Shown here one piece after another: positions 1-56,246 of a stretch of 56,246 nucleotides of DNA. Origin of the DNA: a virus (taxonomy: Duplodnaviria; Caudoviricetes). The notes under the pieces were generated by a model. That model was not told the DNA's origin. It worked only from the letters and a program-made list of their open reading frames with translations, and ran no database searches. Within the stretch, counting starts at the first letter, position 1. Every line of letters starts with the position of its first letter. Location: positions 1 to 56,246 of IMG/VR virus record IMGVR_UViG_3300021335_000019. One strand, given 5' to 3'. A program made the position numbers and the translations under genes.

Positions 1-8
1 AGGGGCGG

Positions 9-134
9 TAGAGCCGGCCCAATACTCGTAGAAACTGGGCTTCTCTGCCAGGGCCTCCAGGGCGGCGGCCTCCGTTCTGAATTTGCCTGGGAGAACGTAC
101 TGGCCGCTGGCCAGTACCCAGGAGCGGCGGATTT
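9..134. repeat. Terminal direct repeat, left copy (126 bp, identical to 56121-56246)
   Basis: TAGAGCCGGCCC...GGCGGATTT occurs at both ends; positions 1-8 do not match 56113-56120. Confidence 0.9.
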
Positions 135-153
135 TGATGGCGGTGATTTTCAT
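9..153 (-). CDS. 5' part of a small hypothetical protein spanning the circular junction (continues to TGA at 56074-56076)
   Basis: ATG at 153 reads MKITAIKIRRSWVLASGQYVLPGKFRTEAAALEALAEKPSFYEYWAGS and continues IGASVANSIPRVAEV* via the right-end copy; preceded by a palindrome-type promoter. Confidence 0.6.
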
Positions 154-211
154 GTGGCGCTCCGGGGTGGTGACTGATGCAATTGTCACCCATGCACCGC
201 CATGCTGCGAC

Positions 212-385
212 TTACCGGGTGCCGGTTTGGCGGGTGGCACATTGCAGCCGCTCGCTGCGGTCGATCATCATCAGCTGCTGCATCCGCTCGGCATACAAGC
301 CGGTAAACAGACCATTGGTGCGGCCTGAGTCTTCATACAGCGCATTCATGTAATCCGCGCGGGATTGTTGTTCTTGGACGTTCAT
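212..385 (-). CDS. Small hypothetical protein (57 aa, MNVQEQQSRADYMNALYEDSGRTNGLFTGLY...)
   Basis: Manual translation; co-oriented with neighbours and fills the gap. Confidence 0.55.
   Translation of the reverse strand: MNVQEQQSRADYMNALYEDSGRTNGLFTGLYAERMQQLMMIDRSERLQCATRQTGTR
219..240 (-). promoter_or_regulatory. 22-bp pseudo-palindrome upstream of a -10-like box (copy 1)
   Basis: Minus strand GTGCC-ACCCGCCAAACC-GGCAC, 31 nt, GACAAT. Confidence 0.6.
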
Positions 386-415
386 AGGTGCTCATCAATG
401 AGGCGTGCTATCAAG

Positions 416-781
416 TTAAGTGGCGTCAGCTTGCGGATCGGCACTGATCAGCTGCTGCGCATCCTCCACGCTGCGTGCCACGCCGGCGATGCCGCCTGCT
501 GCCTGCACTGCATGAATCCATTGCTGTTGTTCTGGCCGGACGCGACCTGCAGCACTTTTTACCTCGATGCTGGTGAATACCGCCACCTGCTGCCCGATCA
601 TCTCCGGCGTGATCGTGCGTGTGGTCCAGCCGATCAGATCGCTGCTGCCTTTGGCCAGTCCGAAGCTCACGGGTCTGCCGTGCTGATCCCGCAGCGTGCC
701 GGTGTTATTGCGATGCAACCGCACCGAGCCGCGGCTGCAGCTCAGGCGGATCTGCTGCTGTATCTGCTGCTCGCTTGGCAT
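416..781 (-). CDS. VRR-NUC domain nuclease
   Basis: GSSDLIG...SIEVKS...RPEQQQW PD-(D/E)xK-type pattern typical of VRR-NUC. Confidence 0.85.
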   Translation of the reverse strand: MPSEQQIQQQIRLSCSRGSVRLHRNNTGTLRDQHGRPVSFGLAKGSSDLIGWTTRTITPEMIGQQVAVFTSIEVKSAAGRVRPEQQQWIHAVQAAGGIAGVARSVEDAQQLISADPQADAT

Positions 782-821
782 GAGATGCGTGGGTGATCAC
801 TGCAGCGTATCGGCAGCCATT

Positions 822-843
822 AAAAAACCCCTCAGCTGAGGGG
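822..843 (-). terminator. Putative intrinsic terminator
   Basis: CCCCTCAGCTGAGGGG palindrome followed by T6 on the minus strand, just after the gene ending at 856. Confidence 0.55.
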
Positions 844-855
844 CGGTGGGTGGCT

Positions 856-1095
856 TCAGGCGGCGGTGAGCACTAGCTCGAAGACATCCCAGCGAAGATC
901 AGCAACGTGGGCGCGTTTGAACTCCACATCCTGATCGATGAACCAGCCAGCGAATGCTTTGATCGCATCCCGCTCGCTGGCGTAACCGCCTTGCTTGATG
1001 CCAGTGGGCACGGTGCCGGCGAAAGAGTAGCCCTTGGAGCCACCAATGACGTGAGTACCAAAGGTGCCGATGGACAGCAGAGGAGCGGTGGACAT
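856..1095 (-). CDS. Hypothetical protein (79 aa, MSTAPLLSIGTFG...)
   Basis: Start moved to ATG 1095, downstream of the repeated promoter. Confidence 0.65.
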   Translation of the reverse strand: MSTAPLLSIGTFGTHVIGGSKGYSFAGTVPTGIKQGGYASERDAIKAFAGWFIDQDVEFKRAHVADLRWDVFELVLTAA

Positions 1096-1155
1096 GAGTC
1101 GTGGGTGGTGACTGATGTAATCATTGCAGCTGGCCGCCCTGTTGCGCCCTGTTGC

Positions 1156-1177
1156 GTGCCGGTTTGCAGGGTGGCTC
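1156..1177 (-). promoter_or_regulatory. 22-bp pseudo-palindrome promoter element (copy 2)
   Basis: GAGCC-ACCCTGCAAACC-GGCAC, 30 nt, AATGAT; 1136-1166 identical to 1925-1955. Confidence 0.65.
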
Positions 1178-1445
1178 AGCTGCGGTGGTGATCCATGGCG
1201 TGCATCTCCCAATGCTCTGCGTAGTCGCTGACCTGCTGCAGCAGCTCGAACATACGAGCGCGTTCCGCGCGTGCTTTCTCCCAGTTGCCAGGCTCCTGCG
1301 GGTAGAAGTCGCGTGCATTGCACGTTGCGGCTTGCAGCGCATCAGCGGCAGCGGCGACCGCCTTGCGTACAGCGCAATACTCCTGGCAAAGGTTATCGGC
1401 GCCAGTGCCGTTGAGATGGATCGTGGGCAGTGTCGGTGTGGTCAT
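1176..1445 (-). CDS. Hypothetical protein (PTIHLNGTG...CNARDFYPQ motif)
   Basis: ORF track; co-oriented small phage gene. Confidence 0.7.
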   Translation of the reverse strand: MTTPTLPTIHLNGTGADNLCQEYCAVRKAVAAAADALQAATCNARDFYPQEPGNWEKARAERARMFELLQQVSDYAEHWEMHAMDHHRS

Positions 1446-1500
1446 GGCAGGCAGCGGGTGGTGATGGCTGCCGGATGCGCTCCGGCGGGCGGTGGTGGGA

Positions 1501-1887
1501 TCAGTCCACTAGCTCGGTGATGATGCCCAGTCGCTTGGCATTGCGCCAGATCTCGCGGGCTTCTTCCACGTTGTCGATCGCGCGGTAATAGCTGTCGCGG
1601 CCCCACTCCTTGCCGCGATACGGAGCAACGCTCATCTGAACAGTTTTCCAAGTTCGCCGGCGCAGTTCGGCGCCACTGAACCGGCCGTTGTTGACCCATA
1701 CGGTCAGCACCACATCCGAGCAGTTGCCGATAAAGGCGTTCAGGTCACGCAACTTGCCGGTAGCGCCACAGGCGAAGCAGTCGCCGTTCTGCACGTGGCT
1801 GTAATGCGGCAGCTTGCCGGTGCCGTTGCAGAAAGGGCAAGTAACCGTTGCGTTGTGGGCCTTGCGAGGAGCGGTGGCAGTGGTCAT
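1501..1887 (-). CDS. Zinc-finger protein (DnaJ-type CxxCxGxG repeats)
   Basis: CPFCNGTG and CFACGATG motifs. Confidence 0.7.
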   Translation of the reverse strand: MTTATAPRKAHNATVTCPFCNGTGKLPHYSHVQNGDCFACGATGKLRDLNAFIGNCSDVVLTVWVNNGRFSGAELRRRTWKTVQMSVAPYRGKEWGRDSYYRAIDNVEEAREIWRNAKRLGIITELVD

Positions 1888-1944
1888 GTCCGGGTTGCGA
1901 CTGATGTAATCATCGCTCCTAGTGGCCCTGTTGCGCCCTGTTGC

Positions 1945-1966
1945 GTGCCGGTTTGGCGGGTGTCAC
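1945..1966 (-). promoter_or_regulatory. 22-bp pseudo-palindrome promoter element (copy 3)
   Basis: GTGAC-ACCCGCCAAACC-GGCAC, 30 nt, GATGAT. Confidence 0.65.
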
Positions 1967-3339
1967 CTAACCCGGCTCCATTGCCCCTTGGTTTGCCGTG
2001 CGGCGATCACGTACCGCGCCCATGCTGCAGGATTCTTGTAGCCACGCTTGTGGCCGAGGTCAATCAGCTCCTGCAGGCTCTGCGCTGATCCCTGTTCGCG
2101 GCGGCGCTCGCGTTGCTGCAGTTCCACCAGCTCACCGTCAACCGTCTCCAACTCACGCCGTTCCGGTGCAAACTCATGGCCGCATTCATCGCAGCGGCTT
2201 GCGCGGCTGGCCATTGCCGCAAAGCATTTTGGGCATACCTTGACGCTAGGCGCTGCTTCGCGGTCGCGTTTCTTCACGCCATCCAAGCTCCATTCGCGTT
2301 CCTCCAGGTGGTGGCCAAGCCTGAGCGTGTTGCCGACATGATCGAGCACCACTGCCGGTGATTTGTCCGGTGCTGGTCTGAGGCACCGACCGATCATCTG
2401 CAGATGCAGGCTCACCGATTGCGTTGGCCGTAGCAGGATGCAACCGCCGACACTTGGCACATCCACGCCTTCACCGATCAATGCGCAGCTGGTCAACACC
2501 TTCAACCGGCCAGATTCCAGTGCCTGCAGTAGATCTCGCCTGCAGTCATTGCTCATGCTGCCATCAATGCTGGCCGCGGCGATGCCCTGGCTGATGAACA
2601 ATGCCGCCACCGCTTCGGCATGGGCAACGGAGCAGCAAAACGCAATCGCAGTCCTGCCGCTTAGGTGCTTTTTGTAGTGGCTGCAGCAATCGCCCATGAT
2701 CGTGGTGACGCGTTGCTCGGCTTGTTTGGTGTCAAAATCACCCATCCGCTTACGCAGTCCGCTGGCATCAAACCCAGGCGGTGCCAACACACGAGCGCTC
2801 GCAAGGAAGCCGTTATCAGTCAACCACTTCGAAGACGGACCTTCCACCATTGACTGATACCACTCCCCAAGGCCGCGGCCATCGCCGCGAACCGGAGTTG
2901 CAGTGACACCTAACAACTTGGCGGATGCAAAGTGGCTGATCACTTTTGCCCAGGTGCCTGCATTGGAGTGATGCGCCTCATCAACCACCAACAGCTGGAA
3001 AAAATCACGCGGTAACTTATGCAGCCGGCGTGCCAATGTTTGCACGCTTGCTACCTGCACCGCATGGCTTAGGTCCATGCTGCGATTGGCGGCGATCAAC
3101 CCATGCCGCACATCCATCCGCCTGAGGCTATTGCTGGCCTGTTCCAGCAGCTCAGCGCGATGGACAAGGATGCAGACGCGGTTGCCTTTGCGGGCAGCTT
3201 CCTGCGCAATGTGGCTAAAGCAAACAGTCTTGCCAGCACCGGTCGGCAACACCGCTAGGACGCTGCGGCGCCCCAGTTGGTACTGCCCACGGATCTCATT
3301 CACTAGTTGCTGCTGGTATGGCCGGAGTTGGATGGTCAT
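1963..3339 (-). CDS. Superfamily 2 (DEAH-box) DNA helicase with C-terminal zinc ribbon
   Basis: LRPYQ Q-motif, PTGAGKT, VVDEAHH, TATP, QMIGR, CPKC/CDEC. Confidence 0.92.
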   Translation of the reverse strand: MTIQLRPYQQQLVNEIRGQYQLGRRSVLAVLPTGAGKTVCFSHIAQEAARKGNRVCILVHRAELLEQASNSLRRMDVRHGLIAANRSMDLSHAVQVASVQTLARRLHKLPRDFFQLLVVDEAHHSNAGTWAKVISHFASAKLLGVTATPVRGDGRGLGEWYQSMVEGPSSKWLTDNGFLASARVLAPPGFDASGLRKRMGDFDTKQAEQRVTTIMGDCCSHYKKHLSGRTAIAFCCSVAHAEAVAALFISQGIAAASIDGSMSNDCRRDLLQALESGRLKVLTSCALIGEGVDVPSVGGCILLRPTQSVSLHLQMIGRCLRPAPDKSPAVVLDHVGNTLRLGHHLEEREWSLDGVKKRDREAAPSVKVCPKCFAAMASRASRCDECGHEFAPERRELETVDGELVELQQRERRREQGSAQSLQELIDLGHKRGYKNPAAWARYVIAARQTKGQWSRVR

Positions 3340-4298
3340 AGGTCATCGAGTCCCGCAATCTCGACTTGACCTGGTTCTCGGGTTGATTCAACTGCGATCT
3401 CCATGTTCTTGATCGCTTGCTTGTAATAGCTTTCCTTCAACTCAATGCCAATACCACGGCGACCAAGCGATACAGCACCGTAAACCTCAGACCCAACACC
3501 CATGAAGGGCGTAAGCACGGTTTCGCCTGGATTAGATCGCAAGCAAATTGCCCGATCGATCACATCCAACTGCAACGGGTGAACGTGTTTTTCATCATCA
3601 GGATCTTTGCTATCCCTGAATGGCAACACTCGGCCCATGTTGATGTCATCCCAAATCGATGATGCGTATCTGCGCCAGATCCAATGGCTGAACCTATTTT
3701 CGGTTTGCTTGCCTTTCCAGTTGCGATACCCATGTAGTTCTTGCGGAATAGGGCATTCGCCTGCGTAGTGGTCAAGGCCGGTAGTATTTGCGATTGGTAT
3801 TGGATTGCTGCCACTGCGGCGAAAAACCAGCAAATAATCAGCAGATGCAACGCCGGCATAAGCAGCATCATCAACGATTGTTTTGTGCGCAAGATTCTTA
3901 ACCATCGTGCGATTTCGCACCCACAGCGGCTCTTTCCAAATCGTATGACGTGCCACAAAATGCCAGCCCAGCTTTTGATGCAGCTCGATGATCTTGCCCG
4001 GTAGATCCAGTAGCGCATCTTGACCGCTGTTGCCAGTTGGAATGTCAGTGCAATGCACAGCGGTCAGTCGGCCAGGCATCGTCAACCTGTGCAGTTCTTG
4101 AATCACAAAGCCGTAATGATCCATGAATTGGTCATAGTCGCGGCAGTTGCTGATGTCACGCTCATTTGAGCTGTAAACATACAATCCAGCAAACGGTGGT
4201 GAATAGATTGAAAAATGAATGCTTTCGTCCGGCAGGTCTTGCATTACTTCAATGCAGTCGCCGTTGTAGATTGCGTAGCGATCATTGATCACAGCCAT
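3336..4298 (-). CDS. DNA methyltransferase, beta class (N4-C/N6-A; SPPF suggests N4-C)
   Basis: GDCIEVM, SIYSPPF catalytic motif, LTPFMGVGSE SAM-binding motif, GIGIELKESY. Confidence 0.9.
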   Translation of the reverse strand: MAVINDRYAIYNGDCIEVMQDLPDESIHFSIYSPPFAGLYVYSSNERDISNCRDYDQFMDHYGFVIQELHRLTMPGRLTAVHCTDIPTGNSGQDALLDLPGKIIELHQKLGWHFVARHTIWKEPLWVRNRTMVKNLAHKTIVDDAAYAGVASADYLLVFRRSGSNPIPIANTTGLDHYAGECPIPQELHGYRNWKGKQTENRFSHWIWRRYASSIWDDINMGRVLPFRDSKDPDDEKHVHPLQLDVIDRAICLRSNPGETVLTPFMGVGSEVYGAVSLGRRGIGIELKESYYKQAIKNMEIAVESTREPGQVEIAGLDDL

Positions 4299-5659
4299 GA
4301 TGGAAGCTCCACTGTTTTGGTGTTGTACTGTTTGCGCTCAATGCTGAGCGAGTTGTTCATTTCGGCGACAAGGTTGGCGAACATTTGTTCGGCCTGTTGC
4401 CGCTTTCGGTTTAGGTTTTCTATGATCCGGCGCTCACCTTCGGTTAATACAATGTCAACCGTTACCGGTCGCTTTTGACCGAACCGCCAGCAACGCCGAA
4501 CCGATTGGTAATACTGCTCGAAGCTATGGGATGGGAAGTAGGTGATGTGATTACAGATTTGAAAATTCAAACCCCACGCGCCAATTTTTGGCTTAGTGAT
4601 CAACACGCGGGTTTTGCCTTCTGCGAAATCAATCAGCCTTTGCTCCTTTGCAGCATCTTTATCTTTGCCAGATACCTGCACAGAATCAGGAATCAGTTTT
4701 TGCAGTAGATCGCCTTCTTCGTTGAGATGACACCACACGAGGGCGGCTTGGCCGGTATTGGCGACCATGCTGGCAACCATCTCGCATCGCTCAGCAACAG
4801 TGCGTTTCTTCTCAGCGCGTTGCTCGCGTAGGTCTGTGGCTGGAATAGCAAAAAGCATTCCTTCCGCAACGGTTGATGACTCGATCAAGTGATCACGCTC
4901 GATCAATTCCGGCAATACAAAACGGCCATCATCAAAACCAAGGTCAGATGGCTTGCGGCAGGCGCGCGCCCAGCTGGTCACCCATCGCCAAAACGGAATC
5001 TCCGCATGACCTTTGAAGCGCCACTTAGGAGCTTCGCCATACATACGGCGACTGGTGAGGTTGTTCTGGTCATTTTTGAAGAATCGAGCCAGCATGTCCA
5101 TGTGGCCCATGTAGCCAAGCGCTTCGCTGCTGGTGCCGAGTTCGATGAAATCGTTAGGCGCAGCGGTAGCAGTTGCTAGCAGTCGGTATGGCACCTTGCG
5201 CATGAAATCAGTAATCTCATTGCGCCTTGAACCATCAAACGATTTCAGGATGCTCGACTCATCGCAGACCACTCCGGCAAAGTCGGCAGGTTTGAACGCT
5301 GACAGCCGCTCGTAGTTGGTGATCACGATCCGCCCAGGGACGCTGCCGTCACTGGATCGGTGGCATTCAATCCCGAACTTCTCGCCCTCGCGGATGGTCT
5401 GCGCAGCCACGGCCAGCGGCGTCAAGATCAGCACCGGTCGGTCGGTGTGCTGCGCCACGTTCTGAGCCCAGGTCAGCTGCATTGCCGTCTTGCCCAGACC
5501 GCAATCGGCAAAGATCGCAGCGCGACCTTTCCGCACAGCCCACTGCACGAGAGCTTGCTGGAAGTCGAACAGCTGATCTGGCATAAACACCGGCTCAAAG
5601 CCGTGATCAGCTCCGGTGTGGAGCTTGCGCTCCAGGAACTCCTCATAGCTAACACTCAC
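4289..5659 (-). CDS. SNF2-like SF2 helicase
   Basis: LFDFQQ, DCGLGKT, VCDESS, ATATAAPN, QSVRRCWRFGQ. Confidence 0.88.
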   Translation of the reverse strand: MSVSYEEFLERKLHTGADHGFEPVFMPDQLFDFQQALVQWAVRKGRAAIFADCGLGKTAMQLTWAQNVAQHTDRPVLILTPLAVAAQTIREGEKFGIECHRSSDGSVPGRIVITNYERLSAFKPADFAGVVCDESSILKSFDGSRRNEITDFMRKVPYRLLATATAAPNDFIELGTSSEALGYMGHMDMLARFFKNDQNNLTSRRMYGEAPKWRFKGHAEIPFWRWVTSWARACRKPSDLGFDDGRFVLPELIERDHLIESSTVAEGMLFAIPATDLREQRAEKKRTVAERCEMVASMVANTGQAALVWCHLNEEGDLLQKLIPDSVQVSGKDKDAAKEQRLIDFAEGKTRVLITKPKIGAWGLNFQICNHITYFPSHSFEQYYQSVRRCWRFGQKRPVTVDIVLTEGERRIIENLNRKRQQAEQMFANLVAEMNNSLSIERKQYNTKTVELPSWL

Positions 5660-5880
5660 CCCACCACCTCCGGTTCGACTTGCTGCACCAGCCAGGTGCT
5701 GATCTCATGCGCAGTCAGCCGCGGCTCGGTTTGGCGTAGCACGGTGATCTCCGCCGAAAGATGCAGCAGCACCTCAGCGACACCAGCACGTTGCGCGCGT
5801 TGCGTATGCGCTGGGTAGTCAGTGCCGTTAAGGCCTTCCTGAAACGCTACGGTGCAGCGCCCTAGCAATGTGTTGTCCAT
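5656..5880 (-). CDS. Hypothetical protein
   Basis: ORF overlaps both neighbours' start/stop codons. Confidence 0.6.
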   Translation of the reverse strand: MDNTLLGRCTVAFQEGLNGTDYPAHTQRAQRAGVAEVLLHLSAEITVLRQTEPRLTAHEISTWLVQQVEPEVVG

Positions 5881-6167
5881 CAGATTGCGCTCCCCTTGCT
5901 GGCTTTGTAGGCGTCTTGCTGCAATTCACGGCAACGGTCAAACGTAGCCACCATGATCGCCTTTGCTGCGATGTCGAAGCCAGCCTCTTTAATCTCATCA
6001 CTCCAATGGCTATTGTCGCGGAGCGCTTGCCGCAACGCTTTAGGGAAGCCAACGCCCATGGCGTAATACTCGCATTCAGATTGCGCGACGGACTCTGCCC
6101 ATAACGGCAACGCTCGCGATGGTGTGGCCACTGCTAAGGCAGCAGCGGCAATGATCAATGCTCTCAT
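5880..6167 (-). CDS. Small protein with signal-peptide-like N-terminus
   Basis: Start moved to ATG 6167: MRALIIAAAALAVATPSRA hydrophobic leader. Confidence 0.6.
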   Translation of the reverse strand: MRALIIAAAALAVATPSRALPLWAESVAQSECEYYAMGVGFPKALRQALRDNSHWSDEIKEAGFDIAAKAIMVATFDRCRELQQDAYKASKGSAI

Positions 6168-6229
6168 GGCGGTCAGTGGGTGGTGGTGTTGCCGGATTGG
6201 GTGCGGCTCCGGCTGGCCGCTGGGGATGG

Positions 6230-6841
6230 TCATACAACTGGAGCTTCTTTGATGAGCTTTAGCAGCAAATCGCGCTGACAGAGAGGGGCATCGGCCAACC
6301 TCGCCGCCGCTCTCGTCGCATCCGCCGCTCTCGTCGCCGCCGCATCCGCCGCTCTCGCCGCTATCGCCGCCGTATCCGCCGCTATCGCCGCTATCGCGCT
6401 TAACCACGGCATCACCTGCGCCATGCTTGCCGTTGCTTCTGCTTCTTTCCACTCCAAACCGCTTGCCAGGCGGTCCATCCCTGCAATCACGGAGTCGATC
6501 ACAGTCTGAACGTTATCCGGCGCTGCAGGCAGTGAACGCAATTCAGCAGCCAAAAACTGCCAAACCACTCGGGTCAGGTCTTTGCCATCGCATCCAACAG
6601 CAGCCGGGAAAGCCGCAAAAAACAGCGGCGCTTCTGCTGCAGGAAGGCCCTCAAAAATTGCTTCCGCGATTCGGGAAACCGCTAGTGGTATGCCGTACTC
6701 AGACTGGATAAATTCAGGGTCATTTCGCTTCTTGGCTAAACAGCCAATAAAGCATGTTTGATAACTGTCTTGAGCTACTTTATCTGCCTCAACATGAGAG
6801 GCAACTTCAGATTGAAGTTTTTGAAAGTTTTTGGTAAGCAT
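6230..6841 (-). CDS. Hypothetical protein with Ala-rich C-terminal repeats
   Basis: CFIGCL N-terminal motif; AARAADAAATRAADA repeats encoded at about 6300-6400. Confidence 0.7.
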   Translation of the reverse strand: MLTKNFQKLQSEVASHVEADKVAQDSYQTCFIGCLAKKRNDPEFIQSEYGIPLAVSRIAEAIFEGLPAAEAPLFFAAFPAAVGCDGKDLTRVVWQFLAAELRSLPAAPDNVQTVIDSVIAGMDRLASGLEWKEAEATASMAQVMPWLSAIAAIAADTAAIAARAADAAATRAADATRAAARLADAPLCQRDLLLKLIKEAPVV

Positions 6842-6879
6842 GGTTTAGAAAAGATGATTGATGACGGTGCGCGTGTGGG

Positions 6880-7101
6880 TTAGGCGGCCAGGATTTCCAT
6901 CAGGCGCTGAACGCTGGGAGTTTCGGGTGCGGCGCCGGCGGCAAGGTGAGCAATGGTTTTGCCGTGAATCCAAGCTTCAGCCAGAGGCTTGAATTGGCCT
7001 GTTTTGACCGCCGCGGCAAGGAAATTGCGATCGTGAGCGGGACAAGCAATGCCAGCCATGTGGGCGGCGATTCCCATTTTGTGCGCTTCGGTGATGGTCA
7101 T
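6880..7101 (-). CDS. Hypothetical protein
   Basis: ORF downstream of repeated promoter copy 4. Confidence 0.65.
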   Translation of the reverse strand: MTITEAHKMGIAAHMAGIACPAHDRNFLAAAVKTGQFKPLAEAWIHGKTIAHLAAGAAPETPSVQRLMEILAA

Positions 7102-7125
7102 GTCAGTGGGTGGTGACTGGGATAA

Positions 7126-7557
7126 TTATGCACGCTGCTCAGCCGTGTGTCGCTGTGTCGTGTGACGGTTTGCAGGGTGGTTGTAACGCCCAAATGCTTC
7201 TCTGGTGCGGTGAATGGCCGAATGGCATTCAGCACAAACGATCTGCACGTTATCGCGCGTGTCTTCGCCGCCATGCTGCACCTCGATGATGTGATGCGCT
7301 TGTAGCACCACCGCTGGCCGCAGGCTTTTAAGTAGCTGTCGGTTCCGTAGGCATGTCCAGCAGAAATCACGCATACCCTCAGGCACCAGCTCGAACAAGT
7401 CAGGGTTGACCTTCCGCCTTGCTGTTTTCTGGTCTGATGGCTTGGCAATCCAGCGGTGGCCGTGGACAGCGCAGCGGATCTCGCCGTAATGCTGCGTATC
7501 AGATCGCAGCCTGAACGGACTCTCGGCCCCGCATTTAGGGCATGGCATTGTTTCCAT
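7126..7557 (-). CDS. HNH endonuclease with N-terminal zinc ribbon
   Basis: CPKC, CWTC, AHHII...GGEDTRDNVQIVCAECHSAIH. Confidence 0.8.
   Translation of the reverse strand: METMPCPKCGAESPFRLRSDTQHYGEIRCAVHGHRWIAKPSDQKTARRKVNPDLFELVPEGMRDFCWTCLRNRQLLKSLRPAVVLQAHHIIEVQHGGEDTRDNVQIVCAECHSAIHRTREAFGRYNHPANRHTTQRHTAEQRA
7162..7183 (-). promoter_or_regulatory. 22-bp pseudo-palindrome promoter element (copy 4)
   Basis: CAACC-ACCCTGCAAACC-GTCAC, 31 nt, CATAAT. Confidence 0.6.
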
Positions 7558-7578
7558 AGGTCACTGCATAGCAGCGTG

Positions 7579-7619
7579 TGCCTTGCCATCGTATCACAAT
7601 GGGATACAATGGCAAGGCA
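7579..7619. promoter_or_regulatory. Inverted repeat forming overlapping divergent sigma70-like promoters
   Basis: 17-bp arms with 1 mismatch; plus strand TTGCCA-16-TACAAT, minus strand TTGCCA-16-TACGAT. Confidence 0.65.
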
Positions 7620-7632
7620 TGGCCGGTCCCAC

Positions 7633-7776
7633 ATGCCGTTAGCTCGCCCCATTCCGCTTCGGCTCACGCCTGAGCAGCTGCGCTGGCTTGATGCCTGGCG
7701 TGGCAAAACCCTCTCCCGCAATGCCGCCATCAGAGTGCTATTGCAGCAAGCGATACAGCAGCAGGAGCACGCGTGA
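7633..7776 (+). CDS. Ribbon-helix-helix (CopG-like) DNA-binding protein
   Basis: MPLARPIPLRLTPEQLRWLDAW...SRNAAIRVLL pattern; start moved to ATG 7633. Confidence 0.65.
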   Translation: MPLARPIPLRLTPEQLRWLDAWRGKTLSRNAAIRVLLQQAIQQQEHA

Positions 7777-9884
7777 ACCTGATACAAGAACTCTCCCGCT
7801 TGCCGGATGATTGGGGTTTTGTCGCCGTTGATGGCAAGAAACGGCCATATCAAGACGGCTGGCAGAACAACCCGCTCACAAAAGAAACCCTCACCGCTGA
7901 GTTGGAATCCGGGCGCGCTCGCGCTATCGGCGTGTGTTGCGGTGTCCATTCCGGTGGTTTGCTGTTCTTGGATCACGACGGCAAATCCGCCAGCACCTTG
8001 CTCGCTAATTGGGGTTGCCCGCTTTCATCGCTGCCACGCAGCTGGGTGGTCAAGTCCGGTCGTGATGGCCGGATGCAGATCATTTATCGCGTACCCGAGG
8101 AGTATCGGGACAGCATCGCCACGCGTAAGTTCAAGACCGGCGTCATTGATGATGAAGGTAAAGCCGAACAGATCGAGCTGCGATGGAATGGCTGCCAGTC
8201 AGTAGTAGCCGGCGCGCACCCTTTGACCAATGGTTACTTCTGGGTGAAAGGCCACGGCCCCGGCGATCGAGACATAGCCGAGGCGCCGCTGTGTCTCATC
8301 GAGAAAATGCTCAAGCCAAAGCCGCAGCCGGTGCCCGTCGCGCAGCGGTCGCAGCTTGCGTTGCCGTCAGGTGACAGCGATTCCAATCGCGCGCGGTCAT
8401 TCCTTGCAGTACTCAGCGCAGCGCGGGCTGATGACTATGACGATTGGATACAGGTTGGTATGGCGCTGCACAGCGTCGGTGATGACTCATTACTAGATGA
8501 TTGGGAGCAGTGGTCCGCGCAATCTGCCAAGAACAAACCCAGTGACTGCCAGCGCAAATGGCGCAGCTTCAAGAAGTCCGGCATCACGCTTGGCACCCTT
8601 GGTGAGATGGCTAAAAAAGATGGCTGGCAGTCACCACGGCAGCGGTTAGTGCAAGTGCTGCCGCCTGTGATGGCCACTGCTGGTGGTAGTAGTGATGGCG
8701 ATGACGACAGCGATGGCAGCCGCATCCCAGCACCAACGCTCGACAAGCCATCCAAGCTCGAAGCAGCTGAGTTGTTGATCTTGCTACGGGACAAAATCCG
8801 TGACATCAAATACAACCTCTTCACTCAGGAGATTGAAGTCAACGGCAAACCCGTCGAAGGCGCTGATCGGTATTACCTCAGGCTTGCTGAGATGGGTTTC
8901 AAAGTTTCCAAAGAGCTAGCGATCGATTGCCTGGTCCAAGTCGCCAATGAGAACCAATACGACCCAGTGCGGCAATACCTCGAATATGTTGCCGCCAATG
9001 TCGAGCCAACCTACATCGATCGACTGGCGACCACTTACCTGCGGCCTGAAGATGAGGCAACCAGTGAAGAACCAACGATCTATGACGAGATGCTGAAACG
9101 CACCTTGATCGGTGCTGTAGCTCGTGCATTCAACCCAGGCTGCAAACACGACACCGCATGTGTACTCATGGGTGATCAAGGTGCTTACAAATCCAGCTTC
9201 TGGCAGTGTCTCGGTGGGCAGTTTTTTAGCGATGCTTTAGGTGACATCAGCACTAAAGATGACATCATGGTGCTACACCGCTCCTGGATTATGGAGTGGG
9301 CAGAACTTGATCACATCACAAATCGTAAGCACGCAGGGCAAGTAAAAGCCTTCTTATCTCAAGGCGTTGATTTACTGCGTGTGCCATACGGTAAAGCCGT
9401 TGAGTCATTCCCGCGCCGTGGAATCATTGTCGGTACAACAAACAAAACCGCTGGGTTCTTGGTTGATGAAACCGGCAACCGTCGCTTCTGGGTCATACCC
9501 ACAACCAAGACGCAGACGAATCAAATCAACACCGCAGCGCTGCTGCTGGAACGCGATGCGATCTGGTCCGCTGCTGTTAACGCATACCAGAACAATGAGA
9601 CCAATCGTTTACCGCAAACCATGGAGAATATGGTCAATGAAGAGAATACCAACTACGTTGTTGATTCGCCTTGGCGTGCACCAATACAGGAGTATCTTGC
9701 CCGTCGTAAATGTACAGATGTATTGACGATTGAAGAGGTCTTAACGCATGGCATCAAGAAGCCGGTCGAGCGTCAGACCCGTGCGGATCAAATGCAGGTT
9801 GGGTCCATCCTCAAGGATTTGGGCCTCGTGAAGCGTCGTGAGTCATCAGGGCGGCGCAGATGGCACTACAAAACGTCCAACTAG
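7773..9884 (+). CDS. Primase-polymerase with PriCT-2-like region and VapE-like helicase
   Basis: N-terminal LFLDHD and SVVAGAHP prim-pol motifs, YDDWIQVGMALH, GDQGAYKS Walker A, DETGNRRFW. Confidence 0.88.
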   Translation: MNLIQELSRLPDDWGFVAVDGKKRPYQDGWQNNPLTKETLTAELESGRARAIGVCCGVHSGGLLFLDHDGKSASTLLANWGCPLSSLPRSWVVKSGRDGRMQIIYRVPEEYRDSIATRKFKTGVIDDEGKAEQIELRWNGCQSVVAGAHPLTNGYFWVKGHGPGDRDIAEAPLCLIEKMLKPKPQPVPVAQRSQLALPSGDSDSNRARSFLAVLSAARADDYDDWIQVGMALHSVGDDSLLDDWEQWSAQSAKNKPSDCQRKWRSFKKSGITLGTLGEMAKKDGWQSPRQRLVQVLPPVMATAGGSSDGDDDSDGSRIPAPTLDKPSKLEAAELLILLRDKIRDIKYNLFTQEIEVNGKPVEGADRYYLRLAEMGFKVSKELAIDCLVQVANENQYDPVRQYLEYVAANVEPTYIDRLATTYLRPEDEATSEEPTIYDEMLKRTLIGAVARAFNPGCKHDTACVLMGDQGAYKSSFWQCLGGQFFSDALGDISTKDDIMVLHRSWIMEWAELDHITNRKHAGQVKAFLSQGVDLLRVPYGKAVESFPRRGIIVGTTNKTAGFLVDETGNRRFWVIPTTKTQTNQINTAALLLERDAIWSAAVNAYQNNETNRLPQTMENMVNEENTNYVVDSPWRAPIQEYLARRKCTDVLTIEEVLTHGIKKPVERQTRADQMQVGSILKDLGLVKRRESSGRRRWHYKTSN

Positions 9885-10097
9885 GCGGTTGGACGCCCAG
9901 ACCTATTGGCATGACTGGCGTTTTGGCCGTCCTACCGTCGTCCCGTCCTCCTTAGCGTCCAAGAGTTTCCTAACGCTCCCCTTCCCCCTCTTTTAAGCAT
10001 ACTTTAGTTAGTAGGTTAGGTTAGTAGGACGGATAGACAAAACCAGTGATAGCAAGGCGTCTCACCGTCCTAACCCCTGAAAACAGGTTGGACGGCG
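9872..10097. repeat. Putative replication origin with opposed CGTCC/GGACG repeats
   Basis: Non-coding gap after the primase with repeated CGTCC(A/T)A and GGACG around pyrimidine- and T-rich stretches. Confidence 0.5.
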
Positions 10098-10131
10098 CCG
10101 TTCTGCTACCATTCAGCCGTTCACAGCTCCA

Positions 10132-10377
10132 TTGATGATTAGAACCGAGGTCAAATTTCATGCTGATGATTTACAACACCTGGACCAGCAAGCCGCAGCT
10201 GTTGGCAAGACCCGATCGGCGTTCATCCGTGATCGCGCCCTTGCACGTCTCACTACGGCGGAGTACCATCGCCTAGTCTCGGCTGTGGCGCGTCGTATGA
10301 ATGGCGACCTCAACCGCAGACAAGTTGAAACTGTTACCGCATTTGTTGTTAATGAAATTCATCGCATCGCAGGCTGA
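10132..10377 (+). CDS. Ribbon-helix-helix/MobC-like DNA-binding protein
   Basis: LDQQAAAVGKTRSAFIRDRAL pattern. Confidence 0.65.
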   Translation: MMIRTEVKFHADDLQHLDQQAAAVGKTRSAFIRDRALARLTTAEYHRLVSAVARRMNGDLNRRQVETVTAFVVNEIHRIAG

Positions 10378-11401
10378 TCTTTCGTCAGCACTCAAAACAA
10401 TCTCACGTGCAATCGGCAATGGCCGCACTCATAAAGTGCTCGCTGGTGCGCTACTCACCGCTACAGACGATGGCAACCTCACGATCACTGGTTACGACCT
10501 AGAGCTTGGTATCACGACCGTCATCACCGCCAGCGTCGATACACCCGGCAGCATCGTCATTCCGCATCGACTGCTATCGGAGATCACAAGCCGCCTTGAT
10601 GGCGCTCTGACGGTCGCCACCGCTGATGATGGTTATCGCTGCACCATTGCATCCACAAGCGGCTCCTACAGCCTCTCGTGTGACGCTGCGGACGATTTTC
10701 CTGACCTGCCGACACTGGAAGCCGCCACAGGTGCTTGCATGGCGCTGCAAGGTGTACTGCCGGCGGTGCTGCCTGCATCCTCCACGGATGAGTCCAAAGC
10801 CATCCTGCAAGGTGTACGCGTCGTCTGCGATGGTGCAGCGTGCAGCCTTACCGCAACCGATGGCCATCGCCTTGTGATGCGATCCGTTGACAGCGACACA
10901 CCAGCCATGGCGCTCACTGTTCCCGCACGCGCCATGGCGTTATTGCGCGAACCCGTCACCGTTGCCAGCGATGATGCTCACGTCAGCTTCACCGCAGGTG
11001 ACACCACCATCACCAGCAGGGTCCTGACCGGCACTTACCCCAACGTTGCGCAGCTAGTTCCCGAACGGTTTGACTACACCGCAACCATTGACCGCGTTGC
11101 TTTCCTGCGTGCATTGGAACGCGTTGCTGTCATCGCTGACAGCCACAACTCCGTGGTCAGGCTCACTGATGGCAAGCTCACTGCTGAAACCGAAACCAGC
11201 AGCGGTGCGGAATCCATCGCGGTTGATGGTGAACTGCCTGACATCGCCGCCAACGTGCACTACCTGCTCGATGGCGTCAAAGGCTTCACTGGCAGTCAGC
11301 TGCAGATCCGCGCTAACACCAGCACCACACCCGTGGTGATTGCAGATCCTGATGATGTTGTTAATATTTACTTAGTTATGCCTGTTCAGGTGAAGTCCTG
11401 A
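10352..11401 (+). CDS. dnaN: DNA polymerase III beta sliding clamp
   Basis: MKFIASQADL start, GYDLELGI, ATDGHRL, GTYPNV, C-terminal YLVMPVQV. Confidence 0.92.
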   Translation: MKFIASQADLSSALKTISRAIGNGRTHKVLAGALLTATDDGNLTITGYDLELGITTVITASVDTPGSIVIPHRLLSEITSRLDGALTVATADDGYRCTIASTSGSYSLSCDAADDFPDLPTLEAATGACMALQGVLPAVLPASSTDESKAILQGVRVVCDGAACSLTATDGHRLVMRSVDSDTPAMALTVPARAMALLREPVTVASDDAHVSFTAGDTTITSRVLTGTYPNVAQLVPERFDYTATIDRVAFLRALERVAVIADSHNSVVRLTDGKLTAETETSSGAESIAVDGELPDIAANVHYLLDGVKGFTGSQLQIRANTSTTPVVIADPDDVVNIYLVMPVQVKS

Positions 11402-11571
11402 TGCCCGAGCGATTCTGGTACGTGCTACAACCCGATGGCACGTACCAGGTCAATCTTGCCATCACTGCCACGACTTACGTCAGCAGTATGCACCTGATCG
11501 ATGAAAAACGTAAGCAACTGCTAAAATCAATTCATGAAACTAGCGCGTCGTCACTACAAACTCAACGATGA
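11401..11571 (+). CDS. Small hypothetical protein (56 aa, MPERFWY...VSSMHLIDEKRKQL)
   Basis: Manual translation; TGATG coupling to dnaN. Confidence 0.55.
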   Translation: MPERFWYVLQPDGTYQVNLAITATTYVSSMHLIDEKRKQLLKSIHETSASSLQTQR

Positions 11572-12016
11572 AGTCATCAATAAGGTGCGCTTTCTCGCTG
11601 AGTTTGGCGCGCCGTTAGAGCACATCGCGTCTGCTGTTGGTGTTAGTTATGAGGCGCTGAATAAGTGGATAAAAAACGCAAAAACCCACAACAATCCCAC
11701 TGACCTTGAGGTACGACTTTTACAGGCTGTTAATGAAGGACGTGCCGCAGGTGGTCTGAGGTTAGTAAGTAAAATCGCAGAATCTGCTGATAAAGGAGAA
11801 ACCAAAGACGCGCAATGGTTGCTCACACATGCACCGGCATACCGCAAACATTACAGCGATAATGCAGCCGTGACACGTGCACGCGCGGAAGGTATCGAAG
11901 CAGCTGTTGCTGCAATCGCAGAGGCCGGTTTAACACCAGATCAGGAACGTATGGTGCTATTGCGTATCCAAGCAAAAACCGGTCAGCAGTTGCTGCCAGC
12001 TGATGAGGAAAGGTAA
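11534..12016 (+). CDS. terS: Terminase small subunit (putative)
   Basis: N-terminal HTH (IASAVGVSYEALNKW); directly upstream of and overlapping terL. Confidence 0.7.
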   Translation: MKLARRHYKLNDEVINKVRFLAEFGAPLEHIASAVGVSYEALNKWIKNAKTHNNPTDLEVRLLQAVNEGRAAGGLRLVSKIAESADKGETKDAQWLLTHAPAYRKHYSDNAAVTRARAEGIEAAVAAIAEAGLTPDQERMVLLRIQAKTGQQLLPADEER

Positions 12017-13361
12017 CGCGATCTTTGCACGGCTTGCGGAGCTGCAGGTTGCGGTACTCGATCGAGCCGAAGACTTTGACCTCGACGCCACATTGCAACA
12101 GATCCATAGTGACCTGCATCCTGGGCAGCTGGATTTCGTAACCGATAGCAGCACTGAGATCATTGGCGTCAGTGCTGGTTATGGCGCTGGCAAAACCAGA
12201 GCATTATGCGCCAAGGCGGTGACACTAGCCGCGGCCAATCAAGGATTCATCGGTACGGTGATGGAGCCAACTGGCCCATTGATTCGTGACATCTGGCAGA
12301 CCGATTTCGACAGCTTCCTTGAAAATTACGGCATCCCATATACCTTCAGAGCATCACCATTGCCTGAATATGTCCTGCACTTACCGGGAGGCGATACGAA
12401 GATTCTGTGTCGTAGCTTCGAGAATTGGTCGCGCATCATTGGCTTGAATCTTGCATGGGTACTGGCCGACGAGATCGATACCGTAACGCCAAGTATCGCT
12501 GATCGCGCATTCCCGAAAATCCTCGGTCGATTGCGATCTGGTAATGTGCGGCAGTTTGGCGCTGCATCAACGCCTGAGGGTTTTAGGTTCCTCTGGAAGA
12601 CATTCGCCAGCGATGAAGCTAAAGCGCGCAGTGACCGAAGGCTGATCAAGATGAAAACCACGGACAACCCGCATCTTCCTGCGGATTTCGTGGAACGCCT
12701 TGAAGCAAATTACGATCCAACATTACTGAAAAGCTATCTTCTCGGAGAGTTTGTCAATCTCGCCACTGGCAGCGTTTATGATCGCTTCGATCGCAGCAAG
12801 CATGTATTCAGCGAACAACCGGACATCAGCCGCGAATCGCTGCGCATCGGTATTGACTTTAACGTTGGCAACACCAATGCCGTGATCGGCATTCGTAAAG
12901 GTGAACGCGCCGTTGTGGTAGATGAAGTGACCGGCATGAAAGACACCGATGCACTAGCAGCTGAGATCCGCAGGCGTTACCCGAAGCACAAGGTTTACGG
13001 ATATCCAGACGCCAGCGGCAACAACCGCAGCACTAATGCAACCCGCACTGACATTCAGATCCTGGAGTCGTATGACATCAGCAACCAATCGCCGCAATCC
13101 AACCCGCCGATCCGTGATCGCGTGAACAACGTGCAAGCGATGCTGGAAAACGGCAAAGGCCGGAACCGGCTGCAGGTGTGGCAAGGCTGCGCCAAGCTGA
13201 TCGAATGCCTGGAGCTGCAATGCTGGGACGAGAAGACCGATCTGCCCGATAAGCAGTCTGGCTTCGACCATCTCAACGACTGCCTAGGTTATTGGCTGCA
13301 TCGCGACTTCTCCATGCTGCACAAGCAGGCAGGCCGCGGCACGGGAATCAGGCTTTACTGA
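12003..13361 (+). CDS. terL: Terminase large subunit
   Basis: AGYGAGKT Walker A, VLADEID Walker B, STPEG, GIDFN and DHLNDC nuclease motifs. Confidence 0.93.
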   Translation: MRKGNAIFARLAELQVAVLDRAEDFDLDATLQQIHSDLHPGQLDFVTDSSTEIIGVSAGYGAGKTRALCAKAVTLAAANQGFIGTVMEPTGPLIRDIWQTDFDSFLENYGIPYTFRASPLPEYVLHLPGGDTKILCRSFENWSRIIGLNLAWVLADEIDTVTPSIADRAFPKILGRLRSGNVRQFGAASTPEGFRFLWKTFASDEAKARSDRRLIKMKTTDNPHLPADFVERLEANYDPTLLKSYLLGEFVNLATGSVYDRFDRSKHVFSEQPDISRESLRIGIDFNVGNTNAVIGIRKGERAVVVDEVTGMKDTDALAAEIRRRYPKHKVYGYPDASGNNRSTNATRTDIQILESYDISNQSPQSNPPIRDRVNNVQAMLENGKGRNRLQVWQGCAKLIECLELQCWDEKTDLPDKQSGFDHLNDCLGYWLHRDFSMLHKQAGRGTGIRLY

Positions 13362-13417
13362 GCCAGCTGCAAAACCTGCACACAACGCGGCAAAGCAGAG
13401 ATTAGCTGGTGCATACT
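13360..13417 (+). promoter_or_regulatory. Pseudo-palindrome promoter (copy 5)
   Basis: GAGCC-AGCTGCAAAACC-TGCAC, 30 nt, CATACT; then GGGG-GAGA-CCCC hairpin. Confidence 0.6.
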
Positions 13418-13454
13418 TAAGGAGTCAGGGGGAGACCCCACCACACACAGACAA

Positions 13455-13634
13455 ATGACCTTCGACACCGCAGCCTTCACCGCCAAAGCCAACCAGCTCA
13501 ACAACGAAGACCTGATTGCTGGCTTTGTCGCGATCTATCACGTCGGCGCACAAGCTGCTATCGATGCCTATATCGACGTCTTGGTTGACCGCATCGGCTT
13601 TGACAAGACCAACGCCATCATCTTCAACCTCTGA
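13455..13634 (+). CDS. Small hypothetical protein (59 aa, MTFDTAAFTAKANQL...)
   Basis: Manual translation; shares the 22-nt leader CACCACACACAGACAAATGACC with the next gene. Confidence 0.65.
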   Translation: MTFDTAAFTAKANQLNNEDLIAGFVAIYHVGAQAAIDAYIDVLVDRIGFDKTNAIIFNL

Positions 13635-13651
13635 TCACCTGGGCCCAGTGG

Positions 13652-13681
13652 TTGACAATACCCCTGGGCATACCCAATAAT
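13652..13681 (+). promoter_or_regulatory. Sigma70-type promoter
   Basis: TTGACA-18-AATAAT followed by GCCC-GAGA-GGGC hairpin. Confidence 0.6.
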
Positions 13682-13716
13682 ATGAACAAGCCCGAGAGGG
13701 CACCACACACAGACAA

Positions 13717-13944
13717 ATGACCCTGATCGAAACCACCAACAACGGCACCTTCTTCACCCTTACCACTGAAAAGGGCAACACTGTTGAGGTCAGCACCGCT
13801 AACGGTCAATGCACCGTCTACATCAAGCAGAATGGCAGCCGCCGCCTCAGCTACGGCAAGACCTTCCGCTCTGTTGCTGAAGCTGCCGAGAACTACAAGC
13901 GCCAAGACATCAAGAGTGCCCTCTACGCACTGGCAGAGGCTTGA
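13717..13944 (+). CDS. Small hypothetical protein
   Basis: ORF with its own promoter and leader. Confidence 0.7.
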   Translation: MTLIETTNNGTFFTLTTEKGNTVEVSTANGQCTVYIKQNGSRRLSYGKTFRSVAEAAENYKRQDIKSALYALAEA

Positions 13945-13949
13945 GCCCC

Positions 13950-14025
13950 TGCCGGGGAGCCTGCAATACAACAGCGCGTGACGCGTAAATACAGGGCACG
14001 TTGTGGCGTGATCCATACCCCGGCA
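13950..14025 (+). ncRNA. Candidate structured RNA (multi-stem junction), family unknown
   Basis: 8-bp closing stem TGCCGGGG/CCCCGGCA enclosing GCCTG/CAGGGC and two small hairpins; intergenic; strand assumed from flanking genes. Confidence 0.4.
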
Positions 14026-14082
14026 ACCAATCCAGCAACCTGCACAAGCATGGTTGAGCAGGTTGCACCATGGCCCGATAAT
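14024..14082 (+). promoter_or_regulatory. Pseudo-palindrome promoter (copy 6)
   Basis: CAACC-AATCCAGCAACC-TGCAC, 31 nt, GATAAT; then GCCC-GAGA-GGGC hairpin. Confidence 0.6.
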
Positions 14083-14119
14083 TAGTTCAAGCCCGAGAGG
14101 GCACCACACACACAAGCAA

Positions 14120-14308
14120 ATGATCACCTTCACCACCCAGTCCACTCACCACTCCGTCACCAGCAACGGCATCTCCATCGGCATGGTTTATTTGACCCGT
14201 GAAGCTGCTGAAACCGCTGCTGAGCACCTGAACAAAGAGTGGAAAGGCAAGCGCACCTTCGGCGTCAAATCCTGGGAAGCCGAGACTTTCACTTCTCACG
14301 ACGGCTGA
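14120..14308 (+). CDS. Small hypothetical protein
   Basis: Start moved to ATG 14120 after the shared leader. Confidence 0.65.
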   Translation: MITFTTQSTHHSVTSNGISIGMVYLTREAAETAAEHLNKEWKGKRTFGVKSWEAETFTSHDG

Positions 14309-14328
14309 TCCCCACAACGCCGACCATC

Positions 14329-14351
14329 GCCCGGCTCACCGCCGGGCTTTT
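14329..14351 (+). terminator. Intrinsic terminator
   Basis: GCCCGGC-TCACC-GCCGGGC followed by TTTT. Confidence 0.65.
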
Positions 14352-14355
14352 CTGC

Positions 14356-14413
14356 AGACCATTAGCGGGAGTGTCACACTACACGACGCAGCACTGCACT
14401 GCTGGGTCATAAT
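14356..14413 (+). promoter_or_regulatory. Pseudo-palindrome promoter (copy 7)
   Basis: AGACC-ATTAGCGGGAGT-GTCAC, 30 nt, CATAAT; then the CAGTCACCACC leader seen at minus-strand copies. Confidence 0.55.
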
Positions 14414-14437
14414 GCCACCAGTCACCACCACCCACCG

Positions 14438-14575
14438 ATGAATAGACAACAGCAGCTGGCCGCATTGGCCGCGCAGCTACACGAGCTGACCACCGAAGAA
14501 GAGCGGGAGGATTATCCGTTCTTCGATCACCTGCATGATCTGATCTATGACCTCGGGGTGGAGGAAGGCGAATGA
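14438..14575 (+). CDS. Small acidic hypothetical protein (45 aa)
   Basis: Manual translation MNRQQQLAALAAQLHEL...; ATGA overlap with the next gene. Confidence 0.55.
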   Translation: MNRQQQLAALAAQLHELTTEEEREDYPFFDHLHDLIYDLGVEEGE

Positions 14576-15099
14576 CTCTCCCCCGTCTCATCGGGCTTTA
14601 CAGCCCTGCACCGGGCTGCGGTAAGACCACCGCAGCTAATCTCTTCATCGAGCATCAGCGCGTGTCATTTGCAGCGCCGCTTAAGCGTGCTGTGTGGAAC
14701 ATGCTCGACGACCTCGGGCTTCCGGGCTTTCATTACATCTACACAGACAAAGAAGCCATCATCCCCGAGCTTGGCGTATCAGCGCGCCACATGATGCAAA
14801 CGCTCGGCACCGAATGGGGCAGGGCTTGCATCCACCCAGATTTCTGGGTGATGATCGCTCGCGCCGAGGCGCAACGCATCATGGACAATGGCGGATCCGT
14901 CGTGATCGATGATGTGCGGTTTTCGAATGAAGCCGCGATGATTCGCGACCTCGGCGGTGAGCTATGGCGCATCGAACGCCCTGGTGTCACCTACAGCGGA
15001 GACCACAGCAGCGAAGGCGGATTGGAAGACATCATCCCTCATCATGTGATCGTCAACAATGGAACCATTGCACAACTCAAGGAGAAGATTTATGGCTGA
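14572..15099 (+). CDS. Deoxynucleoside monophosphate kinase
   Basis: PGCGKTT P-loop, SFAAPLK, MQTLGTEWGR, IDDVRFSNEA, HSSE. Confidence 0.88.
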   Translation: MTLPRLIGLYSPAPGCGKTTAANLFIEHQRVSFAAPLKRAVWNMLDDLGLPGFHYIYTDKEAIIPELGVSARHMMQTLGTEWGRACIHPDFWVMIARAEAQRIMDNGGSVVIDDVRFSNEAAMIRDLGGELWRIERPGVTYSGDHSSEGGLEDIIPHHVIVNNGTIAQLKEKIYG

Positions 15100-15427
15100 A
15101 CAGCATAGTGCAACGGCTGAGCAATGGGCTCGTATTGAGTGGATGAGTCATCACACTGAGTTCTCCACTATTCTCGAACTGCGCGACAGGATCAAGGCGC
15201 TGGAGGCTGCCGCCAAGCCCAACCATCCGCCGGAAATTCCTGATAGTTCGCTGGTGAAGCGGGTGGCTGCAGCGATACATCCCAACGTCTGCGCACATGA
15301 AGCCCGCGCCGCGATCCGCGAGGTAGCGGCTTGGTTGTGGGAGCAGGAAAGGTACGTCCTCGACTGGGCGGCCGTCACGCTTGAAGAGGAGGCTAAGCTC
15401 GCAGCGCTTGGTGACTGGATTGATTGA
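15092..15427 (+). CDS. Hypothetical protein
   Basis: GGAG upstream of ATG 15092; overlaps the kinase stop. Confidence 0.6.
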   Translation: MAEQHSATAEQWARIEWMSHHTEFSTILELRDRIKALEAAAKPNHPPEIPDSSLVKRVAAAIHPNVCAHEARAAIREVAAWLWEQERYVLDWAAVTLEEEAKLAALGDWID

Positions 15428-15492
15428 TCAACCTGGGTAAGGTGCTTCTGCTAGTTATCTGCCGGTAGACTGCAATCAACGCAGCGTCGCAG

Positions 15493-16845
15493 ATGTACTC
15501 CGGGTTTCGCCATTACGACCGGCCAATCGCCAAACGCGCCGTCACCAAAGTCGATGACCCATGCGCGGCGTGGCACGCAATGGAGCCGGCCTGGATCCTG
15601 ATCGAGGATCTCGTCGGAGGCACTGTTTCGATGAGGCGGAGGCATCGCACCTATCTTCCGCAGGAGCCACGCGAGCTTGATGAATCTTACGATGCCCGTC
15701 TTGTGCGTAGCGTATGCCCACCGTACTTGGTCCGCATTGAGCGGATGCTGGCCGGGATGCTGACGCGGAAGCCGGTCCGGCTCAACGACACCGGCGACAC
15801 GATCCGCGAGCAGTTGTTTGACGTTGACTTGCAGGGCAATGATCTGAATACCTGGTGCTACGAAACCGCCCGCACGATGATCCGCTACGGGCATGTCGGT
15901 GTGCTTGTTGATGCACCGCAAGATGGCGGTAGGCCGTACTGGATTGCGTATTCACCCAGGGACATCCTCGGCTGGCGCATTGAACTCGAAGACGGCGCGC
16001 AAAAGCTAACGCAGCTGCGGTTACGGGAAGTGATCACTGAACCCGATAGCGATTATGGCGAGAAAGCAGTCGAGCAGGTGCGTGTGTTGACGCCTGGCGC
16101 GTATGAACTGCATCGCAAAGACGATGACACTGGCGACTTTAAGCTGCATGATGAAGGCACAACAACGCTTGATCGGATCCCGTTTTCGGTTGCCTATTCC
16201 GATCGCGTTGGTTACATGGAGTCGCGGCCACCGCTGCAGGACATCGCTGAGTTAAACCTGAAGACCTATCAGGTGCAATCTGATCTCGACAATCAGCTGC
16301 ACATTTCAGCGGTGCCGATGCTGGCATTTTATGGTTTCCCGTCAAGCGCTGAGGAGGTATCAGCCGGACCGGGTGAAGCCATCGCCTTTCCATCCGAAGG
16401 TCGTGCGGAGTACATCGAGCCAGGTGGCAAGAGCTTCGACTATCAATTCAAGCGGTTGGATCAGATTGCATCGCAGATCAATGAATTAGGTCTTGCGGCA
16501 GTGCTCGGCCAGAAGCTAAGCGCCGAAACTGCTGAAGCGAAACGCATCGACCGCAGTCAAGGTGACAGCACGATGATGGTGATTGCGCAAAATGTGCAGG
16601 ACATGATCGACAACTGCCTGCAATTTCATGCGGAATTTCTCAGCACACCAGAGCAAGCTGGCAGCTGTTATGTGAACCGCGATTTCCTTGGTACCAGATT
16701 GGAACCGCAGGATGTGTTGGCATTGCTGCAGGTTTACACTGCAGGAACAATAACGCAGGAAACATTCCTGACCCGGTTATCTGAAGGTGAAGTGCTTGGT
16801 GATGACTTTGACATCGAAGCTGAACTTGAAGCAACGCAATCATGA
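15493..16845 (+). CDS. Portal protein
   Basis: 450 aa; first gene of the head cluster; YLPQEP...YDARL and GHVGVLVD motifs typical of phage portals. Confidence 0.85.
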   Translation: MYSGFRHYDRPIAKRAVTKVDDPCAAWHAMEPAWILIEDLVGGTVSMRRRHRTYLPQEPRELDESYDARLVRSVCPPYLVRIERMLAGMLTRKPVRLNDTGDTIREQLFDVDLQGNDLNTWCYETARTMIRYGHVGVLVDAPQDGGRPYWIAYSPRDILGWRIELEDGAQKLTQLRLREVITEPDSDYGEKAVEQVRVLTPGAYELHRKDDDTGDFKLHDEGTTTLDRIPFSVAYSDRVGYMESRPPLQDIAELNLKTYQVQSDLDNQLHISAVPMLAFYGFPSSAEEVSAGPGEAIAFPSEGRAEYIEPGGKSFDYQFKRLDQIASQINELGLAAVLGQKLSAETAEAKRIDRSQGDSTMMVIAQNVQDMIDNCLQFHAEFLSTPEQAGSCYVNRDFLGTRLEPQDVLALLQVYTAGTITQETFLTRLSEGEVLGDDFDIEAELEATQS

Positions 16846-17123
16846 TCAACGCATTGCTATGGGCAGCATCGTGGTTCATCCCATCGGATGATGAGCAACC
16901 CATGGGACCAGTGACGGTGTATTGTCATAAGCTACCTGAAGAAGTGTTCGCCATATTGCGTGCATCATGGGATAACAAAGTCGAAGAAGTTACTGTCTAT
17001 GAATCAGATGATGCTTACGATGACTTCAACGAAATGCTGATGTGCGCGCTGGAAGAAGGTGCAGAGGTTGACGTACAGACGCAATACCACCCAAGTGATA
17101 TTGGCATCCACGTAGAGCAGTGA
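16842..17123 (+). CDS. Acidic hypothetical protein
   Basis: Coupled overlaps with portal and minor head genes. Confidence 0.6.
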   Translation: MINALLWAASWFIPSDDEQPMGPVTVYCHKLPEEVFAILRASWDNKVEEVTVYESDDAYDDFNEMLMCALEEGAEVDVQTQYHPSDIGIHVEQ

Positions 17124-18325
17124 CAATCCCGCCGAATGTTGACACGATCTTTCGCAACGCGATCGATCTGAACCAATACAGCAACAGCGTTGCCAGGCGC
17201 ATCATCAACATTTACAACGACATCATCATCGATGCGGTCAATCAACTGCAAACGATCAATGAAGCCAGAGCGCCAGTCAAAGCCGCGCGGTTGCGTGCGA
17301 TCTTGGCGCAACTAAAAGACAGCCTTGCGACATGGGCTGGCGATGCGACAGAGATCACCGCATTGGAGCTTCAAGGCTTAGCAGAGCTTCAGTCTGAGTT
17401 TGTGGAGGAACAGCTACGGCTGGCATTGCCAGCTGGTGCCAGGGATATGGTCCGCACCGTTGAGATCAGCCCACAGTTTGCGCAGTCGGTTGTGACCACT
17501 GACCCGACACAGATCAATGTGGTTGCATTGTCGGATGACCTGTTCGCTGCAGTTGAGGGCGCACCGCAAACATTCAGCTTGACTGCACCTAAAGGCGCGA
17601 TGATCACATTACCCAATGGCCGTGTTGTCGAGAAGTCATTTCGTGGCCTAGCGGAATCGCAAGCGGAGCGGTTCAGCAGCAGCGTCCGGCAAGCGTTGCT
17701 GACGGGTGAGACGACGCAGGAGCTATCACGCAAACTGCGTGGCACGTTGGAGTTCGGCGAAGAAGCGAAGACCATCAAGCAACTCGCATTATCCGGCGGC
17801 GAAGCAACCAAAATGGCCGGCCGTCAGGTAACTAGCATCGTCCGCACAAGCATCAATCAAGTGGCCAATGCTGCATCACAGCAGGTGTATGAAGCCAATC
17901 AAGACATCACCAAGAAGTATAGATACGTCGCAACACTTGACAGCCGCACGACTGCAATTTGCCGCGCTAATGATGGCCGTGAGTTTGAATATGGCAAAGG
18001 TCCAACACCACCGCTTCATTTTTCATGTCGTTCAACGACAGTCCCTGTCATTGATTACGAAGGGCTTGGATTTGATCCGCCGCGGCCTGGTAAACGCGCA
18101 GCTAAGGGCGGCATGGTTGATTCTGATACCAGTTACGGCCAGTGGTTGCTGCAGCAAGGTAAAGAACGACAGCAGGAAGTGCTGGGCAGCAAAGCACCAT
18201 ATTTCAGGATGCTGGCGCGCAAGCATGGCGCCCGTGATGCGATGGCGAAACTGGTCCGCGAGGATGGCCGGGAGCTAACATTGGATGAGCTGCGGAGTCG
18301 ATACGGTGCCATTGAAAAAAGGTAA
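17120..18325 (+). CDS. Minor head protein (SPP1 gp7/Mu gpF-like)
   Basis: IVRT, YVATLDSRTTAICR, PPLHFSCRST motifs. Confidence 0.88.
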   Translation: MTIPPNVDTIFRNAIDLNQYSNSVARRIINIYNDIIIDAVNQLQTINEARAPVKAARLRAILAQLKDSLATWAGDATEITALELQGLAELQSEFVEEQLRLALPAGARDMVRTVEISPQFAQSVVTTDPTQINVVALSDDLFAAVEGAPQTFSLTAPKGAMITLPNGRVVEKSFRGLAESQAERFSSSVRQALLTGETTQELSRKLRGTLEFGEEAKTIKQLALSGGEATKMAGRQVTSIVRTSINQVANAASQQVYEANQDITKKYRYVATLDSRTTAICRANDGREFEYGKGPTPPLHFSCRSTTVPVIDYEGLGFDPPRPGKRAAKGGMVDSDTSYGQWLLQQGKERQQEVLGSKAPYFRMLARKHGARDAMAKLVREDGRELTLDELRSRYGAIEKR

Positions 18326-18458
18326 GTCGCAGCTTACAATTTCTCAAAACATCCGCAAGTTAATCAAAGAAGGCTACAGCAGGCAACAAGCAGCTGCTAT
18401 TGCTTACTCCCAAGCCGGGATGACACGTAAGCGCAAACCCGCAAAACGCCGACGGTAG
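18306..18458 (+). CDS. Small basic protein (50 aa, MPLKKGKSQLTISQNI...QAAAIAYS)
   Basis: Manual translation from GTG 18306. Confidence 0.6.
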   Translation: MPLKKGKSQLTISQNIRKLIKEGYSRQQAAAIAYSQAGMTRKRKPAKRRR

Positions 18459-18482
18459 ACTGCTGATAGCTGCAACTCCGTC

Positions 18483-18554
18483 ATGCCTGGTTACAACAAA
18501 GGCCCGAAGAAGCCGCAGAAACCTATGGGTAAAAAGGGAGGCAAAAAGAAGTGA
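18483..18554 (+). CDS. Lys-rich micropeptide (23 aa, MPGYNKGPKKPQKPMGKKGGKKK)
   Basis: Manual translation; GTGA overlap with the next gene. Confidence 0.45.
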   Translation: MPGYNKGPKKPQKPMGKKGGKKK

Positions 18555-18778
18555 AACGCGGTGATCGGGTGAGCTGGACCTATCAAGGCAAACGCACTTA
18601 TGGTGTCATCACAAGTATTGGCGGCAAGCGTGCCACGATCAATACTCCAAATGGCGGCACCGTGACCCGCGTCGGCAGCGATGATGACCCGATCGTGCGG
18701 ATCAAATCTGAATCCACCGGCAATGCCGTGCTTAAAACCAGATCGCAGCTGCGGCCAGCGCCGAGGCGAGGACGATGA
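18551..18778 (+). CDS. Small Tudor/SH3-like basic protein
   Basis: MKRGDRVSW...G.I..I...TRVGSDDDP pattern. Confidence 0.65.
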   Translation: MKRGDRVSWTYQGKRTYGVITSIGGKRATINTPNGGTVTRVGSDDDPIVRIKSESTGNAVLKTRSQLRPAPRRGR

Positions 18779-19047
18779 TCAACTATCGCGGTGAAAGGTT
18801 CGCTGGCTACAACAAGCCCAAGCGGACGCCAAAGCATCCGACCAAATCCCATGCGGTGCTTGCCAAAGAAGGCGACACGGTAAAGCTGATCCGGTTCGGG
18901 CAGCAAGGCGTCAGCGGCAGCCCACCACGCAAAGATGAATCCAAAGCCGATGCAGCCAGGCGGCGTGCATTCAAAGTGCGCCATGCGGCAAACATCCGCA
19001 AAGGGAAGATGTCAGCAGCGTATTGGGCGGATCGCGCAAAATGGTGA
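18775..19047 (+). CDS. Basic hypothetical protein (KLIRFGQQG...RRRAFKVRH...SAAYWA)
   Basis: Coupled ORF in the head region. Confidence 0.7.
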   Translation: MINYRGERFAGYNKPKRTPKHPTKSHAVLAKEGDTVKLIRFGQQGVSGSPPRKDESKADAARRRAFKVRHAANIRKGKMSAAYWADRAKW

Positions 19048-19091
19048 CCATTATTGTTAGCATAGATTGCACTTAACCCTGCGGGTTATTT

Positions 19092-19829
19092 ATGTCCGAA
19101 GAAAAAACACAGCCCACTACAGAGCAGCCTGCGGCTCCTGTAGCAACACCACCCACACCGCCAGCAGCAGCGCCGTCAGCTGACATCGACGCATTGCAAC
19201 GCAGCATCCAGAATCTGGAGCGCAAAAACCAGGAGCTTGCAGACGAAAAGCGTAAACTCCGCAAATACGAGAAGATGGCGGAGACATTGCCCGATGGAGT
19301 GGACATCAAAGAACTCCTTGATTTTAAGCGCAGCCATGAGCAACAGCAGCTTGAATCGCAGGGAAAATATGAGGAAGCACGACAGGCTTTGGAGCAGCAG
19401 TTCCGTGAGGCGACGGCGCAAAAGGACCAGCGCATCGCAGAACTCGAAGCCAAGGTCCGCGAGCTAGAGCTGCTGACGCCTGCTGTATCGGCATTGGCCG
19501 ACATCGTGCATGACCCTGACATGGTGCTCAAGACCAAACTCGACAGCAACCAGATCGAACGCGAGGCCGATGGCACCGTCGTCGTCGTGAACGGCTACCA
19601 GCGCACACCCGTCACCGAATGGGCAAAGGCCACGCTGCCGGCATGGATGCAGAAAGCACCTAAGCCGCAGGGCAGTGGTGCACCGATCAACAGCAAACCA
19701 TCAGGAGAGATCCCGCCTGGTATCAAAAACCCATTCGCCAAGGAAACCTTCAACCTGACCGAGCAATCACGATTGTTCCGCACGGATCGTGATCTGTATG
19801 ACAGGTTGAAAGCAGCTGTTAAGATCTAA
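19092..19829 (+). CDS. Capsid scaffolding protein
   Basis: Coiled-coil rich, PQGSGA and KNPF near the C-terminus, directly before the MCP. Confidence 0.8.
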   Translation: MSEEKTQPTTEQPAAPVATPPTPPAAAPSADIDALQRSIQNLERKNQELADEKRKLRKYEKMAETLPDGVDIKELLDFKRSHEQQQLESQGKYEEARQALEQQFREATAQKDQRIAELEAKVRELELLTPAVSALADIVHDPDMVLKTKLDSNQIEREADGTVVVVNGYQRTPVTEWAKATLPAWMQKAPKPQGSGAPINSKPSGEIPPGIKNPFAKETFNLTEQSRLFRTDRDLYDRLKAAVKI

Positions 19830-19893
19830 TCAACCGGCTGCGCTGGGGATATGGGCTGCGCCCGCTTTGTAAACCCTTTTGAGGATTTTAGTC

Positions 19894-20907
19894 ATGGCGA
19901 CTCTTCGCTCTGACATTATCGTTCCAGAGCTTTTTACCCCATACGTCATCGAGCAAACCACTCAACGTGATGCCTTCCTGGCTAGCGGTGTGGTGCAACC
20001 GATGACTGAACTCAACGCCACCGAAGGCGGTGACACCATCCAAGTGCCTTTCTGGAAAGCAAACCTTTCCGGTGATTTTGAGGTGCTGTCTGACAGCTCC
20101 AGCCTGACGCCTGGCAAGATTGAAGCCGACAAGCAAGTGGGCGTAATTTTGCATCGAGGGAGAGCCTTCGAGGCAAGAGATTTGGCCGCACTTGCTGCTG
20201 GTTCCGATCCCATGGCCGCTATCGGCGCCAAAGTTGCTGAGTACGTCGCCAACCAACGCCAGAAAGATCTGATCGCTTGCGTTGATGGGTGCTTCGGCGC
20301 TCTGACCGGTGGCGACAGCCCTGCGTTCAACGCATTGCGTTTCGACACCTCCGGCGCTACAACCCTTGGCCCCCGTCAAGTCGCTAAGGCCCGTAGCCTG
20401 CTGGGTGATCAAGGCGAAAAGCTGGCTGCTGTTGCGATGCATAGCGCTGTGTTCTACGACCTCGTTGAACGAAAGGCCATTGATTATGTGACCGCTGCTG
20501 AGGCACGCGTCACCGCTGATTCCGCCATGCCCGACGCCTTCGGTGGTTCCACCGCAATGGCATATGAAGGCAACATGCAGGTTCCCGTTTACATGGGTAT
20601 GCGTGTGATCGTGTCCGACGATCTGACACCTACCAGCACTGATTATCCGGTGTACTTCTTCACCCAGGGCGCTATTGCCTCGGGTGAGCAGCTGGCGATG
20701 CAAACCGAAACCGATCGTGACATCCTCGCTAAGAGCGATGCCATGTCGATCGACCTGCATTACGTCTATCACCCGGTCGGCGCACGCTGGACTAGCGCTA
20801 CCATCAACCCAGATCGTTCTGAGCTGGCCACTGTTGGTAACTGGTCGAAGGTGTACGAAACCAAGAACATTGGTATCGTGCGTGGCACTGTTACTTCCAA
20901 CTTCTGA
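19894..20907 (+). CDS. Major capsid protein
   Basis: MATLRSDIIVPELFTPY start after GAGGA; 337 aa; follows the scaffold. Confidence 0.88.
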   Translation: MATLRSDIIVPELFTPYVIEQTTQRDAFLASGVVQPMTELNATEGGDTIQVPFWKANLSGDFEVLSDSSSLTPGKIEADKQVGVILHRGRAFEARDLAALAAGSDPMAAIGAKVAEYVANQRQKDLIACVDGCFGALTGGDSPAFNALRFDTSGATTLGPRQVAKARSLLGDQGEKLAAVAMHSAVFYDLVERKAIDYVTAAEARVTADSAMPDAFGGSTAMAYEGNMQVPVYMGMRVIVSDDLTPTSTDYPVYFFTQGAIASGEQLAMQTETDRDILAKSDAMSIDLHYVYHPVGARWTSATINPDRSELATVGNWSKVYETKNIGIVRGTVTSNF

Positions 20908-20918
20908 GGTAACTAACA

Positions 20919-21332
20919 ATGGCATCTATCTTTGAACTGGAGCAACCGGTCTTTGACCGCATGAACGCCAGCATTGAGCTGGTTGCTGCCTCCGATGAGG
21001 CCACCGCCCTGACCGCCGCCCAGTCGGTCAACAGCCTGGTGGTGATGACTCCTACCGCTGGTCGCAACGTGACCACTGCCACGGCAGCTGCGATCGTTGC
21101 TGAACTTGGTTCCGGTGTGCGTGTTGGCACTACGTTCCGCATCATCCTGCGGAACCAAGCTGCTGCTACTCATGCTATGACCCTTGTCGGCGGCACTGGC
21201 GTGACGCTTGATGCAGACAACACCAACACTGCTGCTGCTGCATCTACGCGTGAGTTCATCGGTCGCGTTACCGCCATCGCAAGCGGTTCCGAGACTGTTA
21301 CCGTGTACTCCATGCCCAGCGGCACCCACTAA
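20919..21332 (+). CDS. Putative capsid decoration protein
   Basis: Ala/Thr/Val-rich 137 aa directly after the MCP. Confidence 0.55.
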   Translation: MASIFELEQPVFDRMNASIELVAASDEATALTAAQSVNSLVVMTPTAGRNVTTATAAAIVAELGSGVRVGTTFRIILRNQAAATHAMTLVGGTGVTLDADNTNTAAAASTREFIGRVTAIASGSETVTVYSMPSGTH

Positions 21333-21508
21333 TGGGAATGTTTGGATTCCGGCGACTGCGGGAACGTGAGGCTGCTGCTAAGGCGGCAGCCTCTTTTTCC
21401 ACTCAGGCAGAGCCAACTACACTGAATCAACCGGAGATCACTGATGGCGATCGTCCTAGTAGCAACACCAAACGCAGCCGACGCAAACAGTTACCTGACG
21501 CTGAGTGA
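21332..21508 (+). CDS. Small hypothetical protein (58 aa, MGMFGFRRLRERE...)
   Basis: TAATG coupling; manual translation. Confidence 0.45.
   Translation: MGMFGFRRLREREAAAKAAASFSTQAEPTTLNQPEITDGDRPSSNTKRSRRKQLPDAE
21368..21398 (+). terminator. Intrinsic terminator after the capsid genes
   Basis: GAGGCTGCTGC-TAAG-GCGGCAGCCTC-TTTTT. Confidence 0.7.
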
Positions 21509-22004
21509 CGCGCAAGACATCATTGATGGCTTGGTGGAAAACGATGATGTCGTGGCGTGGGGCACTGCTACGACAGATCAAAAGAATCGTGCGCTTTACA
21601 CCGCAACGCAACGGTTGGATCGTGAGCGGTATCTAGGTGCAAGGGCTACTGATACCCAAGCCTTACAGTGGCCGCGCACTGGTGTACGGAAACCTGATAC
21701 ATACATCAACACTTATGCGGTTGGGTTTCCGTTCCGCATTACCACTGACTATTTCACCGACACCGAGATCCCGCAACAGATCAAGGAAGCTCAAGCCACG
21801 CTTGCGGTTTACCTGAACAACAACAAAGATGGCATCGGGCTGTCAGGATTGGAGGATTACAAAAACGTCAAGATCGGCAGCATTGACGTGACACCGAACC
21901 AATACGGCGCTACTGGCGCTGATCGTATTCCGCCAATGGTCGAGCGTTACCTGACAGGGCTTAGAATAAGTGGGCCAGGAAACATCGCTATTAAGCGCTC
22001 ATGA
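21444..22004 (+). CDS. Head-tail adaptor (DnaT-like family)
   Basis: ANSYLT...ALYTAT...QALQWPR...IPQQIKEAQ motifs; position after the MCP. Confidence 0.75.
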   Translation: MAIVLVATPNAADANSYLTLSDAQDIIDGLVENDDVVAWGTATTDQKNRALYTATQRLDRERYLGARATDTQALQWPRTGVRKPDTYINTYAVGFPFRITTDYFTDTEIPQQIKEAQATLAVYLNNNKDGIGLSGLEDYKNVKIGSIDVTPNQYGATGADRIPPMVERYLTGLRISGPGNIAIKRS

Positions 22005-22207
22005 CTCTGTATTCTGTCGGCGGCGGTGACGCTGTTCCAAGAGAAGGGCTTGAGATCCCGACGCATGATTTTGTCCAAAACACGTACACTGGCGGCAACT
22101 TAACGCAAACGATGTTTAAGCGCGGCGGCGCTAGCGGAAAGGTTGTTGCTACTTTGACGATGACTTACGACGGCAGCAACAACCTGTTGACCGTCGCTAG
22201 GAGCTGA
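22001..22207 (+). CDS. Small virion-associated hypothetical protein
   Basis: ATGA overlap; beta-rich sequence. Confidence 0.6.
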   Translation: MTLYSVGGGDAVPREGLEIPTHDFVQNTYTGGNLTQTMFKRGGASGKVVATLTMTYDGSNNLLTVARS

Positions 22208-22209
22208 TC

Positions 22210-23859
22210 ATGTCTTATCAATACAACCCACTTCTTTCTGCAGGTCTTGACAAGGTAGGTGATAGCGCCGGCTCGCCTGTGTCTCTGCCTGAGATTTATC
22301 TATTCGGCGCTGGTCAGTCAAATCTGGTTGGTTTTCATAGCAACGATTATTCCGCCACGCTGATCAACGGGGAGAACCCCAGCGATTTGGTCGAGATTTG
22401 GAATCGATACAACACAGCATGGGAGGTGTGGGATCTTAATTCTTCAGTAGCCCAATACGGCGATGCGTTAGCGACCGATCCTGCCACACAGTTGCCAGGC
22501 GTGCCGGGGCGCAATTGTCCGATGTTTCATTTAGCGCAAAAAGTCGCGTTTGAGACTGGCCGAAAAGTTCGCGTTTTAATGTCCGAAAGAGGCGGGACAG
22601 ACATCGATAAATGGCTGACAACCGCAAACGGAGGCACCAATGCGATATGGAGTAAATTCACCGCTGACGTTACGAATAGCCAGATTCCGAGGTTTGATGG
22701 CTGCGTCTGGATGCACGGCGAGAACCATGAGAATGACGTCAAAACTGGAACTTACACTCCCTACTCCCCAGGGGCTGTCACATACCTAGACGACGTTCGT
22801 GCTTATTGGACACAGGTTCTAAACCACACCAATACAGCTGGTGATCCTCTGATGGATCAAACGACGCCTGTAGCGGTTGGCATGATTCGGGACTTTTGGC
22901 AGACATCAGGCGTGCGCCAAGGGGGGCCAACTGGTGTTAACGGGCTCTACGCAACGCTGATAGATCCGGTTCGGGCTCAAATGGCGCAAGATCCTATCAA
23001 ATTCATTGTTGCTCCTCATAAGGATCTTGAAAGCGATGAAAACATAGGCCCTGCAGTGAGCCCCGATGGTGGCAACCATTATGGGCGCAGGCAGCTTGTA
23101 GAGATGGGCCAGCGTTATTGGTACTCGGCGATCTTTCAACCTGGCAACCCAATCTTCAGAAAACGGATCATCAACGAAAACACAACCTTTACGATCAGCA
23201 CAACAGGTTATTACACTGACAGGATCAACGGAAAGTTTGACTCTTGGGACAACTTTTTGGCCTTTTACAAAGAAGTGGAGCTTGTTGATAACCCTGTAAT
23301 TACAGTCGAAGTTGAAGATGGCACATACGATCAAGATATATTGATCCCTAATCATCGAAACTTTGATGAGAATTTTACGCTCAAAGGCGTTAATCGGGGG
23401 TCTACGCCTTCATTTAATGGTGTGTTCGCTGATGACTTGGCCGCGCTTGAAGCGTATCTTCCCACTAAATTTACAGGCTCCTTTACACTCGATAGAAACG
23501 TAAATGTTCAAAACATATTATTTCACGGCTCAGGCACTGATACGGGAATTTTTGTCAACGAATACTGTAACAAGCTTCGATACATTGGAGTAATCAATTA
23601 CAACATAGGAGTTATCGATACGGCTGCTTACTTTAAGCCAGTATCGAATTTTTACAGTATGCACAACGCTTCATACGGCATCAGAGTAAATACTGGCGAC
23701 ACTATTCTCAACAATGGGACCGTATCTTTCTTGTATAACGGGACCAATGATTATTACGCTTCATTGCTGGGGCGTATTTTCGCAGGAAACAAAGCAGGCG
23801 CGATCTTTAATCCTACTAGAGGCTCTGGCCCAAGCAGCACTGGTGCTGCCATTTATTAA
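22210..23859 (+). CDS. SGNH-family (sialate O-acetylesterase-like) esterase with a beta-rich C-terminal domain
   Basis: AGQSN block I, WMHGE block III, DGGNH block V. Confidence 0.7.
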   Translation: MSYQYNPLLSAGLDKVGDSAGSPVSLPEIYLFGAGQSNLVGFHSNDYSATLINGENPSDLVEIWNRYNTAWEVWDLNSSVAQYGDALATDPATQLPGVPGRNCPMFHLAQKVAFETGRKVRVLMSERGGTDIDKWLTTANGGTNAIWSKFTADVTNSQIPRFDGCVWMHGENHENDVKTGTYTPYSPGAVTYLDDVRAYWTQVLNHTNTAGDPLMDQTTPVAVGMIRDFWQTSGVRQGGPTGVNGLYATLIDPVRAQMAQDPIKFIVAPHKDLESDENIGPAVSPDGGNHYGRRQLVEMGQRYWYSAIFQPGNPIFRKRIINENTTFTISTTGYYTDRINGKFDSWDNFLAFYKEVELVDNPVITVEVEDGTYDQDILIPNHRNFDENFTLKGVNRGSTPSFNGVFADDLAALEAYLPTKFTGSFTLDRNVNVQNILFHGSGTDTGIFVNEYCNKLRYIGVINYNIGVIDTAAYFKPVSNFYSMHNASYGIRVNTGDTILNNGTVSFLYNGTNDYYASLLGRIFAGNKAGAIFNPTRGSGPSSTGAAIY

Positions 23860-23870
23860 GTAATTGCATT

Positions 23871-24164
23871 ATGATACTCAGCAAATCGCTTCAAAAGGTA
23901 GCTGAAAAGGTCGTTAATAAGTTTGGCGGTGATGCGATTATTCGCACGGTGACGAGTGGTGCCTATGACCCTGTGACTGCTACGGCAAGCGAAAGCGTCA
24001 ATGATGTAGAACTGAAGGGTGTAGTTGAGGATGTTAATGCACGGGAGGTGAATGACCTTGTGCAAGCTGGTGATCGTAGGTTGCTGATTGCGGCGGAGGA
24101 CTCACCGCCAACCTCCCCACTGGGCATCCATACAAAAACGTGGCGCCGTAAACTGATTCCATGA
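23871..24164 (+). pseudogene. C-terminally truncated paralogue of the head-closure gene 25020-25376
   Basis: Aligns through KGVVEDVNAREVNDLVQAGDRRLLIAA, then diverges and stops. Confidence 0.7.
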
Positions 24165-24502
24165 GCATCCAACCTGGCCAGCACAACATCTCCGTGCAGC
24201 GTAGGGCTGACTATGACCTGTCGCTGCAGTTCAAGGACAGCGCTGGTGCCAACATAAACCTAACCGGCTGGACTGCTTACGCGCAGGTGTGGGATCGCGG
24301 CCGCAGCACAAAATACGCTGACTTTGCGGTTACTTACACTGACCGCACTACTGGCCAAATCAGTATTGCGCTGACCGACACGCAAACCGCAACATTCCCG
24401 AATGAAGCGTTTTATGACGTACTGTTAGAAGATTCAAGCGGTTTGCGTAACTACTACCTTGAAGGCATCGTCTACGTGTCTGAGGGGTACACAGCGCCAT
24501 GA
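24161..24502 (+). CDS. Virion structural protein (Ig-like, BppU N-terminal-like)
   Basis: INLTGWTAYAQV...TGQISIALT...FYDVLL...YLEG pattern. Confidence 0.6.
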   Translation: MSIQPGQHNISVQRRADYDLSLQFKDSAGANINLTGWTAYAQVWDRGRSTKYADFAVTYTDRTTGQISIALTDTQTATFPNEAFYDVLLEDSSGLRNYYLEGIVYVSEGYTAP

Positions 24503-25023
24503 CAACCGTTATTGTCAACGAAACTACTAACACCGTTGTCGTCACGACACCTGGCCCGGCTGGGCCATCAGGCGCTGCTGCCATCATGGTTCGCGGCCAG
24601 TGCTCGAAAATGACAGACGGCACAATCGACATCACTGCTGAGGGCGCTTACATCACCACCGGCCTGACGGCAACGCTAGACACTGACACTGCCTATGGCA
24701 TGGTGCTTGGCACTGATGACACCTTCGGGCTCCGCAATACAAGCGGCGGCACGAAGTTGTTCAGGATCTACGGCAGTATCGATGCGACCGATGGGAACAA
24801 CTCAACCCTGGGCGTGAAGCTGGCCAAGAATGGCGTGGCGATTGACAACAGCGAGTGCCGAGCCTTTACCGGCAGCGGTGCGCAAGAGGCCAAGCTGGTG
24901 ACCAGCTGGATGGTCGAGCTGGATGATGGCGATGAGATCTCGTTGATGATCGCCAACCACAGCAACAGCACGGACATTATTCTGAAGCGTGGAAGGATCG
25001 TTGCTAGTGAGGTATTTGCATGA
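24499..25023 (+). CDS. Virion structural hypothetical protein
   Basis: Short PGPAGPSG collagen-like linker followed by a beta-rich domain. Confidence 0.6.
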   Translation: MTTVIVNETTNTVVVTTPGPAGPSGAAAIMVRGQCSKMTDGTIDITAEGAYITTGLTATLDTDTAYGMVLGTDDTFGLRNTSGGTKLFRIYGSIDATDGNNSTLGVKLAKNGVAIDNSECRAFTGSGAQEAKLVTSWMVELDDGDEISLMIANHSNSTDIILKRGRIVASEVFA

Positions 25024-25376
25024 CACTCGCCATACCACTACGTAAGGTTGCTACCAAGCTGATGAGCAAGTTTGGCGGCGATGTCACGTTGCGTACGGTA
25101 ACGCATGGTGTTTACAACCCAACAACCGGCACGGCATCAGAGGTTACGTCTGATGTAACGATCAAAGGCGTGCTGGAGGATGTCAATGCTCGTGAGGTTA
25201 ATGATCTGATCCAAGCCGGTGACCGCAGGCTGACGATCGCAGCGGCTGATGTCAACGCAGCACCAACTACCGCTGATCGCATCATCATCAGCGGCGTCAC
25301 CTATCAAGTGGTCCGTATCGCCACGATTGAGCAGGACAACCAACCAATCACCTACGAACTGATCATGAGGGCATAG
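25020..25376 (+). CDS. Head closure/head-tail joining protein
   Basis: Size and position before the gp10-like and terminator genes. Confidence 0.7.
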   Translation: MTLAIPLRKVATKLMSKFGGDVTLRTVTHGVYNPTTGTASEVTSDVTIKGVLEDVNAREVNDLIQAGDRRLTIAAADVNAAPTTADRIIISGVTYQVVRIATIEQDNQPITYELIMRA

Positions 25377-25378
25377 CA

Positions 25379-25852
25379 ATGGCGCGCAACATCCCGCTAT
25401 CGCAGATCGGGAACTACATCGAAGGGCAGTTCGAAAAGCTACTGCGAGCGTCAGTGCTGGAAACTGACGCAAGAGTAAAAGCTGCCAGCCCGGTTGATAC
25501 CGGCAGGCTGCGCGCCAGTTGGCAGATCGGTGAAAACTCGGCGCCTGGCGGAGAGGCTCCGGCAAGTGACAGCTACCCAAAGGAAAAGAAAGACAAGCGC
25601 ACTGTTCATTCAATTTTGCCACCGCAACGCATCAACTACTCGCGGGAAAAGGTCGGTAACGTCTACAGCATTCACAACAACCTGCCAGCCGTCGAGCCGG
25701 TGCTGACCGGCAACAGCCTGCCGCCATCGTGGAATGGCAGATGGCGATCTAAGGGTAACCAGATTCAAAAGGGTTACATCCCTAACATGGTCGAGAAGGA
25801 CATGCAGGACTTCATCAAGAAAGCCGCTGACAAGATCGCAAGGGAATCATGA
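25379..25852 (+). CDS. HK97 gp10-like tail completion protein
   Basis: SPVDTGRLRASW and IHNNLP motifs. Confidence 0.8.
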   Translation: MARNIPLSQIGNYIEGQFEKLLRASVLETDARVKAASPVDTGRLRASWQIGENSAPGGEAPASDSYPKEKKDKRTVHSILPPQRINYSREKVGNVYSIHNNLPAVEPVLTGNSLPPSWNGRWRSKGNQIQKGYIPNMVEKDMQDFIKKAADKIARES

Positions 25853-26271
25853 GCAGCACCTACAACGACGTCCGCGCTGCTATCGAAGGCCGCATTGCTG
25901 CTGAGATGGCATCAGCGCCGTCCTATTTCGTTGCCTACCCAAACGTCCCGTTTACTCCGCCAAACAACCTGCCGTGGCTGCAGGTGTCGCTTACGTTTGG
26001 CGACAACAGCTACGCCACGCTGATTGGCCCTAGCACTGGATTCAACAAGCAAAACGGATTGCTGACGGTCAATACATTCACGCCTGTTGGTGTTGGTGCA
26101 GCGGCAAACTACACCATCGCCGAACGCATCAAGGATCTGTTTGATCGTCAAACTGTATCCAGCATCATCTTCGATGCTGCATCAGGCCCAAGTGTCATCA
26201 CACCATCAGAGCCAGAAGCGGCTTACTTGCAGACGCAACTGAGCATAACCTTTGAAGCGTATTTAGACTAG
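25849..26271 (+). CDS. Tail terminator protein
   Basis: YPNVPFTPP, GLLTVNTFTPVGVG; position before the tail tube. Confidence 0.75.
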   Translation: MSSTYNDVRAAIEGRIAAEMASAPSYFVAYPNVPFTPPNNLPWLQVSLTFGDNSYATLIGPSTGFNKQNGLLTVNTFTPVGVGAAANYTIAERIKDLFDRQTVSSIIFDAASGPSVITPSEPEAAYLQTQLSITFEAYLD

Positions 26272-26298
26272 AGCTAGCCATTCCTTTGCTCTAATCCC

Positions 26299-27057
26299 AT
26301 GGCCGTCACCGTTCTGTCCGGTACGTCCGGCGCTCTGTACTACAAGCCCGCAGGGACCACCGGCACGTTCGGTGAGTCTGGCGTCAACACTACCGACGAT
26401 GAAATCACGGTGCAACCATACCTGAATCTGCAGGTTGGCGATCCTGTGGTGTTCAGCGTTGTCAATTCTCAAACCGGCGGCACCGGCACCGGCACTCTGC
26501 CTGCTGGAATCAGCTCAGGCACCACCTACTACGTCATCAGCTACACCGCATCCACCGGTGTGCTGCAGGTGTCCGGCACCCTTGGCGGTTCAACCATCAC
26601 CATCACCGACGATGGCACCGCCAATGCTCCTAATGAGTTCCAGGTGGCCTATGCCGATTACGCTGCTGTCGGGCAGGTGCAAAGCTGGAGCTTTGAGATC
26701 AGCCGGTCTGAAATCGACGTGACCACCATCGGCCAGGTCGGCACTCAGTATGCTCCATTCCGCGCTTACATCCCTGGTTTCGCTGATGGCAGCGGCTCCG
26801 CTACGGTTTATGTGACCGATGAGGATGCCGCGTTGTCTAACCGCATGGTCGAGGATGTGCTGCAGCGGAATCAAGTTGGTTGTGCCTTTAAGTTGTACAC
26901 CGACAAGCAAGGCACCGAAGCCCTGAGCCGCAGCATCGCAATGGATGCTGTGCTGCTGACCGCCAGCCTGAACATCAACCCTGATGATGCTCAACAGGTC
27001 GAGATCACCTTCCGCCCGACTGGCGCTCCCAGCTTTGACTTCAGCACCAGCGCCTGA
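26299..27057 (+). CDS. Major tail (tube) protein
   Basis: VGQVQSWSFEISRSEIDVTTIG...GFADGSG; followed by a terminator. Confidence 0.85.
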   Translation: MAVTVLSGTSGALYYKPAGTTGTFGESGVNTTDDEITVQPYLNLQVGDPVVFSVVNSQTGGTGTGTLPAGISSGTTYYVISYTASTGVLQVSGTLGGSTITITDDGTANAPNEFQVAYADYAAVGQVQSWSFEISRSEIDVTTIGQVGTQYAPFRAYIPGFADGSGSATVYVTDEDAALSNRMVEDVLQRNQVGCAFKLYTDKQGTEALSRSIAMDAVLLTASLNINPDDAQQVEITFRPTGAPSFDFSTSA

Positions 27058-27080
27058 TACGCTGTCACTGGAAGGAGAGA

Positions 27081-27106
27081 AGCCCTGGCAATGCTGGGGT
27101 TTTTTT
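27081..27106 (+). terminator. Intrinsic terminator
   Basis: GCCCTGGC-AAT-GCTGGGGT stem followed by a T run. Confidence 0.7.
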
Positions 27107-27143
27107 GTTGCTAGAGTAACAACGAACAGGATATTTTTTGAGC

Positions 27144-27491
27144 ATGACCGCAAAGCTGTCCGCATTGGATCGCCTTAAAAAGGCAGCAAACTTCACGCCA
27201 TCTAAGCGTGTGGTGAATCTGAACGACGGCACTGAGTTTGAGTTTTACTCAACACCGCTCACGATGTCCGAACGCGAGCGTGCGCAGAAGATGCCAGGCG
27301 GTGATGACGCCAATGGATTTGGCTTGAACTTGCTGGTCAATAAAGCGATGGATGAAAACGGGCAGCGATTGTTTCAGGCTGGCCAGATCGCAGAGTTGCG
27401 TGAAGAGGTGCGTGATGATGACATCCAAAAGCTGATCCTTGGTGTGATCCAAGAGGATGAGCAGTCAGACATGAAAAGCGCTAAAGACTGA
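27144..27491 (+). CDS. Tail assembly chaperone (gpG-like)
   Basis: Lies between the tail tube and tape measure genes. Confidence 0.75.
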   Translation: MTAKLSALDRLKKAANFTPSKRVVNLNDGTEFEFYSTPLTMSERERAQKMPGGDDANGFGLNLLVNKAMDENGQRLFQAGQIAELREEVRDDDIQKLILGVIQEDEQSDMKSAKD

Positions 27492-27660
27492 CCTGCGTCG
27501 TGATAACTGGCTCATGCTGCAGCTTTGTGTTGCAGCAGAACTTGGCATGAGCCTTGCACGGTTGAATCAAGAAGTCACACCAGAGGAGCTATTGATCTGG
27601 GATGCGTTTTTTACTGGCAGAAATGAAGAACGCGAGAAAGCGATGAAGCGGCGACGGTAG
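27475..27660 (+). CDS. Tail assembly chaperone extension (gpT-like) in the +1 frame
   Basis: Open frame KALKTDLRRDNWLMLQLCVAAELGMSLARL...EELLIWDAFF...RRR*; internal ATG at 27514. Confidence 0.6.
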   Translation, partial: KALKTDLRRDNWLMLQLCVAAELGMSLARLNQEVTPEELLIWDAFFTGRNEEREKAMKRRR

Positions 27661-27687
27661 ACTGCTGCTAGGTAGTGGTCGCCAGCC

Positions 27688-30600
27688 GTGAGCGCAGTTG
27701 CTAACGTCGCAATCAACCTTGATTCGCGTGGTGTACCGGCAAAGCTGAAGCAGATCGCTGATCGCGGTAAAGAAGTCGATCGGTCGCTTAATGGCGCAGC
27801 AGCTGCGACCACAAAAGCTGGGCGTGAGATAAAGACTGCAGCCAATGGGATGCGGTATTTCACGGACGCAGCAGGTCGAGCGCGAAAGGTTAACGGGCAG
27901 TTTGTCACCAGCACTGAGGCGGCAGCGGCAGGGATCAAGAAGCAAGACACGGCAGCTCGTAGCCTGATTGGCACCATGACCAAGCTGGCGGCCACCGCTG
28001 GCGCTGGTCGAGTTGCGGCGGGAATTACGCGCACCGCTGCAGGATTCGAGGAGGAACTTCGTCGTGCTGCCGCGATCGAAGGCGGCGGCAATCTAGATCA
28101 GCTGCGGCAATCAATCGAGCGGGTTGCATCAACAGCAGCAGGCACGCCAACAGAAGTGGCAGCGCTTGCTACATCATTGAGTCGCGCTGGTTTTACCGCA
28201 AAAGAAACCAGTGAATCACTGCAGGGCATCGTCACCGGCGCTGAAGCGACAAGCGTTGCATTTGACCAGCTTGGCAGCATCGTATCATCTAGCCTGCGTT
28301 CATTTGGGCTAGCAACATCAGATACCGCATCAGTGGTTGACACGTTGGTGCAAACCGCTAACAGTTCAAACCAGACAATCCTTGATCTTGGCGAAGCGTT
28401 GAGTTACGCAGCGCCAGGTGCGCGAACACTTGGCATCAGCATTGGCGACCTATCTGCAACGATTGGCCTTCTTGCAGATAATGGCATCCGCGGCAGCCGA
28501 GCTGGTACATCGCTGTCAACCGGCCTGAATCGGCTGCAGCTTGCAGCATCCGGCAGCCAAGAAGAATTGTTTGAGATCACGCGCGGCAGCGCAATGCTGA
28601 CCAAAGCGATGGATACATTAGGCAGTCAAGTGCTAGATGCAGAAGGCAACCTTAAACCACTTGATGATGTACTTCTTGCGCTTAAGGGTAGCCTCGATCA
28701 GTTAAATGTCGGCCAGCGCGTTGAGCTAACCAAGGCATTGTTTGGTGAAGAAGCGGGACGCGGATTCCAGGCATTGCTGGCAAGCAGCGAAGAGAAGATC
28801 CGCAGTATGTTTCAAACGATTGAAAACTCGCAAGGCAAAACAGAACAGGTCCGCGAAGAGATGCGCGGATTCTCTGACAGCATGAAAGTGCTAGGCGGCA
28901 ACATTGAGAACACTACCAACGCAATTGGCGATAAGTTCATTGTTGTTTTGCAGCCATTGGTTGATGGGCTGAATGCAACATTGAAGGCTGCATCTGAGCT
29001 ACCTAAACCAATACGCGACATTGGCGCCGCCGCTGCCGCCGCCGGCATCGCTGTCGGTGGCTTTGCATTGGCATTTAAGACGGCAGCTCCTTTAATTGAA
29101 TTGGTGGCCTACAAGCTAGGAGCTGGCGGCCTTGCTGGGGCAATGACAGCACTGCTAAATCCCATTGCGTTGGGTGCTGCAGCATTTGTTGGTCTTTCTG
29201 CTGTTGTTATTAAGTATTACGCAGATCAAGCCAAATTAAACAAGCTGCTTAATGCGTCTGAAACGATGGTTGGCGACCTGACGGGCGCAAAACAAGAATT
29301 AAAAAATAAAATTGCAGAAACAAGTGTTGAGCTGCAAAAAGCAGCTGGAAAGCTTGATCAAATGCGTGATAAGGGAGTGTCAAACGCTCGTGCAATTCAA
29401 GCGCAAGAAAAACGTGTTAAAGAATTAAAGAAACTACTTGAAGGTTTAGAAGGCGAATACACCTCAGTTATTAAGATTATTGAGGTTCGTGAAAAGTTTG
29501 GTATTGATACTCTAAATGCAGCACCTGGCACTCGTGGTCGTCAAGCTGCCATCGATGAACGCCGAGCAGAAGCGAAGCGGAAGGCAGCAGAGAAGGCACG
29601 ATTAGACGCTTTAAGCGATCCAAGCGGCGGCGGTGCAGCGGCCAGGGGCGCAGGCGCAGCGGCAGCCAAAAATGATGAAGCAAAGCGCATACAAGAGCGC
29701 ATTAGTGGTTTACAGCAAGATGTTGCGCTAAATGAAAAACTGCGTGGAATTAGAGAGAAAATTGCAGAAGCTGATTTGGCTGGCGATCAAGCTCTTGCGG
29801 TTAAACTTCAAGGGGAAGAACGTCTTCTCCAGCTTGTTGACAGTTACGATCGACTGAAAGCCAGCGCTGCGAACAACGCAGAACGTGATGCGCTTGAAGC
29901 TAAGCTGCAAAGCGAAACATTGCTTAGTCAGCAGGATGTCTTGGCTCAGTTGAACAAGCTGGATAGCGACAAAGCAAAAGCGTTTGAAGATCAACTTCGT
30001 CCCTTGCAGGAACAACGCAGGTTGCTTGAGGCTCAGCTGAATGGCCGTAGGCAAGAAGAGGAGCTGATGATCCAAATCGAAAATGCGACTAGAGGACTTG
30101 TCCCAGCAGAAGCTCAGCGGGTTGAAAACTTAATCCGTGGCAACGCTGCATTGGAGGAGCAGCTGAATCAAGTTGATCTACTAAACGAAGCCCTCGCCGG
30201 TGCTGGTGAAATCATCGGCAATCAGCTACGTGGCGCGATCGATGGATTGATTGATGGCACGGCTGATTGGAACAACATCCTGCGAGATACGCTTAGCCAG
30301 CTTGGTAGTTTCTTCTTGAACCTTGGCTTGAATCAACTGGCCGGCCCTATGGGATCACCTGGCATCCTCAGTTTCCTTGGTTTCGGTACTAAGGAACGCG
30401 CCAACGGCGGCCCCGTCAACGCAAACGAGCCTTACATCGTCGGCGAACGCGGGCCTGAGTTGTTCATCCCATTCCAGCAGGGCAACATTACATCCAACGA
30501 AGAGCTGAAAGCGCAGATGCGTGAAGCCAGCTCTGCACCGATGGCCTTTGCTAAACCAGGCGCTGATGGCAAAAATGGCGACGACACTATAAGCACAAGC

Positions 30601-30903
30601 GAAAGGCGTTTGCTTGAGCGCTCCTACGCTGACCGACTGCGGGAAACCCGGGAAGTCATGCTGCCGTTCACACGCAGCGCTGAACAGGCATCAATTGTGG
30701 CAGCCGAGCGCGAAACCGCACAAGCCATCAGCAATCCTGGCCCGATCGATGTTCGGTACGAGTCAACCGTGGTCAACGGCGTCGAGTACGTCACTGCTGA
30801 GCAGCATCAAGCTGGCATGGCGCAGGCTGCTGAACGTGGGCGTGCACTTACGCTGGCGGCACTGCAAAATAGCGTTAAGGCCAGGAGTCGCGTCGGGATA
30901 TGA
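27688..30903 (+). CDS. Tail tape measure protein
   Basis: 1071 aa, Ala-rich; TP901-type core (LGEALSYAAP...GIRGSRAGT); RANGGPV...YIVGERGPELFIP. Confidence 0.92.
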   Translation: MSAVANVAINLDSRGVPAKLKQIADRGKEVDRSLNGAAAATTKAGREIKTAANGMRYFTDAAGRARKVNGQFVTSTEAAAAGIKKQDTAARSLIGTMTKLAATAGAGRVAAGITRTAAGFEEELRRAAAIEGGGNLDQLRQSIERVASTAAGTPTEVAALATSLSRAGFTAKETSESLQGIVTGAEATSVAFDQLGSIVSSSLRSFGLATSDTASVVDTLVQTANSSNQTILDLGEALSYAAPGARTLGISIGDLSATIGLLADNGIRGSRAGTSLSTGLNRLQLAASGSQEELFEITRGSAMLTKAMDTLGSQVLDAEGNLKPLDDVLLALKGSLDQLNVGQRVELTKALFGEEAGRGFQALLASSEEKIRSMFQTIENSQGKTEQVREEMRGFSDSMKVLGGNIENTTNAIGDKFIVVLQPLVDGLNATLKAASELPKPIRDIGAAAAAAGIAVGGFALAFKTAAPLIELVAYKLGAGGLAGAMTALLNPIALGAAAFVGLSAVVIKYYADQAKLNKLLNASETMVGDLTGAKQELKNKIAETSVELQKAAGKLDQMRDKGVSNARAIQAQEKRVKELKKLLEGLEGEYTSVIKIIEVREKFGIDTLNAAPGTRGRQAAIDERRAEAKRKAAEKARLDALSDPSGGGAAARGAGAAAAKNDEAKRIQERISGLQQDVALNEKLRGIREKIAEADLAGDQALAVKLQGEERLLQLVDSYDRLKASAANNAERDALEAKLQSETLLSQQDVLAQLNKLDSDKAKAFEDQLRPLQEQRRLLEAQLNGRRQEEELMIQIENATRGLVPAEAQRVENLIRGNAALEEQLNQVDLLNEALAGAGEIIGNQLRGAIDGLIDGTADWNNILRDTLSQLGSFFLNLGLNQLAGPMGSPGILSFLGFGTKERANGGPVNANEPYIVGERGPELFIPFQQGNITSNEELKAQMREASSAPMAFAKPGADGKNGDDTISTSERRLLERSYADRLRETREVMLPFTRSAEQASIVAAERETAQAISNPGPIDVRYESTVVNGVEYVTAEQHQAGMAQAAERGRALTLAALQNSVKARSRVGI

Positions 30904-31373
30904 GCGCTTACGCATTCGTCAATTACATCCGCTTCAAGACGCAGGCCGATGCATACACCGGCACGCCGTACCAGAACTTCAGTATCAACGAAAGCAGGAC
31001 GTACAGCGGCGTCACCTACAGCTTTGCGCCATTCGCCATCTCATCCGGCGGTGGCGCTCGCGGCGGCGAACGCTCCAGCGCATCACTCGTGGCTGGCACG
31101 GATGCGATCTCCGTAAACCTGTTCGCCGAAGCGGTGCAGAACCGTTACATGCTGGAGATCAAAACCGTCAGCCTTGATCCGCTTACCTTTGCTGATGAAG
31201 CGCTGGCCGCATCTGAGATCTGGCGTGTTGCGTCCTATGACATGGACACCAGCCGCGTGGTACTCAAGCTGACCTCACCGCTTGATGCCGTCAAGGCGCA
31301 GGTACCACGTCGCACGTTGAGCACCGCCTTGGTTGGTGCGTTGCCAACATCCGGCGCATTGGTGGTGAGCTGA
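30900..31373 (+). CDS. Minor tail tip protein (gpL-like)
   Basis: Follows the TMP; YSFAPF and LTSPLDAV...VPRR. Confidence 0.6.
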   Translation: MSAYAFVNYIRFKTQADAYTGTPYQNFSINESRTYSGVTYSFAPFAISSGGGARGGERSSASLVAGTDAISVNLFAEAVQNRYMLEIKTVSLDPLTFADEALAASEIWRVASYDMDTSRVVLKLTSPLDAVKAQVPRRTLSTALVGALPTSGALVVS

Positions 31374-31741
31374 TGTGGCACCAGTGGATCGGACTACCGC
31401 ATAAGTTCCGTGCTGATCCACGCAAAGGCATCGGCGCCGATTGCTTGATCATGGTCTGGAACGTGCTCGAAGATGCCGGCGCACCGCATCCACGGCTTGA
31501 TCCGACATGGCTTGACCTTGCCGAGAGCGGCAGGCATCGCCTGTTAGCGCGGGTTTACGAGCAACTTACAATACCGTTAGATGCTCCAGAGGAGTACGCG
31601 GTAACCTTGTTCTCCACTGAGCGCACCATTGGAATTGGCGTTGTTGTTGATGGTGGTTTGCTCCACGTTCATCACCGTCGCGGTGTGCAGTGGATGCCGC
31701 TGGATCGTTGCAAACCGCTGGAGTTTAGGAAATTCAAATGA
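31373..31741 (+). CDS. NlpC/P60-like tail tip protein (gpK-like)
   Basis: WIGLPH...GADCL motif; position. Confidence 0.6.
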   Translation: MWHQWIGLPHKFRADPRKGIGADCLIMVWNVLEDAGAPHPRLDPTWLDLAESGRHRLLARVYEQLTIPLDAPEEYAVTLFSTERTIGIGVVVDGGLLHVHHRRGVQWMPLDRCKPLEFRKFK

Positions 31742-34700
31742 TGCTGCCTTCTGATCGCTACCTTGCCGACATCCTTGGTCTGACGGAACAGCAGTATCGT
31801 CACTTTCAGATCGAGGTGCGGAAACGCGCAGCCGAAGGCCCGCAGCCTGCGGTGGTGGCTGAGATTACCACCGTCATTGCCATCGCCAACCTCGTCATCG
31901 GTCTTGGTGCGCTGGCGGTATCAGCGTTACTCAAGCCGACAACACCGCAACCCGGCCAAGCGCCAGGCCAACCACGTCAGACGCAGGACACCACTGACCC
32001 GATCATTCGCAACAGCAGGTTTGCGCCACGGTACGGATTCGACAGTCAGCAGGATATTGCCACACTCGGCAGCATCATCCCGATCGTTTATGCCAAGCGG
32101 GAACTGATCAGCGGTGATTACTACGGCGGCATCAGGATCAACATGCCGATGCTGTGGAACCAAATCCTGAGCCTGGGCGGCGGCCAGATGCTGCGTGGTG
32201 TGTTCCTGCTGGGCGAAGGCACCGTCAGCAGCATCGACACGACTGGCTTCGCGATTGGCTCTAACACGTTGCAGGGCTATGTCTTCGATAGCAGCTCCGC
32301 AACAGAGCAAGGCGCTCGCGTCACGGTGTACTTCAGCCCCGACGGTAATCGGATTATTGAAAGCGATCGAGTGCTTGGACGCAGTGGCGAACAAGATCGA
32401 CGAGTCAACGGCGGTGGCTCGTCTTCCACGACTACAACTGGAGATGTGTTTAGTGTCTTTTATGAAGACAGTGAACAAACGGACTTCTGTTCATCCAACC
32501 GCCCGAGTACGCAGACTACGTTTGGTGTCTATGCACCAATCGGCAATGACCTGATGTATAAGGTTAATCCTGTTATCCGGCCGGGTGTCAGGACTGTTTT
32601 TGAGAATCAAACAGCCGATACAAGGGTAAACGTTACTTGCCCTGTTGACTGGCAGCAGATGAACACAAGGGATAAGTATCGCGCTGAGTTCTCTAGTTTT
32701 AGCGGCGTAGTTGGAACCGGATCAGAGCAAAGTGTAAGCGCAGGAAGCACAATCACTTACAAGCTATTCAGCAACAGCGATTGGGCGACACAGTTTGACG
32801 ATTACACCGACGCAGGTGATGACCAGCCAGGCGGTGAGGCCGACTGCAAAGATGTAGCGTCAACTGTCGCCTCAAGGCAAAGAGCATGGTTCGATCGCCT
32901 TACTGTTGGCGAGCTTTACAAGATTGGGACCGCGCTTGCCGTTTGCACCAGTGTTGACAATGAGTTTGTTTCTGATGCGGACTTGGGCGGCAGCGGCGGC
33001 ACGACCGTTACCGCACTTTTCTCTGTAATCAAAGCTGGTGACGTAAAAGGGCAATCCGAGACTTACCTTTCCGATGGATCGGGCGGCAATGAAGTCGCCA
33101 CAACCGGCGGCCACTTGCTGCGTTACACAAGCGCTCACATTTCGACTACCCGTGCGTGCGCCGCGATTGAGCTTGGCTTAAAGTCCACGCTCGGCTCAAG
33201 AATAAATGGGCTTTGCAACTTTAGAGACACCAAAACATATCAGCAGATTGACGAGCTGTACTGCACTGCGTTTGAAAACGAAGAGGCTTCTGAAATTGTT
33301 AGTGCTTTGTATCAAAGCGGAACTATTTCGACTCCGTTTGAACGCTATTCGTTCTTCAAGATCAAATACCGTGACATTACAAGCAGCAGTTGGACAACAC
33401 TAACCCATGCCTATGGCGTTCGCAGCGAGACACAACAAGCGCTATTTACTTACATCCGCTTGGAATTTAGTAGCGTCAAGCAACGCGAATTTATGTTCGA
33501 GCCGCTGTCGGGCTTTGAAATCCGCAACAGCAAATACGGTGCAGGCGCAACCCTCTATGTGCTCGATCCAAAGAAGAATCGCACCACTGTCACCGAGAAT
33601 GGAACGACAGCCGTATTTAATGGCGAGTCTGTTGCACTGAACGAAACCAATTTTGGCATTAACTACGGCAACGCTGAAGCGGCACTGCCTGACTCGTACT
33701 CATACTCCGAAGGAGGCGGAAACACCCGCACTTACGATGGATTGCCCAAAGTTGACACAAATACTTATATCGACGACTATGCCAAGTTGGCTGAGATGTT
33801 TGTTTACCCTGAAATTTCAACAACCGCTGAGGGTGGCCCTGAGCACGAGATCGTCTATGTCAATGAGATCGTTCCGAATGACAGCGCACCGCTGTATGAC
33901 GATCTTGCCCTTGTCGGCATCAACATCCGTTCATCAGCGGAATGGCAGCAGTTCGCGCAGTTCTCTAGTTATGTCACAGGCGGCAAAGAATGCACGCTGA
34001 TGCTCGGCGGATCTGGCGCCACCCATCTGTTCCCGGATGTGTTGTATGACCTGATGACCGACACCCGCTATGGCGCTGGTTCGTTGATCAAGTCCTACAT
34101 GATCGACACCACAGAGTTTGCAACTGCCGCGCAATGGTGCCTGGACCGCAAATACTTCTACGATGCTGCCGTCGCAGAACCGATCAACATCAGACAATGG
34201 GCAGCAGATCTAGCAGCCACGCACTTGCTGCAGTTCGGTGAGATTGACGGCAAATACTTCTTGCGCCCTGCTATCTCGTTCACTGCTGTGTCAATCGCTG
34301 GCCTGTTCACCGCAGGCAACATCGCAGAAGGCAGCTTCCAGCTTCAATACTTCGATCCTGAAGACCGCGATCCGATTCAGGTTTCCGTTCGTTACCGCGA
34401 GGAACGTCCCAGCAACGACCTGACCAGTCTGGGATTGTTCCCAGTGGTGCGTGAAGTGTTGGTGCGCGAATCCGACGCCGCAGGTGGTTCTGACACCGAT
34501 CCGATCGAGCAGCTCGACATGTCGGCATACTGCACCAGCCAAGCTCATGCGATCGATGCTGCAAAATTCCTGATCAGGATGCGTCGCATCCCGACCCATA
34601 CGATCACCTTCAAAACCATGCACGATGGCCTGACTGCAGGCTTGGCGCCTGGTGATTACATCAAAGTCGCCATGGACGAAACCGAGTACGACGAGTTCAA

Positions 34701-35034
34701 CAACGGTGTAGTCACACCCGAGGGCGCATTGGTCAGCACAAAGGCATTATCCGATGGCACTTACAACGTGGTCGCATGGGATGGCACCGAAGGCACGCCA
34801 CCAGCAGATGCAACGCTGACTGTCAGCAACAGCGGCAAGACTGGTTCGCCAACCGGCATTGTCTTCACCGTCAAGCTGCCCGCTACTCAAGTGCGCGTGT
34901 ACCAAGTGGAGCGGATCACGCCAGATGATGAGGGCACATTTACAATAGAAGCAATGCGCATGCCCGTGAATAGCTCCGGCGTCCTTGAGGTTGCTGATGG
35001 CTTCGATACCGCTGGCAACTGGGAGATTTCGTAA
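31738..35034 (+). CDS. Tail tip/central fibre protein (gpJ-like)
   Basis: 1098 aa; GSIIPIVY, FLLGEG, LYDLMTDTRYGAG, LAPGDYIKV. Confidence 0.8.
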   Translation: MMLPSDRYLADILGLTEQQYRHFQIEVRKRAAEGPQPAVVAEITTVIAIANLVIGLGALAVSALLKPTTPQPGQAPGQPRQTQDTTDPIIRNSRFAPRYGFDSQQDIATLGSIIPIVYAKRELISGDYYGGIRINMPMLWNQILSLGGGQMLRGVFLLGEGTVSSIDTTGFAIGSNTLQGYVFDSSSATEQGARVTVYFSPDGNRIIESDRVLGRSGEQDRRVNGGGSSSTTTTGDVFSVFYEDSEQTDFCSSNRPSTQTTFGVYAPIGNDLMYKVNPVIRPGVRTVFENQTADTRVNVTCPVDWQQMNTRDKYRAEFSSFSGVVGTGSEQSVSAGSTITYKLFSNSDWATQFDDYTDAGDDQPGGEADCKDVASTVASRQRAWFDRLTVGELYKIGTALAVCTSVDNEFVSDADLGGSGGTTVTALFSVIKAGDVKGQSETYLSDGSGGNEVATTGGHLLRYTSAHISTTRACAAIELGLKSTLGSRINGLCNFRDTKTYQQIDELYCTAFENEEASEIVSALYQSGTISTPFERYSFFKIKYRDITSSSWTTLTHAYGVRSETQQALFTYIRLEFSSVKQREFMFEPLSGFEIRNSKYGAGATLYVLDPKKNRTTVTENGTTAVFNGESVALNETNFGINYGNAEAALPDSYSYSEGGGNTRTYDGLPKVDTNTYIDDYAKLAEMFVYPEISTTAEGGPEHEIVYVNEIVPNDSAPLYDDLALVGINIRSSAEWQQFAQFSSYVTGGKECTLMLGGSGATHLFPDVLYDLMTDTRYGAGSLIKSYMIDTTEFATAAQWCLDRKYFYDAAVAEPINIRQWAADLAATHLLQFGEIDGKYFLRPAISFTAVSIAGLFTAGNIAEGSFQLQYFDPEDRDPIQVSVRYREERPSNDLTSLGLFPVVREVLVRESDAAGGSDTDPIEQLDMSAYCTSQAHAIDAAKFLIRMRRIPTHTITFKTMHDGLTAGLAPGDYIKVAMDETEYDEFNNGVVTPEGALVSTKALSDGTYNVVAWDGTEGTPPADATLTVSNSGKTGSPTGIVFTVKLPATQVRVYQVERITPDDEGTFTIEAMRMPVNSSGVLEVADGFDTAGNWEIS

Positions 35035-35039
35035 AAGCA

Positions 35040-35459
35040 ATGCCTGTTCTGACTGTTCAACGAGCACCAACCAGCCGCAGCTTTCGTGCTGGTAAGTGGC
35101 CGATCACGACTGCAACAAGCCAGTCAGGTGTTCGCAGCAAAAGACTTTGGGGCAGTCTGGCTAGCGGTGGTTCGCTGAGTTTGACCTATGCAAACATCCC
35201 TGATGACGTAGCTGAGGACTTCATTGATAGCTGGCAGCAGACAAAAGGTGGGTTGGATTACCTAGAGACAACAAGTGGTAACGGCATTCAATCGACGGAT
35301 TTGATGTTTGATGGAATGTCGGCTGACATGAAAGCTGAGGTCTTAAGTGCAACGGCAGGCACACAATGGACCTACGCAGCAGCACCAGTTGTTGAAAGCG
35401 TGGCGCCTGGCATCAGCACTGTTAAGATTGAATTGATTGCTGAACTTAGGTCTGACTGA
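35040..35459 (+). CDS. Tail protein, hypothetical
   Basis: ORF within the tail operon. Confidence 0.6.
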   Translation: MPVLTVQRAPTSRSFRAGKWPITTATSQSGVRSKRLWGSLASGGSLSLTYANIPDDVAEDFIDSWQQTKGGLDYLETTSGNGIQSTDLMFDGMSADMKAEVLSATAGTQWTYAAAPVVESVAPGISTVKIELIAELRSD

Positions 35460-35857
35460 TGGCTGTCAAGACAGGCGCTACCGCCGAACTCAGGCTTGAT
35501 GGTACGGCTATCGCCAAGGTGCGCGACGTATCCATCACGTTTGCTAGGGATGCGCTCGAAACAACCGGCATTGGGCAGAACGATCGCACCTATGCCTATG
35601 GCATCCGTGGCACAACAGGCAGCGGCACTTTGCTTTACGACGCAGCCGATACTGCAACCCGCGCAGTAATCAATAGGTTGCTGAGCGATTCAACCTCGAC
35701 CAACAGCATTTCAATGGTGCTGGATACCTCGACTACTGATGGCACAATTACCGGCAACGCTTTGATTACTCAGGCTGGCACGAGCGTCAGCGTCGGTGAT
35801 CTTGTCAGCATCCCGATCTCGTTTACCTTCAGCGGCGCGCCCAGCGGTAGCTTCTGA
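35459..35857 (+). CDS. Tail-tube-like protein
   Basis: IAKVRDVSITFARDALETTGIG...GSGTLLYD resembles the tube fold of 26299-27057. Confidence 0.6.
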   Translation: MAVKTGATAELRLDGTAIAKVRDVSITFARDALETTGIGQNDRTYAYGIRGTTGSGTLLYDAADTATRAVINRLLSDSTSTNSISMVLDTSTTDGTITGNALITQAGTSVSVGDLVSIPISFTFSGAPSGSF

Positions 35858-36891
35858 TGGCAGTACTCGGCAGCGGCGGTGTCCTTGACATCAGCCGGGA
35901 AATCCCGGATGCAATGGCGCTGACTTCTGCTCGATTGAACGCTGGCAGCATTTCACTTGCCAATCAGGCTTACTGGGCCGGTGACCGCATCATTATCGCC
36001 GCTGCCGATGGCGTCCCATTTGATGTCAACGGTGACGGTTACGCAGACTGCCCTGACGGCCATGGCTTTTACCGTGGTTCGGCTTGGGACGCAGGCCCAG
36101 CGTTGGCTTTCTATGTCGGCGGATTGACGGATGGCGCACCGTTCTACGATCAGTTCACAGCAGACGACAACGATCGCTATAACACCACCGCCACGACAGG
36201 TTTGACAACACAGATTGATGGCTACATGAGCCGCGATGTGCTGGATCGCCTCAAGCTGTGGACCACCGAGGGCGCAGCGCATTCCGAAACTGGCACCGAA
36301 AAATCGCTGATCGCCGTCAAGCCATCGAATTTCATCATCGCGCATTACGACAACGACGCGAGCTACACCAGCGCAATCGATACTGCAGCCAATTCGATCC
36401 AGCCGCTGACGCTGCCTGATTCTGAGCAACGCCTCGAATCAGCGATCACATTGCCTGCTGGCTTCAGCGTTGTGTGTGAAAACCGTGACTGGAAGCTGCA
36501 ATGCGACCTTGCAGAGTGGGCCATGAGCATCGATGCCAGCAACCTCGATACCACCGCAATCGGCGAAACCTTCGGCGAAAACATCAAGTCCCTGGTACGT
36601 GGCGCTGGTAGCCTGCAATTCATGGCTGAGCACAGCAGCGTCGATACTGAGGAGGATGGCCTTGCGTTGCTCAGGTTGGTGCTATTAACTCAGAATCAAT
36701 GCAATACCAAAGCGCGATTTTATATTTACAAGGATCGCTCAGCGCCATCGCCGCGCATCGATGGTTCAGTCTATTACGAGTGCGACATCCTGCTGACCAA
36801 CACTCGTCTTAACACCCGCGCTACTGAGATAATTGCTGGTACGGCTGACTTTGTAGCCACATCCGAGATCAAGATCAAAGTAGCAGCCTGA
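35857..36891 (+). CDS. Tail protein with a C-terminal tube-like domain
   Basis: EWAMSIDASNLDTTAIGE...GAGSLQF. Confidence 0.6.
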   Translation: MAVLGSGGVLDISREIPDAMALTSARLNAGSISLANQAYWAGDRIIIAAADGVPFDVNGDGYADCPDGHGFYRGSAWDAGPALAFYVGGLTDGAPFYDQFTADDNDRYNTTATTGLTTQIDGYMSRDVLDRLKLWTTEGAAHSETGTEKSLIAVKPSNFIIAHYDNDASYTSAIDTAANSIQPLTLPDSEQRLESAITLPAGFSVVCENRDWKLQCDLAEWAMSIDASNLDTTAIGETFGENIKSLVRGAGSLQFMAEHSSVDTEEDGLALLRLVLLTQNQCNTKARFYIYKDRSAPSPRIDGSVYYECDILLTNTRLNTRATEIIAGTADFVATSEIKIKVAA

Positions 36892-36933
36892 TTTCCACGG
36901 TGCTACGATGACTCCATGTAGTGCCAAAGTAAC

Positions 36934-39900
36934 GTGGCGAGTCTGGAATTTGCCGGTGACGATGGTTCGCTGAGCGACATCAACGCAACCCAAGGTGAGT
37001 TCCGCAGCCAGATTGCGGCCTTGACCGATATGGTCAAGCAGATCGCCGGTAACGCTGTAGTATCAGCCGGTGACTCCGCCCAAGCCGATCCGCTCAACGC
37101 CCCATTTACGCTTTACGTCAACCCTTACACCGGTAGCGACGAGTTCGTTGGTGGTTCGTACAACGACTACGAGACCGGCGTCACGCAAGCCGAGATCATT
37201 GAATCGAAGCTGAAGCGCCTCGAAAAGCAACGCCTCACCTGCGGCTTCACGCCCCAGCGTCCGTTCAAAACCATCAACCGCGCCGTCATCGAAGCGGCGA
37301 TCATCACTAGCAAAAACTGGTACACAATTACTGATCCTGCCGCGCATGTGGACTGCGTGAGCATCGTGCTCAGCGCTGGTGTTCATACGCTGTACAACGA
37401 TCCTGGGCAAGCCAGCACAAGCATCGCAAGCTGGGGCGCTTACAGGAATCCGACCACTGCGGATCTGATCAAGTTCAACCCCGCCACTGTTGGTGGTGTG
37501 TTGCTGCCTCGCGGTTGCAGCTTATGTGGCCCTGACCTTCGCAAAACCACCATCCGCCCCAACTGGGTGCCTGCTGTTGCCGATGAAGCAGCGGATTACA
37601 GCAACCGGCACGGGATGCTGAAGATCACTGGCACAGGTTACTTCTTCGGCCACACCGTCATGGACAAGATTGGCCTTGAGGCCAGTCACCACCTGCTGGA
37701 TGCCTATCAGTTCACCAGCAAGGCTGAACTTGACGACTTCTACGCCAAGACCTTCAGCGCCGTTGGCTCCGGCGCGGACCTCGCTTCGGCGCTGACTGTT
37801 ACACGCGGCACCGAGTACCAGATCGTTGGTCCGATCGATCAAACCCAAACTCCAACCGCTGCGTGGGATACCATCAGCAGCGCTTCGCCTTACATCTTCA
37901 ACGTTTCCATCCGTTCCAATTACGGCATGGGTGGTGCGTTCATGGATGGCTCGAAGGTCGAGGGCCTCAAGTCCATGGTTTGCGCCAATTTCACTGGTGT
38001 GAGCCTGCAGAAAGACATGAGCTGCTGGCAGATTTATAACGGCAGCAACTGGGTACAGCCAACCTATGAGCAGTACATCGCAGCGGACCCTGATAACACG
38101 CGCATGAATCCGGCTCGATTGAGCCGCCACATCAGCGCCATCAACGATGCCTTCATCCAAGAGGTATCAGTCTTTGCCATCGGCCAAGGGATTCACCACT
38201 TCACCGATCTCGGTGGAGAAATTACCGTAACCAACAGCAACTCGTCGTTCGGCGGCTGCGCCGCATACAGCAAAGGCTACAAAAGTACCGCATTCCCGAG
38301 CGACACCAACTGGGCCGTCAGCGGCATCCGCGTGCCGCTTGATCTGCAAGAAAAAACCGGCAACATTCGCTACATCTACCTTGGTACGACTAGCGCTGTT
38401 ACGTCAAGCAAAATTACGCTTGATGCCAACCTTGCTGCTGACCCAACATCGAGCGATACGCCGTCTGTTCTATTGCAAGACGGTTATTCATTTGCAAGCG
38501 GCACTTACATCTGGATCGAGAATCCGCTGGGAGATCCGTGGTACGCACCACTTGCCTCAAACGCATGGCAATCCAGCGCACCGGATGAAATCGACATCAG
38601 CTCCGCCTTTGACGGCACTGATGCAACGACTGAGGACGGCACCAATCTGCTGCTCGGCAAGCGTGTCTACATCCGTCGCTTGGTTGATACACGCACGCCA
38701 AACGAACGCCGCGTTTCGATCCTCGCCAACAACACCGCTTCGGCCCGATTGCCGCAGCGTAATTTCATCGTTCAAACTGATCCGCTTCGCAGCAATGGCG
38801 CCATCAGCCGTGAGTTCACCACTACCGGCACCGAGATCTTTGCTGTCAGCAATGCTGGCGCAGGCAACGAAGCTGGCGTAACGACCTCGACAGAATTCAC
38901 GCTGCGGCGCTCTGCACCGAGCACGACATACAGCAACGGCGACTTCTACACCGCTGGCTCAGTGGTGCGTGCCGACGGCAAGCATTACGTCGCCACTCGG
39001 GATGTTTATGCAGCAACTGCATCACCTGATCCTGGATCATGGTTTGAAACCTATGTCCACACGGCATCGGATTACGACGCCGAAGATCCGACCACGCAAG
39101 AGTCGCGGCAGATTACAATCGACACCGATACTGACACCGATCCATACAGCACAGATCTGAGCATTAACTGGTCGAGCGTCTGGGCTGCTGATGAGTATCG
39201 CGGCTCCACCGACTACAAAGGCGTTCACGCCTTCTTGGTTGCGATCGGGCTGACGAGCAGTCAAGCCCATGCTGCATTGGTGCCGCAAGCTGCTGCTGAT
39301 CGGCTGCTGGATCCAACCAGCGCATCCGATTTCCCGAACGCACCATCAGGTGGAGCGGCAACCGGACGTGGCAACTGGGCTATCGAATTTCGCCGCCCAA
39401 GCACACTGCGCCTATACGGCCACGCCTGGGAATGGGCCGGATTCCTGAACTACTCCAAAGCCATCCCGGCAGCGCAGAAAGACCTTGGCCCGCAAAACGC
39501 CTTCACCTATTACTTCACCAACGAAGCTGGTGGTCGCGTCGTACCGCAAGGCAGCAACGAGAACGGATTCAATATCACACCACGCGGCCTTGAGGACATC
39601 GAGACTGGCTCAACGCTGACTGTCGAAAATATCGGCAGCAGCAGCATTGACATCATCGCGCAAACCGAGTTTGAGAACCTCAACGTTACAGATACTCTGA
39701 CCGCTGAAAACCTCAACATCACTGGCACGATCAGCGGCTTGCCGACAGTTGGCTCCGCTACAGCAGGCAACACTGACGAAGACCTCGGATTCGTCAGGCT
39801 CGCCAGCATTTCTGACCTAGAAAGCACCTCTATCGCGTCAAACGATGCTGCCATCAACGCATCACCTGAAGCGGTTACGCTGCAAGGGCTGAACTACTGG

Positions 39901-41523
39901 AAAAACTTTAACAATCTGCTCAGCGCCCGCAGTGGTACGCAATACGTTTACGTCGATCCCGTCAATGGTCGAGACGCTTCGGTGCAGCAGTTACTCGACG
40001 AACCGCCGAACGTAAACATGGCGTGGGATGGATCAAAGTGGAGCAGAAGCAGCAATCAACCAGCAAGATCTCTTTCGGCTGCAATAAGCTACGCGACTGC
40101 TACATTTAGCCCCAGTGAAATTGTTGAATTCCGTATCGGCCCTGGCCTTTACTTGGAATCCGGCACTAAAACATTTACGATGGAAGCAAGGATTACAGCG
40201 TGGGATTTTTCAACGCAAGGATACCTAAACAATGCCGCAAACGGCGGCACCACGCCGTTTAATGCAGCCAATTTTTACGACCACACACGGCAGCCTACAT
40301 TTATTACCAAAATCGAACAAATCCAGTTGTACAAAAGCACGGGACAAACTGCACTCCTTATATTCACCAGTGGGCTCCGTTTTACGTTCGAGCGACGCTC
40401 GACTATCACAGGAGTTGCGTGGTGGGGAGCGCAGCAAACATTAAATAGCAGTACTGTGCCTGATAGCTGGTTTGGCTCTACTGGTGACTATGTTTCAGCG
40501 GATAGGACAGATCCCGCGAACTGGCGTGCATTGGCTATTGCTGATTTTGGTAATGCTTTTAATTATTACATAAGGGCTCAAGCTGTTGATGCTGCAAATA
40601 TCGAGGGCACAGCAGGGCAGATTTACGGGATGCGTGCTTTTCCGGTCATTAAATTTGAATCGCAAGGAACAATAGCCAATGTAGCTATTGGCGCAATGAC
40701 GCCTGCGGATGATGCAATTCGTGGCGACCTTCGCAACACGAGCGGCGGTATTATCAGCCTAGGGGCGGAAGAGGTAGATGTATCCGGCCTTTGCTTGATG
40801 GGGAATGTGCGAGTAGATAGCAGTCAAAATACAGGCAGCTACTCAAACATTAAGCTCCGAGACGGATCTTCATTTGCAGGCTCGTACGATGTTGCGACTT
40901 ATGAGCTATCTGGCTTTGCGCCTATTTTATTTACATGCGAAGGAAATAGTGAAATTTCTGTGCGATTTGGCACCGCTTTAGGCGCAACTGGCACGGTTGG
41001 CACCAATACACTGGTGTACAATAATCCTTGGTCAAACATCAGGCTTTTTAATACAGAAGCGACTCCAGCCATTGCAAGTAATGTGTCTTCTGCTGCTGGC
41101 TCATCCGGTTACTGGAGAGAACTGGGGCCTGGCTTTAATGCTATTTTTGATAAATTCTCTACATTTGCCGGGACCACAAACCGAAGCTGGAGCCAATATT
41201 GGGTAAGCCCAACTGGCAGCTCTGGATTTGAAGGTAAATTTGGAAATTACAACACAATCGCAAATGCAAGCGCAAACGTTAGAACTACTGGATTGATCTA
41301 TAGCTTGGGTTGGGAGATTACAGATTTTGGCACAGATACACCTACAACTATTTTCAGGGTAGCAAGCAGCGGTGATCTGCCTTCTATCGATTCGGGCGTA
41401 ACTTCACCCGGAGACATTGGTTCGTATACTGATTTCAACGACTTAAATGTCCGAGTGCGGACAATCAGGCAAGGTATTGACGTTGATGACGTTCGCACCG
41501 CCCACCGGACCATTGTTCTCTGA
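36934..41523 (+). CDS. Large tail fibre/spike (receptor-binding) protein
   Basis: 1529 aa; YVNP...G.D and PFKTINRA motifs repeated as YVDPVNGRD/PARSLSAA; beta-rich. Confidence 0.75.
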   Translation: MASLEFAGDDGSLSDINATQGEFRSQIAALTDMVKQIAGNAVVSAGDSAQADPLNAPFTLYVNPYTGSDEFVGGSYNDYETGVTQAEIIESKLKRLEKQRLTCGFTPQRPFKTINRAVIEAAIITSKNWYTITDPAAHVDCVSIVLSAGVHTLYNDPGQASTSIASWGAYRNPTTADLIKFNPATVGGVLLPRGCSLCGPDLRKTTIRPNWVPAVADEAADYSNRHGMLKITGTGYFFGHTVMDKIGLEASHHLLDAYQFTSKAELDDFYAKTFSAVGSGADLASALTVTRGTEYQIVGPIDQTQTPTAAWDTISSASPYIFNVSIRSNYGMGGAFMDGSKVEGLKSMVCANFTGVSLQKDMSCWQIYNGSNWVQPTYEQYIAADPDNTRMNPARLSRHISAINDAFIQEVSVFAIGQGIHHFTDLGGEITVTNSNSSFGGCAAYSKGYKSTAFPSDTNWAVSGIRVPLDLQEKTGNIRYIYLGTTSAVTSSKITLDANLAADPTSSDTPSVLLQDGYSFASGTYIWIENPLGDPWYAPLASNAWQSSAPDEIDISSAFDGTDATTEDGTNLLLGKRVYIRRLVDTRTPNERRVSILANNTASARLPQRNFIVQTDPLRSNGAISREFTTTGTEIFAVSNAGAGNEAGVTTSTEFTLRRSAPSTTYSNGDFYTAGSVVRADGKHYVATRDVYAATASPDPGSWFETYVHTASDYDAEDPTTQESRQITIDTDTDTDPYSTDLSINWSSVWAADEYRGSTDYKGVHAFLVAIGLTSSQAHAALVPQAAADRLLDPTSASDFPNAPSGGAATGRGNWAIEFRRPSTLRLYGHAWEWAGFLNYSKAIPAAQKDLGPQNAFTYYFTNEAGGRVVPQGSNENGFNITPRGLEDIETGSTLTVENIGSSSIDIIAQTEFENLNVTDTLTAENLNITGTISGLPTVGSATAGNTDEDLGFVRLASISDLESTSIASNDAAINASPEAVTLQGLNYWKNFNNLLSARSGTQYVYVDPVNGRDASVQQLLDEPPNVNMAWDGSKWSRSSNQPARSLSAAISYATATFSPSEIVEFRIGPGLYLESGTKTFTMEARITAWDFSTQGYLNNAANGGTTPFNAANFYDHTRQPTFITKIEQIQLYKSTGQTALLIFTSGLRFTFERRSTITGVAWWGAQQTLNSSTVPDSWFGSTGDYVSADRTDPANWRALAIADFGNAFNYYIRAQAVDAANIEGTAGQIYGMRAFPVIKFESQGTIANVAIGAMTPADDAIRGDLRNTSGGIISLGAEEVDVSGLCLMGNVRVDSSQNTGSYSNIKLRDGSSFAGSYDVATYELSGFAPILFTCEGNSEISVRFGTALGATGTVGTNTLVYNNPWSNIRLFNTEATPAIASNVSSAAGSSGYWRELGPGFNAIFDKFSTFAGTTNRSWSQYWVSPTGSSGFEGKFGNYNTIANASANVRTTGLIYSLGWEITDFGTDTPTTIFRVASSGDLPSIDSGVTSPGDIGSYTDFNDLNVRVRTIRQGIDVDDVRTAHRTIVL

Positions 41524-41528
41524 TCACC

Positions 41529-41861
41529 ATGATGTATTCCTGGACCTTCAAAAACCTGCGCGTTGCCGCTAAGCAAGGCGACCTTGCTGACGTGATGGTC
41601 AGTGTTGACTACCGCATCGGTTGCACCGCTGATCGATCTCGATGGGTGTATCACTATGGCAGCGTGGACTTCGCGCCTGCTGATCCAGCGTTATTCACCG
41701 AGTATGACGCCATCACCGAGGAGCAAATGGTCGGCTTCGTCGAGCAGACGCTAGGCGATCAATTAACGTCTATCCAAAACAGCTTGCAGAGCGAATACGC
41801 CAACCCCATCACTGCCCGCGAGCTTCCTTGGGAGTTAAAGCTAGACTCAAACTATCAGTAG
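41529..41861 (+). CDS. Small tail-fibre-associated protein
   Basis: YSWTF...GSVDF...FTEYDAITEEQMVGFV...LPW pattern. Confidence 0.65.
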   Translation: MMYSWTFKNLRVAAKQGDLADVMVSVDYRIGCTADRSRWVYHYGSVDFAPADPALFTEYDAITEEQMVGFVEQTLGDQLTSIQNSLQSEYANPITARELPWELKLDSNYQ

Positions 41862-41874
41862 TGCATCAGCGACC

Positions 41875-42591
41875 GTGGCCAACGTCAAAATCACAGATCT
41901 TGCCGCGTAGACCAATCCGGCAAGCACTGATGTTCTCGCGATTGTTGATGTTGGCGCAGATGTAACCAAAAAAGTTACGATCGCGGATCTGCTTGAAAAT
42001 GCTGGTGACGGCACTGCTGCTGCGCCAGCTTTTTCATTTGATTCTGACAACAATACTGGGGTTTTTCTCGCAGCTGCTGACGAGCTTGGTTTTAGCACCA
42101 ATGGTGTTGGCCGTGTTTATATCGCCGGTAATGGCGATGTAACAGTAGTTGGCGCTTTTAGTAAAGGTTCAGGCTCTTTTAGGATTGATCATCCACTACC
42201 AGAGAAGAAGGAAGCCCATCACCTAGTCCATTCATTCATTGAGGGTCCACAAGCTGATCTTATTTACCGTGGAAATGTTCAACTCGTAAATGGCGTTGCC
42301 ACTGTGAATCTTGACGAAGCGGCACGAATTACGGAAGGTACATTCGAGGCTCTATGCACAAACGCGTGCTGCTTTACGTCAAACGAATCCGACTGGACTG
42401 CTGTTCGCGGGTCAGTATCCGGCAATATCTTAACTATTAAAGCGCAAGATCCTGCTTCTGACGCCGATGTTTGTTGGATGGTAATTGGAGAACGCAAGGA
42501 TCAGCATATGCTTGATACTAACTGGACAGATGAGAATGGTCGCATTATTACTGAACCTCTAAAACAGCAGCGTTTCGCCGAAGCGGGCTAG
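41875..42591 (+). pseudogene. Second tail fibre gene interrupted by an in-frame TAG at codon 12
   Basis: MANVKITDLAA*TNPASTDVL...GTAAAPAFSFDSDNNTG...KGSGSFRIDHP...HSFIEGP...YRG in one frame; TAG at 41908-41910. Confidence 0.7.
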
Positions 42592-42623
42592 TCCTACTCT
42601 CTACTTTCCCTAGCGCGTAAACC

Positions 42624-42649
42624 GCCCCATGTCGTCATGGGGCTTTTTT
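42624..42649 (+). terminator. Intrinsic terminator
   Basis: GCCCCATG-TCGT-CATGGGGC-TTTTTT. Confidence 0.75.
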
Positions 42650-42679
42650 ATTACACTGCCAACTGAGCATCATTTCATC

Positions 42680-42811
42680 ATGTCCACCACCTTTACTTGG
42701 GCAATCGCTAACCTTGGTGAAGAAAAGGTCACTAAAATTGAAGCTGCTCTTCAAGCACAACTCGACGAAAAGCACGCACCATCAAAAGCTGCAGGAGTGC
42801 CCTGGAGCTAA
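42680..42811 (+). pseudogene. Internally deleted paralogue of the 41529-41861 family (43 aa)
   Basis: MSTTFTWAIANL joined directly to GEEKVTKIEAALQAQL...GVPWS; central part absent. Confidence 0.55.
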
Positions 42812-42840
42812 ACTGCAGTAGGAGGCACCGAGGACCGACT

Positions 42841-43119
42841 GTGATTGAGCTAATGGCAGCGGCTCTCGGTGCGTTACTAGGCGTCGGCGGCACTGGGGCG
42901 ATTATGACCCTTTCAGGTGCCGCCAAGCGCAACACAGAATCCCGTGAAGCTGTAATCAGGCTCACATCTGCTGTTGAATCGATTGCTGGAAAGCTGGAGG
43001 AGTTGCATCAGGATATGAAGGAAGACCGAAAGGCGATCTACACAAAGCTCAATGAGCATGGCGAAAGGATTACTGTATTGGAAAACAAAGGCAGCATCTG
43101 GGGCGACGTCGGGCGCTAG
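42841..43119 (+). CDS. Putative holin/membrane protein with coiled coil
   Basis: N-terminal hydrophobic segment; upstream of the endolysin. Confidence 0.55.
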   Translation: MIELMAAALGALLGVGGTGAIMTLSGAAKRNTESREAVIRLTSAVESIAGKLEELHQDMKEDRKAIYTKLNEHGERITVLENKGSIWGDVGR

Positions 43120-43145
43120 GATCAGGTCACAAGCCATATATTCTC

Positions 43146-43286
43146 ATGCACCTCGAAGCAATCCTCGCCTCGCCGATTACTTGGATTGTGGTCGCCGCCG
43201 CATCTGAGATCATCGCCCTGTCGCCTCTGAAGGACAACAGCGTGATCCAGATGATCTTTACCGCATTGCGCTCAATCAAAAAGTGA
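43146..43286 (+). CDS. Small hydrophobic protein, putative holin (46 aa)
   Basis: MHLEAILASPITWIVVAAASEIIALSPLKDNSVIQMIF...; manual translation. Confidence 0.6.
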   Translation: MHLEAILASPITWIVVAAASEIIALSPLKDNSVIQMIFTALRSIKK

Positions 43287-43287
43287 C

Positions 43288-44016
43288 ATGAAGTCGATCC
43301 GTCTTCTAGATCTGTTCAAGTATTACAAAAAGCTCGGCCACCAAACGGCTGGCCTGCTTGAACTTGAGCAACAAATTCTGTACTTCTGTCCAGATTGCTT
43401 CGATCGCGATCAAGAGTGGTACAAAACCTGGTCTACCGCCGTTGCCCCTAAAGAGGGTAAGTGGCTCGTCAGCCGCAAACAAGTTGCCGCTGTTTCAGGC
43501 TGGAAACCAAGCCAGTTTGACGACAAGTTCATGAGCGACCTAAACAAGCTCATCTACAGCACTGGAATGACCAGCGTCCAGCAACGCCGCCACTTAATTT
43601 CGCAAACGGCCCACGAAACCGGTCGCTACCGCTGGATGAAGGAGCTAGGCGACGACGATTACTTCACCCGCATGTACGACAACCGCAGCGACTTAGGCAA
43701 CGGCCCGGGTGACGGCAAAATCTTTTTTGGCGGCGGCGCAATCCAACTAACTGGCCGCTACAACTACCAGCGTTTCAGCAACTGGCTGGAACGTAACGGC
43801 ATGACCGACGACAAGGTTATGCAAGAAGGCGCTAACTACGTCGCCGAGCAGTACCCATTCCTCTCAGCAGTCTGCTGGATCGAAGAAAACAACTGGGCAG
43901 CCGTTTGTGAAGGCACTGATGTCTACCAAGTAACCCGAATTCTCAACGGTGGGTACAACGGCATCGAAGACCGCCTAGCACTGTATAAAAAAGCGTGCGA
44001 AGCTATAAAGCAATAG
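43288..44016 (+). CDS. Endolysin, glycoside hydrolase family 19
   Basis: SQTAHETG, LGN...GDG..FFGGGAIQLTGRYNY, ILNGGYNGIEDR. Confidence 0.88.
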   Translation: MKSIRLLDLFKYYKKLGHQTAGLLELEQQILYFCPDCFDRDQEWYKTWSTAVAPKEGKWLVSRKQVAAVSGWKPSQFDDKFMSDLNKLIYSTGMTSVQQRRHLISQTAHETGRYRWMKELGDDDYFTRMYDNRSDLGNGPGDGKIFFGGGAIQLTGRYNYQRFSNWLERNGMTDDKVMQEGANYVAEQYPFLSAVCWIEENNWAAVCEGTDVYQVTRILNGGYNGIEDRLALYKKACEAIKQ

Positions 44017-44020
44017 TTGA

Positions 44021-44266
44021 ACCAGTTACATTCAAAACATCTGGGGCGTTGACCTTGCGGACCTTAAAAGGGCGCATGTTGCCGTCGGTTGGTTGCATCA
44101 TGGCCCCTCTGCCGCACCACGCGGTGGTGACCACTGGACCTGCTGCATTGGCAACTCCGATTCCCTTGGTGTTCACGTTGAATACAGCCGCAAGAACTTG
44201 CCGCGGCGTTGGGAAGTTGACGGTCTGAGCACCGGCTGGGCTATCCTAGTGAAGCCTGAATTTTGA
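44021..44266 (+). pseudogene. Start-less remnant of a C39-like peptidase (lysin) domain
   Basis: Open frame VAVGWLHHGPSAAPRGGDHW...IG...YSRKNLPRRWEVDG..TGW; no N-terminal start codon. Confidence 0.55.
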
Positions 44267-44269
44267 AGC

Positions 44270-44785
44270 GTGATCCTGAGTGATTGGCAGATCCAACACC
44301 ATGCAGAACAAGGCGCGATGGTTGAACCGTTTGACCTTGAACTTGTCAACCCCGCCAGTATTGATGTAAGACTCGGCAATCATTTGATGATCGAAGTTGC
44401 CGATCAACGCGAGCTGGTAGAGGTTGACATCAGCAAACGCACCGCAGAGCATCCGTACTGGTTGCTGCCGAATGAATTTTGTTTAGCTGAAACGCTAGAA
44501 ACATTCAACTTGCCAAGACTTATCGCCGCGCAGTTTGTGTTGAAATCAAGCCGCGCACGCGAAGGGTATGAGCACATGCTTGCGGGATTCTGCGATCCAG
44601 GCTGGCATGGCAGTAAGCTCACGCTTGAACTCAAAAATGCACGCAGATTTCACGACTTGCCGCTATACCCTGGCCTGAAAATTGGCCAGATGGTGTTTCA
44701 CAGAATGTGCGCATCACCACTTCGGGACTACTCTGAGACTGGTAGATACAACGAGGACGTCAAGGTAGCCGCAAGTAAAGGTTAA
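44270..44785 (+). CDS. dcd: dCTP deaminase
   Basis: MILSD, NPASIDVRLG, KSSRAREG, AGFCDPGWHG..LTLEL, GLKIGQMVF. Confidence 0.9.
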   Translation: MILSDWQIQHHAEQGAMVEPFDLELVNPASIDVRLGNHLMIEVADQRELVEVDISKRTAEHPYWLLPNEFCLAETLETFNLPRLIAAQFVLKSSRAREGYEHMLAGFCDPGWHGSKLTLELKNARRFHDLPLYPGLKIGQMVFHRMCASPLRDYSETGRYNEDVKVAASKG

Positions 44786-44931
44786 AACACACGCTTCATG
44801 CGTTCAGAGTAAAGCTGAATTGCTTGCTCGTAAAACACACGAGCCTGCCATTCTTGGCGGTGCTCCTTTATCATGCCAGCATAGGTGACGCGCCACACGT
44901 CATTTACTTTTTCGATTGATGGAGGTTTCAT
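44782..44931 (-). CDS. Small hypothetical protein (49 aa, MKPPSIEKVNDVWRVTYAGMIKEHRQEWQA...)
   Basis: Manual translation. Confidence 0.5.
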   Translation of the reverse strand: MKPPSIEKVNDVWRVTYAGMIKEHRQEWQARVFYEQAIQLYSERMKRVF

Positions 44932-45154
44932 GGGTTGGGCTCAATGGATGATCGTTGAACTCCCGGTTGAGGAGCAACTCACCCTAGAGAAGCAAGCACG
45001 GACGCCATTGCATCAAGGCAGCAGCGATCAAATCCGGCAGTTGTGCTCAAGCCTGATCCGTCAAAATCACCATCAGCAAAAGCTACTGAAGCAAGCCACT
45101 GGCCGGATCATTGAACTTGAAGCAATGGCAGCGTGCCTTGACATTCAAACGTAG
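44930..45154 (+). CDS. Small helical hypothetical protein (MGWAQWMIVELPVEEQL...)
   Basis: Start moved to ATG 44930. Confidence 0.55.
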   Translation: MGWAQWMIVELPVEEQLTLEKQARTPLHQGSSDQIRQLCSSLIRQNHHQQKLLKQATGRIIELEAMAACLDIQT

Positions 45155-46016
45155 CTGTCTTACCTAATGCGCGCCTAATCTTGATAAATGCGCGATCACG
45201 GCGCTGTCTGATGCGTTCGCGCGATACATTATGCTGCTGCGCAATCTTCCTTAATGTCGTCGGTTCATTATCAAACAATCCAAAGTATTTTACGATGATG
45301 TCTCGATCGAAGTCGTCCAGTTGGTCACAGGCAAAATAAAGCCCGGCTTGCCGCTTTTTATCATTGACATCATCGTACAAATCCTCACTATCGGATAACA
45401 TATCAACAAGCGGCGATCCATCTTCTTTGGTAAGTGCATCAAGGCTGGTGTGCATTGTTGAGCGTTCCATGATTAACCGCAGATCACTTGGCTTCATGTC
45501 CATGATCTCGGCTACTTGATCTAGTGTTGGCAGCACACCATGAGCCTGCCTGTATTCGTTTTTGATCTTGAATGCACGGTTAACTTTCTCCAGCGCATTG
45601 GTTGGTATTCTTACAGCACGGTCATACGATTCAATTCCGCGATTCATCGCTTGTCTGATCCACCAATAGGCATAGGTGCTGAACTTATAGCCGCGTGCAC
45701 CATCAAACAGCTCCGCTGCGCGTTGCAATCCGACCGTACCTTCTTGAATCAAATCCATGTGATCCATGGCAGCGCCACGGATTCGTGGTGCAAAAGTACG
45801 GCTTACATGCACCACAAGTCTGAGGTTGCATTTGACCAGCTCCTCACGCGCGCGAAGCCCAGATCTAATCTCACGGCGTTCAGTATTGGTCGGGTTAGGC
45901 TTATCACGCAGATCCTGCCAACGCTTGACGCGCCTGGACAGCTTGATCTCTTGATCCGTGGTCAGCAGTGGATACTTGCCGATCGCATTAAGATAATCGC
46001 GCATTACCTCAGGCAT
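45108..46016 (-). CDS. RNA polymerase sigma70-family (RpoD-like) factor
   Basis: DYLNAIGKYPLLT (1.2), NLRLVV, DLIQEG, GYKFSTYAYWWIRQ (2.3-2.4), VSRERIRQ (4.2). Confidence 0.93.
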   Translation of the reverse strand: MPEVMRDYLNAIGKYPLLTTDQEIKLSRRVKRWQDLRDKPNPTNTERREIRSGLRAREELVKCNLRLVVHVSRTFAPRIRGAAMDHMDLIQEGTVGLQRAAELFDGARGYKFSTYAYWWIRQAMNRGIESYDRAVRIPTNALEKVNRAFKIKNEYRQAHGVLPTLDQVAEIMDMKPSDLRLIMERSTMHTSLDALTKEDGSPLVDMLSDSEDLYDDVNDKKRQAGLYFACDQLDDFDRDIIVKYFGLFDNEPTTLRKIAQQHNVSRERIRQRRDRAFIKIRRALGKTATFECQGTLPLLQVQ

Positions 46017-46045
46017 CAGTGGGTGGTGGGGAAGACCGGCGAATC

Positions 46046-46354
46046 TTAGCACTGATCTTGGTGCAACCACAACCAAATAGTGCCTTCAGCTTCAGCGGTC
46101 CAGAACGGTTGCAGCCGGAACCACGCTACCCAGTCATCAGATCCCTTGCGTGAGTTGCAGTTTGCGCAGCAGCTTATCAAGTTCGCTCGGTCAGTGTGTC
46201 CGCCTTTGCTGCGTGGCCTGACGTGATCCAGCGTTGTCGCTGGATTGCCGCAGTAAGCGCAGCGGTGTTCCCATGCTTCGAGTATCGATTGCCTGAATTG
46301 ACGCTTAGCGTGACGACGTGGCACAAGGTAGCAGCCATCGATGCAGTGATCCAC
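46046..46354 (-). CDS. HNH endonuclease
   Basis: CAYCG...TLDHVRPRSKGG...NLISCCANCNSRKG. Confidence 0.88.
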   Translation of the reverse strand: MDHCIDGCYLVPRRHAKRQFRQSILEAWEHRCAYCGNPATTLDHVRPRSKGGHTDRANLISCCANCNSRKGSDDWVAWFRLQPFWTAEAEGTIWLWLHQDQC

Positions 46355-47506
46355 CTAATCAGTAAGGATGGGCGCTGAAATCGTGAATCCTCGCTCTGAG
46401 TCGATGCAACGGAGCAGCTGCTGCGGACGTTCTGGCGCAAAACCCAATTTCATGCCATACGGCGTAGCGCCGATCAGGGAGCCGTTGACTGACCAGTTCT
46501 GGCCCATCGTCAGCTGATGGAAGTGACCCATAAAGGTATGGTCAGCCTTAATGCCTTGGTCTTGGCGGTAAATCCATTTTTGCAGCGGTATGGTAATGCC
46601 TCCAACACCGCCGCCATACCTGATGGCGTCACCATGGTGGAAGCGGAGGCGGTGATTCATCACGTTGACGTAATGAATGTTGCCGTCACTGATGTCGAAT
46701 GTGATGCGGGGTTCTTTGCGGTAGTGGCGGGCGAGGGATTTGTACATCAGCCACTCGTAACTGGTGGCCGCGGCATTGCCCGCTCGCATCTTGTCGGTGG
46801 TACGGCCATGGTTCCCGAAGGAGCAGGGCACGATGATCTGCTCAAAGTCGCCATGCTCTAGGAGATGATCAAGGCCAGCAACGATGGCGCGCTCACATTC
46901 GATGAGCTGCTGCGTCGGGCTCAAGATTTGCGTCTCAACCTGATCAGGATGCAGCCAGTTGTCGATCAGATCACCACCAAGCCAGATGATGCAACGGCGC
47001 ACCTCGGCTGCGCTGCGCAGCATCCGTACAACCCGCAGTGTGTTGCGGAACAGAGCGCCGGCACGTTCGTGGAAGATGTCTACGTCGTAGCGGTTCAGGC
47101 CGCAGACCGTCGCAGGATCCACCACAGCGCCGCAGTGCCAATCTGAGCACAGCAGCAGCGGCACTGTTTCGCTGCGTTGACCTGTGGTGTCTACAACAAG
47201 CGATGCAGGTTGTTCAATGTCACGGATCTCCAGTGCCGTAGCCAGCTGCTCTTGCAGGCTTTCAACTTTGCTTAGCAGCCTGTCTTGATCACTGATTTGG
47301 CCGCGCACCTGTTCCCGTAATCGACGGTTCTCTATCTGCAGCTGCGTTAGTGCCTCTTGCGTGTCGCCCTTGCCTTTGGGGCAATGCCCAGACTTGCAGT
47401 ACAATTCACCGCTGTTCTCGTCGCGGTAGAGCAGATCAGCAGGCAGCTTCTCACGGCAACGACGCAACCGGCGGCAGGTGAACTTCAGCTGTTCGACTGC
47501 CGCCAT
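46355..47506 (-). CDS. Calcineurin-like metallophosphoesterase with N-terminal Cys-rich and coiled-coil regions
   Basis: SDWH, GGDLID, GNHGR, HHGD, GHFH motifs. Confidence 0.85.
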   Translation of the reverse strand: MAAVEQLKFTCRRLRRCREKLPADLLYRDENSGELYCKSGHCPKGKGDTQEALTQLQIENRRLREQVRGQISDQDRLLSKVESLQEQLATALEIRDIEQPASLVVDTTGQRSETVPLLLCSDWHCGAVVDPATVCGLNRYDVDIFHERAGALFRNTLRVVRMLRSAAEVRRCIIWLGGDLIDNWLHPDQVETQILSPTQQLIECERAIVAGLDHLLEHGDFEQIIVPCSFGNHGRTTDKMRAGNAAATSYEWLMYKSLARHYRKEPRITFDISDGNIHYVNVMNHRLRFHHGDAIRYGGGVGGITIPLQKWIYRQDQGIKADHTFMGHFHQLTMGQNWSVNGSLIGATPYGMKLGFAPERPQQLLRCIDSERGFTISAPILTD

Positions 47507-47639
47507 ACGATGCGGTTCAGTGCCCTCACTATAGAAGAAATGGGGTCAAGGCGTCGCAGCTTGGCTGCTTACTCTTGTTTCGCCAATTCGCCAAGAGTCA
47601 AAATCGGCGGCAATGGCACTGCTTGAGCTTATGCACTGG

Positions 47640-47828
47640 CTATACCGAGTTTTGTGCATTTAGGAAACGAGCGAATGCACCAGGGCGTGGTTTGAAGCTG
47701 CGACGGTAGGTTTTGTTGGTGTTTGAGATGTAGAGTTTGCGGCCATTATCGGTGATGATGTATTTAGCACCGCGGGGGCTGATGTGTACTTCGCGGTTGC
47801 CGATATACTTTTCAGAGATGGTTGCCAT
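47640..47828 (-). CDS. Cassette-array mini-gene (MATISEKYIG...)
   Basis: Start moved to ATG 47828 after GGAGAACAACTG. Confidence 0.65.
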   Translation of the reverse strand: MATISEKYIGNREVHISPRGAKYIITDNGRKLYISNTNKTYRRSFKPRPGAFARFLNAQNSV

Positions 47829-47884
47829 CAGTTGTTCTCCGGTGTGGTGGTGGTGGGGCGCATTGCTTTTTTGAGTCAGTTGCA

Positions 47885-48154
47885 CTAAGTGAGCCGGCCA
47901 TACGGCTTGTCATCGCTAAGGTCGTCGGCATCTACGGTTTCGATGTCCTTCCATTCGCCGCCGGATTTGAATCCCTGACTCCATGTGAAATAGCCCTGGA
48001 GCTTCAGATGGACTTGACCTTCGTCGGTTCGGAAGCGCACCAGGCGGTAAATGTCAGGAATGTTTTTTTCAATCCTGGCTGCATCGATGTGCACTGGTCC
48101 AGACGGAATGAATATCTCATCTGTGCTCCAGCTGATGGGGCGTTGGTCAGTCAT
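47885..48154 (-). CDS. Cassette-array mini-gene (MTDQRP...)
   Basis: Shared N-terminal motif. Confidence 0.7.
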   Translation of the reverse strand: MTDQRPISWSTDEIFIPSGPVHIDAARIEKNIPDIYRLVRFRTDEGQVHLKLQGYFTWSQGFKSGGEWKDIETVDADDLSDDKPYGRLT

Positions 48155-48416
48155 TGTGCTTAATCAGAGGTTGATAGGTCATCTCAAAGATGTCAGGCTT
48201 GCAAGGATAGAACTCACCCTTCACGCCTTTGATAATCCAGTCGCCAATCCGGGCTTGATGGTCACCTTCAAGGGTTTGGATTACCAGTGGTGGGATACAC
48301 CTCGTTCGATAGCAATACTTGCCATTGGATTTAATCCAAGCGATGATCTCGTCAAGATTGTCCTTGGTCAGTTGCCGCGCCTCAATGACGACTGGCTTTT
48401 TCTGGAAAAATGGCAT
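48147..48416 (-). CDS. Cassette-array mini-gene of a widespread phage family (KKPVVIEA...TLEG...GDWIIKGVKGEFYPCKPDIF)
   Basis: Recognisable motif; flanked by junction repeats. Confidence 0.8.
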   Translation of the reverse strand: MPFFQKKPVVIEARQLTKDNLDEIIAWIKSNGKYCYRTRCIPPLVIQTLEGDHQARIGDWIIKGVKGEFYPCKPDIFEMTYQPLIKHND

Positions 48417-48670
48417 CAGTTGTTCTCCGGTGTGGTGGTGGTGGGGCGCATAGCTTCTCGAAGGTTTCCAACAACGTAATCAACGCCCCGTTGTTCCAGG
48501 TCCAAGTTGTGGCGCAACCACTCAATCACCTGCTCCAACTGCCAATCAGCAGCGGCACGCATGATTCGTCGAGTAGATGGACAGGGTTCTTGCCACTTGA
48601 GCCAGTTGTCTTTGTTGTCTTGCCAGATTTGGCAGCAAAGGTCGACAGTCAGTGGGTGTTGTTCAGTCAT
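48416..48670 (-). CDS. Constant/variable family mini-gene, copy A
   Basis: MTEQHPLT...MRAAADWQLEQVIEWL...AMRPTTTTPENN. Confidence 0.75.
   Translation of the reverse strand: MTEQHPLTVDLCCQIWQDNKDNWLKWQEPCPSTRRIMRAAADWQLEQVIEWLRHNLDLEQRGVDYVVGNLREAMRPTTTTPENN
48518..48563. repeat. 46-bp core repeat, identical at 50389-50434 and 50990-51035; partial copy at 49060-49089
   Basis: CCACTCAATCACCTGCTCCAACTGCCAATCAGCAGCGGCACGCATG. Confidence 0.9.
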
Positions 48671-48924
48671 CAGTCGTCCTCCAGTTGATGGACTGCTTCG
48701 AGTAGTTGCCACTTGAGGGCACCTTCTTTGATCAAGCGCTCAAGTTTCTCCCTGGGGGTTTCAGCAAATTGCCATTCGCGTCCGTTGATGGTGCCAAAGA
48801 CATCCCACCTGACATCGCCCCAGACATTGCATTTGACGTGCTTAACACGCCATGCTCCCTCGATAAACTCAAAATCAACAAGTTTGAGGGCTTCTTCGAG
48901 TGGGATTTGGTTTTGTTCAGTCAT
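48670..48924 (-). CDS. Cassette-array mini-gene (EEALKLV...ETPREKL family), copy 1
   Basis: Paralogue of 50096-50284. Confidence 0.75.
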   Translation of the reverse strand: MTEQNQIPLEEALKLVDFEFIEGAWRVKHVKCNVWGDVRWDVFGTINGREWQFAETPREKLERLIKEGALKWQLLEAVHQLEDD

Positions 48925-49298
48925 CAGTTGTCCTCCTGTTGTTGTGGGCGTAGTTCTTGCATAACTTCTTTGAAAAAGTCTTCACATGCGTCTGCCCCGG
49001 CGACGTATCCCTGTATACGCCACTCGTTGAGCTTCAGCTCTACCTTTCTCATTACTTCTTCCAACTGCCAGTCAGCAGCGGCACGCATGTCTTGTCTAAA
49101 GATTGAAATGGGATAGTCGTAGCAGAGGCTGTCTTCATAGAGATCAGAGATCTCTTCGATGGCCTCATCAGTCAGTGGGTGTTGGTTGGTCATTGGGGTT
49201 CTCCTCATGTAGTTGGCGTAATGTCTCATCATGCTGTTGGCGTAAAGCTCTTGGTGGAATTCGCAGAGTTTGTCAGTCAGTGGGTGTTGGTTAGTCAT
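48924..49298 (-). CDS. Constant/variable family mini-gene, copy B (duplicated N-terminal motif)
   Basis: MTNQHPLTD occurs twice; MRAAADWQLE core. Confidence 0.7.
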   Translation of the reverse strand: MTNQHPLTDKLCEFHQELYANSMMRHYANYMRRTPMTNQHPLTDEAIEEISDLYEDSLCYDYPISIFRQDMRAAADWQLEEVMRKVELKLNEWRIQGYVAGADACEDFFKEVMQELRPQQQEDN

Positions 49299-49528
49299 CA
49301 GTTGTCCTCCTGTGTGGTGGTTTTGTAAAGAATAGGGGCATAACTGTTGTCAACAGGTTTAGTGGTCAGATGAGTACCTCCGCAATGAGGACATCGATAA
49401 ACTGAATAATTTTTGCCATGCTTTTTAGCGAACTTGTCTGCCGATTGCTTGTAAGTCTTGTTGCCAAGGTTTGCTTTGCCTTGGCACCCACGCTCAAAAG
49501 ATGGTTGTCGGTCAGTGTCAGTGGTCAT
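49298..49528 (-). CDS. Cassette-array mini-gene with zinc-finger motif
   Basis: C...YRCPHCGGTHLT; ends TTTQEDN. Confidence 0.7.
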   Translation of the reverse strand: MTTDTDRQPSFERGCQGKANLGNKTYKQSADKFAKKHGKNYSVYRCPHCGGTHLTTKPVDNSYAPILYKTTTQEDN

Positions 49529-50037
49529 GGTGTCTCCTGTGTGGTGGGCTCCGGTATCGGTAGGGCGTAGTGGGGGAGCACATGGGTCCAGCAAACCCAA
49601 GCCTCTGGACGGTCGAATGACCAGAAGGGATCTGTATCGTCCGCGTCAAAGCACCAACACCAACCATTGTTGTCACACCACCCCTCACGCTCCCAGGGCC
49701 TCTCGCTTACCGGGATTGGCTGGACAGCAGGGCGGCCCCAGCGGGCGCGATCAGCGGCAATGACAGCGCGGGCGAAAGACAGCACGTCGTCTCTCATGTT
49801 TGCGCCTGCCTGTAACGGATAAATCACGCCCCCGTCGCACATGGTGTAGGAAACTTGATGCTCTTGAGACAGGTCAAGAATCTCCTCATCCGTGAGTTCC
49901 TCCGGCTCGGGCTGGGAGAGGTAGGCGTAAGCTTCGTCAATTAGTGCCGACTGATTGGGGACGTTGTACTGGCAGTGCAAGAGATCCAGCTTCTCAGCCA
50001 GCCGCTGGATCAGGTTGCGTGGGTGTTGGTCAGTCAT
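49525..50037 (-). CDS. Cassette-array gene (MTDQHP...PIPVSER...THVLPHYALP)
   Basis: Shared N- and C-terminal motifs. Confidence 0.7.
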   Translation of the reverse strand: MTDQHPRNLIQRLAEKLDLLHCQYNVPNQSALIDEAYAYLSQPEPEELTDEEILDLSQEHQVSYTMCDGGVIYPLQAGANMRDDVLSFARAVIAADRARWGRPAVQPIPVSERPWEREGWCDNNGWCWCFDADDTDPFWSFDRPEAWVCWTHVLPHYALPIPEPTTQETP

Positions 50038-50063
50038 CTAAATGTTGAACGAAGTGTACATTG

Positions 50064-50089
50064 AAGAAGAAAGCCGCTGGTAAGCGGCT
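50064..50089 (-). terminator. Putative terminator inside the array
   Basis: Minus strand AGCCGCT-TACC-AGCGGCT-TTCTTCTT. Confidence 0.5.
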
Positions 50090-50095
50090 AGGTCT

Positions 50096-50284
50096 TCAGT
50101 TGTCCTCCAGTTGATTCAATGCTTCGAGTAGTTGTGACTTGTGGGCACCTTCTTCAATTAGGCGCTTGAGTTTCTCCCTGGGGGTTTCAACGTACTGGTA
50201 TCTACAACCGTTGATTGTCCCATAAACATGCCCTTCAACAAGTTTCAGAGCCTCTTCAAATGTGATTCGGTTTTGGTCAGTCAT
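50096..50284 (-). CDS. Cassette-array mini-gene (EEALKLV...ETPREKL family), copy 2
   Basis: Paralogue of 48670-48924 with a shorter middle. Confidence 0.75.
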   Translation of the reverse strand: MTDQNRITFEEALKLVEGHVYGTINGCRYQYVETPREKLKRLIEEGAHKSQLLEALNQLEDN

Positions 50285-50517
50285 TTGTTGTTCTCCTGTG
50301 TGGTGGTGGGGCGCATTGCTTTTTCAAGTTCTTCGGGGATGTTTACCGCTTCTAAGCTGCTGCCACGCTCGAAGATTGTTTCGTTAAGCCACTCAATCAC
50401 CTGCTCCAACTGCCAATCAGCAGCGGCACGCATGCAGTCATAAGCGGCAGGATGTCGCACAGGCCAAGGAGCAATCTCTTCGCAGATCTTGCTAGTAAGT
50501 GGGTGTTGTTTACTCAT
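50281..50517 (-). CDS. Constant/variable family mini-gene, copy C
   Basis: MSKQHPLT...MRAAADWQLEQVIEWL...KAMRPTTTQENNK. Confidence 0.75.
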   Translation of the reverse strand: MSKQHPLTSKICEEIAPWPVRHPAAYDCMRAAADWQLEQVIEWLNETIFERGSSLEAVNIPEELEKAMRPTTTQENNK

Positions 50518-50852
50518 CAGTTGTTCTCCTGTTGATGTTGTTGTGTTTGAAGTAGCATCGTGCGGAACTGATTTTCCATAACCTCCCTTTCCATAACCTC
50601 CCTTTGCACAACGTCCAAGAGCTGCTTATCTGTCAAGCAGTGAAACTCTGCCGAGTACCTAATCATATCAGTCTCCATATCTTCGGTTTCTGTAATCTCT
50701 ACCTGCTTAAGGATTTGTGTGGCGATATCGTGCGCTAGTTCTGACTTGATTTGCTGGGTAAAAAATTCAGGACAGAGTGCGTTCATTATTTTTTTGCGTG
50801 AGACTAGAGTAGACGCACTGATCAAGGTTTTGTCAGTTCGCAGGCGTATCAT
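50517..50852 (-). CDS. Cassette-array gene, unrelated body ending QQENN
   Basis: Junction repeats on both sides. Confidence 0.7.
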   Translation of the reverse strand: MIRLRTDKTLISASTLVSRKKIMNALCPEFFTQQIKSELAHDIATQILKQVEITETEDMETDMIRYSAEFHCLTDKQLLDVVQREVMEREVMENQFRTMLLQTQQHQQENN

Positions 50853-51127
50853 TGGTTGTTCTCCTGTGTGGTGGTGGGGCGCATTGCTTTTTTGAGGTCG
50901 TCAATAAACGCTTCCGTGAGAAAATAAGTGATGTAATAATCTTCCATTACGTAATCTTCCATTAAGTAATCTTCAGTATTAGTTTTTAACCACTCAATCA
51001 CCTGCTCCAACTGCCAATCAGCAGCGGCACGCATGTCTTCTTCGTCGTACCAACGACTTGTGTACTCTCCAGAGAAATTGAACGTTTTGCCAATTACTTC
51101 GTCAGTCAGTGGGTGTTGGTCAGTCAT
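50849..51127 (-). CDS. Constant/variable family mini-gene, copy D
   Basis: Start moved to ATG 51127: MTDQHPLT...MRAAADWQLEQVIEWL...KAMRPTTTQENNQ. Confidence 0.75.
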   Translation of the reverse strand: MTDQHPLTDEVIGKTFNFSGEYTSRWYDEEDMRAAADWQLEQVIEWLKTNTEDYLMEDYVMEDYYITYFLTEAFIDDLKKAMRPTTTQENNQ

Positions 51128-51513
51128 TAGGAAGTGCCTCCAGTGCGCGGCGGATGGCAGAAGCGGTAAGTATTGAACCGTTAGCTCCGTGCAGCTCATT
51201 CAGGATTGTCTCCAGTTCCGACAGCGCCAGGTCTTTTCAAGCTCGGCGGCTTGGGTCGGCGGGCGGCGCGGAGTGCATTGATGTAGTCGGTCGGCGTCTC
51301 GTCCGCCATCCACTCACAACACGCCTCCAGCTCTTCATCACGGGCCTGCTGCAGCTCGGCCTCATTGACCTCGCCGCGCTGCTCGTAGCCCCATTGGGCA
51401 GCGTGATAGGCAACTTGTTCGGTAATGCTGCAGTAATCTTGAGACCGTGCTTCAGTCATCCATTTAGCTATCAGCTCAGGCGGTGGGGTGATGGGGTGCT
51501 GTTGTTCAGTCAT
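51120..51513 (-). pseudogene. Cassette-array gene (MTEQQHPITPPPEL...) with an apparent one-base frameshift at 51234-51237
   Basis: Zero frame stops at 51196; skipping one A gives PSLK-DLALSEL...IRRALEALPND*, overlapping the next ATG like other cassettes. Confidence 0.6.
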
Positions 51514-51641
51514 TGGTTGTTCTCCTGTGATTCGAGTTTCCGCAGCTCAGCGCGGATGTTTGCAGCCATGAACTTGTTGCCATGGCGTTCTGCGATCTCA
51601 AGCGCCTTCAGGTAGCGCTCGCGGCGGGAGGGTTCAGTCAT
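51510..51641 (-). CDS. First cassette-array mini-gene (43 aa, MTEPSRRERY...SQENNQ)
   Basis: Manual translation; ATGA overlaps at both ends. Confidence 0.65.
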   Translation of the reverse strand: MTEPSRRERYLKALEIAERHGNKFMAANIRAELRKLESQENNQ

Positions 51642-52270
51642 GCCCATGCGGCCTCCGCAATGACGGGAAACTGCGCCGTAAAGATTTCACGGCACTGCTC
51701 AGCCAGTCGGCGATGCTCCAGCTGCGTCTCCTCACTGGCACGAATCTGAATGTAATGAATCCAACTACGCAACGTACCAGTCATATACATCGAAGTCGGC
51801 GTACACATCGGCAGGATGCGCCTGGCCGTTTCTTTGGCCACACCCCTCTCAAGCATCTGATCATAAAGAAAGAAGCTGTCGGCAATCAACCGCCCAGCTT
51901 TCTTTTGCAACTCATCCTGGTGCGTGGGGTGAATGTCATTGATGCTGTTCTGCCGGTTATCAAGGTCTTGCCGCCTAAACCATGGAATCTCAGCAGGCTT
52001 GGTCTTGGCGTAACGAGTCGAAAACTCCTGAAAGCTAAACGAACGATGCCGCAAGATCTGAGCGGCGATGTCGCGTTCGGTTTCGATCAGGACGCACAAC
52101 GACGCCATCTCGAACGGCGACCAGTGCTTGTGCTTAATCAGGTAACGCAGCAACCGAGGACCGGTTTTCCAGTTCTCGTCATTGCTGGGATTGCTGACGC
52201 GAGCCATCTTGACGATGAGTCGCTCAGCATCAGGCGTGCAATGCACGAAGCGGACATGTTTAGTCATCAC
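51638..52270 (-). CDS. thyX: Flavin-dependent thymidylate synthase
   Basis: HWSPFE, QILRHRSFSFQEFSTRY signature, ETARRILP. Confidence 0.95.
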   Translation of the reverse strand: MMTKHVRFVHCTPDAERLIVKMARVSNPSNDENWKTGPRLLRYLIKHKHWSPFEMASLCVLIETERDIAAQILRHRSFSFQEFSTRYAKTKPAEIPWFRRQDLDNRQNSINDIHPTHQDELQKKAGRLIADSFFLYDQMLERGVAKETARRILPMCTPTSMYMTGTLRSWIHYIQIRASEETQLEHRRLAEQCREIFTAQFPVIAEAAWA

Positions 52271-52457
52271 GAGTTGCCTCCCAGTTGATTACGTCTTCCA
52301 GTCGATACTGCACACGCGGCTGTCGTGGGCTGCGGCCAGCACGTGCAAGTTCATGCCAGTGCGGCCCGATGCCGCGATACCGCCAGCCCTTAATGGTGGC
52401 AGGCTTCAACCCAAGCCTTGCGGCGAGTTGTTCGGTGGTCAAGAAGTCAGTCTCCAT
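52260..52457 (-). CDS. Excisionase/AlpA-like HTH DNA-binding protein
   Basis: FLTTEQLAARLGLKPATIKGWRYRGIGP...VQYRLEDV. Confidence 0.8.
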   Translation of the reverse strand: METDFLTTEQLAARLGLKPATIKGWRYRGIGPHWHELARAGRSPRQPRVQYRLEDVINWEATRDD

Positions 52458-52524
52458 GGTTGTCGTTAAAGTGTGAACGGGATAGCGCCGCAATCCTGTG
52501 GGTGGTGTGCGGCGCAAGTCCCTC

Positions 52525-52719
52525 TCAACGCGGATCGATCGGGTTGGCCGATAGCTCTAACTTGCTGATTTGCAGCTGGCTGCCGTCTTCCTTTTGGCAG
52601 ATGTAATGCGGGAATGGTGTCATCACATCTGCGCGTTCAACGATTGCAACCCATCGGCGGCGGTTGCCGTGGATGTAAACGATGTCGCCGGGCTCGAAGT
52701 CTGCGGATGGTCTAGCCAT
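52525..52719 (-). CDS. Small SH3-like hypothetical protein (MARPSADFEPGDIVYI...)
   Basis: ORF track; start uncertain. Confidence 0.5.
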   Translation of the reverse strand: MARPSADFEPGDIVYIHGNRRRWVAIVERADVMTPFPHYICQKEDGSQLQISKLELSANPIDPR

Positions 52720-52844
52720 TGGATTTTGCTCCAGTAGGGCAGCCATTCCTTAGCGACTAGCTGCTTTGCTTCGGTGAAGGATGCAGCACGCACCACTTCA
52801 AATACATTTGCTTCAGGGATCTCAAAGTAGTATTTGTTGGTCAT
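52623..52844 (-). CDS. Hypothetical protein
   Basis: ATGA overlap with the upstream gene. Confidence 0.5.
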   Translation of the reverse strand: MTNKYYFEIPEANVFEVVRAASFTEAKQLVAKEWLPYWSKIQWLDHPQTSSPATSFTSTATAADGLQSLNAQM

Positions 52845-53119
52845 GTGGCAAATCCTCTAGCGCGGGCTCGATGTGGGCTTGCAGGATCGCTGCGATTGTT
52901 ACCGTCGGCAGTAATAACAACAGGACGCGGGTGAGAACGTTCATCCGCTGGTTTCAGTAGATAGGTGTGCAGTTGCGTGAGATTGGCTGATAACCAATGG
53001 ATCATTTGCCCGCAAGTGAACCCCGCGGCATACACAAAAGCAACAGCGACAGCGATGATGCGGACGATGGATTCAATCTGACTTCCTAGTTGCTGGCTTG
53101 ATGGGATGGTGAGTTTCAT
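52841..53119 (-). CDS. Putative single-pass membrane protein
   Basis: IIAVAVAFVYAAGF hydrophobic stretch. Confidence 0.55.
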   Translation of the reverse strand: MKLTIPSSQQLGSQIESIVRIIAVAVAFVYAAGFTCGQMIHWLSANLTQLHTYLLKPADERSHPRPVVITADGNNRSDPASPHRARARGFAT

Positions 53120-53311
53120 TTGATTAGCGGGAGTTGTGGTGCTGGCTTGTTGTACTTGCGTGGTGGTGGTGGGAGCAATTCGCCCGGTAGTACCGGGCGT
53201 TGCTTGCGGATGATGGTGATCATGTGGGTGGTGTGAATGCTTTGACGAGGTAGTGGGATGATGTCCTCGTGCCCCATTATTGCCGTGCTGCGCCGTGTTG
53301 CAACGTGCGCT

Positions 53312-53333
53312 GTGCCGGTTTGCTGACCGGCTC
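53312..53333 (-). promoter_or_regulatory. Pseudo-palindrome promoter element (copy 8)
   Basis: GAGCC-GGTCAGCAAACC-GGCAC, 30 nt (containing TTGCAA), AATAAT. Confidence 0.6.
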
Positions 53334-53652
53334 AGGCGAGCACAGCCATGGCGTTGGCGTTGAGCCAGCTGGCGACCTCAGAGATCAAGGTCAATCCGTC
53401 CTTGTGCATGGCGGCGATCAGTTGCGCTGCCTGCCATGCCGTAGCGCGACGCAGCGCCATTGAAATGGTGCCGGTGATGCGACCAGTGGCATCGGCATAC
53501 AGCACGCCATAAGCGAGTTGCTTAGCGGTAAAGCAGCTGGACTGCTGCTCAAGATTCCGCAGCTGCTGCTCAGCGCCACCAGCAGCACGACGCTTGCCGC
53601 GGAAGGAAGCGGGAACAGTGGCCAGAACCGCAGTGGCGGTGGTCATGATCAT
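53332..53652 (-). CDS. Hypothetical protein
   Basis: ORF between two repeated promoters; start uncertain. Confidence 0.6.
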   Translation of the reverse strand: MIMTTATAVLATVPASFRGKRRAAGGAEQQLRNLEQQSSCFTAKQLAYGVLYADATGRITGTISMALRRATAWQAAQLIAAMHKDGLTLISEVASWLNANAMAVLA

Positions 53653-53738
53653 CGCAGCCTCTGGGCTGCCGTGTGGAGGGCCGATTGCCTCCGGTGAGAT
53701 CACTATCGGCCCTATTCAGCTCCGCTTAGCTGTGCGCT

Positions 53739-53760
53739 GTGCCGGTTTTCAGAACGGAAT
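53739..53760 (-). promoter_or_regulatory. Pseudo-palindrome promoter element (copy 9)
   Basis: ATTCC-GTTCTGAAAACC-GGCAC, 31 nt, GATAGT. Confidence 0.55.
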
Positions 53761-54093
53761 GTCTTCGTTGCTCGGTGCTGCTGCTGCTGGCTGAGCAGAT
53801 ACGCGTGGCGGCAGCGTGAATTGATCAACGCTCAACTCAAGACTCTGGCCTTGGCTGCCGTCTTTCTTCTCATAAGTGCGCACCTTACCGCGACCTGCGA
53901 CGGTGATCGCAGATCCTTTCCGCAGGTACTGCATTGCCGTATCAGCGCGTTTGCCCCACACCTGGCAGTTGATCCATGTGGTTTCGTCTTTGCCGGTTTT
54001 GGCAGCAAGTGAGAAGTTTGCAACCTGCGATTGGCCGACATCCTTGAGCTCAGGATCCTGGCCAAGGTTGCCGTGTGCGGTGATGTTCAGCAT
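53749..54093 (-). CDS. ssb: Single-stranded DNA-binding protein
   Basis: GNLGQDPEL, TTWINCQVWGKRA, C-terminal EDIPF. Confidence 0.92.
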   Translation of the reverse strand: MLNITAHGNLGQDPELKDVGQSQVANFSLAAKTGKDETTWINCQVWGKRADTAMQYLRKGSAITVAGRGKVRTYEKKDGSQGQSLELSVDQFTLPPRVSAQPAAAAPSNEDIPF

Positions 54094-54098
54094 GGTGT

Positions 54099-54308
54099 TC
54101 AGTTCAGTGGTGTGATGCCATTGGCTTCCTCAAAAGCCAAGACGTGGGCAAGTGGATAACGAACCCGTGGCGTGCCAGCTGGTGTGCCAAAGCGCGGCAA
54201 GGTGAAGTATTGCGGACCAACGCCGCGTGTGCGTTGGTTTTTGATGGCGCTGGGTTTCAGGCCCCAGCGCTCAGCGAGTTGTTCAGTGGTCAGGTACGGT
54301 TCAGTCAT
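54099..54308 (-). CDS. Excisionase/AlpA-like HTH DNA-binding protein (paralogue of 52260-52457)
   Basis: [28 protein letters not shown]...VRYPLAHV. Confidence 0.8.
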
Positions 54309-55065
54309 CAGCAAACGGATCCTCTTCAACCTCGGTCAGTTCCTTCTCCTTGGCCATGAGCAACTCCAACAGTTGCGTCATCTGCTCATCGCTGAGATCT
54401 CCCGATCGAGCTTCCATGCGTTCCTGCAGCGCCTTGAGTCCATCGATGCTGGTAACTTTGGCGATGGCGGCTTTGCCGGCATTGAAAACCTTCTCGTCGC
54501 CTGCCGGTGCAGCCGGTGCTGGTTCAGCGGTAACGGTGACAGCTTGAACCTCCTCGACCTGATCCATCTCCTCAGAGCCGTAAACACCAGACAGATCAGC
54601 CGGGAATGCTTTACGCAATGCGAGGGCTTCGCTGCATTTGGCGATCATCGCAGCGCCCATCTTGCTCCACAAGCCTTGGCCAGCGTTGTAGTCCGCATAA
54701 CGCGCCACGCCTACGAATGGATGCTGGCTGCCCTTGCGGTGGATGATGGTCTTGGCCGCGGCGGGTGGTTTGCTGCCAAGCCAGACATCTTTCCATTCGC
54801 CATCTTCGCCGCACCAAAACGTCTCGGAACCATCAAGCTGGCCGGTGCGTTCAGCGATCGAGCGCAAGCCATCGATGCCGGCTTGGATGGTCATCTTGCC
54901 GCCACGCTTGATGGCGTAGATCTGTTTGCTAAACGGGTCGAGCCCAGTGCGTTGGCACGCATAGGCAAACATCCGCAGCTCATCAGCGCTGCAGCCTGGC
55001 GCGATCGTCGAGGCGATCAGCTGCTTTTGCTCTGGGGACCAGAGCGCAAGGGAACTAGAAGTCAT
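54301..55065 (-). CDS. bet: RecT/Bet-like single-strand annealing recombinase
   Basis: [38 protein letters not shown]. Confidence 0.9.
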
Positions 55066-55849
55066 CTGAAGTCAGTGTGTCGTGGGTGGTGGTGAATGCC
55101 CATTTGGGCAGGCTCAGTGGCTCGATGGTGTTGCTGTAACCAGGCCATTCGTTAATGGCGCGGCAATCAGCAATCATCCGCATGTTCTGCTTACGCAGCT
55201 CATTGCCGTGTTGCATGGCATCAGCATCGAGCTGATACACGCCAACGGCATACGGATAGGTCTTCTCTACTGCGATGAAGATGAACCGCTCAGCCGGTAG
55301 ACCAGCTAGGTAGTGACTGGCCTGAACATGGTAGCGGAAGGTGGCGCAGGATTTGGCGAAGCCGGCAGGTGATGCGTCGGTGGTGGTTTTGAGGTCAATC
55401 ACCGTGGCGCCATTGAGCCAATCCGGGCGGCACTTGCACCGCATTCCGGTGTCGGCATCATCCCACCAGAAGCTCTGCTCTGCCTGACCATCACGCAGCA
55501 GCTCAGCAGCGGCTTGGTGACTGCGGACAGCACCAGCCATCGCCAATGCTGCATCCATGTCAGCAGCGCTAACAGGCGTGATGCCTTTGGATTCCATCTC
55601 AGCAGCCAGTTCCTTACCGGCTTTGGTGCGGCGATCCGGCGCTAGGTCATAGCGATTGCGCAGCTCATCTGGTTCCAGCACAGCGGTGTGGACCAACGTG
55701 CCAAACAGCATTGCAGCGGTGGGTTTTACCGGCTGACGATCGGGATTCAGGTAGCGCGACCAGTAGTGATACGGCGACTTTGCCACCATGTGCAGATGGC
55801 TGGCACTGACAGCAGGGTCAGCGTGATACTCCTCATTGGTGATAATCAT
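55055..55849 (-). CDS. RecE/exonuclease VIII-like PD-(D/E)xK exonuclease
   Basis: [41 protein letters not shown]; adjacent to the recombinase. Confidence 0.88.
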
Positions 55850-56013
55850 CGCTCAACCCACTCCCCGCACCAGTCATCGTCAGCAACACCTGGCCACCAT
55901 GCGTTGCGACCCTCTTCATAGCTTGGTCGCGGTGCATGGCGATGGCATCTGCACGCCTGGGGGTGCCAGTATCGGCAGTTTTCGCAACACTGCTCTTCGA
56001 GTGGTGTGTTCAT
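55846..56013 (-). CDS. Cys-rich mini-protein (55 aa) with HiPIP-like cysteine spacing
   Basis: CENCRYW...CHRHAP...WPGV..DDWCGEW; ATGA overlap with the exonuclease. Confidence 0.6.
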   Translation of the reverse strand: MNTPLEEQCCENCRYWHPQACRCHRHAPRPSYEEGRNAWWPGVADDDWCGEWVER

Positions 56014-56120
56014 TGGCGTAGTCGTGGGTGGTGGCCGGGATTGGTGACGGCTCCCGGTGGGCCGTGTGGGTGGTCAGACCTCGGCGACCCTTGGGATCGA
56101 GTTGGCGACCGAGGCGCCGA

Positions 56121-56246
56121 TAGAGCCGGCCCAATACTCGTAGAAACTGGGCTTCTCTGCCAGGGCCTCCAGGGCGGCGGCCTCCGTTCTGAATTTGCCT
56201 GGGAGAACGTACTGGCCGCTGGCCAGTACCCAGGAGCGGCGGATTT
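56121..56246. repeat. Terminal direct repeat, right copy
   Basis: Identical to 9-134. Confidence 0.9.

Follow-up and report, generated by a model that had tools for sequence, protein, structure and literature searches.

A standardized coding junction in a small-gene array of a Synechococcus siphovirus and its probable role in homology-guided shuffling of cassettes and half-genes

The 56,246-bp record analyzed here (hereinafter the window, that is, the whole stretch of DNA) represents a marine Synechococcus phage, a KBS-S-2A/S-CBS1-like cyanosiphovirus, in which 14 small ORFs of 45-170 aa are arranged head to tail on the minus strand, from position 51647 to 47640, and share a standard junction. 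Comparison with other viral contigs suggests that this junction, in addition to a role in translation that is probably primary and independent of shuffling, doubles as a crossover point where genes and half-genes are gained, lost and swapped. We put the probability of homology-guided shuffling of cassettes and half-genes, with a portable junction that serves both translation and evolution, at about 60%. The array region itself probably belongs to the early/replication arm of this lytic-type KBS-S-2A/S-CBS1-like Synechococcus siphovirus, as a hyperplastic block of small accessory genes. It is interrupted only by a 58-nt spacer (50038-50095) and a 56-nt orphan tail (47829-47884). The initial annotation had described about 14 mini-genes with a standard junction, and such an array indeed exists; all 15 positions given there are genuine minus-strand landmarks, namely 13 start codons (47828, 48154, 48416, 48670, 48924, 49298, 49528, 50037, 50284, 50517, 50852, 51127 and 51513), an internal head in frame (49193), and the stop codon of a gene, g06, that retains a vestigial junction (50096).

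The junction consists of an A/C-rich tail, the motif GGAGRACAAC, an overlapping stop/start, and the ATGACTGA head. The tail is made up of A and C only, i.e., of Thr, Gln, Pro and Asn codons, and is followed by a strong Shine-Dalgarno sequence (SD, GGAG) and the fixed spacer ACAAC. The core (...CTGATGACTGA...), next to which lies the A/C-rich head, places a stop in both non-ATG frames; given that both alternative reading frames are closed, in-register crossovers leave the genes intact, as had been proposed. The motif GGAG[AG]ACAAC occurs 9 times in the 56,246 bp, in all 9 cases within the array and on the minus strand, and three junction patterns searched with up to 3 mismatches yield 6, 5 and 5 matches, all on the minus strand of the array, against an expectation of 0.00 (100 shuffles). 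The similarity extends beyond the amino acid level to the nucleotide level, with exact repeats and identity of synonymous codons. The two exact 38-bp pairs reported previously are present (47826/48414 and 50287/50855), and an additional exact triple of 46-48 bp, absent from the initial annotation, lies inside genes of the DWQLE family at 48516/50389/50988. In 15 junction windows, the A+C fraction is 0.69 and the mean MFE is -5.2 kcal/mol, compared with 0.51 and -11.9 for 38 other ORF starts. A scan of positions 47000-53000 detects three promoter-like sites (4.0 expected), none of them at the junctions, and one terminator-like hairpin (50089-50072). These sequence properties point to the junction being an unstructured translational-coupling site.

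The description of the array genes as unrelated was overstated because 6 of the 14 belong to two paralogous families; it holds for seven others, which match their neighbors only at the 6-8-residue ends. All-against-all BLASTP connects g03, g05, g09 and g11 (the DWQLE family, E-values 1e-8 to 1e-18) and g06 and g10 (the ETPREKL family, E-value 9e-23), and g02 is a possible distant relative of DWQLE (hhalign against the DWQLE profile, probability 59%). Much of the full-length junction similarity derives from these two families, in which the head and the tail are part of the coding sequence. Nevertheless, the same short nucleotide sequence is found at the boundaries of non-homologous genes: of 80 strict junction sites sampled from non-redundant loci, 25 have an upstream gene from outside both families, and at 9 neither neighbor belongs to them. 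Because the same 20-50 nt occur at the ends of otherwise unrelated genes, homologous recombination would be able to shuffle such genes intact.

The array (all features on the minus strand) begins with g01 (51510..51647, 45 aa, GC 0.565), a native small gene with orthologs at 81-90% amino acid identity in the relatives L019, L020 and L025, and its tail ...ESQENNQ bears the first standard junction. The next gene, g02 (51196..51513, 105 aa, phrog_32006), has the head MTEQQHPIT and is frameshifted relative to full-length homologs, which in L021 and L019 extend to ...IRRALEALPND; three-frame translation recovers the remnant of its C-terminus at 51128..51195, now in another frame (...AIRRALEALPND), with the stop within the ATGACTGA head of g03. 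The latter (50849..51127, 92 aa, GC 0.43, AlphaFold2 model with pLDDT 82.9) is a DWQLE gene that comprises the head, the variable module V1, the central constant segment, the variable module V2, and the tail. It is followed by g04 (50517..50852, 111 aa, GC 0.435), which lies outside both families, has a weak homolog in L074, and ends with ...QQHQQENN and a standard junction; by g05 (50281..50517, 78 aa, DWQLE); and by g06 (50096..50284, 62 aa, ETPREKL), which ends with ...NQLEDN and the vestigial GGAGGACAAC, with no gene after it. The non-coding spacer 50038..50095, which contains the terminator-like hairpin and a T-run (fold z-score -3.07), divides the array into two coupled blocks.

The second block opens with g07 (49525..50037, 170 aa, GC 0.589), a native gene with no SD upstream, the first 19 nt of which are identical to the head of g03; its homologs begin with MTDTERD... 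or MTDYRAL..., without QHP. It is followed by g08 (49298..49528, 76 aa, phrog_15216), a zinc-ribbon-like protein with the tail ...KTTTQEDN and a standard junction, and by g09 (48924..49298, 124 aa), an in-frame fusion of a head-only mini-cassette (49298-49194) with a DWQLE gene (49193-48924), so that two heads are found 105 nt apart. Next are g10 (48670..48924, 84 aa, ETPREKL), g11 (48416..48670, 84 aa, DWQLE), g12 (48147..48416, 89 aa, phrog_419), with a standard junction in front, and g13 (47885..48154, 89 aa), with the head MTDQRP, for which the search yielded no family. The orphan DWQLE tail (47829..47884) is equivalent to ...AMRPTTTTPENN but has no gene body; it is part of the exact 38-bp pair 47826/48414 and provides the junction of g14 (47640..47828, 62 aa), a gene that is also present in L080 and L119 (89-90% amino acid identity) and at the end of the relative L022.

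In 9 close relatives with a readable upstream region, neither DWQLE genes nor the junction are present at the array site (0 of 9). Hence the evidence of shuffling comes from other lineages, and the history of the window itself is inferred from composition and scars. The GC content is 0.43-0.45 for g03, g04, g06 and g08, and 0.57-0.59 for the native g01, g02 and g07, with 0.54 for the genome; the scars include the orphan tail, the head-only stub, the vestigial junction and the broken g02. Cassettes of low GC were apparently inserted into this phage genome behind the native g02 and g07. Starts of the MT(D/E) type are common in the relatives that lack the array.

The DWQLE proteins (about 75-100 aa) are defined by the head HP(L/I)T, the center R-x-x-A-D-W-Q-L and the tail A-M-R-P, a pattern to which g03, g05, g09 and g11 all conform. 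A database search identifies 674 clusters with E<=0.001 among 886 candidates, none of them with a Pfam domain, and a search of 1.84 billion representatives gives 494 at E<=0.001. At the nucleotide level, three conserved segments (head, 48-nt center and tail) surround the variable modules V1 and V2. The central segment (48516..48563, minus strand, with exact copies at 50389-50434 and 50988-51035) shares 90-100% identity with its counterparts in contigs that span a GC range of 0.36 to 0.55 and shows no significant RNA structure on folding. Where the amino acid agrees, the codon is also the same in 84% of cases in the head, 69% in the center and 75% in the tail, compared with the 32-39% predicted from family codon usage, the sequence pairs in this test being phylogenetically non-independent. 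Among 132 unique proteins, compared in pairs that likewise are not independent, 118 pairs combine V1 at >=60% identity with V2 at <=25%, 358 pairs show the reverse, and both modules are alike in only 15; thus, V1 and V2 by all appearances reassort almost freely between the constant segments. The modules differ via replacement of whole segments rather than through point changes. A contig from a run of another study has the order g03-V1, g04, g05, with 141 nt of the g03 V2 replaced by 195 other nucleotides.

The same families and the junction are found in other viral contigs, including a fragment of a T4-like myovirus, and in the isolate S-SKS1. The expectation that arrays vary in the number, content and position of cassettes, with breakpoints in junctions, is borne out in these other lineages but not in the close relatives, which have no array. 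In eight contigs with common flanks at 81-99.7% identity, from 0 to about 10 cassettes lie between the flanks; in L101 and L102, with flanks 99.7% and 99.4% identical, the junctions bound 315 and 788 nt, respectively. Indels, one replacement and one translocation are bounded by junctions: the overlaps at the indels are 19 nt (L003/L101), 25 nt (L069/L070, four cassettes, 988 nt), and 26 and 54 nt; L101 contains a hybrid junction, with crossover points inside the shared sequence; and one cassette (95% nucleotide identity) occupies site 1 in L111 and a position 3.6 kb away in L112. The crossover points are scattered across the junction, with no fixed position. In comparison loci selected for the presence of a family or the junction, 53 of 110 unique breakpoints fall within -45..+25 of a called start codon (null mean 16.8, sd 3.8, maximum 32 in 1000 draws). 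For some indels in the group of related contigs, the boundary is not the translational junction but an intergenic stretch of about 54 nt, promoter-like and duplicated.

The nearby recombinase pair of the initial annotation is a RecT protein (54301-55065, minus strand, PF03837, E-value 2.8e-31) and an adjoining PD-(D/E)XK exonuclease (55055-55849, minus strand, DUF3799, E-value 1.6e-34); thus, a single-strand annealing protein and an exonuclease are encoded together, as in RecET/Red-type modules, and an SSB is encoded at 53749-54093. This set is a plausible candidate catalyst, although one that the data do not require: the cassettes are also present in the T4-like myovirus fragment and in records where the search found no RecT. 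The array was further said to be integrase-free, in agreement with the lack of matches to PF00589 (tyrosine integrase) anywhere in the 56,246 bp (the control was matched in 14 of 14 genomes); the reverse transcriptase profile PF00078 has no match in the genome either.

The same observations bear on a very improbable scenario in which the conserved segments are the target of a dedicated, unrecognized enzyme, for instance a homing nuclease, a site-specific recombinase or one that diversifies the V modules in a targeted manner; the conservation would then reflect a recognition site and not a substrate of general recombination. Such a site is compatible with the synonymous-site conservation of the 48-nt center across phages of GC 0.36 to 0.55 and with its lack of significant RNA structure, and several array genes are without known function. 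However, the genome search gave no integrase or reverse transcriptase, no gene apart from the cassettes themselves is common to all arrays, the crossovers are spread across the junction, and the V modules change by whole-segment replacement. The least probable explanation is an assembly chimera, whereby the assembler jumped between co-occurring phages at the 38-48-nt repeats and created the cassette order of the window. The assembled Logan contigs of the run with the best coverage of the array do break at nearly every constant segment, and single cassettes are common to many other contigs from that run and three others, but depth across the unique pieces of the array in this run is even, at 12-18, and similar arrays are seen in the cultured phage S-SKS1 as well as in numerous independent contigs. 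Moreover, the ends of the 56,246-bp contig overlap by exactly 126 bp, as expected from long-k assembly of a circular or terminally redundant genome, and a k of this size presumably exceeds the repeats.

A more serious contender, still rather unlikely in our estimation, is paralogy combined with the constraint on ribosome-binding sites. Under this explanation, two families expanded in tandem, the strong SD and the unstructured A/C-rich start dictate T, Q, H, P, N, E and D residues in the other genes, recombination does not depend on the junction in any special way, and illegitimate recombination followed by selection produces the mosaicism. The membership of 6 of the 14 genes in two families, in which head and tail are near-invariant columns, is readily accommodated, and so are the junction residues, which coincide exactly with those that A/C-only codons and the SD encode, in unstructured windows; similar residues and codons at gene ends could be favored solely by selection for initiation regions that are free of structure and made of A and C only. 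The overlapping stops are supplied by ATGACTGA, MT(D/E) starts are frequent in the array-less relatives, and selection after illegitimate recombination would also leave breakpoints at gene starts. Yet exact identities of 19-48 nt, together with synonymous conservation about twice the expectation, exceed compositional convergence, and overlaps of 19-54 nt at indels exceed microhomology. The nearly free reassortment of V1 and V2, the orphan tail and the vestigial junction that travel without a functional partner, and the head of g07, which is unlike those of its own homologs, all argue in the same direction.

Under the favored homology-guided shuffling, the junction would have two jobs, that of an almost structure-free coupling site for translation and that of a substrate for general homologous recombination, in which the two junction copies would lie either in the same genome or in different co-infecting phages. 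Recombination from junction to junction would delete, insert, replace or move whole genes, which would remain intact and coupled, and the same logic would apply within DWQLE, with the constant segments as exchange points between which V1 and V2 reassort. Tentatively, and with less confidence than for the shuffling itself, it can be proposed that cyanophages of different families (KBS-S-2A-like and S-SKS1-like siphoviruses and T4-like myoviruses) share a grammar of accessory-gene exchange in which a nucleotide-conserved, frame-closing, structure-free junction is the universal adapter, with DWQLE following the same rule one level down. If so, any small gene equipped with the junction would fit any array, with immediate expression and no need for a dedicated recombinase; the early proteins of DWQLE would constitute a combinatorial library (V1 x V2), perhaps of binders involved in host takeover or counter-defense; and the synonymous-site conservation of the constant segments would be maintained because these are the crossover sites.

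Among the known systems, integrons resemble the array in the single orientation of promoterless small genes, the variable number and order, and the standard ends. However, the array phage has no IntI, attC-type hairpin site or attI, and exchange would use general homology; no attC-like imperfect inverted repeats are found between the cassettes, where the junction windows are almost unstructured (see the MFE above), and the array genes are translationally coupled, in contrast to integron genes, which are separated by attC. A diversity-generating retroelement is not indicated by the PF00078 search or by the mode of V module replacement. The glycine-rich motifs of gp38 adhesins have reportedly been suggested to mediate exchange. 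In the available part of the source on the T4 superfamily, these motifs bound hypervariable segments (PMC3157838), so that both genes are modular, with conserved motifs between variable segments. The function of gp38 as a virion adhesin is known, however, whereas DWQLE, at about 85 aa, appears to be an early protein in which three segments conserved at the nucleotide level delimit two variable modules. It has been proposed that the mosaicism of lambdoid phages arises at short conserved boundary sequences ("linkers"), and a case of about 50 bp is described in the mycobacteriophages Island3 and Brujita, two adjacent genes of Island3 sharing the C-terminal 18 residues at the nucleotide level (PMC3029335, in the part available). 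There too, homologous recombination at short shared gene-boundary sequences would join otherwise unrelated modules, but here a single standardized junction occurs 9 times in the genome of one phage and is also found in many contigs that represent different types of phages.

The closest counterparts are the promoter-early stem-loop (PeSL) cassettes of T4-type phages, intergenic units of about 100 bp with a sigma-70 promoter and a terminator, for which excised mini-circles have been demonstrated (Arbiol et al. 2010, PMC2839356; Comeau et al. 2014, PMC4122927). As far as the accessible portions of these papers describe them, PeSLs and the junction are alike in that a short, conserved signal for expression recurs between ORFans that are small and non-essential, within hyperplastic regions; indels and replacements between close relatives are repeat-bounded in both, here in related contigs outside the phage's own lineage; and homologous recombination without a site-specific recombinase has been proposed for both. 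The scan of 47000-53000 reveals no sigma-70 promoter and stem-loop terminator in each repeat; by comparison with the PeSLs so described, the repeat of the array is a coding translational junction of about 30-55 nt (C-terminal tail, SD, overlapping stop/start, N-terminal head), although a PeSL-like duplicated promoter region flanks some inserts in related contigs. By analogy, the best reading of the junction system is a translational-junction counterpart of the T4 PeSLs, and the array can be regarded as a variant of the known repeat-bounded kind of phage cassette.

The array consists of 14 minus-strand ORFs (45-170 aa) that begin at 51647, finish at 47640 and are linked by overlapping stop and start codons; this continuity is interrupted only by a 58-nt spacer, which contains a terminator-like hairpin (50089-50072), and by 56 nt that precede the final gene, g14. 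Each position at which the initial annotation placed a copy of a standard junction corresponds to a start codon, an internal head (N-terminal segment) or a vestigial junction, and the junction itself is well supported: its patterns match 5-6 times at no more than 3 mismatches, compared with 0.00 in shuffled sequences, and the 10-mer GGAG[AG]ACAAC has nine sites in the genome, all of which lie within the array with the orientation of its genes. Both exact 38-bp pairs are present as well, and an exact 46-48-bp triple within three genes had been overlooked. The description of the joined ORFs as unrelated is only partly correct, as g03, g05, g09 and g11 (the DWQLE family) and g06 and g10 (the ETPREKL family) form two sets of paralogs; it does apply to seven of the other array genes, which have only the terminal 6-8 residues in common with their neighbors. 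One further gene, g02 (51196-51513, phrog_32006), may be a distant relative of the DWQLE family, as suggested by an hhalign probability of 59%. The array is a real and unusually regular feature of this genome.

Proteins of the DWQLE family, which takes its name from the central motif, consist of a head (M-T-x-Q-H-P-L-T), a variable region V1, a 16-residue center, a second variable region V2 and a tail (A-M-R-P, a T/Q run, Q-E-D/N-N). No Pfam family covers them, and searches of Pfam and PHROGs with all 14 array proteins yield only unnamed PHROGs for g02, g08 and g12, in addition to sub-threshold noise. In the protein database, 674 of 886 candidate clusters match the family at E<=0.001, with 'hypothetical protein' as the only source name listed; a profile search retrieves 494 of 1.84 billion representatives. 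The sole cultured phage with a member is S-SKS1, in which a DWQLE gene, a zinc-ribbon gene and an ETPKEKL gene form a trio with the same junction. A scan of 185,579 species genomes identified three relatives, all on contigs of metagenome-assembled genomes (MAGs; L130, L131 and L132, labeled Sansalvadorimonas, Aliivibrio and Anaerolineales), which probably represent phage sequences that were binned into these MAGs. In the AlphaFold2 model of g03 (pLDDT 82.9), a short helix is followed by a long central one, a beta-hairpin and a helix at the C-terminus, and V1 and V2 fall in the N-terminal helix region and the beta-hairpin; the model has no PDB match at E<=0.001 and a single match in BFVD, the S-SKS1 homolog, so that no function can be inferred from it. 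In the ETPREKL family, genes differ in length (e.g., L011:8319-9196, L009:4839-5204, L007:7449-7805) by a variable run of G-x-V-x-G-like repeats between the conserved N-terminal and C-terminal parts, which is wholly missing in g06.

The junction starts with an A/C-only tail built from ACC, ACA, CAA and CCA codons, followed by GGAG and the spacer RACAAC; next come a core with the pattern CTGATGACTGA and an A/C-rich head. In both frames that differ from that of the ATG, the core contains a stop codon, and an upstream gene that enters in either of them terminates at the start codon. If the upstream ORF is in the remaining frame, it is instead fused to the downstream gene, as in g09, where the head-only stub 49298-49194 continues into the next DWQLE gene. 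The 15 junction windows have an A+C content of 0.69 and a mean minimum free energy (MFE) of -5.2 kcal/mol, compared with 0.51 and -11.9 for 38 other ORF starts of the genome and 0.56 and -9.7 for random 57-mers within the array. Given these contrasts, the junction is very plausibly an unstructured coupling site with a strong Shine-Dalgarno (SD) sequence, which would account for the shared terminal residues T, Q, H, P and N, plus E/D.

The similarity of the constant segments extends beyond the amino-acid level. At positions with an identical amino acid in unique family members from different loci, the same codon is used in 68.5-84.3% of the comparisons, against 32.2-39% expected from the codon usage of the family (head, 75 members, 84.3% versus 39%; center, 62 members, 68.5% versus 35.5%; tail, 67 members, 74.5% versus 32.2%; the pairs are not phylogenetically independent). 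By this measure, the similarity of the DWQLE segments exceeds that attributable to protein or composition constraint. Copies of the window's central segment occur in dozens of contigs with 90-100% identity over 31-63 nt, although the adjoining V regions are unalignable, and the contigs bearing the junction range in GC content from 0.36 to 0.55. An explanation of the central segment through RNA structure was dropped because its folding is indistinguishable from that of shuffled sequences (z 0.90, 0.25 and -0.61); an Rfam search at E<=1 gives no match in 47000-52500.

An exact-pattern scan of viral contigs detects 12 stretches and a family scan 59 loci, each with at most four DWQLE genes and at most six strict junction 10-mers, always on the gene strand; the window has the highest 10-mer count. 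Non-redundant loci contain 80 strict junction sites, of which 28 are preceded by a DWQLE gene, 7 by an ETPREKL gene and 25 by a gene of another family, the preceding gene being short or absent at 20; both neighbors fall outside the two families at nine sites. The phages involved are diverse: a major capsid protein of T4 type (Gp23, E 1.3e-150) is encoded in one of the five array-bearing records tested, and the Mre11-like gene that adjoins the array in the window is found in none of five other such records, which are of different phage types. RecT was likewise found in none of five array-bearing records, a result of little weight given that all of them are fragments 35-71% complete. A larger recurrent cassette (197-243 aa, MLT[RK]NF...; L074:5240-6633, L003:6603-7247, L102:5603-6196, L112:503-1204) has a proline-rich alternative frame and ends with the standard tail; it is duplicated in tandem in L074.

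Comparison of loci picked by the presence of the family or the junction points to gain, loss and translocation of whole cassettes. Eight contigs have the same two flanking genes; in seven of these, the interval between them holds nothing (L090, L124), one DWQLE gene and a 30-aa ORF (L111), three cassettes (L101), four (L102), seven (L003) or about ten (L074). In the eighth, L112, a cassette found at site 1 of L111 occupies site 2 (95% nucleotide identity), and the copy retained at site 1 lacks 117 internal nt, in frame. The sequences that flank the variable stretch in L101 and L102 are 99.7% and 99.4% identical, whereas the stretch itself measures 315 versus 788 nt; identity is lost in the ACA repeat of a tail and regained 13-16 nt before the next ATG. 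The L101 junction is a hybrid of two L003 junctions located 1.43 kb apart, with a 19-nt overlap, and four cassettes of L070 (988 nt) correspond to one junction at the same place in L069, with a 25-nt overlap. At a second site in the group of eight contigs, DWQLE/ETPKEKL cassettes are inserted between the two copies of an intergenic, promoter-like sequence about 54 nt long. The copies are located at 4946-4988 and 5936-5979 in L090; the duplication occurs also in L112 and L124, and the sequence is single in L111.

The usual account of phage mosaicism invokes illegitimate recombination followed by selection, and breakpoints at gene boundaries are also expected from selection alone. In six groups of contigs, the interval from -45 to +25 around called start codons contains 53 of 110 unique breakpoints; 1000 random draws give a mean of 16.8 (sd 3.8) and at most 32. 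The count is conservative because some small genes escape the gene caller and the comparison of one group was made in reverse orientation. The overlaps of 19-54 nt at the indels nevertheless argue for homology. Many junction-to-junction joints in assembled contigs of sequencing runs (e.g., 47838 to 51506, or 51526 to 47847 in the run that best represents the window) were not taken as deletions because their shorter side consists of only about 20-40 nt of repeated junction, which makes them indistinguishable from cassettes of other phages; likewise, no meaning was attached to stretches of the array that lack coverage in runs X2-X4.

Exchange appears to extend to parts of genes. From 218 pooled proteins (98 locus ORFs and 120 database entries), 132 unique ones contain all three constant motifs; among their pairs, 118 combine an identity of at least 60% in V1 with one of at most 25% in V2, 358 have the reverse pattern and only 15 are alike in both regions, and in some DWQLE pairs V1 is 100% identical and V2 unrelated. 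A contig from a run of another study carries g03 V1, g04 and g05 in the order of the window, with 195 other nucleotides in place of 141 nt between the center and tail of g03; assembled run contigs break at the constant segments. Tandem 15-nt repeats are present inside g04 (50573-50602) and g03 (50937-50966), and a contig from another study's run has one unit fewer at 50573, indicating that the repeat copy number varies in nature.

The variation in order and content predicted for relatives is thus seen in other contigs, with breakpoints near junctions, and not in the nearest phages. Among 55 loci that encode an Mre11-like protein, the upstream region was read in nine close ones (80-94% identity; L014, L015, L016, L017, L019, L020, L024, L025 and L063), and none of these, nor KBS-S-2A, has a DWQLE or ETPREKL gene there; where ThyX, HTH or SSB was located as a marker, in six of the nine, it lies 0.5-3.1 kb from the Mre11-like gene. 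The genes g01, g02 and g07 (49525-50037) have homologs in close relatives and a GC content of 0.57-0.59, compared with 0.43-0.45 for g03, g04, g06 and g08. In the closest relative, L025, nucleotide homology ends about 40 nt into g02 and returns about 28 nt before the Mre11-like gene. Low-GC cassettes would accordingly have entered after g02 and after g07, and scars in the array fit such insertion. A frameshift affects g02, the former tail of which (...IRRALEALPND) remains in another frame up to the start of g03; relative to full-length homologs in L021 and L019, the frame changes in an A-run at about 51230-51250 (minus strand), which could mean that g02 is a true pseudogene or could stem from programmed frameshifting or an error in sequencing. 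The 3' end of g06 is a junction used by no gene, an orphan DWQLE tail lies directly upstream of g14, and the first 19 nt of g07 are those of the g03 head, although homologs of g07 start with MTDTERD or MTDYRAL. A megablast search of the array against 50,697 phage records gives a single 111-nt match, to S-H1, under g01.

The window is an entire IMG/VR record (56,246 bp) rated 100% complete, and its ends carry an exact 126-bp direct repeat (9-134 and 56121-56246), as would be left by long k-mer assembly of a complete genome that is circular or has terminal redundancy, although IMG/VR classes the ends as 'linear'. The Mre11-like phosphoesterase (46355-47506, minus strand) is 93% identical in protein sequence to that of KBS-S-2A and 91% to that of S-CBS1, both phages of marine Synechococcus. 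The same arm encodes a sigma-70 factor, ThyX, an HTH protein, SSB, RecT, a PD-(D/E)XK exonuclease, dCTP deaminase, helicases and a methylase. Searches of the genome found neither a tyrosine integrase nor a reverse transcriptase, in agreement with the initial proposal of a system free of a site-specific recombinase. The full-length sigma-70 family gene (45108-46076, minus strand; regions 1.2, 2, 3 and 4) has a GC content of 0.49 versus 0.54 for the genome and is 42-52% identical in six close relatives and 82-90% in four others; it looks like another exchangeable module.

Judged from sequence comparison, the array is best compatible, with a probability of roughly 0.6, with a translational-junction variant of homology-guided cassette shuffling that extends to half-gene modules. 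Clear cases of standard 'linker' sequences are, to our knowledge, rare, the T4 PeSLs being the main documented one. Here, a linker is common to hundreds of uncharacterized small genes of ocean cyanophages and comparisons give signs that cassettes are gained, lost, replaced and translocated and that half-genes reassort. Such shuffling, if confirmed, would explain the fast turnover of ORFan-rich early regions with expression kept, provide a rule for spotting exchangeable cassettes in viral metagenomes and define a large modular protein family, the variable modules of which are good candidates for host-interaction surfaces; S-SKS1 on Synechococcus WH7803 is a cultured system suited to testing the idea. 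The main texts of the open-access articles searched contain no description of the family or the junction. The general idea of short conserved boundary sequences appears in PMC3029335, and the nearest precedent is PeSL-mediated modular shuffling in T4-type phages (PMC2839356 and PMC4122927). The duplicated promoter-like flanks of the inserts in the siphovirus-like contig group represent a PeSL-like arrangement; in contrast to the T4 PeSLs, the linker of the array is coding and forms a translational junction.

Follow-up and report, generated by a model that had tools for sequence, protein, structure and literature searches.

Two variable segments reassort across a short conserved core in an almost phage-restricted family of small acidic proteins

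The window analysed here, 56,246 nucleotides in full, is a complete 56-kb siphovirus record of Synechococcus type, with completeness rated at 100%. Four of its minus-strand genes have an N-terminal block, a core block and a C-terminal block in common, with the variable segments V1 and V2 between them. A sequence-only reading of this DNA had described a constant-variable-constant-variable-constant family with four copies, and open reading frames, repeat searches, pattern matches and a DNA alignment all show that the family is real. The four genes and the features associated with them are as follows.

47828-47881, minus strand: orphan C-block relic, untranslated, reading N, stop, LKKAMRPTTTTPENN, stop (repeat search, C-block match)
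48136-48154, minus strand: N-block-like start of an unrelated 89-aa gene (47885-48154), which the C-block relic follows (N-block match)
48416-48670, minus strand: family copy A, 84 aa (ORF)
48518-48563, minus strand: 46-bp core of copy A (repeat search, pattern match, alignment)
48924-49193, minus strand: family copy B, 89 aa, the diverged copy (ORF; core with 1 mismatch in 29)
49044-49089, minus strand: core of copy B, 3' part diverged (repeat search, pattern match, alignment)
49194-49298, minus strand: relic fused in frame upstream of copy B, a second N-block plus 27 codons of another V1 (124-aa ORF; N-block match at 49280-49298)
50019-50037, minus strand: exact N-block opening the unrelated 170-aa gene 49525-50037 (N-block match)
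50266-50284, minus strand: N-block-like start of a second small family, 50096-50284 (N-block match)
50281-50517, minus strand: family copy C, 78 aa (ORF; AF2 pLDDT 82.3)
50389-50434, minus strand: 46-bp core of copy C (repeat search, pattern match, alignment)
50849-51127, minus strand: family copy D, 92 aa (ORF)
50990-51035, minus strand: 46-bp core of copy D (repeat search, pattern match, alignment)

The 46-bp core was said to be nucleotide-identical in copies A, C and D, and it forms an unbroken identical run in the four-gene DNA alignment. The repeat search places the core family at 48513-48563, 49039-49089, 50384-50434 and 50985-51035. A 29-nt core pattern matches exactly at 48534-48562, 50405-50433 and 51006-51034 and with 1 mismatch at 49060-49088, and is found in none of 100 shuffles. 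Copy B is the more diverged copy, as had been noted; it reads MRAAADWQLEEVMRKV and ELRPQQQEDN, and an alternative reading gives it 124 aa with a start at 49298. V1 and V2 are indeed unalignable and of unequal length in the four-gene alignment. Assembly collapse, named at the outset as a possible source of the identical copies, is unlikely because the Logan contigs of run X1, which may be the source sample, cover every unique segment, at a depth of 12-17.8, with breaks confined to the repeated blocks. The evidence excludes joints and small shares from runs X2, X3 and X5.

N-block DNA occurs eight times in the window with ≤3 mismatches (0 expected), three times at genes outside the family, and C-block/Shine-Dalgarno DNA occurs five times, once as the untranslated relic, which now provides the Shine-Dalgarno region for the gene at 47640-47828. 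The outer blocks form a junction cassette that comprises the last codons of one gene with AGGAG, the overlapping stop/ATG and the first 6-8 codons of the next gene, and that reaches ~5 codons into the upstream gene. This junction repeat is present at 8-10 gene starts, with all matches on the gene strand. AGGAG lies 6-8 nt before the next ATG in the C-block, and in the junction table for the window the AGGAG core ends 8-9 nt before it. The N- and C-blocks, which had been described as blocks of the family, are therefore not specific to it: unrelated neighbouring early genes carry the junction cassette. N-block duplications like that upstream of copy B also occur in clusters P0123 and P0171. Loci L039 and L049 carry a chimera in which the second small family is joined to core plus V2, and in L019 a 76-aa gene lies directly upstream of the gene with the V1 of copy C, an arrangement that differs from that in the window. 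The relics at 47828-47881 and 49194-49298 and the L039/L049 chimera are recombination scars.

The family is large, unannotated and almost confined to phages. Among 347 candidates, 271 proteins belong to it at E ≤1e-3, and clusters of 50% identity number 524 at E ≤1e-3 and 308 at ≤1e-10. IMG/VR holds 53 family loci. The only carrier among 50,697 phage records is S-SKS1, a cultured phage on Synechococcus WH7803 with one family member. A search of 185,579 species genomes gave 71 pattern matches and one confirmed locus, located on a phage-like MAG contig of 44.6 kb that has a neighbouring ORF in common with viral locus L017. The four copies gave no match over the cut-off or at E ≤1e-3 in Pfam-A, PHROGs v4, NCBIfam 20 or PADLOC 2, and the best E in a PDB profile search was 0.54. 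In the ESM Atlas, the 30 closest clusters are viral and without a name, and the nearest named ones score 0.77-0.80, chance level by the tool's own rating. A literature search, with supplements outside its scope, returned no match for AADWQLE or AMRPTT, unrelated matches for QHPLT and no description of the family by topic.

Linkage between V1 and V2 was assessed in 53 distinct genes from IMG/VR loci, S-SKS1 and the window. The gene pairs sharing both segments, V1 only, V2 only and neither number 1, 27, 40 and 1077, respectively, where ~1.0 pair sharing both is expected under independence; V1 and V2 are thus not co-inherited; constant co-inheritance was the outcome that the sequence-only reading had named as contrary to its proposal. 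The mutual information between V1 and V2 is 2.475 versus 2.442 ± 0.031 for shuffled labels (0.6 threshold), and among cluster representatives it likewise equals that of shuffled labels. All 28 multi-member V1 types pair with at least two V2 types (0.5 threshold), and the 100 usable cluster representatives contain ~79 V1 and ~78 V2 types. V1 and V2 reassort without detectable linkage. The V1 half of copy A is nearest to L006/L004/L005 and its V2 half to L009/L010 (blastn). The N half of copy C is 91% identical to L019, and its core plus V2 half 86-87.5% identical to L013/L017/L057. The core plus V2 half of copy D is 80-83% identical to L021/L022/L011, whose V1 types are others.

The exchange point that had been placed at the core is located more closely by pairs sharing one half, in which nucleotide similarity switches within core codons -3 to +6. 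This switch zone comprises the 30 nt encoding MRAAADWQLE, and blastn matches of window half-genes to other contigs start or stop inside the core. The same V1 is found with different V2 segments and vice versa, with ~80-91% DNA identity limited to one half.

Codon usage in the blocks was counted over 55 unique genes. One codon is favoured at synonymous sites in all three blocks, whereas codon use in the V regions of these genes is ordinary. In the core, Ala is GCT in 51/53 cases (background 0.31), Gln is CAG in 52/54 (0.47), Leu is TTG in 45/55 (0.17) and Ile is ATT in 28/28 (0.43). The N-block uses CCA for Pro in 51/52 and ACT for Thr in 50/52, and the C-block GCA for Ala in 45/47 and CGC for Arg in 40/47. 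The corresponding V-region values are 0.14 for TTG, 0.32 for GCT and 0.41 for CAG, which rules out gene-level codon bias as the source of the block codon choice. Codons at identical residues differ at a rate of 0.22-0.29 in blocks versus 0.51-0.53 in non-homologous V regions. Nonetheless, synonymous conservation of the blocks is partial. They are not frozen, because the core dS of ~0.59 (pooled pS 0.41) exceeds the dS of 0.31-0.40 within shared V types. Free variation of core synonymous sites, regarded beforehand as evidence against exchange, is accordingly contradicted by the strong one-codon bias, yet the conservation falls short of complete. Within shared V types the dN/dS ratios of 0.17 (V1) and 0.40 (V2) indicate that selection within a type is purifying rather than diversifying.

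Homogenisation of the core among paralogues was also proposed, and the three identical cores of the window agree with it (identical cores make up 0.18% of between-contig pairs), but no excess is seen elsewhere. In other genomes, 16 same-contig paralogue pairs differ at a mean of 10.9 core positions versus 9.9 between contigs (permutation p 0.42). Same-contig cores elsewhere being no closer than between-contig cores, general concerted evolution of paralogues is rejected, and identical paralogue cores appear peculiar to the window genome. These sequences do not distinguish homogenisation from selection acting on the block DNA.

The small helical scaffold that had been suggested is in line with the AF2 model of copy C (pLDDT 82.3, pTM 0.63), which has three predicted helices at residues 9-15, 23-51 and 60-67. 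A homodimer model yielded an ipSAE of 0.55 versus 0.02 for the best control, with a partner pLDDT of 68; this 0.55 mark is reached by 20/30 proteins solved as one-chain pairs and by 1/23 solved as single chains. At least 90% of contacts agree between homodimer runs, and the interface is centred on residues 27-47. The core helix is predicted to form the homodimer interface, with the N-block packed on it and with V1 and V2 covering helix ends and loops; by this model the family would dimerise. The dimer helices would be parallel rather than in an antiparallel handshake, as pointed to by predicted contacts that join same-numbered residues (28-28, 32-32, 36-36 and 40-40). The short-long-short helix order of the copy C model recalls the histone fold. 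About 40 of the 50 VIA rows listed are histone-fold chains, at Z scores of 3.8-6.0 that lie below the tool's trust level for helical proteins. Foldseek gave E values of 6-9 and probabilities ≤0.18, with no PDB match at E ≤0.001, and BFVD returned the S-SKS1 member alone. The modelled dimer differs from histones in the absence of the handshake, and the family proteins are strongly acidic (median pI 4.37 and net charge -10 over 209 members).

Three genes for recombination functions lie beyond the family genes.

53749-54093, minus strand: single-strand DNA-binding protein (PHROG and Pfam-type profile matches)
54301-55065, minus strand: RecT-family single-strand annealing protein (PF03837, 109 bits against a cut-off of 24; phrog_2780)
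55055-55849, minus strand: PD-(D/E)XK exonuclease, exonuclease VIII-like (phrog_412; PF12684/PF12705)

RecT is a candidate catalyst of exchange for the window genome only. A role of RecT is not general, because none of the 24 other family-bearing phage records, most of them fragments and one rated 100% complete, shows RecT, ERF or AAA_24 over the cut-off.

The four genes belong to a large, almost phage-restricted family in which independent V1 and V2 cassettes are probably exchanged through homology-dependent recombination at short nucleotide-conserved blocks. Its members are ~80-residue acidic helical proteins, and marine siphoviruses of Synechococcus type encode them in their early/replication region. 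Each gene consists of N-block, V1, core, V2 and C-block, with the constant blocks as the predicted protein scaffold. V1 and V2 are discrete cassettes of many types that reassort independently, and they would be swapped between paralogues and co-infecting relatives. We infer that the exchange is homology-dependent and proceeds by crossover, gene conversion or copy-choice within the blocks. The internal crossover zone is the ~30 nt for MRAAADWQLE, embedded in 46 identical bp in three window copies. The junction cassette is common to unrelated early genes, and therefore whole gene bodies may be replaceable too. The variable surfaces may bind variable host or rival targets. Overall this agrees with the interpretation first drawn from the sequence, each testable part of which held; the exchange may also be ongoing, as that interpretation has it.

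The competing account with the most in its favour, possible although its chances are below even, is that the blocks are kept only for function, as scaffold, dimer interface and translation initiation signal, with recombination incidental and DNA identity unselected. The predicted dimer interface is the core itself, with the N-block in contact with it; the C-block sets AGGAG ahead of the next start codon, and the junction is also found at unrelated genes. The N- and C-blocks are also somewhat less paired than the overall mRNA (0.56 and 0.54 unpaired versus 0.47), and same-contig paralogues in other genomes are not homogenised. However, protein function leaves the one-codon choice unexplained (82-100% of genes versus 14-50% in V regions), and translation initiation cannot account for the codon choice in an internal core. 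That choice could instead reflect a function of the core DNA or RNA itself, for example as a structured regulatory RNA, as a site bound by a protein or as the target of a nuclease or recombinase, and the core is more paired than the mRNA average (0.34 versus 0.47 unpaired). Such a function is nevertheless improbable. The window has no hit to the 29-nt core pattern beyond the four cores, an Rfam search of 44000-56246 is empty at E ≤1, a sigma-70 consensus scan found no promoter-like site at cores or junctions, and the sole terminator-like site on the gene strand (50072-50089) lies outside the cores. RNA structure linking the blocks is rejected by mean pairing probabilities over 53 genes of 0.06 for core with N-block, 0.05 for core with C-block and 0.05 for N- with C-block.

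Nearly all evidence for reassortment comes from metagenome assemblies (52/53 distinct genes, the exception being the S-SKS1 gene), and the Logan contigs (k=31) are indeed interrupted at the blocks, so that assemblers might have joined different phages at shared 30-46-nt blocks. Because they end at the repeats, the Logan contigs speak neither for nor against chimeric V1/V2 molecules. We consider such an artefact very improbable. The final k-mers and the reads of usual assemblies are longer than the blocks, and at least seven V1-V2 combinations are found identically in two different metagenomes (recurring combinations include L009/L010, L021/L022, L028/L029, L038/L041, L050/L051 and L052/L053). 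Recombinant clusters P0005, P0011, P0039 and P0090 are represented on 6, 8, 16 and 17 contigs, respectively, and the single combination of the S-SKS1 isolate has its halves with other partners in L015 and L023. The constant/variable pattern taken alone would also suit targeted hypermutation, by a diversity-generating retroelement (DGR) or similar, or fast point-mutation divergence without exchange, an origin that we regard as barely conceivable. The six-frame search of the whole 100%-complete record found no PF00078 (RVT_1) match, which refutes a retroelement origin and bears out the initial statement that there is no reverse transcriptase and hence no DGR. The window contains no template/variable repeat pair; its repeats are the constant blocks only, and the V types are unalignable and unequal in length. 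Pure divergence is refuted by the V1/V2 pair counts and by the half-gene blastn matches, in which each segment recurs with different partners.

Recombination at the conserved blocks, the preferred reading, admits an extension that we hold to be unlikely, namely that the family evolved as a retroelement-free diversity generator, with block identity selected as short-homology linkers and the acidic (hetero)dimers serving as a decoy or inhibitor library. If so, phage populations would keep producing fresh V1 x V2 pairings, directed at variable targets in host defence or takeover, and co-expressed paralogues could heterodimerise because all share one predicted dimer interface.

Several known systems resemble parts of this arrangement. 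In Neisseria, the Opa and pilE/pilS paralogues have a conserved framework with two hypervariable segments that are reassorted by framework recombination, and partial copies act as donors. The window family likewise reassorts two variable segments independently within a conserved framework. However, Opa and pilE are bacterial surface antigens that vary within one cell line under immune pressure, whereas the window proteins are small, cytoplasmic-looking phage early proteins whose exchange is seen at the phage-population level. In rhs genes and polymorphic toxins a conserved coding motif borders the variable module and is the recombination point, with orphan fragments adjoining; Jackson et al. 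(2009) reportedly described C-terminal displacement in rhs genes. A conserved coding border as exchange point and orphan fragments beside the gene occur in the window family too. The rhs genes, in contrast, encode a very large protein whose single variable part is its tip, and are accompanied by an immunity gene, and Pfam and PADLOC searches gave no sign of a toxin or immunity partner for the window family.

Work by Comeau et al. (2014) is said to concern the PeSL regulatory cassettes of T4-type phages as well. In the part of Arbiol et al. (2010, PMC2839356) drawn on here, PeSLs are short repeated DNA motifs between small non-essential genes of unknown function, intergenic promoter-plus-terminator units that move whole genes, and modules are shuffled among related phages when these repeats recombine. 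The window repeats resemble PeSLs so described in flanking small variable genes and in the altered gene content (8-10 gene starts, L019 gene order, relics). They differ in being coding (last and first codons plus Shine-Dalgarno), with overlapping stop/start and no promoter-like site at the junctions, and in an extra repeat inside the genes that permits half-gene exchange. The start-associated sequences of Cluster K mycobacteriophages place an AGGAG motif 3-7 bp ahead of the start codon in many unrelated non-structural genes, all oriented alike, with the 13-bp consensus GGGATAGGAGCCC; the portion of Pope et al. (2011, PMC3203893) used here proposes a role in translation and none in recombination. 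The window junction likewise has AGGAG before ATGs in one orientation, ending 8-9 nt before them. It lacks the 13-bp consensus and its cassette runs 6-8 codons downstream and ~5 codons upstream, so that on this description it is an analogue, not a member. Phage mosaicism arises through Red/RecT-type recombinases, for which short or diverged homology suffices, according to the sections of Martinsohn et al. (2008, PMC2327257) considered here. The window has the corresponding RecT, PD-(D/E)XK exonuclease and SSB, and its blocks offer 30-54 nt of near-identity; the 24 other family-bearing records without RecT, ERF or AAA_24 over the cut-off depart from this scheme.

Phage mosaicism is usually described gene by gene, whereas here dozens of viral contigs show apparent linkage equilibrium between the two halves of one 80-residue protein, and the crossover zone can be located to ~30 nt with biased synonymous sites. 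The family thus offers a small and manageable natural case in which to ask whether short conserved phage linkers are maintained for exchange or are merely tolerant of it. The analysis also draws attention to a large phage-only family without annotation, of hundreds of clusters, in abundant marine cyanophages, with the combinatorial variation expected of proteins that engage variable host or rival targets. The cultured pair of S-SKS1 and Synechococcus WH7803 makes these questions accessible at the bench.

The mini-protein family comprises proteins of ~80 residues in which a constant N-block, core and C-block flank two variable cassettes, V1 (before the core) and V2 (after it). Four copies and their associated features are found in the window:

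48416–48670, minus strand: family copy A
48924–49193, minus strand: family copy B
50281–50517, minus strand: family copy C
50849–51127, minus strand: family copy D
48670–48924, minus strand: second small paralogous family, 84 aa, directly downstream of copy B
50096–50284, minus strand: second small paralogous family, 62 aa, directly downstream of copy C
51196–51513, minus strand: 105-aa gene phrog_32006, N-block-variant start MTEQQHPITPPPE...
47828–47881: orphan C-block reading N*LKKAMRPTTTTPENN*, a recombination scar
50072–50089, minus strand: terminator-like hairpin, the sole one on the gene strand in 47000–53500

The sequence-only reading of this region described an identical 46-bp core in copies A, C and D, a diverged core in copy B, and V regions that are unalignable and unequal in length. 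A repeat search, a 29-nt core pattern (matched in 0 of 100 shuffles) and an alignment confirmed the first two points, and a four-gene DNA alignment the third. The Logan contigs (k = 31 assemblies) of the best-holding sequencing run, X1, cover every unique segment at a depth of 12–17.8 and break at repeats only; therefore the copies are unlikely to be a collapsed assembly, with the proviso that X1 may be the source sample of the window and its coverage is then not independent support. By depth, the unique segments over window positions 48000–51600 form two groups, 12–12.7 and 17–17.8, and a second strain in the sample may share some cassettes and not others. Tandem duplications of 15 nt occur at 50937–50966, inside V2 of copy D (MEDY-type repeats), and at 50573–50602 in the neighbouring 111-aa gene, and one contig of another run, X5, is missing 15 nt at 50573, a hint of slippage as a further source of length differences in V regions.

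V1 and V2 are not co-inherited. A degenerate-pattern scan located 53 IMG/VR loci and 74 family ORFs, including those of the isolate S-SKS1 and the window; merging identical sequences left 55 genes, and dropping two without recognisable end blocks left 53 for the pair test. With cassettes classed as the same at ≥60% identity and different at <35%, intermediates excluded, one pair shares both V1 and V2, 27 share V1 only, 40 share V2 only and 1077 share neither. The single pair sharing both halves compares with ~1.0 expected under independence. Pooling proteins and loci gave 146 distinct V1/V2 pairs, a collection whose protein part is biased, being ranked by likeness to copy C; at a threshold of 0.5, all 28 multi-member V1 types have at least two V2 partners. 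The V1–V2 mutual information of these pairs cannot be told apart from that of shuffled labels at thresholds of 0.6 and 0.7 and is marginally above it at 0.5, where 11 of 2000 shuffles reach the observed value. Of 150 cluster representatives, 100 were usable; they contain ~79 V1 and ~78 V2 types with no association, a set that informs on diversity and not on linkage because clustering at 50% removes linked pairs by construction.

The switch between cassettes was traced to the core, where exchange had been proposed to occur. In pairs sharing only V1, the per-codon nucleotide difference is low through core codon +6 and rises thereafter; in pairs sharing only V2 it is high through codon −4 and low from −3 on. 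Both half-sharing classes are alike across M-R-A-A-A-D-W-Q-L-E only. Blastn matches between the window region and loci on other viral contigs are likewise limited to half-genes starting or stopping in the core: 50532–50398 with L019 (91% identity); 50449, 50433 and 50432 to ~50280 with L013, L017 and L057 (86–87.5%); 48687–48524 with L006 (85%); 48563–48411 with L009 and L010 (79%); and 51037–50858 with L021 and L022 (83%).

The constant blocks are also conserved at the nucleotide level. Across 55 unique genes the blocks favour one synonymous codon far above the codon-usage expectation, whereas V regions within these genes show ordinary codon frequencies. At identical residues, the fraction of differing codons is 0.22–0.29 in the blocks of genes with unrelated V regions, versus 0.51–0.53 in non-homologous V alignments and 0.18–0.19 within shared V types, so that core synonymous sites do not vary freely. 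The core pS is 0.41 (Nei-Gojobori counting), and within shared types dS is 0.40 for V1 and 0.31 for V2, with dN/dS of 0.17 and 0.40, respectively. From these values the blocks are held at about half of saturation and are not frozen; within a type, purifying selection acts on the cassettes.

Either homogenisation by repeated exchange or selection on the DNA itself may account for the block codon bias. The three identical cores of the window are unusual, as only 0.18% of between-contig core pairs are identical over 46 nt. The pattern does not extend to the other contigs, where 16 within-contig core pairs differ by a mean of 10.9 nt compared with 9.9 nt between contigs, that is, with no excess likeness. 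As regards alternatives acting through DNA or RNA, no conserved pairing was found among the blocks, Rfam gave no match, and no promoter-like or terminator-like sites were found at the cores.

The terminal N and C blocks also occur outside the family. N-block DNA has eight matches within three mismatches in the window, three of them at non-family genes, and the C-block/Shine-Dalgarno DNA occurs five times. One junction recurs across 17 tabulated minus-strand gene starts: the preceding gene ends with the codons ...T-T-Q-E-N-N, containing AGGAG, and its stop overlaps or abuts an ATG followed by M-T-D/E-Q-H/N-P. Among all loci, 54 ORFs start with an N-block (≤3 mismatches); the core motif is present in 29 and absent from 25, of which about half were judged by eye to be family members that have degenerated or suffered deletions, the remainder being unrelated proteins. 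The isolate siphovirus S-H1 has two unrelated proteins with N-block starts and no family member. The orphan C-block immediately follows the stop codon of an unrelated gene with an N-block-like start, and copy B carries a second scar, an additional N-block and 27 codons of a different V1 fused in frame upstream.

Relatives of the 105-aa gene with the same start occur twice in S-H1 (L003) and also in L008, and in the metagenome protein P0137 a family member is fused to this gene by read-through. Proteins of the second small family start with MT-E/D-Q-N... and end with ...QLED-D/N; the two copies have 141 nt in common at 79% and differ in an internal segment, and in L039 and L049 the N-terminal part of this family is fused to a main-family core and V2. 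The array has a single genuine intergenic gap, from 50096 to 50037, and the hairpin at 50072–50089 lies in it.

The feature is real, and the sequence-only interpretation of it holds in its essentials. Most simply read, the exchange at the blocks would depend on homology and take place both between paralogues and between co-infecting relatives. No reverse transcriptase was found in the record, in keeping with the earlier statement that the system is not a DGR. Genes for RecT, an exonuclease and SSB are transcribed in the same direction 3–5 kb upstream of the array, and the RecT is a candidate catalyst in this genome only. RecT, ERF and AAA_24 gave no match over cut-off in 24 other family-carrying phage records, most of them fragments and one rated complete. 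The two-cassette architecture may be compared with Opa-type families of framework and hypervariable segments and with toxin-tip displacement in rhs genes. Mosaicism through conserved linkers is a known process; what is new here is that it acts inside a very small gene, and that the gene family concerned is new, large and phage-only. Red-type systems have been described as recombining diverged sequences efficiently (PMC2327257). In its working the junction cassette resembles the PeSLs of T4-type phages (PMC2839356), and in appearance the start-associated sequences found in Cluster K mycobacteriophages (PMC3203893); it belongs to neither group.

Copies A–D match no family in Pfam, PHROG, NCBIfam or PADLOC and no PDB sequence, and no account of the family was found in article texts through its peptide motifs or related phages. 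A word-indexed search yielded 271 family proteins at E ≤ 1e-3, and the 50%-identity clusters recovered by an exhaustive profile search number 524 at E ≤ 1e-3 (308 at ≤1e-10). Among 185,579 species, one genome each, a single locus was confirmed, on a phage-like MAG contig, and S-SKS1 is the sole carrier among 50,697 phage records. Because completeness ratings make many of the carrier contigs minor parts of far larger genomes, the range extends from ~55-kb phages to large S-SKS1-like phages. Mini-members of 56–63 aa in L028, L029, L038 and L041 consist of the N-block, V1 and M-R-A followed by the last helix and C-block, without A-D-W-Q-L-E and most of V2, and look like an internal deletion form. 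The metagenome proteins P0192 and P0204 are family members that run on into pentapeptide-repeat-like sequence, probably by read-through of an adjoining gene.

An AlphaFold2 model of copy C, built on a 108-row alignment (pLDDT 82.3, pTM 0.63), bears out the suggested helical scaffold, with helices at residues 9–15, 23–51 and 60–67 and a disordered tail. In this model V1 spans the close of helix 1 and the loop after it, the core makes up the N-terminal half of the long helix, and V2 takes in the remainder of that helix, the second loop and the beginning of helix 3. The homodimer model supports dimerisation, with an ipSAE of 0.55 (best control 0.02); among proteins of solved structure, 20 of 30 one-chain pairs and 1 of 23 single chains reach this mark. 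Three runs share at least 90% of contacts, with a partner pLDDT of 68; the closest predicted contacts join same-numbered core residues (28, 29, 32, 33, 36 and 40), and Trp35 meets partner residues 7, 11 and 15. Fold searches returned mostly histone-fold chains (Z 3.8–6.0, Foldseek E 6–9), which may reflect a common helical arrangement only; a histone-like role is made less likely by both the charge and the geometry predicted for the dimer. Acidity is uniform across the family (median pI 4.37, median net charge −10, 95% below pI 5; 209 members). This acidity, together with small size, early-region position and combinatorial variation, would suit a role as decoy or inhibitor against targets that vary.

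The IMG/VR record of 56,246 bp is rated 100% complete. PHROG and Pfam matches place terminase, portal, major head, tape-measure, tail-fibre and endolysin genes on the plus strand, and a replication/early block on the minus strand at both ends, encoding helicases, a methyltransferase, a sigma factor, an Mre11-like exonuclease, ThyX, an HTH protein, SSB, RecT and a PD-(D/E)XK exonuclease. Partial blastn relatives at ~80% identity are the marine Synechococcus siphoviruses KBS-S-2A, S-CBS1 and S-H1, from which a marine Synechococcus host is inferred. PHROG and Pfam matches also identify a nucleotide-metabolism set of dCTP deaminase, dNMP kinase, an 89-aa protein related to MazG-like pyrophosphohydrolases, and ThyX (44270–44785, 14572–15099, 48147–48416 and 51638–52270).
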